Origin: Bacteroidales bacterium
Lineage (GTDB): Bacteria > Bacteroidota > Bacteroidia > Bacteroidales > P3
Direction of reading: 5' to 3'
DNA: 43,056 nucleotides
Assembly: GCA_034178965.1 (NCBI GenBank)
Contig: JAXFQM010000019.1
Coordinates: forward strand, 1-43,056
The notes beneath the pieces were generated by a model. It made no database searches, was not told the DNA's origin, and saw only the letters and a list, made by a program, of their open reading frames with translations. Position numbers and translations under genes: made by a program. Positions within the stretch are counted from its first letter, which is position 1. Each line of letters opens with the position of its first letter. This document shows, in pieces, positions 1-43,056 of the stretch.

Positions 1-377
1 AGGCTGGGGGGCATGATGAAGAGGGCCAGCGCGTCGTGCCCGAAGTGGCGTTTCAGGTTCATGCCTCCCTTCACGTCCACATCGAACAAGATAATGTGTC
101 CCTTTTCCCAAATGCGCGTCAGTTCGCTTTTCAGGGTGCCGTAGCAAAGCCCCTCATACACCTCCTCCCATTCCAAGAACTCGTCGTTGTTTACGCGTTT
201 CATGAATTCGTCGCGCGAAAGGTAATAATAGTCCACGCCGTCTCGTTCCGTTCCGCGCGGTGCGCGGCTGGTGGCGGATATGGAGAACTCGAAACAGTCG
301 AAACTCTTCAGTATTTCGCGTATGATGGTGGTTTTACCGGAGCCCGATGGGGCGGAGAACAATATGGCTTTCTTCAT
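1..377 (-). CDS. gmk: guanylate kinase, 5' part only (C-terminus cut by window edge)
   Basis: Hand translation of the minus strand from ATG (rc of 375..377) gives MKKAILFSAPSGSGKTTIIREIL...ATSRAPRGTERDGVDYYYLSRDEF...EWEEVYEGLCYGT. It has the P-loop GSGKTT and the guanylate-kinase signature TSR.PR..E..G.DY.F. It is absent from the ORF track because it runs off the window. Confidence 0.85.
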   Translation of the reverse strand, partial: MKKAILFSAPSGSGKTTIIREILKSFDCFEFSISATSRAPRGTERDGVDYYYLSRDEFMKRVNNDEFLEWEEVYEGLCYGTLKSELTRIWEKGHIILFDVDVKGGMNLKRHFGHDALALFIMPPS

Positions 378-425
378 GAAAATATTATGCTTGGTGTCTG
401 GGGGCTGTCCGGCCCTCCTCGCCAG

Positions 426-1361
426 TTAGAACTTTCTGTCGAAGATGGCTTGGAATGTTTTCACTGCCAGGCTTTCCTCGTCCCAATGGTATTGCTGCGC
501 CACCTCTTTCACATAGGCTAAGGCGCTTTCGCGCTCCTCCAAGGCGTTGAGGCGGAGGATGAAATCGTTGTATGCGCGCATGTTGTTGTGGAACAGTTCA
601 CTCATAAAACTGAACTTGTCATTGATATTGATGATGGTGCGCAAATCGGCCACCTTGCTCTTTTTGGTATGCGTCTCTTGTTCCTCCGTTGCATGGTGCA
701 CAGTATGCGAGAGGCTTTCCCCAAGAGCCTTGGGCGCTACGGCCGCCTTCACAGCGGTGTCGTCGGCCACGCGGCTTTGGTTCAGCAGGTCAAACAAGGA
801 CGGCTCTTTCGATTGGGGTGCAGGGGCCGGTTTGGACTTGAGTTTGGGCGCCGTCTCCTTCTTGGGTTGCGGCGCGAGAGCGGGTGCAACCTCGTCCTGA
901 GGCTGTGGCACGGGAGCGGGTGCAACCTCTGCCTTGGGTTGCGGCACTGGTTCCTCAAAAAGTTCGGCATAAGGCGCACCTTCCGTCTCCTCCAGGGAGG
1001 GCTGCGCATAGGCTGGCACGGTCTCTTCTTCGGCGTAGGCAAACTCGGGTTCAGGCCTGTTAGCCTCGGCATAGGCACGGCAGGTCTGTGCCACATAGCC
1101 ATCCAAAATCCTGTCGTCCGTCCGTTCGGGCAGCGGGCTGCCGACGGTTTGCTCCGTGTGCAGAAACTGCACGAATACGTCGGGCGCGGGATTGGAGACC
1201 ATCACGGGCAACGCCATGGCTTGGGCATACGCCTCCCGCAGCGTCGCCATCAGCAAATCTCGCTCTATCGCGGCCGTGCGGCCGCCGTTTTCGGCAATGC
1301 CGTCCGCCATCGTCATGGCGCGTTTCAGGGCTTCTACCAGGGGAACACACGCTTTTTCCAT
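426..1361 (-). CDS. hypothetical protein with a Pro/Ala/Glu-rich low-complexity linker and a conserved-looking C-terminal domain
   Basis: 311-aa ORF, same strand and 48 nt upstream of gmk. The central PQPK-EVAPA repeats are flanked by globular-looking ends (C-terminal ...DLRTIININDKFSFMSELFHNNMRAYNDFILRLN...). A TAnnTTTG promoter box lies about 80 nt upstream. No family recognised. Confidence 0.65.
   Translation of the reverse strand: MEKACVPLVEALKRAMTMADGIAENGGRTAAIERDLLMATLREAYAQAMALPVMVSNPAPDVFVQFLHTEQTVGSPLPERTDDRILDGYVAQTCRAYAEANRPEPEFAYAEEETVPAYAQPSLEETEGAPYAELFEEPVPQPKAEVAPAPVPQPQDEVAPALAPQPKKETAPKLKSKPAPAPQSKEPSLFDLLNQSRVADDTAVKAAVAPKALGESLSHTVHHATEEQETHTKKSKVADLRTIININDKFSFMSELFHNNMRAYNDFILRLNALEERESALAYVKEVAQQYHWDEESLAVKTFQAIFDRKF
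861..950. repeat. imperfect ~36-nt tandem coding repeat
   Basis: agcgggtgcaacctc occurs at 879 and 915. cttgggttgcggc occurs at 861 and 933. The repeat encodes the (P)QPK/Q-EVAPA units of the 426..1361 protein. Confidence 0.5.
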
Positions 1362-1441
1362 CTTGCTTAATTGCTCTTCTTTTTATATAACTTATTATAT
1401 TATTAACGATTGGATATTCCGAGCATGGCGGAACGAATAGG

Positions 1442-1449
1442 CAAAGATA
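1442..1449 (-). promoter_or_regulatory. Bacteroidetes sigma-A -7 box (TAtcTTTG on minus strand)
   Basis: Plus strand caaagata is TATCTTTG on the minus strand and matches the TAnnTTTG consensus. It lies about 80 nt upstream of the ATG at 1361. It is embedded in the recurring context gcaaagatacgattttttt. Confidence 0.5.
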
Positions 1450-1636
1450 CGATTTTTTTCTCACATGTTGGAAACTTTCTTCACCCTCCGCTGGTTTGTT
1501 GGCTTCACATCGACATTCACCCCACTTTCTGCAAAGACCTGCAAGACGCCAGCCAGGGGGCTACCAACGATGCGCCTGCCACACAACCCCCAAAACACGG
1601 AAAAGGCAGACCCGAGTGGTGGCAACCCAGCGGCTT

Positions 1637-1714
1637 GCCAGCACCGTGGCAGCACCGTGACGGCACCACAGTGCGGCCATAGTGCTGCCACGGCGCTGGC
1701 AGGGCGCTGGTAGG
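1637..1714. repeat. GC-rich 11-nt-phased dyad repeat (19-bp imperfect inverted repeat plus tandem 11-mers)
   Basis: GCACC starts at 1641, 1652 and 1663. G(T/C)GC starts at 1671, 1682, 1693 and 1704, all at 11-nt spacing. Arm 1637..1655 (gccagcaccgtggcagcac) is the reverse complement of 1682..1700 with one mismatch. It sits in the divergent intergenic region about 100 nt upstream of the first T9SS gene. Confidence 0.7.
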
Positions 1715-1802
1715 GGAAAAGATATCGTTGGGCAGCCCGAGAAAAAAAACGGCTTCGGCTGCAACGTTTCGTGCGCGAGACGTGTCTTACCAACAATAAA
1801 CA

Positions 1803-4574
1803 ATGAAAAAAATGTATACCATAAAACACATCCCCACCCTTGTCGCAGCAACGGTGTTGTTGGCCGCCGCCTTCCACGCGGCGGCGCAGGGCAACCCCTA
1901 CTGCCCGGGGCTGAAGAACCCAACGAACTTTAACACGTTCAACGCCTATTCTGGTGCCTCGGGGGAAAAAATAGTTCAAGCCCCCAATCCCGCCAACCCC
2001 TCCGCAATAGGCATCACCTTTAACGCAACGTATAACAATACGCAGTTGGCAGACGCCCTCTCCAACGCCACCTCCGACAACTGCGCTCCGGGCGTGCCGA
2101 ATCCCAACAAGCATTTTCGCATCATGGCCGCCAGCGAGGGCACAGGATACGACAAGAACGTTGGGGGCACCTTGCTGCCCTATGTGCCCAACAGCACTTT
2201 CACCCACTCCATCCGCGTGGGCAACTGCTACACCCAAAAGGAAGCCGAAGCACTCTACTACACGATGGACGTAGGTTTCAACAACGCGCTACTGTACCTG
2301 TACTTCGCGCCCGTCATTGAGGCGCCAGGGCACGGAATGGCCGAGGACCCCACCTTCATCATACGCGTGGCAGTGCAAAACCCCATCTCCCAAGCGTGGG
2401 AATACAACGTAATACACGGTGACAGTTCGTGCTACATGATACCCAGCACCAACGCGCAAAACAACGTAAACCACTGGCACCAAGTAGGGTCTGGCTATAA
2501 CGCACTATTCTACCGCGACTGGCAGATGGCTTCCTTGAGCCTGCTTGACTACATAGGGCAGAAAATACGCATTGAGGTGATGATTGCCGACTGCTCGCAG
2601 TCGGGACACTACGGCTACACCTATTTCGCCGGCAACTGCAGCCGCATGGCCATCACGGTGAACGGATGCGCCAACGGTGGCACCGACACGGTGGCACTTG
2701 CCGCGGCGCCAAAAGGCATGAACTCCTATCAATGGTACAGAAGCAAGGAGGGCGTCATCACCAACACGGACCTCTCCAATTACATCCTCATCCCCAACGC
2801 CAACGACAGCGTACTGGCCGTTCGCAGCGATGACTTCATCTCCGTCACCGACCAAGACACCATGCAGCAAAACACCTTCCTGTGCAAGCTAACCACCTAC
2901 ATGGACCCCAGCAAGCCGCTCACCTCCGTGATTACCACCACTGTGAACAACATGAAGCCCACCATCTACGTGGATTCCTCGTTTGAATGCAACAACGTTG
3001 TCACCCTGGTGGACCGCAGCAAGGTTATCTACAATGCCAACGATGAAATAAACAATGTGGACACCTCACAAACCACATGGCAATTCTTCGACTCCGACTG
3101 GCCAGCGGGCGCCCCCGCGCACACCGCCACCGGAGGCACAGCGCAATACCAGTTTGGCATCTCTGGCGTGCACAGCGCCGTCATACGCACCAAAACCTTC
3201 GCCACGTCGCCCGAATGCTGGGCCACAGACACTGTGAAGATACGCTCCTTCTCGCCCGTGAAGCCACAAATAGCCCTCAGTGACCAAAACATATGCGCTG
3301 GCGACAGTGTGCAAATAGTAGACCGCACGCCTGGCGCCATCTATCACCGCTGGGTACTCATGAAAAACAACGTCGTAACACTCGACACCGTGACGGCCAC
3401 GGCCGTGCTCACCATGCGCCCCTACGACACGGTGACACAAGTAACGCTGTATTCGCACAACGCCGTAGTGTTCTACAACGACACCAACCTCGACGGCATA
3501 GAAGACGCCATTTATTGCATTGGGCGTACGGACACCGTCATCAACGTGCAGCAGTACCCAAAGATAGTCATTACTGGCGACAACGTCATCTGCAAAGGCC
3601 AAATGACCAACGTCCTGGCATCATGCTCCAATGTGGCGGGCTGCACCTTCGCCTGGTACGAAGTGAAAGGGGGACAGACCGTCGTTGCCGACGGGCCCTC
3701 GCTCCGCATCTCGCTTGACGCCACCCATGACAAGACTTTTTGGGTGAAGGCCACCTCCCCATTTGGCTGCGTGGCATGGGACAGCGTGACGCTGATGTTG
3801 GTGGACCCCAAACTTTCGGTGGACAAGCCCAGCATCTGCGTGGGCGACACCGTGACACTCACCGCCTCGCACGCTGCCACGTATGAATGGAGCTGCAACC
3901 CCAACGACGATGCCTCGTTCTGGGGGCAGGAAAACAACGCCGTGGTAGTGGTTTCGCCCAAACACAGCACCACCTATACCCTCGTGGGAAAAGGCAGCAA
4001 TGGCTGCGGAGCCACCGAACTGACGCAGAAAATTACCGTGTACGACTACCCCATCCCCACCGTGGGGCTTACGCCAGGCTTCATCGACAGCGAGAACCCG
4101 TCAGTGCAGTTCAACGACCTTTCGCCCAACGGCACCCATTCGCTGTGGAACTTCGGCAACGGAGAAACCAGCACTATACGGTCGGTGGTGCACACCTTCA
4201 AAAACCTCGACGAAGACAGCATCCTCATCTCACTACGGAGCTGCAACCCCTTGGGATGCTGCAACGACACCTCTTTCTACGTCCTCGTGGGTAACTTCTC
4301 GGTGTGGTATCCCAACGCTTTCACACCGCGCCTGGAAAGCAACAACACTTTCCACGTGCACACCAACAACAAATTGGTGGACTACGAACTATACATCTAC
4401 AACCGCCGCGGCGCACTGGTGTTCCACAGCGTTGACCCCGCCGAAGGTTGGGACGGCACCTACGAAGGGAAACCCTGCCCACAAGGCAGTTACGTATGGA
4501 TTTCCACCTTCAAACGCGACGACGGGAGTTCGCGCGTATTGAGCAGAAAGGGCACTGTGACGCTGTTGAGATAG
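1803..4574 (+). CDS. T9SS type-B sorting-domain (gliding-motility-associated C-terminal domain) surface protein with Ig-like repeats and a PKD-like domain
   Basis: 923 aa. The signal peptide is MKKMYTIKHIPTLVAATVLLAAAFHAAAQG. The PKD-like segment is ...VQFNDLSPNGTHSLWNFGNGETS.... The C-terminus YPNAFTPRLESNNTFHV...YELYIYNRRGALVFHS...GWDGTYEGKPCPQGSYVW...GTVTLLR matches the CHU_C/TIGR04131-type CTD pattern (PNAFTP..., IYNRWG, WDG, G.Y.Y, G.VTL.R). Confidence 0.85.
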   Translation: MKKMYTIKHIPTLVAATVLLAAAFHAAAQGNPYCPGLKNPTNFNTFNAYSGASGEKIVQAPNPANPSAIGITFNATYNNTQLADALSNATSDNCAPGVPNPNKHFRIMAASEGTGYDKNVGGTLLPYVPNSTFTHSIRVGNCYTQKEAEALYYTMDVGFNNALLYLYFAPVIEAPGHGMAEDPTFIIRVAVQNPISQAWEYNVIHGDSSCYMIPSTNAQNNVNHWHQVGSGYNALFYRDWQMASLSLLDYIGQKIRIEVMIADCSQSGHYGYTYFAGNCSRMAITVNGCANGGTDTVALAAAPKGMNSYQWYRSKEGVITNTDLSNYILIPNANDSVLAVRSDDFISVTDQDTMQQNTFLCKLTTYMDPSKPLTSVITTTVNNMKPTIYVDSSFECNNVVTLVDRSKVIYNANDEINNVDTSQTTWQFFDSDWPAGAPAHTATGGTAQYQFGISGVHSAVIRTKTFATSPECWATDTVKIRSFSPVKPQIALSDQNICAGDSVQIVDRTPGAIYHRWVLMKNNVVTLDTVTATAVLTMRPYDTVTQVTLYSHNAVVFYNDTNLDGIEDAIYCIGRTDTVINVQQYPKIVITGDNVICKGQMTNVLASCSNVAGCTFAWYEVKGGQTVVADGPSLRISLDATHDKTFWVKATSPFGCVAWDSVTLMLVDPKLSVDKPSICVGDTVTLTASHAATYEWSCNPNDDASFWGQENNAVVVVSPKHSTTYTLVGKGSNGCGATELTQKITVYDYPIPTVGLTPGFIDSENPSVQFNDLSPNGTHSLWNFGNGETSTIRSVVHTFKNLDEDSILISLRSCNPLGCCNDTSFYVLVGNFSVWYPNAFTPRLESNNTFHVHTNNKLVDYELYIYNRRGALVFHSVDPAEGWDGTYEGKPCPQGSYVWISTFKRDDGSSRVLSRKGTVTLLR

Positions 4575-4639
4575 GGAGAGATTGTGCGAAGCAACAAAGA
4601 AGAAACATCACATCAAACCAAAATAGAACTTTCACTTTT

Positions 4640-7444
4640 ATGAAAAAATACACCCTCCTGTTGTTTGCCTCCCTGCTGACAGCCCCTGCCTTCCACGCGG
4701 CGGCGCAAAGCAACCCTTACTGCGCGGGCCTGAACAACCCCATCAATTTTGGGCTATACACCAACCCAAGCACGGGAAGATATAGCGGGAAAATAGGCAC
4801 CAAACAAAAAGCCACCAGCACGTGGAACAACCTGACGATGACATTCAACAACAATTACTCCGCCGGCCAACTGGCCGACCAGTCATCGGGCTCGAGTTGC
4901 AACGGCACATCGCTGCCCTACCACATGAAAAATTTCGTCATCAACGGCGCGGGTTTCGACCCCCTTACCAGCAACAACCTGCCCTTTTTGCCCGACTCCT
5001 CCTTCTCCCATTCCATTCGCATTGGCAATGGGTGCGGCGGCACGGAGGCAGTGCAACTGTGCTACGACTTCAACGTAACGGCAGACAACGCGCTGGTGAA
5101 AATCCACTTTGCCATGTCGCTGGAAAACGCACTGCACTCAGCAAGCGAACATGCAAACCCTGAATTCTGCATACGTGTGCTCAAACAAAACAGTAGCGGA
5201 GTCTATGTTCCCATTAGCGACACGCTGTCCTACATAACGCAAAGCCCCAACAGCAACGCCGAAGTAGGACCCACGCAAATCTTTCGCAACGGTGGAAACA
5301 CGGGAGGAGCTGGAAACGTGTACAAACCCTGGTCCCTGGTGGTGGTGAACCTGATTAACTACGTTTACCAAAATGTGCGCATTGAGGTAAGCACGGGCGA
5401 CTGCGGCTATGTTGCGCACTATGGATACGGCTATTTGGCAGGAAACTGCGAGCCTGTGAAACTGACCGCATCGGGGTGCGCTTCGGGCGCCTCCGACACC
5501 ATCGCCGTCATCAGCGCCCCCTCCAGCCTTAAATCCTACCAATGGTACATGCACAATACAGGCGTTACCACGCCCGGAGACCTCGACTTGAACAACTACA
5601 CCATCATGACGGGGGACACGAACAAGGACTTGTATTTGCGCAGTGCCGACTTCGTTCGCACAAACACAGGCGGCACGTCCGACACCCTCGGGCAGCGCAC
5701 CTTCCTATGCCGCATGGTGTCGTTCATGAACCCCCAATACCCAGTGGTGACAATGCTAACAACAACCGTGGGCAATCTAAAGCCCACCCTGTACGTAGAC
5801 TCCACCTTCAGTTGTGACGGCACTGTCTCCCTTACAGACCGCAGCATCGTGCTTTTCAACGCAGGCAACGACAGCAACAATGTGGACACCTCCAGCACCA
5901 GGTGGAAGTTTTATTCCACCTCAGAACCCACCGACGCCAGCCTTTTGGACTCCATTACCGGCGGCACCGGCTCTTACCGATTTGACACCCCTGGCCCCCA
6001 CAGCGTGGTGGTGCGCACCCGCTCTTACAACGTCAACAAGCCGTGCTGGAACGAAAAGACCATACACATCCGCTCGCTGCTGGCCCCGACGCCGCAAATC
6101 ACATTCGAGAACATGCCCGCAGGACACACCGCCTACTGCCTGGGCGACACGGTATCCATCCTGGACATGAGCATGAACCCCTGCAACGAAATACAGCGCA
6201 CTTCCTACCGGATATATGCCATCCACAAAGCAAACGGCGTGATAGACACGGTGGAGAAGACGGGACCCGCCATTGGCAACGCGAGGTACAGATTTATTTG
6301 CGACACCACGCACACACGAGTGGAAATGTGGACACGCACCAACGATTTCACCATGCGCGACACCAACAACGACGGCACGGACGACAGAGTGTATTGCTAC
6401 GCCTACCTTGACACCGTGGTGCCCGCTGAAAAATACCCCACCCTTACCGTGCTGGGCGACACCATAGTGTGCAACGGCAACAACAGCGAAGTGAGCGTGC
6501 TAAGCGACGTGCAGGGATGCTCTTTCACCTGGTACAGGCAAATGAACGGCGCCTCGCCCATTAGCACTGTGGCGAATTACAGCGAACCCAACGTCACCTC
6601 CCCAAAGAAATACTACGTGAAAGCCACCTCGCCACGCGCCGGATGCGTCACCTGGGACAGCATCGACATCCAGTTGGTGAAACCCACCCTGGATGCGCCT
6701 ATCACCGAAATGTGTACCGACGAACAGGTTACGCTCTATGCGGGTGGCGCCTCCTCCTACACATGGACGGCCATGCCCGACGACCTCTCTTTGGCTGGGC
6801 AAGAAGACAAAGACACCATCAGCGTATCGCCGAGGCAAACCACCACCTACACCCTCGTGGGACACGGCAGCAACGGCTGCAACGCCAATCCCCTTTCCAT
6901 CCAAGTGAAGGTGTTCCCCTACCCCGTGCCGGCATTCACGCTAACGCCAGGCTTCATCGACTCGGAAAAACCCACCGTTCAATTCAACGACCAGTCGGCA
7001 TTCGGCGTCACCACGCTGTGGAACTTCGGCAACGGCATCACCAGCACACAGCGCACGGTAAGCCACACATTCTCCGACATTAGCCAAGACAGCCTTCTGG
7101 TGAGCCTCACCAGCGGCAACGAACTGGGCTGCAAAAGCGACACTTCTTTCTACCTGCAAGTAGACCTCTTTGCCGTATGGTTCCCCAATACCATCACCCC
7201 CACCCTCAATTCCAACAAGGAGTTCCGCGTGTTCACACAAAACAAACTACAATTCTACAGCCTATACATCTACGACCGCCGCGGACAACTGGTGTTCCAC
7301 AGCACCGACCAAAACGAGGCATGGGACGGATTTTACAAAGGCCTGTTGTGCAGCCAAGGCGCATATGTCTACGTGTGCAACTACCGACGCGACGGCACCT
7401 ACGAAATCACCACCCGTAAGGGCACTTTCCTCTTGCTGCAATAA
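4640..7444 (+). CDS. T9SS type-B sorting-domain surface protein, paralog of the upstream gene
   Basis: I place the start at the internal ATG 4640 (MKKYTLLLFASLLTAPAFHAAAQSNPYC...). This gives a signal peptide collinear with the upstream paralog. The track's 4448 start would overlap that gene. The architecture is the same, and the C-terminus is FPNTITPTLNSNKEFRV...YSLYIYDRRGQLVFHS...AWDGFYKG..CSQGAYVYV...GTFLLLQ. Confidence 0.85.
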   Translation: MKKYTLLLFASLLTAPAFHAAAQSNPYCAGLNNPINFGLYTNPSTGRYSGKIGTKQKATSTWNNLTMTFNNNYSAGQLADQSSGSSCNGTSLPYHMKNFVINGAGFDPLTSNNLPFLPDSSFSHSIRIGNGCGGTEAVQLCYDFNVTADNALVKIHFAMSLENALHSASEHANPEFCIRVLKQNSSGVYVPISDTLSYITQSPNSNAEVGPTQIFRNGGNTGGAGNVYKPWSLVVVNLINYVYQNVRIEVSTGDCGYVAHYGYGYLAGNCEPVKLTASGCASGASDTIAVISAPSSLKSYQWYMHNTGVTTPGDLDLNNYTIMTGDTNKDLYLRSADFVRTNTGGTSDTLGQRTFLCRMVSFMNPQYPVVTMLTTTVGNLKPTLYVDSTFSCDGTVSLTDRSIVLFNAGNDSNNVDTSSTRWKFYSTSEPTDASLLDSITGGTGSYRFDTPGPHSVVVRTRSYNVNKPCWNEKTIHIRSLLAPTPQITFENMPAGHTAYCLGDTVSILDMSMNPCNEIQRTSYRIYAIHKANGVIDTVEKTGPAIGNARYRFICDTTHTRVEMWTRTNDFTMRDTNNDGTDDRVYCYAYLDTVVPAEKYPTLTVLGDTIVCNGNNSEVSVLSDVQGCSFTWYRQMNGASPISTVANYSEPNVTSPKKYYVKATSPRAGCVTWDSIDIQLVKPTLDAPITEMCTDEQVTLYAGGASSYTWTAMPDDLSLAGQEDKDTISVSPRQTTTYTLVGHGSNGCNANPLSIQVKVFPYPVPAFTLTPGFIDSEKPTVQFNDQSAFGVTTLWNFGNGITSTQRTVSHTFSDISQDSLLVSLTSGNELGCKSDTSFYLQVDLFAVWFPNTITPTLNSNKEFRVFTQNKLQFYSLYIYDRRGQLVFHSTDQNEAWDGFYKGLLCSQGAYVYVCNYRRDGTYEITTRKGTFLLLQ

Positions 7445-7472
7445 CCGTACAAGGATTTAGAGGCGTTTAATC

Positions 7473-7525
7473 GGTGAACAGTTGGGCCTTCCTCATCAAG
7501 CAACTCAACTGTTCACCTGTTTTTC
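7473..7525 (+). terminator. candidate intrinsic terminator after the T9SS gene pair
   Basis: A perfect 12-bp stem joins ggtgaacagttg (7473..7484) and caactgttcacc (7506..7517). It is followed by tgtttttc and starts 29 nt after the stop at 7444. Confidence 0.55.
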
Positions 7526-7706
7526 AAGACAACGGCGTTCGGGCCAAATCCCTGCTGAAGCTTCCCCGCCTCTGCAAGGGTGCCCGTCACAAAGGTCCCC
7601 TTCGCACCGTCTCCGGTTGGGTAAGAGCCAGGGGAACGCGCTGGCGCCCACACGCAGGCCACGCACATGATTATTCGCTAATGCCACACTCCATCCGTAC
7701 ACAAAG

Positions 7707-9596
7707 ATGTCACCAAAGGAAATCTTGAAAAGTTATTGGGGCTACGATGCCTTCCGCCCGATGCAGGAAGAAATCATCGGCAGCGTACTGGAAGGACACG
7801 ACACCCTCGCCCTGCTGCCTACAGGGGGCGGCAAGTCTGTCTGCTTCCAGGTGCCAGCCTTGGCCAAAGAGGGCATATGCCTCGTCATCACGCCCCTCAT
7901 CTCGCTGATGAAGGACCAACTTGAAACCCTTCGGCGCAGGCGGGTGAAGGCGCGCTGCCTGCATGGCGGCCTAAAACCCTACGAACGGGACGTGCTGCTG
8001 AACCAATGTGTATTCGGCAATGTGAAGTTTCTATACCTCTCGCCCGAAATGCTGCGCAGCGAAACCTTTATTGGCCACTACCGCAAGATGAACGTGAACC
8101 TGATAGCCGTGGACGAGGCGCACTGCATCTCGCAATGGGGCTACGATTTCAGACCCCCTTACCTACAGATTGGCGAAATAAGGAAATACCATCCCCACGC
8201 GCCAGTGCTGGCTCTCACTGCCACCGCCACAGAGCAAGTGGCGAAAGACATCCAAGAAAAGCTGCTTTTTAGGAACGGACGCCTCTTCAAAGGCAACTTC
8301 GCACGGCCCAACCTGGCATACACCGCCTTGAAGGAAGAGGACAAGGCTGGGAGGCTGTTGCGGATAATACGCAAAGTGGGCGGCAGCGGCATCGTATATG
8401 TGAGAAACAGGAAACGCACCGCCGCCGTGGCGGCGCAACTGAATGAGGCGGGCATCGCCGCCGTGGCCTACCACGCCGGCCTGGACACCCCCGTGCGCAA
8501 CGAGCGGCAACGCCTGTGGATGGAGGGTGCGGTGCAAGTGATGGTGGCCACCAATGCCTTTGGCATGGGCATAGACAAGCCCGATGTGCGGTATGTAGTG
8601 CACCTCGACATACCCGGCACGCCCGAGGCCTATTTCCAAGAAGCCGGACGGGCCGGGCGAGACGGCAAGAAATCCTATCCCGTGCTGCTGTTCGACGACG
8701 CCGACCTTGGGAAGCAGGAACGGCAAACAGAACTCTCCTTTCCCGACCTGAAGTACATTCGGAGCGTATACAATGCCGTTTGCAACTACTACCAGATACC
8801 AACAGGCAGCGGCGAAGGACTGCGGTTCCCCTTCAACCTGGAAGACTTCTGCCGCACCTACAACCTCTCCGTCTACACCTGCTACACGGCGCTGAACATC
8901 CTTTGCCGAGAAGGACTGATAGACATCCCCACCCGGGAAGACTCCGTTTCGCGGCTGTTCATCCGTGTGGGACGCGAGGACTTTTACCGCTTCCAAATAT
9001 CGCACCGGCAGTACGACCGCCTCTTTTCTGCCCTTCTGCGACTGTTTGGCGGACTTTTCACGGAATACACAAACATACAAGAAGGGAAGGTCGCCCGCCA
9101 GTTGGGGATGAAAGAGGAGGAAGTGTGCCTAATGCTGCGCCAACTGGACAGGATGGAGGTGGTTTCCTACGATGAAAAGATTGTAGGGCCGCGCCTCATT
9201 TTCCTATCACCACGCATGGACCCGAGCCACTTGGCGCTCACCGAGACAGACTATAAAGCCCAACAGCAACGCGCCAAGGAACGCGCTGCCGCCATGCGCA
9301 ACTACGTCTTGAACGGAGAGATGTGCCGCAGCCAGCAACTGCTTGCCTATTTTGGGGAGCGTACTACCGCCCCCTGCGGGGTATGCGACGTATGTCTTGC
9401 CCAACGCAACGCGGAACGCCTTGCCACGGCATACGACCAAATAGCGGCCACGCTGAAACAAGCTCCCTGCAACATAAAGCAACTTGCGGAGAAACTGCCG
9501 TTGGTAAGCGAAAGTGCCCTTATCTATGGCGTGCGACACCTGCTCGATGAAGGCAAAATAACCATGGACAAAGAGGGCGTTCTTGCCATTCCGTAA
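7707..9596 (+). CDS. recQ: RecQ-family ATP-dependent DNA helicase
   Basis: 629 aa. Motifs seen: YWGYDAFRPMQEEII, TGGGKS (motif I), DEAHCISQWGYDFRP (DEAH box plus the RecQ aromatic loop), ALTATAT, and a Zn-binding C..C..C pattern (CRSQ...CGVCDVC). Confidence 0.9.
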   Translation: MSPKEILKSYWGYDAFRPMQEEIIGSVLEGHDTLALLPTGGGKSVCFQVPALAKEGICLVITPLISLMKDQLETLRRRRVKARCLHGGLKPYERDVLLNQCVFGNVKFLYLSPEMLRSETFIGHYRKMNVNLIAVDEAHCISQWGYDFRPPYLQIGEIRKYHPHAPVLALTATATEQVAKDIQEKLLFRNGRLFKGNFARPNLAYTALKEEDKAGRLLRIIRKVGGSGIVYVRNRKRTAAVAAQLNEAGIAAVAYHAGLDTPVRNERQRLWMEGAVQVMVATNAFGMGIDKPDVRYVVHLDIPGTPEAYFQEAGRAGRDGKKSYPVLLFDDADLGKQERQTELSFPDLKYIRSVYNAVCNYYQIPTGSGEGLRFPFNLEDFCRTYNLSVYTCYTALNILCREGLIDIPTREDSVSRLFIRVGREDFYRFQISHRQYDRLFSALLRLFGGLFTEYTNIQEGKVARQLGMKEEEVCLMLRQLDRMEVVSYDEKIVGPRLIFLSPRMDPSHLALTETDYKAQQQRAKERAAAMRNYVLNGEMCRSQQLLAYFGERTTAPCGVCDVCLAQRNAERLATAYDQIAATLKQAPCNIKQLAEKLPLVSESALIYGVRHLLDEGKITMDKEGVLAIP

Positions 9597-9701
9597 GCCG
9601 CAACTCTTCGTAGGGGATGTATTATTGGTCGAGGATGGCATCACTGCATTACCGCAGGCTGCACCTCCTTGTCGGGGACATCGTTCATTGTTTTAGGGGG
9701 G

Positions 9702-10271
9702 CTACCGTACCGCAAGACGCTGCAATTCTTTGTAGAGGCGAGACAGGGGAAGCCCCATCACATTATAGTAGCAGCCCTCTATGCGTTCCACAGCAACCAT
9801 ACCTATCCACTCCTGTATGCCGTATGCTCCCGCCTTGTCGTAGGGCTTAAAGTGGTCAATATAGTACGCAATCTCCGCTTGCCCCAATTGGCGGAAGTGC
9901 ACGTCGGTGCGCTCCGTGAAGGAAACGAACCGTTCAGCGTTGCGCAGGCAAACGCCAGTGTAGACTTGGTGCACATCGCCAGCCAATCTTTGCAGCATGC
10001 CTTGCGCCTCCTTCCTATTTCGGGGCTTGCCCATCGCCTCGCCGCAGTGCACCACGACGGTGTCGGCAGCTACCAACACCTGTCCCTTCAGCAACTCCGC
10101 CCCATAGGCCTGCGACTTGAGACAAGCCAACGCTTCCGCCCTCTCTTCAGGGGGGAGGGGCGAGTCGAGTTTTTCTTCCACGTCAAGGTCCACAAAGGAT
10201 ACCTTATATCCCAATTCTCCCAGCAGTTGTCTTCTCCTTGGAGAATGCGAGGCAAGCAACAGTTCTATCAT
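9702..10271 (-). CDS. maf: Maf-family nucleoside triphosphate pyrophosphatase (septum formation protein Maf)
   Basis: 189 aa. Motifs seen: LLLASHSPRRRQLLGELG, ...DTVV...GKP..., ...AGAYGIQE.... Its ATG overlaps the stop of the upstream MORN gene (ATGA at 10268..10271). Confidence 0.85.
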   Translation of the reverse strand: MIELLLASHSPRRRQLLGELGYKVSFVDLDVEEKLDSPLPPEERAEALACLKSQAYGAELLKGQVLVAADTVVVHCGEAMGKPRNRKEAQGMLQRLAGDVHQVYTGVCLRNAERFVSFTERTDVHFRQLGQAEIAYYIDHFKPYDKAGAYGIQEWIGMVAVERIEGCYYNVMGLPLSRLYKELQRLAVR

Positions 10272-11470
10272 TTCACCACTTTACCATGGTCAAACCGCAT
10301 CACGACGGCCTCCTTGCCGTAGTCGTCGTAGAACACCCATTTCCCGTGTTTCTCGCCATCCACGAAGTTGCCTTTTTCCTCGGGCTTTCCCGCGCTGTTG
10401 TAGCGCTCGAAAGGCCCGTTCCACACGCCATGGCTCCAATTCGTCCTGCTTTCTAGCTTGCCATTAGAGAAATAGCGCAACTCCTCCCCGTCCTTGTTGT
10501 CGTTGCGGTAGCGAATGACATAGCGCGGTCTGCCGTCGTCGTAAAAGGCCTTCCATTCCCCGTCTTTCAGTCCGTTGCGGAAGAAGCCGGTATAGTCCAC
10601 GTTGCCACTTTCGTAGTAACTGGTCCAAACGCCGCTCTCCTTACCGTTGCTGTATTTTCCTTCATGCAGCTTGTCGCCGCTCTCGTACCACGTGGTCCAA
10701 GTGCCTTCGCGTTTGCCCGACACATATTCTCCCTCTCTCCAGCGCTCACCTGTCTCGTAGTAATAGGTCCAAATGCCGTTTTCTTTGCCTTGCTGGTAGG
10801 TACCGCGTATGCCCAGTTTGCCGTTTGTGCGCCAGTAGAAGAGCCATTCTCCCTCTTGGTCACCGTCCACCAAATTGCCTTCCATATCTGTCTTGCCCTC
10901 CGGCGTCCACCAAATGCCACTGCCGTTCAACTCATTGTTGCGGTAGGTTCCTTGGAATTTAAGTTGTCCGTTGTCGTGCCATTCTTTAGTGCCGCCTTCA
11001 CGCACGCCGTTATGGAACGGTATTTCGTCCTTTTGCTGTCCGTTTTCATACCACGACTTGTACATGCCGTTCTTTTTTCCGTCCACCACCTTCACCTCGC
11101 TTTTCAACTTACCGTTTAGGTACCATTCGCGGGACGTGCCGTTGCCCGAATAATACTCTTCTGCACAGCGGCTTCCATCATCGTAGAATGCCTTCCATAC
11201 ACCTGTTTTTCTCCCTTCATCGTCGTAGGCGCCGCGTTGGTACACGCGTCCGTTCGGGTGCCACCACGTCCAGTCACCCGTGCGCGTGCTGTCGTCTTTG
11301 ATGGTGCCTTCCAGGGCGGGGTGCTGCTGCGCTGGGTCGTAGTAGCGTTGGTAATGATTTTGTGCCCTAACGCCAAGGGAGAGTGAGAGGAGAAGAAAGG
11401 CGATGGGCCATGTTGGGGTCTGTTTCATGCTTTTTCTGTGAGAGAAGTGTTTTTGGAGATTGACTTTCAC
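10268..11470 (-). CDS. MORN-repeat-variant / YwqK-like repeat protein, secreted
   Basis: 400 aa made of about 15 repeats of the form G.W..(W/Y)Y.NG....EG.Y..GK..G.W. The signal peptide MKQTPTWPIAFLLLSLSLGVRAQ begins at the alternative ATG 11428, which may be the true start. Confidence 0.75.
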   Translation of the reverse strand: MKVNLQKHFSHRKSMKQTPTWPIAFLLLSLSLGVRAQNHYQRYYDPAQQHPALEGTIKDDSTRTGDWTWWHPNGRVYQRGAYDDEGRKTGVWKAFYDDGSRCAEEYYSGNGTSREWYLNGKLKSEVKVVDGKKNGMYKSWYENGQQKDEIPFHNGVREGGTKEWHDNGQLKFQGTYRNNELNGSGIWWTPEGKTDMEGNLVDGDQEGEWLFYWRTNGKLGIRGTYQQGKENGIWTYYYETGERWREGEYVSGKREGTWTTWYESGDKLHEGKYSNGKESGVWTSYYESGNVDYTGFFRNGLKDGEWKAFYDDGRPRYVIRYRNDNKDGEELRYFSNGKLESRTNWSHGVWNGPFERYNSAGKPEEKGNFVDGEKHGKWVFYDDYGKEAVVMRFDHGKVVK

Positions 11471-11472
11471 GC

Positions 11473-12726
11473 TTATTCGCTGTATACCACTTCCACGCAG
11501 ATGGGGTTCTGTTTGGCGGTGCCATTGATGACCACGCGCCGCGGGCTGCTGCGCCGGCCGTCCAGGTAGATGAGCGTGCCGAAATCGTTGCCGCTGAGCA
11601 GCATCTTTTGCAGGTGCTGCGTGATGCGGATGCGGTAGCAGGTACTGTCAATCTTGTTGGTGCCGTCGTAACCCGTGTAGGTGTAAGCATCCAGCATGTC
11701 GGGGATGCCTATGCTGCTGCCATCGGCGTATTGTTTGTAGGTCTGTAACTTGTCGGGATGGTAGTTGTCGCTTTCACTCGTTGCAATCGGCAGCCGCATC
11801 ACGGCATAATTAATTACTGCGTTGGGGTGCGCCACACGGAACGTGTCAATCCACGCACGCATGTCCACGCAAAGGTATGTGCCGCCGAAAGGCTCGAGAT
11901 ACAGGAAGTTCGTGCCGGGCATGGAGTCGTTCGGTGTCGTAGCGAATGGTGCAAGCGACGAGCCGGCATATTGGTGGGTGTAGTGGCTGAAGTGGGTCCC
12001 GCCTTTTCCTATGCCCAGGTTCACCTCGCGCACAATGTTGTCGTAGCGGTAGTGGATGGTTATCCGGGTTTTTTCGGCCGCCAAGTTGATGGTGACCATC
12101 TTATCGTCGTCATTCAAGGCAATGCGGATGCCCTTGGCGTAATCTATCAACTGGCGCGCGTTCAGTGTTTGACGCGCGAACAGCGCAGACGCGTTGTCTC
12201 TCAATTTCAGGCGCGCCGTCATCGTGTCGCTGCGGGTTACGTTCACCATGCCATCGAAGAAACAGGCTCCACCGAGGGCTATGGTGTCGAAAGCGTAATA
12301 CGCCGAGTCGGTCATAGGTGCCTCCGCCAATTGGTCCACGCGGAAATGCAGGCTGTAACTGTCTCCCGCCGGGGGATACACATCGCTGAGCACCAGCGTC
12401 AGCACCACGGAGTCTATCACGCATTTATCGTCGAAAGCGATGCCGTTGCTGTTGGTTATTTGGGTGTAATAGGTTCCCCTCACCGTTCCGAAAACCCCAT
12501 CGCTGTAATTGCCTATCACCGCGGAGGAGTATCCGCTTGTTTTCAGCGAGTCTTCCAGCATGGTGAAAGCGGTCAGCATCACGGTGTCGCGCTTTCCGTC
12601 AAACAGCGTGGCAGGGTCTTGCAACCCCACGCCAATGTTCGACGGCTCTTCCGTGCAACTCGCAAACAAGGCTGCACCCGCCATAGCGGCGGCAAGGACG
12701 AGCAGTATATTGATTATTTTTTTCAT
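11473..12726 (-). CDS. DUF4270-like lipoprotein
   Basis: 417 aa with a lipoprotein signal, MKKIINILLVLAAAMAGAALFASC (lipobox Cys). Its position next to the short glycogen-synthase-like gene is the typical Bacteroidales DUF4270 neighbourhood. The family was assigned from memory of that context and was not searched. Confidence 0.6.
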   Translation of the reverse strand: MKKIINILLVLAAAMAGAALFASCTEEPSNIGVGLQDPATLFDGKRDTVMLTAFTMLEDSLKTSGYSSAVIGNYSDGVFGTVRGTYYTQITNSNGIAFDDKCVIDSVVLTLVLSDVYPPAGDSYSLHFRVDQLAEAPMTDSAYYAFDTIALGGACFFDGMVNVTRSDTMTARLKLRDNASALFARQTLNARQLIDYAKGIRIALNDDDKMVTINLAAEKTRITIHYRYDNIVREVNLGIGKGGTHFSHYTHQYAGSSLAPFATTPNDSMPGTNFLYLEPFGGTYLCVDMRAWIDTFRVAHPNAVINYAVMRLPIATSESDNYHPDKLQTYKQYADGSSIGIPDMLDAYTYTGYDGTNKIDSTCYRIRITQHLQKMLLSGNDFGTLIYLDGRRSSPRRVVINGTAKQNPICVEVVYSE

Positions 12727-12774
12727 ATTTAATAATAACGCGGAAAAGACGGAAATATTGCGTGGCGCGCCAAA

Positions 12775-13602
12775 TTAATCGTGATTGATGGCTGGCCCCG
12801 CCACAATATCGTAGAATTGGTTTATCTGCGCGAAGAACTCCGCCTCGTCTGGGCAGTAGTCCAGCACGTTCTTTTTCGTGTCCTTGGCAAAATCAATCAA
12901 CTCCTTGTCCACTTCGGGGTCGGCAATCACCACCCCGTGCGCGTAGGTGATGGCCGCCATCATCAGCCGCTTCCAGTCCAAGTCTTGATACATGCGCAAA
13001 TCCTTTGCCGTGGCTCCGTCGGCCTTGAGCTTGCGTTCGAGCTCATCGCCGAAATTGCCCTTAAACTTGTCGTTGGTGAGCGTGAACACGGTGCGCGTGC
13101 CGTTAAAGAAGGCGTTTTCTTTGTTGATGCGTCGCAGGTAGAATGGAATCATGCAGGTAAACCACCCCGTAAAGTGGATGACGTGCGGCTGCCACGCCAG
13201 TTTCCTCACCGCCTCCAGCACGCCGCGGCAGAAAAAGAGCGTCCTCTCGTCGTTGTCTTTCACAAAACGGCCCCTGCCGTCGAACAGACCTCCGCGCTTG
13301 ACGAAATACTCCTCGTTGTCGATGAAGTACACCTGCATGCGCCCCGTAGGCACGGTGCCTACTTTGATGATGAGCTGGTGGTCGCAATTGTTCACGATGA
13401 GGTTCATCCCCGAAAGGCGTATCACCTCGTGCAGCTGATTGCGCCTTTCGTTGATGGTACTGAAGCGGGGCATAAAAATGCGTATCTCTCGGCCCGCCTG
13501 CTGCGCGGCGGCAGGCAGAAACTGTCCAAAATGTGCGTTCGGTGTATCGGAGGTGAACGGCGTAATTTCTTGATTTACATATAGTATTTTACCTTTTCCC
13601 AT
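12775..13602 (-). CDS. short glycogen/starch-synthase-like protein (GT5 N-terminal-domain type)
   Basis: MGKGKILYVNQEITPF...FMPRF..I..RRNQLHEVIRLSGMN resembles the N-terminal half of GlgA. I chose the start at 13602 because a TAnnTTTG box (13628..13635) lies inside the longer track ORF that starts at 13656. Confidence 0.75.
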   Translation of the reverse strand: MGKGKILYVNQEITPFTSDTPNAHFGQFLPAAAQQAGREIRIFMPRFSTINERRNQLHEVIRLSGMNLIVNNCDHQLIIKVGTVPTGRMQVYFIDNEEYFVKRGGLFDGRGRFVKDNDERTLFFCRGVLEAVRKLAWQPHVIHFTGWFTCMIPFYLRRINKENAFFNGTRTVFTLTNDKFKGNFGDELERKLKADGATAKDLRMYQDLDWKRLMMAAITYAHGVVIADPEVDKELIDFAKDTKKNVLDYCPDEAEFFAQINQFYDIVAGPAINHD

Positions 13603-13627
13603 AGCAAAAACATTTTGTTTTACAATG

Positions 13628-13635
13628 CAAAGATA
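13628..13635 (-). promoter_or_regulatory. -7 box TAtcTTTG (minus strand)
   Basis: caaagata sits within tgcaaagatacgattttttttt, 26 nt upstream of the ATG at 13602. Confidence 0.5.
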
Positions 13636-13733
13636 CGATTTTTTTTTGACATGCAAGCCACAAAGTGCCTTCCTTTTAAGGTTTTTAATAAATAATTAAC
13701 ACACTTTTTTTCTGCCATTTCAAAAAATATGCC

Positions 13734-13741
13734 TATCTTTG
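13734..13741 (+). promoter_or_regulatory. -7 box TAtcTTTG (plus strand)
   Basis: tatctttg lies 48 nt upstream of the recX-like ATG at 13789. It is divergent from the 13628 box. Confidence 0.5.
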
Positions 13742-13788
13742 CTTTGCCATATGTGTGCCGTAAAAAAACGAGAACTTGATATAACTAT

Positions 13789-15390
13789 TTGAAAGAAAGT
13801 GATAATATGATACCAGAATTCAATGAAAACGAGTTGCCATTTGTGCAACGTGCGGAGCGATATTGTGCTGGTGACGAGCAATGCGTCTCCTCTGTGCGCA
13901 CCAAACTGATGACGTGGGGCGCCGACAGACAGCTTATTGAGCGAATACTCCAGTACTTGTGCCGCGAAGACTTCATCAATGAACAACGCTATGCCCACGC
14001 CTATTGCAAAACCAAGATGCGCGGCCAAAAATGGGGGCGCATCAAACTTTCCTACCAACTGCGCAGCAAGTTGTTACCGCGCGAGGTGGTGGAAGAGGCC
14101 ATCGCCTCCATCGACCCCGAGGAATACCACCAAATCATGATAGATTTGGCCGTAAAAAAGTGGAAAGAACTGGAACACGACACCTTGAAAGGGCGCAGCA
14201 AACTGGCTTACTATCTGCAAAGCCACGGATACGAGGCAGGGGAAATCCAGGATGCACTGAAAGAGGTGACGGGCGATGGACGCATAGATAAGGAGATAGG
14301 GGAAGAGGCGGGTGACGCTAAGAAGAAAGGCAGTGGCCGCGCCCTCATCACGCTGGCCCTATTGCTGCTGGCTGGCGGAATGGCCTCGGCACAGAACGAT
14401 ACGGCAGACCTGAAAATCAAGCATAAAGGCACTTGGACCACCTCCAGCACCCCTGCGCTGAAACTGGACCAACACTATTACCAAAACTGGTCAGCCACGG
14501 GTATCTCGCAATTTTCGTTCCTTGGCACTTTCGATGGCGACTACAAATATTCCGCAGAAAAGTTCACATGGGACAATGTGGCGAACCTGGCGCTGGGTCT
14601 CTATTGGCAGGACCTGGATGGCGACACCTCGCAACACGGCCTGCGCGCCTTCGAAAGCCGCAGAAAAAACGACGACAAGATTGACCTCACCTCCACGTTC
14701 TCAATGAAACTGCGCGACCCCTGGAACCTGAACGCCATCGCCAACTTCAAAAGCCAATTCTTTCCAGGCTACAACTACACAGCCACCGACACCGCGCTGA
14801 TGAGCAACTTCATGGCACCAGCCTATCTCACCACCTCCATTGGTTTTGAATGCAAGAAAGAATTTTGGAATATCTCATTTTCATTCCTCACAGGAAAGAC
14901 CACCTTCCTGCTGAACGAGGACGTAGTGGCGGCAGGCCAGTTCTATGGCGTGGACACCAGCGGCGGAGCCAGGATATACGCAGGGTTGGGCAGTTACTTC
15001 AAATTCTACTTCAAAAAGGAAGTGGCCAAAAACCTTCTCTTCTACACGCGGCTTGAGTTGTTCTACGACTACCGCAAACCTCGCTACCACGACAACATCA
15101 CCCGGAACGACCCCGTCGCCTATGGCGCGTGGGACGATGTCTCCATGATGGACGCCAATGCCTGGAAACGAGGCACTTATTGCCTATTCCACGACACAGA
15201 TATAGACTTCGAATACAAACTGGAATATCGCTTCAACAATTGGCTGGCATGCTATACCGCGCTGCACACCAAATACGACAGCGATTTTGCAGGTACGCAC
15301 CGTTTCTTCGGCAAAGAAGACAGCCATTGGCAACTTTACGAAAGCACTGGCGTACAAATATACTTCAATTGGAAGACCCCTTCGACCTAA
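13789..15390 (+). CDS. recX: single ORF fusing a RecX-like regulator (about aa 1-165) to a DUF3078-like outer-membrane protein (about aa 185-533) with an internal signal peptide
   Basis: The N-terminal part has RecX-type helical repeats (...RAERYCAGDEQCVSSVRTKLMTWGADRQLIERILQYLCREDFINEQRYAHAYCKTKMRGQKWGRIKLSYQLRSKLLP...). A linker follows, then KKKGSGRALITLALLLLAGGMASAQ (signal-peptide-like). The remainder is rich in beta strands and aromatics (W..........Q.YYQNWSATG...). No stop codon separates the two parts in this frame. Confidence 0.6.
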   Translation: MKESDNMIPEFNENELPFVQRAERYCAGDEQCVSSVRTKLMTWGADRQLIERILQYLCREDFINEQRYAHAYCKTKMRGQKWGRIKLSYQLRSKLLPREVVEEAIASIDPEEYHQIMIDLAVKKWKELEHDTLKGRSKLAYYLQSHGYEAGEIQDALKEVTGDGRIDKEIGEEAGDAKKKGSGRALITLALLLLAGGMASAQNDTADLKIKHKGTWTTSSTPALKLDQHYYQNWSATGISQFSFLGTFDGDYKYSAEKFTWDNVANLALGLYWQDLDGDTSQHGLRAFESRRKNDDKIDLTSTFSMKLRDPWNLNAIANFKSQFFPGYNYTATDTALMSNFMAPAYLTTSIGFECKKEFWNISFSFLTGKTTFLLNEDVVAAGQFYGVDTSGGARIYAGLGSYFKFYFKKEVAKNLLFYTRLELFYDYRKPRYHDNITRNDPVAYGAWDDVSMMDANAWKRGTYCLFHDTDIDFEYKLEYRFNNWLACYTALHTKYDSDFAGTHRFFGKEDSHWQLYESTGVQIYFNWKTPST

Positions 15391-15413
15391 CCCTGCCTTG
15401 AAGCAGAGACTGT

Positions 15414-15466
15414 GGCAGCACCATGCCAGCACTGCGCGTCGCTTTCAGTGTTGCCTTGGTGCTGTC
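15414..15466. repeat. imperfect 21-bp inverted repeat between convergent genes (possible bidirectional terminator), sharing the GGCAGCACC core
   Basis: Arm 15414..15434 is ggcagcaccatgccagcactg and arm 15446..15466 is cagtgttgccttggtgctgtc. By my hand alignment 17 of 21 positions are complementary, with an 11-nt spacer. Confidence 0.45.
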
Positions 15467-15547
15467 GCAGTTCTTGGTCTCCTTAGGCATGGCACGCAAC
15501 AATGCGTGGCGAACACCTGCCAACAAAGGAGCACACGGGCTACGGCG

Positions 15548-16372
15548 TTACTTGAAGTCAATGTCAACGGTACTGTTCACCTTAAGACCGAGCAATCTTT
15601 CCGCGCTTGCGCGACACACGGCCAACTGCAAATAACCCGTGCTCGACACCGTCAAGACGAGTTGCGTTATCCTTTCGCTGCCGTCCCCATCATCGTACGA
15701 CTGGACTATCCTGCTGACGCACTCTCCTCCTATCGAAGACACCGTCAACACAAAATGGCGGCCGGCGCGAAGTTCCTCGAAGCGCTCGTACGTCAAATCG
15801 AGATTAGCGTTTCCATAACTATCTATATAGGCAATGTGCGCCGACACCTTCGAGGGAGCCTCAATAGGCACGAGCCACGTCATCTGCTTCAGTTCAGAGA
15901 CCCTGTATCCCAGGTCGGCCATAGCGCCTCCCTCGGCCAAGTGCTTGGCCACCTTGCAGAACAGGTTGTAGGCGGCGAAAGTATAAAAATCGCCATCCTG
16001 TGCCACGTTCAGCTGCACCACTTCCTCAAAGTCGTTTCCAAACACCGCCGCCGGCATCCCATTGTCCGTACAAATAAAATACTGCCCTCTGCTGCGCACC
16101 ACGACGAAGGCCTCGTCCTTGCTCTCCACCGCGTTCACATCAATGAGGTGTATCGTCTCCTCTGGGAAACCCATGCACGCATGCTTCACCACAAAGGCGG
16201 CCTGGTTTTGGTCGAAGTGGGCTATCTCGTGCGTAATGTCTATGATGCGCGCCTCTGGAATTAACCGCAACAGTCGCCCCTTCACCATGCCCGCGAAGAA
16301 ATCGCGCGTACCCCAGTCGGTCGTAAGGGTTATTATGGGATGTCTCATTTCCTCTGTAAAGATTTTATGCAT
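15548..16372 (-). CDS. SAM hydrolase / SAM-dependent halogenase family protein (S-adenosyl-L-methionine hydroxide adenosyltransferase, DUF62)
   Basis: 274 aa. The N-terminus IITLTTDWGTRDFFAGMVKGRLL and ...IIDITHEI..F....AAF... are typical of the family. An alternative start (MRHPIITL...) lies at 16348. Confidence 0.8.
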   Translation of the reverse strand: MHKIFTEEMRHPIITLTTDWGTRDFFAGMVKGRLLRLIPEARIIDITHEIAHFDQNQAAFVVKHACMGFPEETIHLIDVNAVESKDEAFVVVRSRGQYFICTDNGMPAAVFGNDFEEVVQLNVAQDGDFYTFAAYNLFCKVAKHLAEGGAMADLGYRVSELKQMTWLVPIEAPSKVSAHIAYIDSYGNANLDLTYERFEELRAGRHFVLTVSSIGGECVSRIVQSYDDGDGSERITQLVLTVSSTGYLQLAVCRASAERLLGLKVNSTVDIDFK

Positions 16373-16423
16373 GAATTAGTTACATTTCACCGCCGCCTTT
16401 CTCCGCCAGCAAAATCCAATTTG

Positions 16424-16431
16424 CAAAATTA
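16424..16431 (-). promoter_or_regulatory. -7 box TAatTTTG (minus strand)
   Basis: caaaatta sits in ttgcaaaattacgaatt, 52 nt upstream of the ATG at 16372. Confidence 0.45.
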
Positions 16432-16500
16432 CGAATTATTTTCTTCTCGGCACTTATATTTTTTGTTCAAGAAATATTTCCGCATGTCCTATTTATTTTG

Positions 16501-16508
16501 TATATTTG
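16501..16508 (+). promoter_or_regulatory. -7 box TAtaTTTG (plus strand) for the DUF4492-cydAB operon
   Basis: tatatttg lies 54 nt upstream of the ATG at 16562. Confidence 0.45.
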
Positions 16509-16561
16509 CATTGTCTTTTCCAATCGAATACCGATTGTATTTTTTAGAGAACGAATTATAA

Positions 16562-16837
16562 ATGAGCAAGAAAAAAGCAGCTGAAGGCCTTGGAAAGGTG
16601 GTCAACTTCTACATAGAAGGGTTTCGCAACATGACGTGGGGTCGCACGTTGTGGGCGTTGGTGCTGCTAAAGGTATTCATCTTATTTGCCATCTTGCGTT
16701 TAGTCTTTTTCCGACCAGCCATGGCAGGGAAAACCGATGCACAAAAAAGCGAGATGGTGGCCGAACTATTGACAGAGCAACCACAAAAACCCATTAATAA
16801 AAGCATGACAATATGTTACTCTTGGATTCTCTTGTAA
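16562..16837 (+). CDS. small membrane protein, DUF4492-like (cydAB-associated)
   Basis: 91 aa with one hydrophobic helix (WGRTLWALVLLKVFILFAILRLVFF). It sits immediately upstream of cydA and overlaps it by 25 nt, as seen upstream of cydAB in Bacteroidales. Confidence 0.6.
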   Translation: MSKKKAAEGLGKVVNFYIEGFRNMTWGRTLWALVLLKVFILFAILRLVFFRPAMAGKTDAQKSEMVAELLTEQPQKPINKSMTICYSWILL

Positions 16838-18297
16838 ACTGGTCGCGGCTTCAGTTTGCCGTTACCGCAGCCTACCACTGGTTGTTTGTTCCCCTCACTC
16901 TGGGGCTGGCGCTGGTGATGGCCGTCATGGAAACCATCTATGTGAGGACGGGCGACGACTTTTGGAAACGTACCGCGAAGTTCTGGATGAAGATTTTCGC
17001 CATCAACTTCGCCGTGGGCATCGCCACCGGTCTCATATTGGAATTCGAGTTCGGCACCAACTGGAGCAACTACTCCTGGCTGGTGGGCGACATATTCGGC
17101 GCGCCGCTCGCCATAGAAGGCATCTTCGCCTTTTTCATGGAAGCCACTTTCTTCGCCGTCATGTTCTTCGGATGGAACAAAGTGAGCAAAGGCTTTCACC
17201 TGGCCTCCACATGGCTCACAGGGATAGGAGCCACCGTATCGGCCTATTGGATATTGGTGGCAAACGGATGGATGCAGAACCCCGTGGGAACGGTGTTCAA
17301 CCCCGAAACGGTGCGCAACGAAATGACGTCGTTTTGGGAGGTAGCCGGCAACCCAGTGGCCGTCTCCAAGTTCTTCCACGCCGTAACGAGCGGATGGCTC
17401 ACGGGAGGCATCTTCACCATGGGAGTCAGCGCGTGGTATCTGCTGAAGGGGCGCCACGTAGAGTTCGCCCAAAAAAGCATGCTCGTGGGAGCCGCCGTGG
17501 CCTTGGTAGGCGGTGCCACAGTGATGTTGAGCGGAGACTCGTCGGGGGTGCATGCCGCTAAATACCAACCTATGAAACTGGCAGCTTGCGAGGGGCTGTA
17601 TGACGGCGGAACGAAGGCCTCCTTCTCCATAGTGCCGGGATGGGAAATGCCGGGCATGCTCTCCATACTCGCCACCCACGACCCAAACGGCTATGTGCCA
17701 GGCATAAACGACATTCTGCGCGGGTACACCAACCATGAGGGGGAACACATCCCCTCCGTGGAGGAAAAAATGGTGCGCGGTAAGGCCGTGCTATCCGCGT
17801 TGCAAACGTTTCGCAGCGCCGAAGCCACCCCACTACAAAAAGAGGAGGCAAGAGCCCTCATCGACAAAGACTCCAAATACATGGGCTATGGCCACCTGCA
17901 ACACGCGGAAGAGACCGTGCCGCCTGTGGGACTGGTCTATTGGGCTTTCCGCTGCATGGTGGGAACGGGCATGCTACTGATGCTCCTCGTCCTGCTGGCG
18001 CTGATATTCGCCTGGAAGAGAAAGTTGGAGGGGAAACGCTGGCTTCTCGTCTGCTGCATCGCGGCCATCCCGCTGGTGTACCTCTGCGGACAGGCAGGGT
18101 GGATTGTGGCGGAAGTGGGGCGCCAGCCTTGGGCCATACAAGACCTGCTGCCTGTGGGCAAAGCTGTGTCCAGTCTCAGCGTGGGCGCGGTGAAGACCAC
18201 CCTGTTCGTTTTCTTGGCGGTGTTCGCCTTCTTCTTGATAGCGGAAATAAGAATCATGCTTGGGGCCATCCGCAAAGGGCCCGAGGAACAGCATTAA
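16813..18297 (+). CDS. cydA: cytochrome bd ubiquinol oxidase subunit I
   Basis: 494 aa. The N-terminus ...[24 protein letters not shown] is collinear with E. coli CydA (...[22 protein letters not shown]). The C-terminal [15 protein letters not shown] motif is present. Confidence 0.92.
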   Translation: [494 protein letters not shown]

Positions 18298-18342
18298 CGT
18301 CTCCACCCCAAACAACACATAACTCTCAAACATATCGCAACC

Positions 18343-19479
18343 ATGACACTCGAATTTCTTCAACACTATTGGTTCATCGTCATCGCCACATTGGGAGGCC
18401 TGCTGGTGTTCCTCATGTTCGTGCAGGGCGCAAACACTCAACTCATCCATAAAGGCCTTACCAGTACGCAAAGGCGCATGATAGTCAACTCCACGGGGCG
18501 GAAATGGGAATTGGCATTCACATGTCTCGTCACCTTCGGTGGTGCCTTCTTCGCGTCGTTCCCCCTATTCTACAGCACCAGCTTCGGCGGCGCCTACTGG
18601 GTTTGGGTGCTCCTCCTCGTCACCTTCGTGTTCCAAGCCGTCAGTTACGAATTTCAAAACAAGAAAGAGAACCTGCTGGGCAGCCGAACCTTCCAATGGT
18701 TCCTTGCCTTGAACGGTTTGCTGGCACCTCTGCTCATCGGCACCGCGGTGGGAACTTTCTTCACTGGCAGCGACTTCAGCGTGGACAAGATGGCCATGGC
18801 GCAGAACATATCCCCCACCATCAGTGTTTGGGGCAACAGTTGGCACGGCTTGGAAGCCGTCCCCACGCCAGCCCTCTTCCTGGGGCTCACAGTGATGTTT
18901 CTTGACATGTGCCTCGGCTCGCTCTACATCATCAACAACATCGACGACGAAGCCACCCTTGCGCTAACCCGCAAAAGCCTGCGCTGGCAAAGCCTGCTTT
19001 TCCTCGCATCGCTTGTGGCGTGGCTTGCGTTCCTGTTCACCATGGAGGGATATGCCGTGGCAGAAGACGGCACCGTATTCTTCGCCGCAGGCAAATACCT
19101 GCGCAACCTCCTGCAAATGCCCGTCGTCGCGGCCCTCTTCCTACTGGGTGCCTTCATGGTTGTCGTTGGCATTTGGCAGGGAATTTTCACTCGGTCGGTG
19201 CGCGGCATTTGGCCCGCCGGAATGGGCACAGTGCTCGTTGTGGTGGCGCTTTTTATTGTAGCAGGGTTCAATGGCACTGCCTACTACCCTTCCTATTCCA
19301 ACCTGCAAAGTTCCTTGACGATAACGAACAGTTCCTCAAGCCTGTTCACGCTGAAAACCATGTTCTTCATCTCCCTGCTGGTGCCATTCGTCGTGGCTTA
19401 TATTGCTTTCGTTTGGCGCAAAATGGACCAGAAGCCCATCACCCCCGACGAAATCCAAGGCTCGGAAGACAAATATTGA
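18343..19479 (+). CDS. cydB: cytochrome bd ubiquinol oxidase subunit II
   Basis: 378 aa, polytopic. It follows cydA by 45 nt, and the N-terminus (LQHYWFIVIATLGGLLVFLMFVQGAN) is typical of CydB. Confidence 0.88.
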   Translation: MTLEFLQHYWFIVIATLGGLLVFLMFVQGANTQLIHKGLTSTQRRMIVNSTGRKWELAFTCLVTFGGAFFASFPLFYSTSFGGAYWVWVLLLVTFVFQAVSYEFQNKKENLLGSRTFQWFLALNGLLAPLLIGTAVGTFFTGSDFSVDKMAMAQNISPTISVWGNSWHGLEAVPTPALFLGLTVMFLDMCLGSLYIINNIDDEATLALTRKSLRWQSLLFLASLVAWLAFLFTMEGYAVAEDGTVFFAAGKYLRNLLQMPVVAALFLLGAFMVVVGIWQGIFTRSVRGIWPAGMGTVLVVVALFIVAGFNGTAYYPSYSNLQSSLTITNSSSSLFTLKTMFFISLLVPFVVAYIAFVWRKMDQKPITPDEIQGSEDKY

Positions 19480-19488
19480 CTCCCCGCT

Positions 19489-20235
19489 ATGCGAAAGAAG
19501 CAACTCAAAGAGGAACTTGACCTCCTGGCCCTGCGCTATGGCACGCCACTGTTCGTCAAGTCCGACCCGTTGCAGTTTCTTTGGCGGTTTACGGAGCACC
19601 GGGACATAGAAATAACCGCTGTGCTGGTGGCAGCAAACACTTGGGGTAGGCGCGACTTGATTATCCGCGCCTGCAACAGGCTGATGAACCTCATGGACAA
19701 CAGCCCGTCCCACTTTGTCTCGAAAGAACTTTACGAAGACATCCCGGACGAAGACAACGTCTACCGCACCTTTTTCGGACGCGACCTCAAATACTTTTGC
19801 CGCGGACTGAACGCCATCTATAGGGAACACGGCTCGCTGGAGACTCTCTTTGCCAAGGACAAAGAGAACATGTGGAACGGTATAGCCCTCTTTAGAGAGA
19901 CGCTGCGCCAAGCGAACGAACATGGCGGCTACAACAAGCACCTCGCGAACCCCGCAACCTCGGCTTGCAAGCGGCTGCATCTAATGCTGCGCTGGCTGGT
20001 GCGAGACGACAGAGTGGACCGGGGACTATGGAAGCAAATCTCGCCCAAACACCTGATGATACCGATGGACACGCACGTGTTCCACACCGCACGCAAAATG
20101 GGGTTGCTGAAGCAACCAACGCCCGGCAGAGCCGCCGTGGAGTCCCTCACGCACACTCTCCGCGCTTTCGACCCCAACGACCCCGTGAAGTACGACTTCG
20201 CTCTTTTTGGCTACGGCATCGAACATCACCTCTAA
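19489..20235 (+). CDS. TIGR02757 (DUF2400) family protein, function unknown
   Basis: 248 aa, starting 9 nt after the cydB stop. ...SACKRLHLMLRWLVRDDRVDRGLW...IPMDTHV matches my recollection of this family's conserved core. Confidence 0.7.
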   Translation: MRKKQLKEELDLLALRYGTPLFVKSDPLQFLWRFTEHRDIEITAVLVAANTWGRRDLIIRACNRLMNLMDNSPSHFVSKELYEDIPDEDNVYRTFFGRDLKYFCRGLNAIYREHGSLETLFAKDKENMWNGIALFRETLRQANEHGGYNKHLANPATSACKRLHLMLRWLVRDDRVDRGLWKQISPKHLMIPMDTHVFHTARKMGLLKQPTPGRAAVESLTHTLRAFDPNDPVKYDFALFGYGIEHHL

Positions 20236-20526
20236 TCCAATCTCCTTCACCCAAACTGGAATCTGCTCCACACGCCAAGACCCTTGTGCTCTGCCTCGCC
20301 TGCAAGGAAGAAACCAGCGAGAGACTGTCTGCGGGAAGATGCCTACGGCGCATACCTGCGTGTAACACCGCACCCACGACGCCTGCGCCAAGGCTGTCAC
20401 GCGCCATAGACAGTCTGGAGTAATGGTTTCTCCTTGAGCGGTCGCAGTACTGGAGAACAAGAAACGCTTCATCACCACCTTTTCAACCCAAAGACGAGTG
20501 GCGCGTAAGAAAAGGCCATTTGCACA

Positions 20527-20583
20527 CGTTCCTGCCACTCTTGCGGCGACAGGGCGAAAGCCACGCGCCATGTGGCAGGAACG
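20527..20583 (-). terminator. stem-loop downstream of dfx (weak terminator candidate)
   Basis: A perfect 12-bp stem joins cgttcctgccac (20527..20538) and gtggcaggaacg (20572..20583), with a 33-nt loop. It starts 26 nt past the dfx stop on the minus strand. No immediate U-tract follows. Confidence 0.3.
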
Positions 20584-20608
20584 CATGTTTTACTCCAAGA
20601 CTATGGCC

Positions 20609-20992
20609 TTACTTGGCCTCAGCCATCCAAAGGCCATGCAGGTTGCAGTACTCGTAGGCGGCTAACACCTTGTCGTCGGAAACAACGGCAAACGTGCAAA
20701 CGGGTTTCTCTCCTGGCTTCAAATATTTGATTTGCAAGCCAGTCTCGGTTTCGAGGGCTATCCACTGGATGTAATGGTTTTCCAGCATGGGATGTTCCAC
20801 ACTGCCCACCTTGACCGTAACCGTGTTGCCGTTCATTTCAATGACGGGCACATGCTTTTCGCCTGCGCCGTCGCTGGTATTAGGCATAAGCTCCTTCATA
20901 GGTTCGCCGCAGCATACCACGTTGGCAGGGCTTTTGTAAAGATGAGTGATGATGTTGCCGCAATGGTCACAACGATAGAATTTTGCTTTCAT
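20609..20992 (-). CDS. dfx: desulfoferrodoxin (class I superoxide reductase)
   Basis: 127 aa. The N-terminal desulforedoxin-like site is C..CGN...CC (YRCDHCGNIITH...VVCCGEPM). Centre II residues are EKHVP, H...H, and C.LHG.W at the C-terminus (YCNLHGLW). Confidence 0.9.
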   Translation of the reverse strand: MKAKFYRCDHCGNIITHLYKSPANVVCCGEPMKELMPNTSDGAGEKHVPVIEMNGNTVTVKVGSVEHPMLENHYIQWIALETETGLQIKYLKPGEKPVCTFAVVSDDKVLAAYEYCNLHGLWMAEAK

Positions 20993-21050
20993 TTCTTTTT
21001 CAGTTAGTTAATATTAATCATTGATATCCCATCCGTGGGACAATCTTTTG

Positions 21051-21058
21051 CAAAGATA
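21051..21058 (-). promoter_or_regulatory. -7 box TAtcTTTG (minus strand) for dfx
   Basis: caaagata sits in ttgcaaagatacgaaaatt, 59 nt upstream of the ATG at 20992. Confidence 0.5.
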
Positions 21059-21268
21059 CGAAAATTCATCGACATGGGGAAAAAATATGTCTCATTTTGT
21101 CGCAATTGCCCCCCGCAACAGAGGCGTCCCAACCTTCGCATTAGTTGCATTGTCCTCGCCCTCCCCGACTCCCGACGCGCCAACCCGTAAAAAAGGGCTG
21201 GGCGGCTTTCAAACGCATTTACCCTGTGGTGCTATCACCCACTTTCCGTTGGTGCCATATTACCCTTA

Positions 21269-21306
21269 CAGAAGCCTGTCGGTCACTGTCAGCCGGCAGG
21301 CTTCTG
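21269..21306. other. strong 14-bp stem-loop in the ribE-dfx spacer
   Basis: cagaagcctgtcgg (21269..21282) pairs with ccggcaggcttctg (21293..21306), including one G-U pair. The loop is 10 nt. On the plus strand ccttttgg follows. The hairpin lies about 100 nt downstream of the ribE stop on the minus strand. Confidence 0.5.
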
Positions 21307-21408
21307 CCTTTTGGGGCGGATTGCCACGCAAGGTATGCCCAATGAGGCAGTCTGGGAGCAAGGCCAAGGTGCTATTCAGTCACCCCCCTGCAATATCCCG
21401 CAGCACTC

Positions 21409-22029
21409 TCAATTCTTGGGGTCCAAGTTTATTATCCCTTGCGCCTCGAGCAGGCGTTGGATGTATTTGCCAAGGATGTCAAATTCTATGTTGACCACTG
21501 TGTCCACTTGGAAATTGTGGAAGTTGGTCACCTTGTGCGTATAAGGGATGATGGCGACAGAGAACATGCCCTTGTCGCTGTCCACCACGGTGAGACTGAC
21601 GCCGTTGATGCTGATGGAGCCTTTCGGCACGGTGATGAAGCCGCTTTTGGGTTCGTATTCGAAATAGTAGCGCCAGCTGCCGTTTTCGTCCACCACCTTG
21701 GTGCAGCGTGCCGTTTGGTCCACATGACCTTGCACAATGTGCCCGTCGAAGCGGCCTTCCATGGGCATGCTGCGCTCCACGTTCACCTCGGTGCCCGTTT
21801 TCCAGGTGTAGAGGTTAGTCTTGAGCATAGTTTCATCCATTGCGGTGACTACGTATTCCTTCCTATCCTTGTCCACGCTCACCACCGTGAGGCAGCAACC
21901 GTCGTGGGCCATGCTTTGGTCGGTCTTCAGTTCGTCGGCGAAGGGCACGGTAAGGGTGAAGTGGTAGTTTGTTCTGTCTTTCTCTATTTTCACGACGCGC
22001 GCCGTCGTTTCTATTATGCCTGTGAACAT
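21409..22029 (-). CDS. ribE: riboflavin synthase (alpha chain)
   Basis: 206 aa. Canonical MFTGIIE start, internal duplication, and ...GHIVQGHVD... and ...SLTV... motifs. Confidence 0.9.
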   Translation of the reverse strand: MFTGIIETTARVVKIEKDRTNYHFTLTVPFADELKTDQSMAHDGCCLTVVSVDKDRKEYVVTAMDETMLKTNLYTWKTGTEVNVERSMPMEGRFDGHIVQGHVDQTARCTKVVDENGSWRYYFEYEPKSGFITVPKGSISINGVSLTVVDSDKGMFSVAIIPYTHKVTNFHNFQVDTVVNIEFDILGKYIQRLLEAQGIINLDPKN

Positions 22030-22097
22030 GGTTCTAATATGGGTTTTGAAAGTGATAGTGTCGTTTTATTTGGCGTATTCGGCGCTTGTGCGCACGC

Positions 22098-24278
22098 CTA
22101 TTTAAAGAAGTCTTCGTAGTACTGGAACATCTTTTCGTAGAGGTGGATGCGGTCGTACCCTATTACGTTGTGTTCGTGGTGCGGGTAGACGAAATAGTCC
22201 ACTTGCTTTCCCGCCTTGATGCAGGCTTGCACAAATTCCAAACTATTTTGCCACACCACGGTGTTGTCCTCCGCACCGTGAATGACCAGCAGGCGTCCCT
22301 GCAAGTCCTTTGCCTTGTTCAAGAGCGAGTTTGCGGCGTATCCGTCGGGGTTTTCCTGCGGCGTGTCCATATAGCGTTCGCCGTACATAATTTCATACCA
22401 TTTCCAGTCTACTACGGGACCTCCTGCGCATCCCACCTTAAAGATTTCGGGGTGCGCCAATTTCATGGTAATCGTCATGAAACCTCCGAAACTCCAGCCC
22501 TCCACGCCCATGCGACTGGTGTCCACGAAAGGTAGACTTTGGAGGTACTTCACGCCTTGCATTTGGTCGGCCAGTTCAATGTCACCCAAGCGACGGTGCG
22601 TGACGCTTTCAAACTCGAAGCCGCGGTTATCGGTGCCTCGGTTGTCCAAGGTGAACACCACGTAGCCTTGTTGCGCGAGGAATGCCATGTATAGTCCAGC
22701 TCCCGCCATCCAACTATCAGTGACGAGTTGCGAATGTGGGCCTCCATAGACGTATACAAGTGTGGGGTATTTCTTGCCGGGTTCCATATTGGGTGGCGTG
22801 ATGAGGCGGTAGTAGAGGTCGGTCTTTCCGTCGTCGGCCTTTAGGGTGCTCAGTTTGAATCCTGGCATGGCATAGCCCTTCAAGGGGTTCTCTGCCACGA
22901 AGAGGGTGTCAATGGCCTTGCCCTTGGCGTTGCGCGCCACGGCCGTAGCAGGCACGTCGACGGCGCTCCACAAGTCCACTATTTGAGTGCCGTCCTTGCT
23001 CACATATACGGTGTGAGTGCCTTCGACGGGGGTGAGACTTGTCATGGCTCCGCTTTTCATGTCCACGCGATGTGCGCCCCGTCCAGCAAGGTTGTCCTTG
23101 TTGGCGTAGACGAACAAGTTTTCACCTTTCTCATCAAAGCCTATAACGGCCTGCACCTCGTATTCGCCCCGCGTAAGCTGGCGCAGCAAGGTGGCAGAGC
23201 ATCCCGTCGCGCCATAGGTCACCTTGTATTGGTAGAGGTGCTTGTATCCGTCGCGCATGCTAAACCATAAAAAGTCGCTATTAGAACCTGGTAGGAAATA
23301 AAGCCCTTCACATGGCTCTACGTACCTGTCGTCGGTTTCCTCAAACAGCACCCCTTCCTTTTTTCCCGTGGCCGCGTCGTAACTTTCCAGCCACATGTGG
23401 TTTTGCTGTCGGTTCACTTTGGCTATATAGAGATGCTTTTCGTCGGGGCTCCAGGTGACGTTGGTGAGGAACATTTCGCGTTCCGCCACGCTGGTGTCCT
23501 TGCGCGTGTCGAGGTAGACCACATTGCCGTTTGCGGGGTTGCACACTCCCACCGTCACCTCGTGGCTTTTCATTCCCGCCATGGGATACTTGAACGGCGC
23601 TGGCGTGGCGATGCGCGTGGCGGTGTTTACCATGGGGTAGTCCGTCACCATGCTTTGGTCCATGCGATAGAATGCCAGCAGATTGCCCTGTGGACTCCAG
23701 AAAGTACCTTTGCTGATGCCAAATTCATTGCGGTGCACACTTTGGCCATAGACCACGCCGGCTTCCTCGTTGCCCACTACTATTTCCTCTTTGCTGCCTT
23801 TCTCGCCCACGCGCAGGCTGTTGCCGCTTGTGTAAGCGTAGCGCTTATAGTCGGGAGAGAAATCTAAGCCGGGCTTGTCGCCCCCAAGTGTTTCTACACG
23901 GTTGGCCTTGAGGTTGAAACATACCAACTTGCTGTCTACGTAGAAATACATTTCCTCTTCGTTCTTAAAAAAGAAGTAGGGCATGCGTCCCATTTCCTCC
24001 GCGGCTCCCGAGACGCGGAGCGCGCCATTGAGTTGCTTGAGCGTGAGGACGGGCTTCATCTTGCCCGCCTTGCCCATGAAGAGCACACTGTCGTTGCTGT
24101 ACGCAAGTTTGTTTCCAGCAAACTGCACACTGCGCAAGGGACGTTCTGGGTAGAGTTCGCGGCTCATGAGTTGTTTGCTGCCCAGCAACTTTTCCTGTGC
24201 TACGGCGGGGCATACCGCGGCCAGCATGGCAAGGATAAGGATTATCTTGTTTTTGGCATTGGTTTGGGTTTTGCTCAT
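22098..24278 (-). CDS. S9 family serine peptidase, dipeptidyl-peptidase IV-like
   Basis: 726 aa with a signal peptide. It has a DPP-IV N-terminal beta-propeller-type region and a C-terminal alpha/beta-hydrolase domain with the nucleophile elbow GWSFGG. The distal ...HGAEDNTV... and ...HEHN... are consistent with an Asp/His triad. Confidence 0.85.
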   Translation of the reverse strand: MSKTQTNAKNKIILILAMLAAVCPAVAQEKLLGSKQLMSRELYPERPLRSVQFAGNKLAYSNDSVLFMGKAGKMKPVLTLKQLNGALRVSGAAEEMGRMPYFFFKNEEEMYFYVDSKLVCFNLKANRVETLGGDKPGLDFSPDYKRYAYTSGNSLRVGEKGSKEEIVVGNEEAGVVYGQSVHRNEFGISKGTFWSPQGNLLAFYRMDQSMVTDYPMVNTATRIATPAPFKYPMAGMKSHEVTVGVCNPANGNVVYLDTRKDTSVAEREMFLTNVTWSPDEKHLYIAKVNRQQNHMWLESYDAATGKKEGVLFEETDDRYVEPCEGLYFLPGSNSDFLWFSMRDGYKHLYQYKVTYGATGCSATLLRQLTRGEYEVQAVIGFDEKGENLFVYANKDNLAGRGAHRVDMKSGAMTSLTPVEGTHTVYVSKDGTQIVDLWSAVDVPATAVARNAKGKAIDTLFVAENPLKGYAMPGFKLSTLKADDGKTDLYYRLITPPNMEPGKKYPTLVYVYGGPHSQLVTDSWMAGAGLYMAFLAQQGYVVFTLDNRGTDNRGFEFESVTHRRLGDIELADQMQGVKYLQSLPFVDTSRMGVEGWSFGGFMTITMKLAHPEIFKVGCAGGPVVDWKWYEIMYGERYMDTPQENPDGYAANSLLNKAKDLQGRLLVIHGAEDNTVVWQNSLEFVQACIKAGKQVDYFVYPHHEHNVIGYDRIHLYEKMFQYYEDFFK

Positions 24279-24333
24279 GGAAAGAGGTTATGTGTTTTAG
24301 GGGTTAATCTGACTGATATGAATATGGGTGTGA

Positions 24334-25059
24334 TTAATAGTTTTTCCAGTTTCTGAAGCGCAGGTCGAAAACGCCGAAGAAGGCTTCTTTGAATATCTTC
24401 ATGCTCATCTTGGAGACGCCCAGCACGCGATCCGTGAATATGATGGGCACCTCGCACACCTTGAAACCAAGGCGCGTGGCGGTGTATTTCATTTCTATTT
24501 GGAAGGCGTAGCCGACGAACTTCACCTTGTCGAACTTCACCTTTTCCAGCACGCGCCTACTCCAGCACACGAAACCCGCCGTGGAGTCGCACACCCTCAT
24601 GCCCGTCACTGCGCGCACATACTTGCTGGCGTAATAACTCATCATCAGCCTCCCCATGGGCCAGTTCACCACGCTGATTTTGCCGTCCACATAGCGGCTT
24701 CCCACCGCCACGTCACCCTTGCCATCGAGTATGGCTTGCCGCAGCCGCGGCAGGTCGTCGGGATTGTGCGAGAAGTCGGCGTCCATCTCGGTAAGGAACT
24801 CATATCCATGTTGCAGCCCCCATCTAAAGCCTTCGAGATAAGCCGTGCCCAGTCCCAACTTGCCTTTGCGCTCTTTGATGAAGAGACGTTCAGGGTATTC
24901 CAGCATCAAGCGTTTCACTATGTCAGCGGTGCCGTCGGGCGAGTTGTCCTCTATGATAAGCATGTCGAAGTTTTCCCCCAGAGACATTACTTTTCTGATG
25001 ATTTTCTCTATGTTCTCCTTTTCATTGTATGTTGGAGTAATAACAAGGCTGTCAGACAT
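24334..25059 (-). CDS. polyprenol monophosphomannose synthase (GT2, Dpm1-like)
   Basis: 241 aa. Motifs seen: VITPTYNEKENI, IIEDNSPDGT, and EMDADFSH (DxD-type). Confidence 0.85.
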   Translation of the reverse strand: MSDSLVITPTYNEKENIEKIIRKVMSLGENFDMLIIEDNSPDGTADIVKRLMLEYPERLFIKERKGKLGLGTAYLEGFRWGLQHGYEFLTEMDADFSHNPDDLPRLRQAILDGKGDVAVGSRYVDGKISVVNWPMGRLMMSYYASKYVRAVTGMRVCDSTAGFVCWSRRVLEKVKFDKVKFVGYAFQIEMKYTATRLGFKVCEVPIIFTDRVLGVSKMSMKIFKEAFFGVFDLRFRNWKNY

Positions 25060-25114
25060 ATATATTAATTATTCTTTATCAATAGGGCCTATATCCCTTT
25101 CTTTTTTCGGTTTA

Positions 25115-25122
25115 CAAAGGTA
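25115..25122 (-). promoter_or_regulatory. -7 box TAccTTTG (minus strand)
   Basis: caaaggta sits in tacaaaggtacgattttttt, 56 nt upstream of the ATG at 25059. Confidence 0.45.
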
Positions 25123-25174
25123 CGATTTTTTTCTTTCATGGCGCAAAAATTTGTTTCCCCTTCCTTATCTAAAT

Positions 25175-26275
25175 CTAAACAATCATTCCGCTGGCCAACA
25201 CGCGTCGCGCCTCGTTGTCGTATATGGTTCCGTATTGCCCTGGCGCTATACCTTGTATGCGTTCTTCACTGGCGATGCTCACGCGGTCGCCCTCGCGAGA
25301 AAGGCGTCCCTGCGAGAAGGCGGGGGTGTGGCGTATTTTGAACTTCACGGGTATGGTGCCGTCCGCGTCTGGTTTGGGCAGGAAGCGTTCCGCTCCTGGG
25401 GAAAGGAAGCGGAAGCCGGCCAGTTTCACCACGTGGCCATACTGCGTGGCGGGGTCGTAGCCCTGCGACACGTACAGCACGTTGTTTTCAATGTCCTTTT
25501 TCACCACAAACCAAGGCCCCCCTCCGAGGCAAAGGCCTTTGCGTTGCCCTATGGTGTGGAACCAATAACCTTTGTGCTTCCCTATCGTCTTGCCCGTTTC
25601 CAGTTCCACGATGTCGCCCTCCTTCTCGCCCAAGTAGCGGCGCAGGAAATCGTTGTAGTTGATCTTTCCGAGGAAACAAATCCCTTGGCTGTCCTTGCGT
25701 TCTGCGCAAGGTAGGGCGGCGCGGCGGGCTATGTCGCGCACCTCGCTCTTCATCATGCCGCCGATGGGGAACATGGCCTTGGCTATTTGGGGATAGGAAA
25801 GTTGCGAGAGGAAGTCGGTTTGGTCCTTCACGGGGTCCTTGGCCGTGCCGAGATAGGCCACGCCGTCCAGCATTTCGGTGGTGGCATAGTGCCCCGTGGC
25901 TATGCGGTCGAAATCGTGCCCCCATTTCTCTTCAAAAGCGCCGAACTTTATCATTCGGTTGCACATCATGTCGGGATGCGGCGTAAGTCCGTGCCGCACG
26001 GCGTCGATGGCATAGCGCACCACACGGTCCCAATAGTCTTCCTGCAGCGACACCTCTTCCACCTTCAGACCATATTTCTTGCCTATGTAGGAGACTATCT
26101 CCATGTCTTCCTCGTGGGGGCAGTCCACATATCCCTCCTTTTCCTCCATGCCTATGCGGATGTAGAAAAGGACGGGGTCATAGCCCTGCTCCTTCAGCAG
26201 ATGGACCACCACGCTGCTGTCCACTCCGCCCGATGCCAATACCGCTATTTCCTTGCCCATTGTAATCCTTGTCAA
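25175..26275 (-). CDS. mnmA: tRNA 2-thiouridine(34) synthase
   Basis: 366 aa. It has the PP-loop SGGVDSS and ...DSQGICFLG.... An alternative start (MGKEIAVL...) lies at 26260. Confidence 0.9.
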
Positions 26276-26519
26276 ATATTCTCTTTGATTTCTATCGTTA
26301 GTGACAATGTCTACCTTTAGGAATATAACGCTGGAACGATGTTTTTATTGTGTGTAGGTGCAAATATTTATGTCTCCCTGCGTTGCATCCACAAGGTGTC
26401 GGCGCGGCTTTCCCACGTCACGCATCCCTTCCTGTCCTGTTGACGGCGACTTGGCGACGGACAGGCTGCACCGCCTGGGCCGTTATCTTCGACCGTGGTG
26501 GGAGATAAGCAGGAGATGA

Positions 26520-26552
26520 GTGCTGCCACGGTGCTGCCGCGGTGCCCGCTGA
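26520..26552. repeat. three tandem 11-mers (GTGCTGCCACG-like), third copy of the GGCAGCACCGT repeat family
   Basis: GTGC starts at 26520, 26531 and 26542. The reverse complement of 26520..26536 equals 1639..1655 exactly (17 nt, cagcaccgtggcagcac). The site lies about 50 nt downstream of the MBL-hydrolase stop on the minus strand. Confidence 0.65.
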
Positions 26553-26600
26553 GCGCGCATGAGCCGTCGAATACTCAGTGGCGTAGGCCGCCGTCCGTCT

Positions 26601-27356
26601 CTATGAGATGAGGTACTCCGCCAAGACATTATGGTCCAACAGGCTTTCGGGCGGGAGATGGAAGCGTGTGGTTACATAGTGCCGTTCCAGCTCCTGCAAG
26701 GCCTCCTTCATTTGGGGATAGAGGTTCCAATAGTGCATGGGGTAGAAATCGCCGACAGCCATTCTGTCCAGCCATTGCCTGGCACCGCGCGCCGTCTGCC
26801 CTTCCAGTCGTGGGTCAAGGGGAAACATCAAATAGTCTATCGCTTTGTATGCCGCTACCACGTCCTTCGTTATGGAGAGGAACATTCCCTCCATCTGCCG
26901 CAGCGTCACCTTCAGCCTTGTGGCGTCCACGTTGTCTTCCTCGAAATACCAGTTGTTCAGGTCTCCGCAATGGAAACACACCGTCCCATCAGGAAACGTG
27001 ACCCCTGCCGAAATGCCTGTATCGGTACTTCTAAAGGCCTGTAGGCACAAATTGCCGTCCTCATACACTTGCCCTGGGCGCAAGATGCATGCAGCCATGT
27101 CCCGTTTCTCGCGCAGTCGCCTTGCCACGTCGTAAGACAATAGGCAGCGCGCCCCCAGCCGTTCGGCCCAGCGCAACACGGCGGGGCTGTAATGGTCGGG
27201 ATGGGCATGGGAGACTACAAAATAGACCTGCTTTTGCGTAGACTCCAACAAGCGTTGCAAGTCCTTCCGCAGGTTGTCCCGCCAATAGTCAAACACTACC
27301 GCAGCCGTGTCGGTCTCAGCCACAAAACAACTGTGGAAAACATAAGTCAGCGTCAT
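26601..27356 (-). CDS. MBL-fold metallo-hydrolase
   Basis: 251 aa with an HxHxDH-type motif (VVSHAHPDHY) and a later H/D ligand pattern (...FHCGD...). Confidence 0.75.
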   Translation of the reverse strand: MTLTYVFHSCFVAETDTAAVVFDYWRDNLRKDLQRLLESTQKQVYFVVSHAHPDHYSPAVLRWAERLGARCLLSYDVARRLREKRDMAACILRPGQVYEDGNLCLQAFRSTDTGISAGVTFPDGTVCFHCGDLNNWYFEEDNVDATRLKVTLRQMEGMFLSITKDVVAAYKAIDYLMFPLDPRLEGQTARGARQWLDRMAVGDFYPMHYWNLYPQMKEALQELERHYVTTRFHLPPESLLDHNVLAEYLIS

Positions 27357-27430
27357 ATTATGATAACGTCGTTTTTGCGCCGATAGTATGCTTTTTTCAT
27401 TTTTTTCGCTGCCATGAACTAAAAAATGCG

Positions 27431-27438
27431 TATTTTTG
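27431..27438 (+). promoter_or_regulatory. -7 box TAttTTTG (plus strand) for ftsY-rimO
   Basis: tatttttg lies 32 nt upstream of the ATG at 27470. Confidence 0.45.
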
Positions 27439-27469
27439 CAAAATATTTTGAACCATTTTCATCTGCGCT

Positions 27470-28426
27470 ATGGGACTGTTCTCTATTTTCAGCAAGGAAA
27501 AGAAGCAGACGTTGGACCAAGGCCTTAGCAAGACCAAGGAAAACTTCTTTTCACGTCTCTCAAAAACCATCTTCGGCAAAGCCAAAGTGGACGAAGAAGT
27601 GTTGGACAACCTCGAAGAAACTTTAGTGGAAAGCGATGTGGGCGTGGACACCACTCTGAAAATCATCCGCGCCATCGAAGACCGCGTAAAACGCGACAAA
27701 TTCGTGGGTACCGACCAACTGAACGGCATACTGAAAGAGGAAATCGCCGCCCTGCTGGCGCAACACCACGAGGACGACTTCTCCGACTTCTCCTCGCCGC
27801 TACCCAAGAAGCCCTACGTCATCTTGGTGGTTGGGGTAAACGGCGTGGGCAAAACCACCACCATTGGCAAATTGGCCTACCAGTTTAAGCAGGCTGGCAA
27901 AAAAGTGATGCTGGGTGCCAGCGACACTTTCCGCGCCGCCGCCGTAGAGCAACTGCAAATATGGGCCGACAGAGTGGGCGTGCCCATCGTACAGCAGGGC
28001 ATGAACGCCGACCCCGCCAGCGTGGCATACGACACGCTGCAAAGCGCGCTGGCAAAGGACATGGACGTGGTGCTTATAGACACAGCGGGACGGCTGCATA
28101 ACAAGGTGGGGCTGATGAACGAACTCTCCAAGATACGCAAAGTGATGCAAAAACTCATCCCCGACGCGCCCCACGAGGTGCTGCTGACGCTGGATGCCTC
28201 CACGGGGCAGAACGCCATCGAACAGGCGCGGCAATTCACCGCAGCGACAGACGTAAACGCGCTCGCCCTCACCAAACTGGACGGCACGGCGAAGGGGGGT
28301 GTCATCATTGGCATCAGCGACCAATTCAAAATCCCCGTGCGATACATTGGCCTGGGCGAAAAAATGACCGATCTGCAAGTATTCAACGCCGACGAATTTG
28401 TTGACTCCCTGTTTGAGAAACAATGA
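27470..28426 (+). CDS. ftsY: signal recognition particle-docking protein FtsY
   Basis: 318 aa. SRP-GTPase motifs are present: GVNGVGKTTTIGKLA, DTAGRL, TKLDGTAKGG. Confidence 0.92.
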   Translation: MGLFSIFSKEKKQTLDQGLSKTKENFFSRLSKTIFGKAKVDEEVLDNLEETLVESDVGVDTTLKIIRAIEDRVKRDKFVGTDQLNGILKEEIAALLAQHHEDDFSDFSSPLPKKPYVILVVGVNGVGKTTTIGKLAYQFKQAGKKVMLGASDTFRAAAVEQLQIWADRVGVPIVQQGMNADPASVAYDTLQSALAKDMDVVLIDTAGRLHNKVGLMNELSKIRKVMQKLIPDAPHEVLLTLDASTGQNAIEQARQFTAATDVNALALTKLDGTAKGGVIIGISDQFKIPVRYIGLGEKMTDLQVFNADEFVDSLFEKQ

Positions 28427-29724
28427 AAATAAACATCATCACCCTCGGTTGCAGCAAGAACGTGGTGGACAGCGAAGCAGTGGGCGGCAGACTGAAGAAA
28501 GCAGGTTTTGAACTCTTCTTTGACAGCGTGCGCCGCGACTGCGATGTCACCATCGTGAACACCTGCGGATTTATCGCCGACGCCAAGGCTGAAAGCATCG
28601 CTACCCTCCTTGAGCAGGCCAGCATGAAGCAGCGCGGCCGCCGCAAACGCCGCATCATCGCCGTGGGATGCCTTATTGAGCGATACAAGAAGGAAATGCA
28701 GCAGGAAATGCCCGAGATAGACGCTTTCTACGGCGCACACGAATGGGGCAAACTGGTGGACGACATTGTAACCTTCGCTAAACCCACCCCACAAAGCGGC
28801 ACCAAAGCCGCGAAGGCACCGCGCATCACCCCGCGCCACTACGCTTTCCTGAAGATAGCGGAAGGCTGCAACCGCCGCTGCGCCTTTTGCGCCATCCCCT
28901 CCATTCGTGGTCCGTATGTCTCACGTCCCATCGAACAACTGGTGGAGGAGGCCAAGCAACTGACAAAGGAGGGGGCAAAGGAAATCATCGTCATTGCACA
29001 AGACACCACCTACTACGGTCTCGACCTCTATGGCGAAAGAAAACTCGGCACATTGCTCGACAGGCTGGCAACAGAGAGCGGTGCGCGCTGGATAAGACTG
29101 CACTACACCTTCCCCGCCAACTTCCCCGAGGACGCCATACAAGCCATGCGAAGGCACCCCAGCATCTGCAACTACATAGACATCCCTCTCCAGCACATCA
29201 ACAGCGCCGTGCTGCGCGGCATGCAGCGCGGCATAGACCGCGACGGCACGCTACGCCTGCTGCGCCACCTGCGCGAGGAACTTCCCGACGCGGCTTTCCG
29301 CACCACGCTTATCGTGGGCTTCCCCGGCGAGACAAACGACGCTTTCGAGGAACTCAAGGATTTTGTGGTGCAGGCGCGTTTTGACCGGCTCGGCGTCTTC
29401 GCCTATTCCCGCGAAGAGGGCACGCCCGCCTACGGAATGGGCGAAACCGTTTCGGAAGAGGAGAAACAACGCCGCGTGGACGAAATCATGTCGCTGCAAG
29501 AAAGAATTTCCCTGGAAAAGAACGAGGCTCGCGTCGGCTCGCTCTGCGAAGCACTGATAGACCGCAAGGAAGGCGACTACTACATCGGCCGCACGCAATA
29601 CGATAGTCCCGACGTGGACGACGAGGTGCTGATATCCTCGTCCAAACCCCTGCGCGCAGGACATTTCTACCAAGTCCGCATCACAGGCGCCTACGAGCAC
29701 GACCTTCGTGCGGAACTTGCCTAA
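28423..29724 (+). CDS. rimO: ribosomal protein S12 methylthiotransferase RimO
   Basis: 433 aa. The N-terminal MTTase domain has LGCSKN, the radical-SAM site is C..RC.FC (CNRRCAFC), and a C-terminal TRAM-like region is present. The ATG overlaps the ftsY stop (ATGA). Confidence 0.88.
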   Translation: MKINIITLGCSKNVVDSEAVGGRLKKAGFELFFDSVRRDCDVTIVNTCGFIADAKAESIATLLEQASMKQRGRRKRRIIAVGCLIERYKKEMQQEMPEIDAFYGAHEWGKLVDDIVTFAKPTPQSGTKAAKAPRITPRHYAFLKIAEGCNRRCAFCAIPSIRGPYVSRPIEQLVEEAKQLTKEGAKEIIVIAQDTTYYGLDLYGERKLGTLLDRLATESGARWIRLHYTFPANFPEDAIQAMRRHPSICNYIDIPLQHINSAVLRGMQRGIDRDGTLRLLRHLREELPDAAFRTTLIVGFPGETNDAFEELKDFVVQARFDRLGVFAYSREEGTPAYGMGETVSEEEKQRRVDEIMSLQERISLEKNEARVGSLCEALIDRKEGDYYIGRTQYDSPDVDDEVLISSSKPLRAGHFYQVRITGAYEHDLRAELA

Positions 29725-29756
29725 TACGCCCCCCCAATAAGCTTTCTGCCAAAGCC

Positions 29757-29795
29757 ACGCGCCTCCCAAGCGGATCAACCACTTGGGAGGCGCGT
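29757..29795 (+). terminator. candidate terminator hairpin after rimO
   Basis: A perfect 14-bp GC-rich stem joins acgcgcctcccaag (29757..29770) and cttgggaggcgcgt (29782..29795), with an 11-nt loop. It starts 33 nt after the rimO stop. No U-tract follows. Confidence 0.5.
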
Positions 29796-30149
29796 TAGGT
29801 ACAAACGCCTTGCGTGTGCATGCCAGCACCCCCTTTCCACCCAGCAGCCCTCCTTGATTCTTCCTAATGAGACACATTCCTCTTTAGGGGATAGACTGAA
29901 AAATGGCGACCGCTTATGTAAAGTGAAGCTAAATAAGCAGGGTAGCCAGCGAGTATAATTATCGTGTTCCTGCCTTTGACGCTTGCTTGGGAAATATTTT
30001 TCAACACTTTATGAACATGCCGTCCGGAGGGTTTGTGCCCATTTTGCATGCCGTTGACATAATCTGCAACTTATTCATTATGCATATTTTACAAACTATT
30101 TTAGTGGAAAACGAAACTTTTTTCCGCCTTCTGCGTTTAAGTCAGCAAA

Positions 30150-30205
30150 TGGCTTTTATTTGGCAGAAAAAAAATATTTTTGGCATTTTTTGGTCACAAT
30201 TGGAT
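30150..30205 (+). promoter_or_regulatory. helically phased T-TGG direct repeats upstream of mraZ (candidate MraZ operator), followed by a near-consensus -7 box
   Basis: TGG starts at 30150, 30161, 30181, 30191 and 30201 (spacings 11, 20, 10, 10). Each is preceded by T, within phased T-tracts. taatttag (TAnnTTaG) lies at 30215..30222, 25 nt before the mraZ ATG. Confidence 0.4.
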
Positions 30206-30246
30206 TTTTTTTCGTAATTTAGCAGTCTGAAACGAAATAGTTAAAA

Positions 30247-30732
30247 ATGGCGTTATTGGTTGGTAAAGAGTACTGTAAAGTGGATATCAACGGCCGCTTT
30301 AAGTTCCCAAATGCCCTAAAAAAGCAGTTGGAAGGGGACGAAATGCGCTTCGTGGTCCGCGACAGCGACTATGCCGACTGCTTGGAATTGTGGCCCTATG
30401 GCAGTTTCATGGCTGAAGCCGAAATACTGCAGCAGCGTTTGAACCTGTATGACAAGCGGGACCGCCGCCTGCTGCGCAAACTTTCGGAAGGCAACATCGT
30501 GGAGTTGGACGCTAGCGACAGAATGATGATACCTCCGGAGCAGAAGCCGAGACTGCACAACGCAAAGGACATAGTGCTGCAATCCATGGGCAAATTCATC
30601 GAGGTGTGGGACAGGGATGCCTATCAACGCCAAGACGAAGAAAACACCGACGTAGCCACGATAGCCAACGAACGGCTGGGCTCGACGGGCAATGTAAATG
30701 GAAAGGACTGCGGCACAAATGGAGTATCATGA
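30247..30732 (+). CDS. mraZ: division/cell-wall cluster transcriptional regulator MraZ
   Basis: 161 aa. The N-terminus (...KVDINGRFKFPNALKKQL) and the second half (...LDASDRMMIPPEQ) form the duplicated SpoVT-AbrB-like MraZ modules (DxxGR-type motifs). It is the first gene of the dcw cluster. Confidence 0.88.
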   Translation: MALLVGKEYCKVDINGRFKFPNALKKQLEGDEMRFVVRDSDYADCLELWPYGSFMAEAEILQQRLNLYDKRDRRLLRKLSEGNIVELDASDRMMIPPEQKPRLHNAKDIVLQSMGKFIEVWDRDAYQRQDEENTDVATIANERLGSTGNVNGKDCGTNGVS

Positions 30733-31639
30733 ACCCGTAATGCTTAACGAGAGCGTAGACGCCCTCTGCATTCGTCCCGACGGCACATACGTGGATGTCA
30801 CTTTCGGCGGCGGCGGGCACTCGCGTGCCATCTTAGCACAGCTGGGAGACAGCGGGCGTCTGCTGGCGTTCGACCAAGACAAGGATGCCGCCGCCAACGC
30901 CATCAACGACCCGCGCTTCACCCTCATCGGAGAAAACTTCCAACATCTGAAAAACTACCTGCGGTTATATGGCGTGCGACGGGTGGACGGGCTGCTGGCC
31001 GACCTCGGCATCAGCAGCCACCAAGTGGACGACGCTCAACGCGGCTTCTCCTTCCGCGCCGACGGCCCGCTGGACTTAAGGATGGACCAAAGGGGCTCCA
31101 CCACGGCCGCCGCTTTGGTGAACACCTTGGGCGAAAGCGAACTGGCACGACTGCTGCGACTATATGGCGAACTGCCGAACGCCGCCGCCATAGCACACTC
31201 CATCTGCCTGGCACGCAAGGAACAAAACATAGAGACCACGTGGCAACTGAAGAACGCCGTGGCAAGGCAACTGCCCCGAGGCGCGGAAAACAAGCACCTG
31301 GCCATGTTGTTCCAAGCCCTGCGCCTGGAGGTGAACGGCGAAATGGAGGCCCTACGGCAAATGTTGGCACAAGCCGTGGAACTGCTGGACGAAGGAGGGC
31401 GACTGGCCATCATCTCCTATCATTCACTCGAAGACCGTCTGGTGAAGAACGTGATGAAGACCGGCAATCCGGAAGGGGAACTAAAGAAGGACTTCTTCGG
31501 GAACCCCCTTGTACCGCTAAAACAAATTGTACGCAAACCCCTTACCCCCAGCCCTGAAGAGGTTGGACGCAACCCACGCAGCCGCAGCGCAAAACTACGC
31601 GTGGCAGAGAAGTTAGAGCAAAAAAACAAAAGCATTTAA
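30719..31639 (+). CDS. rsmH: 16S rRNA (cytosine1402-N4)-methyltransferase RsmH
   Basis: Motifs seen: MEYHEPVMLNESVDAL, ...DVTFGGGGHS..., ...DLGISSHQVD..., ...SYHSLEDR.... The track ORF begins at 30698. I prefer 30719 because RsmH proteins typically start just before YH.PV. Either way it overlaps the mraZ end. Confidence 0.88.
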   Translation: MEYHEPVMLNESVDALCIRPDGTYVDVTFGGGGHSRAILAQLGDSGRLLAFDQDKDAAANAINDPRFTLIGENFQHLKNYLRLYGVRRVDGLLADLGISSHQVDDAQRGFSFRADGPLDLRMDQRGSTTAAALVNTLGESELARLLRLYGELPNAAAIAHSICLARKEQNIETTWQLKNAVARQLPRGAENKHLAMLFQALRLEVNGEMEALRQMLAQAVELLDEGGRLAIISYHSLEDRLVKNVMKTGNPEGELKKDFFGNPLVPLKQIVRKPLTPSPEEVGRNPRSRSAKLRVAEKLEQKNKSI

Positions 31640-31650
31640 CCCTTACCGCC

Positions 31651-32142
31651 ATGGCCAACACATTTAGGAACAAAAAAGCCGAAGAAGGACTGGACGAAGA
31701 CCCCAACGGCCAAATTCCCGGGGAGCCGCCGCAGGACGAAGTCCCGCAGCAAGAGGAACAGGAAAACGCAAAAGTGGAGCATGAAGCGGACGATAATGGC
31801 GCCGCGGCGCCGAAGAAAAGCCGCAAGCGCAACATGGCCAGCAACCTCTTCGGCGGAGAATTCCTGTTGAAAGACTGGGTGCGCCGACAACGTTGGCTGT
31901 TGCTCATGATAGTGGGGTTCTGTTTGCTGCTGGTGAGCAACCGCTATGTAGTGGAACACCTGATGCGCGTAAAGATGAACACAGAAGAACGCATCAAATA
32001 TCTGCGGGAGCAACGCATACAGATGAAACAAGAGTTTCAAGACAACGTGAAAATCTCACACATAGCCAGCAAACTGGACAGCACGGGCGTGGGGCTTATA
32101 GCCGGACCGCCCTACGAACTGGAGGAAGAATCAAAAAAGTGA
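31651..32142 (+). CDS. ftsL: FtsL-like cell division protein (Bacteroidetes type)
   Basis: 163 aa. An acidic N-terminal tail is followed by a single TM helix (WLLLMIVGFCLLLV) and a coiled-coil-like segment. It sits in the canonical slot between rsmH and ftsI. Confidence 0.65.
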   Translation: MANTFRNKKAEEGLDEDPNGQIPGEPPQDEVPQQEEQENAKVEHEADDNGAAAPKKSRKRNMASNLFGGEFLLKDWVRRQRWLLLMIVGFCLLLVSNRYVVEHLMRVKMNTEERIKYLREQRIQMKQEFQDNVKISHIASKLDSTGVGLIAGPPYELEEESKK

Positions 32143-32176
32143 AGGCAAGGTGAGAGACTCGCAAGCATAAAAAGCA

Positions 32177-34417
32177 ATGGATAAAGACAATAAGCATCGA
32201 CTGGACGGCTTGGGCATCTACTTTCTGTTACTGCTGGCAGTGGCAGGGGGAGCCATTGTGTACGGCATGGTCAAAGTGCAATGGATAGATGGGGACATGT
32301 GGCGCAAGCAAAGTTACCCCCGCGAGGAGGGACTGCAGGTGCAAAAAGCGCATCGTGGCAACATCTACAGCAGCGATGGCAAAATATTGGCCACCACAGT
32401 GCCCATCTGCAACCTGTATCTCGACCTGGGACACCAAAACCAAAAGAACAAATATGGCAACGACAAACTCGACTCATTGGGAAACCCCATCGTGACGGGG
32501 CCCATTCCAGACTCCTCGTTCCACAAGTATTTGGACCAAGTGTGTGCCCTACTCCACGATGCCTTCCCACAGCAAAGCGCCGCCGAGTTCCGCCAGCGAA
32601 TACTGGACGGCCGGGAGAGAAAAAACAACCGATGCGTGCTGATAAAACGCGGCGTACCATACAGCACCTGGCGGCAAATATGCAACCTGAACCGACATTG
32701 GAACCACGGCGTAGTGAAGACCGTGGACGGGAAAAGCGTCATCTATGAACGCCGCGCGCACACCTACGGAAACTTGGCCGAAAACACCATTGGTTTCCGC
32801 AACAGCATGGAAAGCGAGACCTATACAGGCTTGGAAGGCTATTATAACGCCACATTGAAAGGCAGCGACGGGCGCTATCGCGTCCGCCGTCTCACACGAG
32901 GCATTTGGCTACCTATAGAAAGCAGGAGTGACCCTGTGAACACCGATGGCGACACACTGGACAACATGATTGTGCGCCCTGTGGTGAACGGAAAAAGCAT
33001 AGTGAGCACCATAGACACACGCTTTCAAGACATTGCCGAAAGCGCACTGCGCGATGCTCTGCGAAAATTCGGAGGGGAAAGCGGATGCGCTATATTAATG
33101 GAAATGAGCACGGGATATGTTTTGGCTTGCAGCAACCTAAGCATCGATACGCACGCACATGAATACCTGGAGATGCCCAACCGAAACATTGCCGTGAGCG
33201 ACCGCTACGAACCCGGCAGCACGTTCAAGACCGTAGTCCTCGCCGCCATGATGAACGCACAGGCTTTAGACACCAGCATGATGCTGCGCGTGGGCTACAA
33301 AAACTTTGGAGGGGTAAACGGCGAGATAAAGGACGACCACACATGGCAAGATAGAGACACCTTGAGCCTAAAACAAGTGATGGAGCAAAGCAGCAACGTG
33401 GGCATCAGCGAACTGGGATGGAAACTATATGGCAACCAACGCGACACACTGAAGAACCTGGTGACACGTATTTTCCCTTACCAAATATTGAATTTGGACT
33501 TGACAGCAGGCGAATACAAAGGCCGCGTGAACGACTTGAACGCCTCGCGACGCGACTTTCTCAATTTCTGCTATGGCTATAGCACCAGCGTGAGCCCCAT
33601 GCAACTCATCACATTCTACAATGGACTGGGAGCAGGCGGACGCATGGTGAAGCCGCTGTTCTGCCGCGCCATCCTGGACGGAAACAAGGAGATACCCGTG
33701 AACCCCGTTGTGCTGAACGAACATATTTGCAGCCCCCACACTGCGGCTGTGATGAAAGACCTGCTGGTGGGCGTGGTGGAAAACGGAACGGGCAACAACA
33801 TCAAGAACAACACCTACGGCATAGCCGGCAAGACCGGCACTGCCGTGCACAGTTATAAGGACTTGCGACGATACAACGCCTCCTTCGTGGGATTCTTCCC
33901 GGCTGAAAAGCCCAAATACACCTGCTTGGTGGTGGTGAAAGACATTCATGCCTATGGCCGCCAAAGCGCCGTGGTATTCAAAGCCATAGCGGACTGCGTT
34001 ATGGCCATAGACACCACGCTGGGCAACATACCCATTGAGCGACTGACACTGGAAAGCCAAAGAAATGGAACGCTTCGTCTGCCTTACGTGAGGCGCGCCA
34101 ATCAGCAGCAACTGATGAAAATATACCGCACATTGCGCCTCAACTACTTAGGCAGCGACAGTTCCAGCCATTGGTGCGCCTTTAGCCCCGCAGAAGACAG
34201 CACCGCCACGCCAGCGCACTACGTGGGTTATCGCCCCGCCGCCAACGTGGTGCCCGACTGCACGGGGATGACGGCACGCGATGCGCTGCTAATGCTGCGT
34301 TCCAATGGCTATGCCGTGCGTTTTTCCGGATGCGGCAAAGTTATAAGCCAAACACCCAGTGCGGGAAGCAAGGCCCCAAAAGGAACAACGACGGTATTCT
34401 TGAAACTGGGAGTATGA
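32177..34417 (+). CDS. ftsI: penicillin-binding protein (FtsI/PBP3-type peptidoglycan D,D-transpeptidase) with C-terminal PASTA domain
   Basis: 746 aa with an N-terminal TM anchor. Transpeptidase motifs STFK (GSTFKTV), SSN (QSSNVG) and KTG (GKTGTA) are present. The C-terminal PASTA-like segment is VPDCTGMTARDALLMLRSNGYAVRFSGCGKVISQTPSAG. Confidence 0.9.
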   Translation: MDKDNKHRLDGLGIYFLLLLAVAGGAIVYGMVKVQWIDGDMWRKQSYPREEGLQVQKAHRGNIYSSDGKILATTVPICNLYLDLGHQNQKNKYGNDKLDSLGNPIVTGPIPDSSFHKYLDQVCALLHDAFPQQSAAEFRQRILDGRERKNNRCVLIKRGVPYSTWRQICNLNRHWNHGVVKTVDGKSVIYERRAHTYGNLAENTIGFRNSMESETYTGLEGYYNATLKGSDGRYRVRRLTRGIWLPIESRSDPVNTDGDTLDNMIVRPVVNGKSIVSTIDTRFQDIAESALRDALRKFGGESGCAILMEMSTGYVLACSNLSIDTHAHEYLEMPNRNIAVSDRYEPGSTFKTVVLAAMMNAQALDTSMMLRVGYKNFGGVNGEIKDDHTWQDRDTLSLKQVMEQSSNVGISELGWKLYGNQRDTLKNLVTRIFPYQILNLDLTAGEYKGRVNDLNASRRDFLNFCYGYSTSVSPMQLITFYNGLGAGGRMVKPLFCRAILDGNKEIPVNPVVLNEHICSPHTAAVMKDLLVGVVENGTGNNIKNNTYGIAGKTGTAVHSYKDLRRYNASFVGFFPAEKPKYTCLVVVKDIHAYGRQSAVVFKAIADCVMAIDTTLGNIPIERLTLESQRNGTLRLPYVRRANQQQLMKIYRTLRLNYLGSDSSSHWCAFSPAEDSTATPAHYVGYRPAANVVPDCTGMTARDALLMLRSNGYAVRFSGCGKVISQTPSAGSKAPKGTTTVFLKLGV

Positions 34418-35871
34418 AACTAAGTGAAATAATAAAAGGCATTGACTGCCAAACGAAGCAGTTCGTAGACGTTGAAATAAGCGACATCGCCTTCGACTCG
34501 CGCCAAGTGGCGAAAGGCATGCTATTCGTGGCACAACGTGGCACGCACGTAGACGGACACCAATATATTGACAACGCCGTAAAAAACGGCGCCGCTGCCG
34601 TCCTATGCGAAACGCTGCCCGTCAAGCAAAAGAAAGGCGTGGCATATCTTGTGACGCCAAACAGCGACGAAGCCTTGGGGGTGGCGGCAAGCAACTTTTA
34701 TGAAAACCCCAGCCAGAGGCTGAAACTGATTGGCATCACTGGCACCAACGGCAAGACCACCAGCGTCACCCTGCTGCATCACCTGTTCCGCCTGCTTGGG
34801 GTGCATGCAGGCCTCCTCTCCACCATTGTCAACAAGGTAGACGAGGACGAATGGGAAGCACACCACACTACCCCCGACGCCTTGGAACTGAACAGCCTGC
34901 TGCGCAAAATGGCGGACGCCGGATGCAAATACTGCTTTATGGAGGTGAGTAGCCACGCCATAGCACAGCGACGCATCGCAGGTCTCACTTTCGCTGGAGG
35001 CATCTTCAGCAACGTCACGCACGACCATCTCGACTACCATAAAACGATGGCAAACTACATTGCCGCCAAGAAAAAATTCTTTGATGACCTGCCACCTGAG
35101 GCTTTCGTCCTCACCAATCTCGATGACAAGAACGGCATGGTGATGGTGCAAAACACCAAGGCCACGGTGAAGACATACAGCCTACTGCATCCAGCAGACT
35201 ACAAGGCACGCGTGCTGGAGGACACTTTTCAGGGCATGCACCTCGAAATAAACGGAAAGGACGTCTGGTGCCGCTTGGCTGGACGCTTCAACGCGCAAAA
35301 CCTCACGGCCATCTATGCTGTGGCCCGTTTGTGTGGCGTGGAGGAAGACGAGGCCTTGCGCACGTTGAGCCAACTGGAACCCGCACCCGGACGTTTTCAG
35401 CACGTGCGCGGAAATGAGGTGGATGCCATTGTGGATTATGCACATACGCCCGACGCCTTACAAAACGTGATGGACGCCATAAACGAGATGCGGCAACGCC
35501 GCCAACGCCTCATCGTGGTGGTGGGATGCGGGGGCGACAGGGACAAAGCGAAGCGCCCCAAAATGGCCAAAATAGCCGTGACGGGGGCGGACCGCGTAAT
35601 CCTTACCAGCGACAACCCTCGCACCGAAAACCCCGAGGCCATCCTCGATGACATGGAAACTGGCCTCTCCAACGAAGAACGCGTAACCGCAATACGCATC
35701 GCCGACAGACGCTCCGCGCTGCGCGCCGCCGTGATGATGGCCAAGCAAGGGGACATTATTTTGGTGGCTGGCAAGGGCCATGAAAACTATCAAGAAATCA
35801 ATGGCGTGCGCCACCATTTTGACGACCAAGAGGAACTTAGGATCCTTTTCGACCAACACAATGACCATTAA
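34414..35871 (+). CDS. murE: UDP-N-acetylmuramoyl-L-alanyl-D-glutamate--2,6-diaminopimelate ligase
   Basis: I place the start at 34414 (MKLSEIIKGI...), which overlaps the ftsI stop as ATGA. Motifs seen: P-loop GITGTNGKTT, DYAHTPDAL, and the meso-DAP specificity motif DNPR (TSDNPRTE). Confidence 0.9.
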   Translation: MKLSEIIKGIDCQTKQFVDVEISDIAFDSRQVAKGMLFVAQRGTHVDGHQYIDNAVKNGAAAVLCETLPVKQKKGVAYLVTPNSDEALGVAASNFYENPSQRLKLIGITGTNGKTTSVTLLHHLFRLLGVHAGLLSTIVNKVDEDEWEAHHTTPDALELNSLLRKMADAGCKYCFMEVSSHAIAQRRIAGLTFAGGIFSNVTHDHLDYHKTMANYIAAKKKFFDDLPPEAFVLTNLDDKNGMVMVQNTKATVKTYSLLHPADYKARVLEDTFQGMHLEINGKDVWCRLAGRFNAQNLTAIYAVARLCGVEEDEALRTLSQLEPAPGRFQHVRGNEVDAIVDYAHTPDALQNVMDAINEMRQRRQRLIVVVGCGGDRDKAKRPKMAKIAVTGADRVILTSDNPRTENPEAILDDMETGLSNEERVTAIRIADRRSALRAAVMMAKQGDIILVAGKGHENYQEINGVRHHFDDQEELRILFDQHNDH

Positions 35872-35886
35872 TACCCCCACTCTCCT

Positions 35887-37062
35887 ATGTTATATTATTT
35901 ATTTGAATGGCTTGACAAGATAGACTTCCCTGGAGCGGGGGCCTTCCATTACATCTCCACCCGTTCCGCCCTGTCATTCATTGTGAGTTTGTTGCTGATG
36001 CTGTTGTGCGGCAAGCCATTCATCAAATGGCTTAAGAAGAAACAAATTGGCGAAACCGTGCGGCATTTGGGGCTTGAGGGTCAAGAAGCCAAAGCGGGAA
36101 CACCAACCATGGGCGGCCTGCTAATACTGGGAGCCATTGTCATCCCCACATTACTATTTGCCAAACTGGACAACCCCTACATCCTTATCATGCTCTTCAC
36201 TACCGTGTGGCTGGGATTAGTGGGTTTCATGGACGACTATATTAAAGTGTTTCGCCACAACAAGGAGGGGTTGGCTGGAAAATATAAAATCATGGGACAG
36301 GTGGTTTTGGGCATTGTGGTGGGCATCTCCATCATGTACATCCCCGGCTTGGCGGAAAACGCCACACGAACCACCATTCCTTTTGTCAAGGGGCACGAAC
36401 TGGACTATTCCAAGATTATCACATGGATGGGGCCTTGGGCCGAGAAATGGGTGTGGCTGCTGTACGCGCTGGTGGTCATTTTGGTGGTCACCGCCATGAG
36501 CAACGCCGCCAACCTCACCGACGGCATCGATGGCCTGGCAACGGGCGTGGCGGCAGTGAACGGAGGCGCTTTGGCTATCCTTGCCTGGTTGAGCGGCAAC
36601 GTCATCTTCGCGCAATACCTTAATATCATGTATCTTTCCAATATCGGTGAACTGGCTGTCTTCAGCACCGCCTTTATGGGTGCCACGCTGGGCTTTCTTT
36701 GGTTCAACACGCACCCCGCCGAGATATTCATGGGAGACACCGGCTCCTTGGCTTTGGGGGGCATCATCGCCGTCTTTGCCTTGCTTATCAAGAAAGAATT
36801 GCTTCTGCCCCTGCTTTGCGGCATCTATTTAGTGGAGGACCTTAGCGTTATCATACAACGCATTGGTACCAAGAATGCAAGAAAAAAGCGCCACATACCG
36901 GCTGGCACGCCAGTGCCAGTGGAGATGCGACCATTTCTTATGACACCATTGCATCACCACTATCAGAAAAAAGGAATGAAAGAAGAGAAGATTGTGATGC
37001 GCTTTATCATCGTGGCCATTCTACTCGCTATTACAACCATCATCACTTTGAAGATTAGATAA
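35887..37062 (+). CDS. mraY: phospho-N-acetylmuramoyl-pentapeptide-transferase
   Basis: 391 aa, polytopic. Motifs seen: ...GTPTMGG..., ...NAANLTDGIDGLA..., ...GDTGSLALGG..., ...PLHHHY.... Confidence 0.9.
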   Translation: MLYYLFEWLDKIDFPGAGAFHYISTRSALSFIVSLLLMLLCGKPFIKWLKKKQIGETVRHLGLEGQEAKAGTPTMGGLLILGAIVIPTLLFAKLDNPYILIMLFTTVWLGLVGFMDDYIKVFRHNKEGLAGKYKIMGQVVLGIVVGISIMYIPGLAENATRTTIPFVKGHELDYSKIITWMGPWAEKWVWLLYALVVILVVTAMSNAANLTDGIDGLATGVAAVNGGALAILAWLSGNVIFAQYLNIMYLSNIGELAVFSTAFMGATLGFLWFNTHPAEIFMGDTGSLALGGIIAVFALLIKKELLLPLLCGIYLVEDLSVIIQRIGTKNARKKRHIPAGTPVPVEMRPFLMTPLHHHYQKKGMKEEKIVMRFIIVAILLAITTIITLKIR

Positions 37063-37065
37063 GTC

Positions 37066-37605
37066 ATGACCATAGAAACTTTAGCACGACAGGGAAATGC
37101 GGAAAGCCATGGTGGGCTGGCAGGCATGGACATTGCAAAATTGAGCCAACTACGCAACGAACAGATGAAAAACTGCTTCCGCCATTTCGACACCACGCCC
37201 CATCGCCTGGAATATGTAGCCAAAATAGGCGGAACGGAATTTATTAACGATGCCGCGGCGCGCAATGTGAGCGCAACTTGGTACAGTCTGGATAATATCG
37301 ACGGGCCTGTGGTGTGGATTGCAGTGGGCAGCAGCAAAAAGGAGAACTACTCCATGTTGAGGCAAGTGGTGCAGCAAAAGGTGCGTGTGCTTATTTGCGT
37401 GGGAGACCACATTGACCAACTAATGAGCGACTTCACCAGCCTCATTCCCGTGGTGGAAGAGGCATTCACGGTGGAGGAAGCCGTGCACAAGGCTTATTAC
37501 AACCAGGCAGAAGTGCGCAAAGTGATTTTTTCGCCCGCTTGCGACTGCGGTATTGCAAACAAGCATATCGGAGAACGTTATTGCAACGAAATTAACGAGT
37601 TATGA
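37066..37605 (+). CDS. MurD C-terminal-domain-only protein (truncated, motif-degenerate murD homolog; possible relic/pseudogene)
   Basis: 179 aa in the murD slot. It aligns by eye to E. coli MurD from about ...GLPHRFEVV...INDSKATN... to the C-terminus (here TTPHRLEYVAKIGGTEFINDAAARN ... VIFSPACDCGIANKHIGERY). There is no N-terminal Rossmann-like domain and no GxxGKT/S P-loop. The ATG lies 3 nt after the mraY stop, and the stop overlaps the ftsW ATG. Confidence 0.7.
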   Translation: MTIETLARQGNAESHGGLAGMDIAKLSQLRNEQMKNCFRHFDTTPHRLEYVAKIGGTEFINDAAARNVSATWYSLDNIDGPVVWIAVGSSKKENYSMLRQVVQQKVRVLICVGDHIDQLMSDFTSLIPVVEEAFTVEEAVHKAYYNQAEVRKVIFSPACDCGIANKHIGERYCNEINEL

Positions 37606-38822
37606 GACGTCTTGCCAACATATTCAAGGGCGACAAGGTGATATGGGCTGTGTTCATGCTGCTCACGCTCATCTCGCTCATCGCCGTTTACAGTGCCATA
37701 GGGCGCGTGGCCGTCACTGGCGGCCATTCTCCCGTTTCGTCGTGGGGCAAGCACGTGTTGTTCGTGACACTCGCATACCTCATCGTGATTGCTTTTGCAA
37801 ACCTCAACTATCGTCGCTTTGCCAAGTGGGCGCGTGTGGCGTTTTGGGTTTCCATTGCATTAGTGGTGTATGTGCTTGTTTTTTGCGAAGGCCGTTGGAT
37901 CTCCATACCCGGTTTCGGCTCTTTCCAGCCCAGCGAACTTACCAAGGTGACCCTATTGGCCATGTTGGCCGGCATGCTGACAAAAAACAAAGAACACCTG
38001 GACGACTTGGGCCTTTTCTTTCAAATTATGTTCATCGTCATCATCGCCGCAGGCTTCATCCTCCCAGAAAACCTGTCCACGGCTTTGCTGCTCGTCGTCG
38101 TCTGCTTTGTAGAACTTTATTTTGGCGGAATAAACCGCAAGTATTTTTGGCGCACGGTGGCCTTTTTGGGCATTTTGGGCGCGGTGGGCCTCACCGCCGC
38201 CGTAGTGACCTACAAAAACGGCAATCCAGGCAACGGCATCTACGAACGCTCTGCCACTTGGGGGCACCGCATAGACAGTTGGATGAACCCCAATCCACAA
38301 GAACTGACGCAAGAGAACATGGCACGCATGGCCATTGCATCGGGGAAAATAAAGGGGGTGGGAGTTGGACACACCGTTCATGCCCGTTTGATGACACAGG
38401 CGGAGAACGACTTTATCTACGCCATCATCATAGAGGAATCGGGCATGGGAGCGGGTCTCTTTGTGCTGTTTCTCTATACCATGCTCTTCTATCGTTGCCT
38501 TAAGATGGCCAGACGATGCAAAGGCATGTTCGGCTCGTTGATGTTGGTGGGATATGGCTCATTAATATACATACAGGCTTTGGTGAACATGGCTGTGGCT
38601 GTGGGTGCCATGCCTGTAACAGGGCAAACGCTGCCGCTCATCAGCAATGGTGGAACGGCGTACCTGTGCATGGCCATGGCGGTGGGAGTCATACAGTCGG
38701 TATGCTATGACACGCTAAAACAAGAAAAGGAAATCAAGGATAAAATACACGACGACATGGAGTTTGAGGAGGTAAAAAACTTAAGCGAACAGATAATGAA
38801 CGGAACGAACGCAAACCTGTAA
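37602..38822 (+). CDS. ftsW: FtsW/RodA/SpoVE-family peptidoglycan glycosyltransferase (FtsW)
   Basis: 406 aa, about 10 TM segments. It carries SEDS-type motifs (...FQPSELTKV..., ...DFIYAIIIEESG..., ...TGQTLPLISNGGTA...) and sits in the dcw slot. Confidence 0.88.
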   Translation: MRRLANIFKGDKVIWAVFMLLTLISLIAVYSAIGRVAVTGGHSPVSSWGKHVLFVTLAYLIVIAFANLNYRRFAKWARVAFWVSIALVVYVLVFCEGRWISIPGFGSFQPSELTKVTLLAMLAGMLTKNKEHLDDLGLFFQIMFIVIIAAGFILPENLSTALLLVVVCFVELYFGGINRKYFWRTVAFLGILGAVGLTAAVVTYKNGNPGNGIYERSATWGHRIDSWMNPNPQELTQENMARMAIASGKIKGVGVGHTVHARLMTQAENDFIYAIIIEESGMGAGLFVLFLYTMLFYRCLKMARRCKGMFGSLMLVGYGSLIYIQALVNMAVAVGAMPVTGQTLPLISNGGTAYLCMAMAVGVIQSVCYDTLKQEKEIKDKIHDDMEFEEVKNLSEQIMNGTNANL

Positions 38823-38843
38823 CCTACTAAAACCATCGGCAAC

Positions 38844-39962
38844 ATGAAGGCAATCATCAGCGGAGGAGGCAGCGGAGGGCATATTTTCCCCGCCATAGCC
38901 ATAGCAAACACCATCAAGAAACGTCACCCTGGCGCGAATGTTCTTTTTGTCGGCGCCAAAGGAAAGATGGAGATGGAAAAGGTGCCTGAGGCTGGCTACA
39001 AGATAGAAGGCCTGCCCATAACTGGCTTGCAACGCAAACCGACGTTGAAGAATCTGTTTTTCAACATGACGGTGCCTTTCAAAATGGTGCGCAGCCAACT
39101 GATGGTAAAACGCATCCTGCATGATTTCCAGCCCGACATAGTGGTGGGGGTGGGTGGCTATGCTAGTGCGCCAACGTTGAAGACGGCTGCTAAAATGGGC
39201 TTACCCACACTGCTGCAGGAGCAGAACTCCTACCCCGGACTCACCAATAAGATGCTCGCCAAAAGCGCCAAAACCATTTGTGTTGCCTACGAAGGTTTGG
39301 AACAATTTTTCCCTGCCGAAAAGATTGTATTAACAGGCAACCCCGTGCGCGCCGCCATAGAAAACATGACATGTACGCGCGAAGAGGGCATTCGCCATTT
39401 CGCACTGAAAGAAGAACGCCCCGTGGCGTTATGCGTGGGAGGCAGCTTGGGTGCCAGCAGCATCAACCGAATGATAATACGCCATCTTGACTTTTTTATC
39501 AGTCATAAAATTCAACTCATTTGGCAAACAGGCAAATGGATGTATAACGAGGCGGTACAAGCAGTGCAGGAGGCTGGTGTGGGCGAGTGGGTTGAGGTCC
39601 ACCCTTTCATCAACCATATGGACTATGCCTATGGAGCCGCCGACGTGGTCATTTCCCGCGCAGGTGCCATCGCCATCAGCGAACTTTGCCTGGTGGGCAA
39701 ACCTGTCATCCTAATCCCCTCTCCCAATGTAGCCGAAGACCACCAGACCCGTAACGCCCTCGCTCTCGCCAATAAAGGAGCTGCCGCGTTGATTCCCGAT
39801 GCGGAATGCGACCCCAAAGGCCTGCACACACTGCTTGAATTGATGAACGACGCGCAACGGCGCAAAACAATGAGCGAGGCCATTGTGGAACTTGGAAAGC
39901 GACAAGCAGCAGAGAAAATTGTGGATGAAATAGATAAAATCGTTTTGGAGGTTAAGGGTTAA
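38844..39962 (+). CDS. murG: undecaprenyldiphospho-muramoylpentapeptide beta-N-acetylglucosaminyltransferase
   Basis: 372 aa. Motifs seen: GGGSGGHIFPAIAIA, ...GGSLGA..., ...SRAGA....E........I..P....DHQ..NA. Confidence 0.9.
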   Translation: MKAIISGGGSGGHIFPAIAIANTIKKRHPGANVLFVGAKGKMEMEKVPEAGYKIEGLPITGLQRKPTLKNLFFNMTVPFKMVRSQLMVKRILHDFQPDIVVGVGGYASAPTLKTAAKMGLPTLLQEQNSYPGLTNKMLAKSAKTICVAYEGLEQFFPAEKIVLTGNPVRAAIENMTCTREEGIRHFALKEERPVALCVGGSLGASSINRMIIRHLDFFISHKIQLIWQTGKWMYNEAVQAVQEAGVGEWVEVHPFINHMDYAYGAADVVISRAGAIAISELCLVGKPVILIPSPNVAEDHQTRNALALANKGAAALIPDAECDPKGLHTLLELMNDAQRRKTMSEAIVELGKRQAAEKIVDEIDKIVLEVKG

Positions 39963-39986
39963 AAGCCAAACATAATTGAGAAAGCA

Positions 39987-41501
39987 ATGAAATACTATTT
40001 TTTAGGAATAGGAGGAATTGGCATGAGCGCCTTGGCTCGCTACTTCAAGCAGCGTGGCGACGACGTGTGGGGCTACGATAGAACCCCTTCTCCCCTCACC
40101 AAGGAATTAGAAAAAGAGGGCATCTCTATCCACTATGCAGACAACCCTGTAGAAATTCCCGCCGACATAGACCTGGCCATATATACGCCTGCAATACCAG
40201 AAGACACGCTGGAGTTTCAAGCGTTGAAGGCAAGTGGCGTGCGCATGGAAAAACGATCCCAAATGTTGGGCGAACTGACTCGGGACAAGAAATGCATCGC
40301 CGTGGCTGGTAGCCATGGAAAAACGACCACTACGGCTATGATAGCACATCTGCTAAACGCCAGCAAACAAGGATGCAGCGCTTTCCTTGGCGGGATTTCG
40401 AAGAATTTCCACAGCAACCTGCTTGTCAACAACGACAGCGAGTGGATGGTAGTGGAAGCAGACGAATACGATCGCAGTTTCTTTCAACTACATCCTTATT
40501 ACTCTGTCATCACGGCCACCGACCCAGACCACTTGGACATTTACGGCAACCACAAGAACTTAATAGAGGCCTTTGAGCAGTTTGCAAACCAAACCGACCC
40601 CGCTGGACGTATCTTTCTAAAAGAGGGGGTTGGCTTCCTTGACGAGAGTAACGAAACGATAGGGCATGGCAAACACTTTACTGGCAAATTCATGGTTGTC
40701 GGCAAGGATATCCAAGAACTTCAAGGCGACACAACCCATACAGAATCGGCGCGTTCTTTAACGAACCACTGCCAACACGACCACGGAGAAGCCCTTCACG
40801 GCTTGAAACTGGCAGAAGGTCTCTCCGCACAAACTTATAGTGCCGACAGTCTTGTTAGCGATTACTACGCCATCAATGTGCGCTCCCATCGCGGAAACAT
40901 CTTTTTCGACCTACGCACCCCACAAGGCGTATATTACGACCTACAACTCGTCAACTCCAGCTTTTTTAACGTGGAAAACGCCGTGGCTGCCTGTGCCGTA
41001 GCTTTCTCCGTGGGACTTAGTGAATATGAGGTGCGCGCCGCGTTGAAAAGCTTCAAAGGCGTGGTGCGCCGTTTTGACTACCACATAAACGAACCGTCTA
41101 TCGTCTATATCGACGACTACGCCCACCATCCGCAGGAGATATCTGCCGCTATCGCGTCGGCAAGGCTCCTTTACAAGGACAAGCGCATTGTGGGTGTATT
41201 TCAGCCACACCTTTATAGCCGAACGGCAGATTTGTACAAGGAGTTTGCCGAGGCGTTATCGCCCTTGGACGAAATTGTACTGATGGATATTTATCCCGCT
41301 CGTGAGAAGCCGATTCCTGGCGTCACTTCACGGCTTATCTTAAATGAGATACACAGCATGAACAGGTACATCGTAGACCGCAAGGACGTTCCCAGCGTGG
41401 TTGTTGCACTTTGCCCCGATGTGGTCATCACAATGGGTGCTGGCGACATAGACCGTCTGGTGCCTGACATAGAAAAAGCCCTTCGCGAAAACATGGAATG
41501 A
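39987..41501 (+). CDS. murC: UDP-N-acetylmuramate--L-alanine ligase (with a lineage-specific internal insertion)
   Basis: 504 aa. Motifs seen: GIGGIGMSALA, P-loop GSHGKTTTT, EADEYDRSF, DDYAHHPQEI. A His/Gln/Thr-rich segment at about aa 217-283 has no counterpart that I recognise in MurC. Confidence 0.88.
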   Translation: MKYYFLGIGGIGMSALARYFKQRGDDVWGYDRTPSPLTKELEKEGISIHYADNPVEIPADIDLAIYTPAIPEDTLEFQALKASGVRMEKRSQMLGELTRDKKCIAVAGSHGKTTTTAMIAHLLNASKQGCSAFLGGISKNFHSNLLVNNDSEWMVVEADEYDRSFFQLHPYYSVITATDPDHLDIYGNHKNLIEAFEQFANQTDPAGRIFLKEGVGFLDESNETIGHGKHFTGKFMVVGKDIQELQGDTTHTESARSLTNHCQHDHGEALHGLKLAEGLSAQTYSADSLVSDYYAINVRSHRGNIFFDLRTPQGVYYDLQLVNSSFFNVENAVAACAVAFSVGLSEYEVRAALKSFKGVVRRFDYHINEPSIVYIDDYAHHPQEISAAIASARLLYKDKRIVGVFQPHLYSRTADLYKEFAEALSPLDEIVLMDIYPAREKPIPGVTSRLILNEIHSMNRYIVDRKDVPSVVVALCPDVVITMGAGDIDRLVPDIEKALRENME

Positions 41502-41528
41502 CTCCATTATCCAAAAACACCAAACAAG

Positions 41529-42314
41529 ATGAAACGCAGTACACAGACAGCCATTTACGTCGTTGGAACCCTAATATTATTGGGGTTGCTGGTGTTTAGT
41601 AACATGGCGCGTCGTAACGCTCCTGTGCGCAGCGTTAAAGCCATTATCGACTACCAGTCGGGTGACACTCTGCTTTCTACCCAACACTTGGAAGAGGAAG
41701 TGACAAAGAAGATGCCTACATTGTTAGGGATGATGGTGAAAGACGTGAAGAAAGAGGAAGTGTGGAAAGCCGCAACGAGCAACCCCTTTGTTCAAGAATG
41801 CCGCGTGAGTTTTGGAGTGGGTGGCGACGTAAGGCTTCAAGTGCAGCAGCACGTTCCAATACTGCATCTCTTCTATTTAGGGCGTGAATTCTATTTGGAC
41901 AAGGACGGCAACGCCTTGCCCCCCAGCGGGGAACACATGGCCGACGTAATGATTTGTAACGGATACTTTAACATCAAATTGCCGCAAGTCCTCGATTCCG
42001 TCTCATATGAGCAGATGAAAAAAACGCGTAACCAACGTCTCATCCGTGTTTACAACCTGGCTCTTTTTCTCTACAACAATCCCGAGTACGGTGTGTTGTT
42101 CGACCAAGAATATATGAACGAGGAGGGAGACCTTTGCCTGGTTCCAAAGGTAGGCGACCACATTGTCGTGGTGGGTTCCGACGATGACCTCGACCGCAAG
42201 TTCCACGACCTGCTGGCTTTCTATCGCGAAGGCCTGCAACAAGTGGGCTGGGACACCTACAGGCAGATAAGCTTAAAGTATAAACATCAGGTCATTGGCA
42301 CGAGGCGGGAATAA
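41529..42314 (+). CDS. ftsQ: cell division protein FtsQ/DivIB-like
   Basis: 261 aa with an N-terminal TM anchor (TAIYVVGTLILLGLLVF) followed by a POTRA-like region. It sits in the slot between murC and ftsA. Confidence 0.7.
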   Translation: MKRSTQTAIYVVGTLILLGLLVFSNMARRNAPVRSVKAIIDYQSGDTLLSTQHLEEEVTKKMPTLLGMMVKDVKKEEVWKAATSNPFVQECRVSFGVGGDVRLQVQQHVPILHLFYLGREFYLDKDGNALPPSGEHMADVMICNGYFNIKLPQVLDSVSYEQMKKTRNQRLIRVYNLALFLYNNPEYGVLFDQEYMNEEGDLCLVPKVGDHIVVVGSDDDLDRKFHDLLAFYREGLQQVGWDTYRQISLKYKHQVIGTRRE

Positions 42315-42369
42315 AGGCAAACAATCAATCTACAAAGTGTAAATATTGATCAATAAATACGTAAAACTC

Positions 42370-43056
42370 ATGAGTAACCAGATTATTGTAGGTCTCGACA
42401 TAGGCACCACGAAAATAGCTTGCTTTGTGGGACAACGCGACGAGACCACCAAAAAAGTCCGCATACTTGGCTACGGCAAGACCGAGTCTATAGGAGTGGA
42501 ACATGGCGTGGTGAAGAATATCATCACCACTGCCGATAGCATCAAGCGCGCAGTGTCTATTGCGGCCGATCAGGCCGATGTGGACATCAAGGAAGTCTAT
42601 GTAGGAATCGCAGGGCAGCACATCAAGAGCCGAAAGAACCAAGGCAGTATCATGATTCCACCAGGACACAACTTCATCACCCAGGAAGATGTGTATAAAC
42701 TCATTGAGGACCAGCACCACATCATGCTTTCGCCTGGAGAGGAAATAATACATGTGTTTCCGCAGAATTACATTGTGGACGGAGAACCGTTAAGTGTGGA
42801 CGTAAACCCCGTGGGCGTAGCTGGAAATCAACTGAAAGGCAACTTCCACATCGTGACGGGCAACAAAACCAACCTCACGAACATCCGCAGTGCTGTCCAA
42901 CGTGCCGACCTAAAGATATTGGGCGTGGTGCTCGAACCCGTGGCTTCGGCAATAGCCACGCTTGACGACCGTGACCGTGAAGCCGGCGTGGCTTTGGTAG
43001 ACATTGGAGGCGGCACCACTGACATTGCCATCTTCCAAGACGGATACATCTGCTAC
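42370..43056 (+). CDS. ftsA: cell division protein FtsA, N-terminal part (runs off the window)
   Basis: Hand translation from ATG 42370 gives MSNQIIVGLDIGTTKIACFVGQRDE...GVEHGVVKNI...VYVGIAGQHIKS...VDIGGGTTDIAIF. These are actin-like ATPase phosphate motifs. It is not in the ORF track because no stop falls inside the window. Confidence 0.88.
   Translation, partial: MSNQIIVGLDIGTTKIACFVGQRDETTKKVRILGYGKTESIGVEHGVVKNIITTADSIKRAVSIAADQADVDIKEVYVGIAGQHIKSRKNQGSIMIPPGHNFITQEDVYKLIEDQHHIMLSPGEEIIHVFPQNYIVDGEPLSVDVNPVGVAGNQLKGNFHIVTGNKTNLTNIRSAVQRADLKILGVVLEPVASAIATLDDRDREAGVALVDIGGGTTDIAIFQDGYICY

Follow-up and report, generated by a model that had tools for sequence, protein, structure and literature searches.

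The window, by which we mean the whole 43,056-nt stretch of Bacteroidales DNA that was analysed, holds on its + strand the gene set of a typical Bacteroidota dcw cluster, running from mraZ (30247-30732), rsmH (30698-31639), an ftsL-like gene (31651-32142) and the PBP3 gene (32177-34417) through murE (34330-35871) and mraY (35887-37062) to ftsW (37602-38822), murG (38844-39962), murC (39987-41501) and an ftsQ-like ORF (41529-42314). Instead of a full murD, the interval between mraY and ftsW holds just an ORF of 179 aa with an ATG start (37066-37605, + strand), a stand-alone gene resembling the C-terminal domain of MurD, as the initial annotation had reported. Three nucleotides (GTC) lie between the TAA stop of mraY and the ATG of the short ORF, whose own TGA stop (37603-37605) overlaps the ftsW ATG at 37602 (ATGA), and the tight packing described earlier is thus confirmed on the window coordinates. 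The remaining dcw genes do look functional, as had been supposed: MurE (NF001126, 604 bits against a cut-off of 373), MurC (TIGR01082, 382 bits against 335) and MurG (286 bits) score above their curated NCBIfam cut-offs, and MraZ, RsmH, the FtsL-like protein, PBP3, MraY (Glycos_transf_4 and MraY_sig1) and FtsW (FTSW_RODA_SPOVE, 202 bits) match Pfam models above the gathering score. As listed, the ORFs of mraZ and rsmH overlap by 35 nt (30698-30732) and those of the PBP3 gene and murE by 88 nt (34330-34417); the true starts of rsmH and murE are probably downstream start codons.

MurC makes the substrate of MurD and MurE consumes its product, so the retention of murE in the cluster indicates that a D-Glu-ligase activity is still required. 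A search of the 43-kb window with an HMM of the MurD N-terminal part and with tblastn found no encoded Mur ligase besides MurE and MurC. Fusion of the MurD N-terminal part to one of these two enzymes was considered and rejected, as both have normal domain content and lengths, and the excess of MurC (504 aa) is due to 40 extra residues in a variable central-domain loop (40677-40796, residues 231-270). This insertion is common only to the window and its closest relatives, L087 and L088, MurC being 453-460 aa long in the rest of the clade.

Residues 23-159 of the 179-aa protein match positions 283-419 of the 441 in the murD model TIGR01087 with 97.7 bits, which falls below the curated cut-off of 211.95 bits, and Pfam Mur_ligase_C (PF02875) is found at 26.0 bits (E 1.9e-5), under its gathering score of 28.4. 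Most of the homologues have no precomputed Pfam match at all. The ORF gave no Pfam match to MurD_N, MurD-like_N or Mur_ligase_M, and so the UDP-MurNAc-binding domain and the central ATPase domain with its P-loop are absent, in agreement with the initial annotation. That annotation had also taken the ORF for MurD domain 3 alone, beginning just before the HRLE motif, which is wrong: the start lies 45 residues before HRLE, and in addition to domain 3 the ORF covers about 45 residues of the MurD central domain, which make up its last strand and two helices. The family profile aligns to residues 267-442 of Streptococcus agalactiae MurD (PDB 3LK7). In an AlphaFold2 model computed from the family alignment (pLDDT 81.5, pTM 0.76), residues 50-179 form a confident alpha/beta domain with pLDDT >90 except at 161-170 (86), and residues 1-23 (pLDDT <50) are predicted to be disordered when modelled alone. 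All of the top 33 Foldseek matches in the PDB are MurD (TM(query) 0.61-0.68, rmsd down to 2.3-2.9 Å over ~143 residues), with MurT, MurE, MurC, MurF and FolC ranking far behind. The structure prediction, which had been proposed as a check, therefore agrees with the assignment to MurD, and the protein is predicted to have the Rossmann-like alpha/beta fold of MurD domain 3.

The N-terminal leader of the protein, residues 1-30 (MTIETLARQG..., 37066-37155, + strand), is homologous to the last beta-strand and the next helix of the MurD central domain. Its first ten residues reach a conservation block score of 0.83, with the family pattern M-[TN]-[ILF]-E-x-L-A-x-Q-G, and S. agalactiae MurD also has a Met where the 179-aa ORF starts. 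Gene callers often start the gene at Met21 (159 aa, P0001 and P0003) and thereby lose the part that is conserved best (37066-37128 in the window, 2345-2404 in L087). Because the leader is conserved in the relatives L087 and L088, we take the first ATG to be the true start. The form MT[IL]ExLAxQG is found in every lineage checked that has the short gene and no murD in the cluster (hereafter short-only), namely the rumen clade, P0055, P0344, P0349, P0398, P0400 and P0421.

Individual sites were compared, in E. coli MurD numbering, between 86 members of the rumen/hindgut clade to which the window belongs and 117 full-length Bacteroidota MurDs; every motif residue of the E. coli reference sequence fell at its literature number. 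The full-length MurDs are 100% conserved at H267, N268, N271, H301, R302, E304 and N316-N322 as well as at S415, D417, F419, R425 and G426, and all 117 have F at position 416 and Y at 422 (L and F in E. coli). We take the Mur-synthetase invariants within the stretch covered by the ORF to be N268, N271, R302 and D317, of which the window gene has R302 and D317, with E at 268 and G at 271. The HRLE motif (H301-E304) lies at 37201-37212 (+), followed at 37246-37266 (+) by NDAAARN, a remodelled NDSKATN that keeps N316 and D317 and carries S318A, K319A and T321R, and at 37531-37584 (+) by SPACDCGIANKHIGERY, a remodelled form of the D-Glu loop (SPACASxDxFxNFExRG in MurD) that keeps SPA and has lost S415, carries L416G and lacks 422-423. 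The D-Glu-binding sites of the window protein are thus R at 321, C at 415, G at 416 and a deletion at 422. A lysine stands at the position equivalent to K348 (VGSSKKENY) and is not conserved across the clade.

The rumen/hindgut branch as a whole keeps R302 (98%), E304 (96%), N316 (97%), D317 (100%) and the SPA motif, has Y for H301 in 77% of its members, and has lost N268, N271, S415 and R425. The replacements S318A (98%), K319A (90%), T321R (97%) and L416G (88%) predominate, and positions 422-423 are deleted in 86 of 86 members. The motif changes that the initial annotation had listed are all present in the window (INDAAARN, VGSSKKENY and SPACDCGIANKHIGERY), but its description of them as eroded was mistaken: the replacement residues are themselves conserved at 88-100%, which argues that the pocket was remodelled and did not decay. 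In this branch the D-Glu and ATP-side pocket has been rebuilt into a new conserved site consisting of A318, A319, R321, G416 and a shortened loop. Conservation within the family is highest in the first ten residues (MTIETLAxQG), in NDAAAR and in a C-terminal EVNEL, and the rumen/hindgut subfamily is marked by NDAA[AS]R, SPAC with the shortened loop and a C-terminal (E)(V/I)NEL, which appear in the window as NDAAAR, SPACDCG and EINEL. With two domains missing, and with N268, N271 and the D-Glu-binding residues gone, the earlier view that the product cannot be a Mur ligase by itself stands.

A protein search returned 55 homologues, nearly all of 176-180 aa and 40-81% identical, from uncultured Bacteroidales, and among GTDB species, each represented by one scanned genome, at least 86 carry the short gene. 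We fetched 80 of the loci, and every one with both flanks on the contig reads murE-mraY-short-ftsW-murG-murC. The carriers are rumen and hindgut MAGs of uncultured Bacteroidales, including GTDB family P3, together with sister lineages; among them is Candidatus Colimorpha, which corresponds to GTDB genus UBA1711 in family P3 (PMC8957277). The closest relatives of the window gene, in L087 (81% identical) and L088 (73%), have the same layout. A profile search of 1.84 billion representative proteins revealed many more proteins of ~176-185 aa starting at the same Met, and seven further such lineages that we looked up are all short-only, with the order mraY-short-ftsW: P0055 (L085), P0344 (L090, L091), P0349 (L176), P0398 (L092-L094), P0400 (L175), P0421 (L089, a 1.46-Mb NCBI MAG contig) and JGI contigs (L106, L122). 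Across 96 short-only loci the ORF starts with ATG in 93, and the spacer between mraY and the ORF measures 1-195 nt (median 36) and holds no remnant of the murD 5' part. The window gene shares all the traits of this family: a length within 176-185 aa, the conserved internal Met and leader, the place between mraY and ftsW, and a cluster without murD. Comparison of the mraY-ftsW interval among relatives, which the initial annotation had recommended, thus shows a short form conserved clade-wide and not the private relic of one genome. The same comparison excludes the loss of a segment of ~750 nt from this one assembly, since the layout is the same in 96 independently assembled loci.

In a neighbour-joining tree of MraY and MurG (745 columns) all short-only loci form one clade, with motif-intact forms on the basal branches and the degenerate forms, including the group of the window, nested inside. 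MraY and MurG were used because strong rate differences kept the neighbour-joining tree of the domain itself from distinguishing a single origin from several. Proteins of basal lineages such as P0421 and P0398 keep every catalytic and D-Glu residue of domain 3 and have lost H267 and N271. Because all short-only loci form a single clade with the intact forms at its base, our data suggest that the cluster lost the 5' part of murD once, long ago, and that the protein left over was then remodelled step by step. The truncation occurred in the common ancestor of the clade, whose members share one layout and one start. L089, L092 and L175 have in common an EngB-type GTPase and two acyltransferases upstream of mraZ (~400-3400), where the neighbours in the rumen clade differ, and these shared genes fit the grouping of the three loci on the MraY and MurG tree.

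The short gene evolves under constraint. Its median dN/dS over 306 pairs (Nei-Gojobori) is 0.26, with 0.01-0.17 in close pairs and about 0.08 between the window and L087 and L088; the comparison values are 0.23 for ftsW, 0.17 for murG and 0.13 for mraY. Constraint is uniform along the ORF, the leader having a dN/dS of 0.26 with a normal dS of 0.76, and identity between members drops to ~40% while length and frame stay. Uniformly low dN/dS with normal dS indicates that selection acts on the protein, and the short ORF is a real gene under purifying selection. The initial annotation had suspected as much from the packing and had named dN/dS as a measure of it; the neutral evolution expected of a plain recent pseudogene was not seen.

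Free copies of the domain also occur in other Bacteroidota, where a full-length murD is followed by a separate MurD-C-like ORF of 125-190 aa and then by ftsW. Such tandem ORFs were found in L004 (10001-10519), L086 (8517-9059), L096 (1582-2151), L100 (8895-9359), L117 (3862-4356), L118 (2647-3171) and L120 (3101-3580), the ORFs of these seven loci being 154-189 aa long, and also in L104; those of L118 and L120 are matched by hhalign with 96-98% probability. In four loci the gap between murD and ftsW holds a more remote ORF of 155-158 aa (L101 10562-11038, L108 10549-11025, L112 10557-11024 and L113 10560-11027); HMMER does not recognise these ORFs, and hhalign finds them colinear with the degenerate stand-alone family at 90% probability, so that they are probably extremely diverged members of the MurD-C family. 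An ORF-sized gap after a full murD was present in 10 of 62 sampled loci. The tandem paralogues fall in at least three separate places on the MraY and MurG tree, outside the short-only clade, and loss of the catalytic motifs is graded among them. Like the window gene, they encode a stand-alone protein resembling MurD domain 3, directly upstream of ftsW, with the catalytic motifs variably lost. They differ in standing beside a full-length murD and in having no MTIExLAxQG leader, which is conserved only in loci without an adjoining murD; the likeness in domain and position does not by itself imply orthology.

Since the initial annotation had concluded that D-Glu addition must be supplied from elsewhere, the available sequences were searched for a MurD N-terminal part or a relocated murD. 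With the N-part HMM and tblastn, applied to the window and 91 loci, only MurE and MurC were matched in loci without a full murD. In the JGI metagenome scan (at least 80 loci), every full-length murD among the matches listed adjoins mraY and/or ftsW, none being relocated, and in a set of 5.8 billion proteins the best 120 matches to the N-part profile are all MurDs of environmental Bacteroidia. Several apparent N-terminal fragments were rejected: P0126 (321 aa, N-terminal and central domains only) is a truncated gene call, and P0443, P0406, P0491 and P0405 are fragments or chimeras of full-length MurDs.

We give about an even chance to the interpretation that the 179-aa protein derives from MurD, has no catalytic role and serves the peptidoglycan-precursor or divisome machinery as an accessory module, the D-Glu ligase having its gene elsewhere in the genome. 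The 5' two-thirds of murD vanished from the dcw cluster in the common ancestor of a large Bacteroidales clade, and the remainder came to be translated from a Met conserved inside MurD. In the rumen and hindgut branch that holds the window, the D-Glu and ATP-side pocket was rebuilt to A318, A319, R321, G416 and a shortened loop, and on this interpretation the protein would no longer take part in ligation. Its old ligand face (R302, N316, D317, R321) may bind a small acidic or nucleotide ligand or a partner protein, and the leader, predicted to be disordered alone, might dock onto a putative partner by strand addition. In favour of the accessory interpretation are the retention of the gene in the same place under selection across 86 or more GTDB species, the domain-3 fold, a pocket that was remodelled and did not decay, and the single origin of the short-only loci. 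A canonical catalytic role as part of MurD is argued against by the absence of N268 and N271 and by the replacement or deletion of K319, T321, S415, L416 and F422, and a role for a free domain 3 has a precedent in the other Bacteroidota that carry a full murD and a separate MurD-C before ftsW. Two observations count against an accessory role. The basal P0421 and P0398 proteins keep every catalytic and D-Glu residue of domain 3, and these canonical forms fit catalysis in trans at least as well; and the restriction of the conserved leader to loci without an adjoining murD is what would be expected if it docked onto a separate N-terminal fragment.

The same observations bear on the tentative alternative of a split MurD, in which the ORF would encode the C-terminal subunit of a D-Glu (or altered-specificity) ligase made of two pieces, a fragment with the UDP-binding and ATPase domains would be encoded elsewhere, and the leader would complete the small beta-sheet of the central domain and so hold both pieces together. 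Such an arrangement would account for a break that lies inside domain 2 at a conserved Met and not at a domain boundary, for a leader that is present in every short-only lineage checked and absent from the tandem paralogues beside a full murD, and for the persistence of the ATP contacts R302 and D317 at 98-100% even in the rumen clade. The basal short-only proteins, moreover, keep all 16 domain-3 sites checked (H301, R302, E304, N316, D317, S318, K319 as K or R, T321 in 70%, S415, F416, D417, F419, Y/F422, E423, R425 and G426). However, no short-only protein has N271, a Mur-family invariant in the leader region, and even those that are otherwise canonical have lost it. N268 survives in just 30% of the intact-like forms and is missing from the rumen clade, and the D-Glu pocket (T321, S415, L416, F422) is replaced in the clade of the window. 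The window contains no N-terminal fragment, nor was one found in the 10 kb flanking each side of any short-only locus among the 91 scanned. Since free MurD-C paralogues whose motifs are mostly intact occur together with a full MurD elsewhere, intact motifs are no proof of catalysis in trans. A broader proposal, which we regard as doubtful, is that the clade has no canonical single-chain MurD and that position 2 of the stem peptide is added either by a two-piece enzyme with this protein as its C-terminal subunit, in which case the rumen-branch pocket (T321R, L416G, shortened loop) may bind differently or accept another substrate, or by a non-orthologous enzyme with this protein as its accessory.

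Explanations that would leave the protein without any function fare much worse, and both are effectively excluded. A functionless remnant, that is, a 5'-truncated murD pseudogene open by chance or only for translational coupling of mraY and ftsW, could explain why the ORF scores under the curated MurD and Mur_ligase_C cut-offs, why it evolves faster than mraY, murG and murC, and why NCBI annotates homologues as hypothetical proteins. It is nevertheless highly improbable in view of an open frame whose ATG start is conserved in 93 of 96 loci, a dN/dS of 0.01-0.26 with normal dS, new residues that are 88-98% conserved, and a length and frame kept at identities down to ~40%; and because spacers part the ORF from both neighbours in many relatives, coupling cannot explain constraint at the protein level. 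An assembly or binning artefact, with ~790 nt of murD missing, has the short interval itself in its favour and nothing more, and is scarcely conceivable given that the layout recurs in 96 loci produced by many separate projects and assemblers (RUG, RGIG, UBA, ENA, Logan, JGI), with a mraY-to-ORF spacer of 1-195 nt that contains no MurD N-terminal remnant.

Among known systems, MurD itself (TIGR01087; PDB 1UAG, 2UAG, 3LK7, 7U35) is the nearest, sharing with the window gene homology, the domain-3 fold with the last strand and helices of domain 2, the same dcw position, and R302, E304, N316, D317 and the SPA motif. The window gene differs from it in having neither the UDP-binding and ATPase domains nor N268, N271 and the D-Glu-binding residues. 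MurT of the MurT/GatD lipid II amidotransferase (PDB 6H5E, 6GS2) is likewise derived from a Mur ligase, has lost the N-terminal domain and has been put to new use on the stem-peptide D-Glu, and its structure matches the 179-aa protein weakly (Foldseek E 4e-5, TM 0.51). Unlike the 179-aa protein, MurT keeps the central ATPase domain, is catalytic and has GatD as its partner; a MurT-like function was rejected, as the 179-aa protein has no central domain and its ORF adjoins no gatD-like or glutaminase gene. EnvC and NlpD, which contain LytM domains, are degenerate-enzyme regulators of cell-wall enzymes in which a protein with a disabled active site is kept as a binding or regulatory module. The analogy to them is one of mechanism only, their fold and family being unrelated to the MurD-C protein.

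To our knowledge, MurD is regarded as an essential and universally single-chain enzyme of peptidoglycan synthesis. It is an antibiotic target and is among the markers used in bacterial phylogenomics. In a large, ecologically dominant, uncultured lineage, a derivative of one-third the length that is under selection has taken the conserved dcw place of murD, and related free MurD-C genes recur next to ftsW in other Bacteroidota. What is new is a family of stand-alone domains derived from a Mur ligase, which has conserved motifs of its own and extends across the clade. If the accessory interpretation is true, the protein would be a pseudoenzyme-type accessory factor not known before in cell-wall synthesis or division; if the gene instead encodes half of a split enzyme, that enzyme would be the first Mur ligase found to be split in nature, and its pocket may be altered. 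The family, made up of stand-alone proteins from the C-terminal third of MurD, is apparently undescribed: our literature search turned up no account of a MurD-C gene in Bacteroidetes, whether truncated, split or stand-alone, and nothing on the name 'glutamate ligase domain-containing protein'. That name and 'hypothetical protein' are the ones given to homologues at NCBI, while JGI calls them MurD, and because of these inconsistent labels, genome-completeness and pathway calls for these MAGs will be misleading.

Two regions upstream of the dcw cluster also deserve mention. Two adjoining large ORFs at 1803-7444 (923 and 998 aa) carry Ig_7/PKD repeats and CHU_C type IX secretion signal domains, and a CHU_C protein is also found upstream of the dcw cluster in L001-L003. 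At 13789-15390, a 533-aa ORF with a TTG start joins three RecX helical domains to DUF3078, and could be either a genuine fusion or a pair of genes mistaken for a single one.
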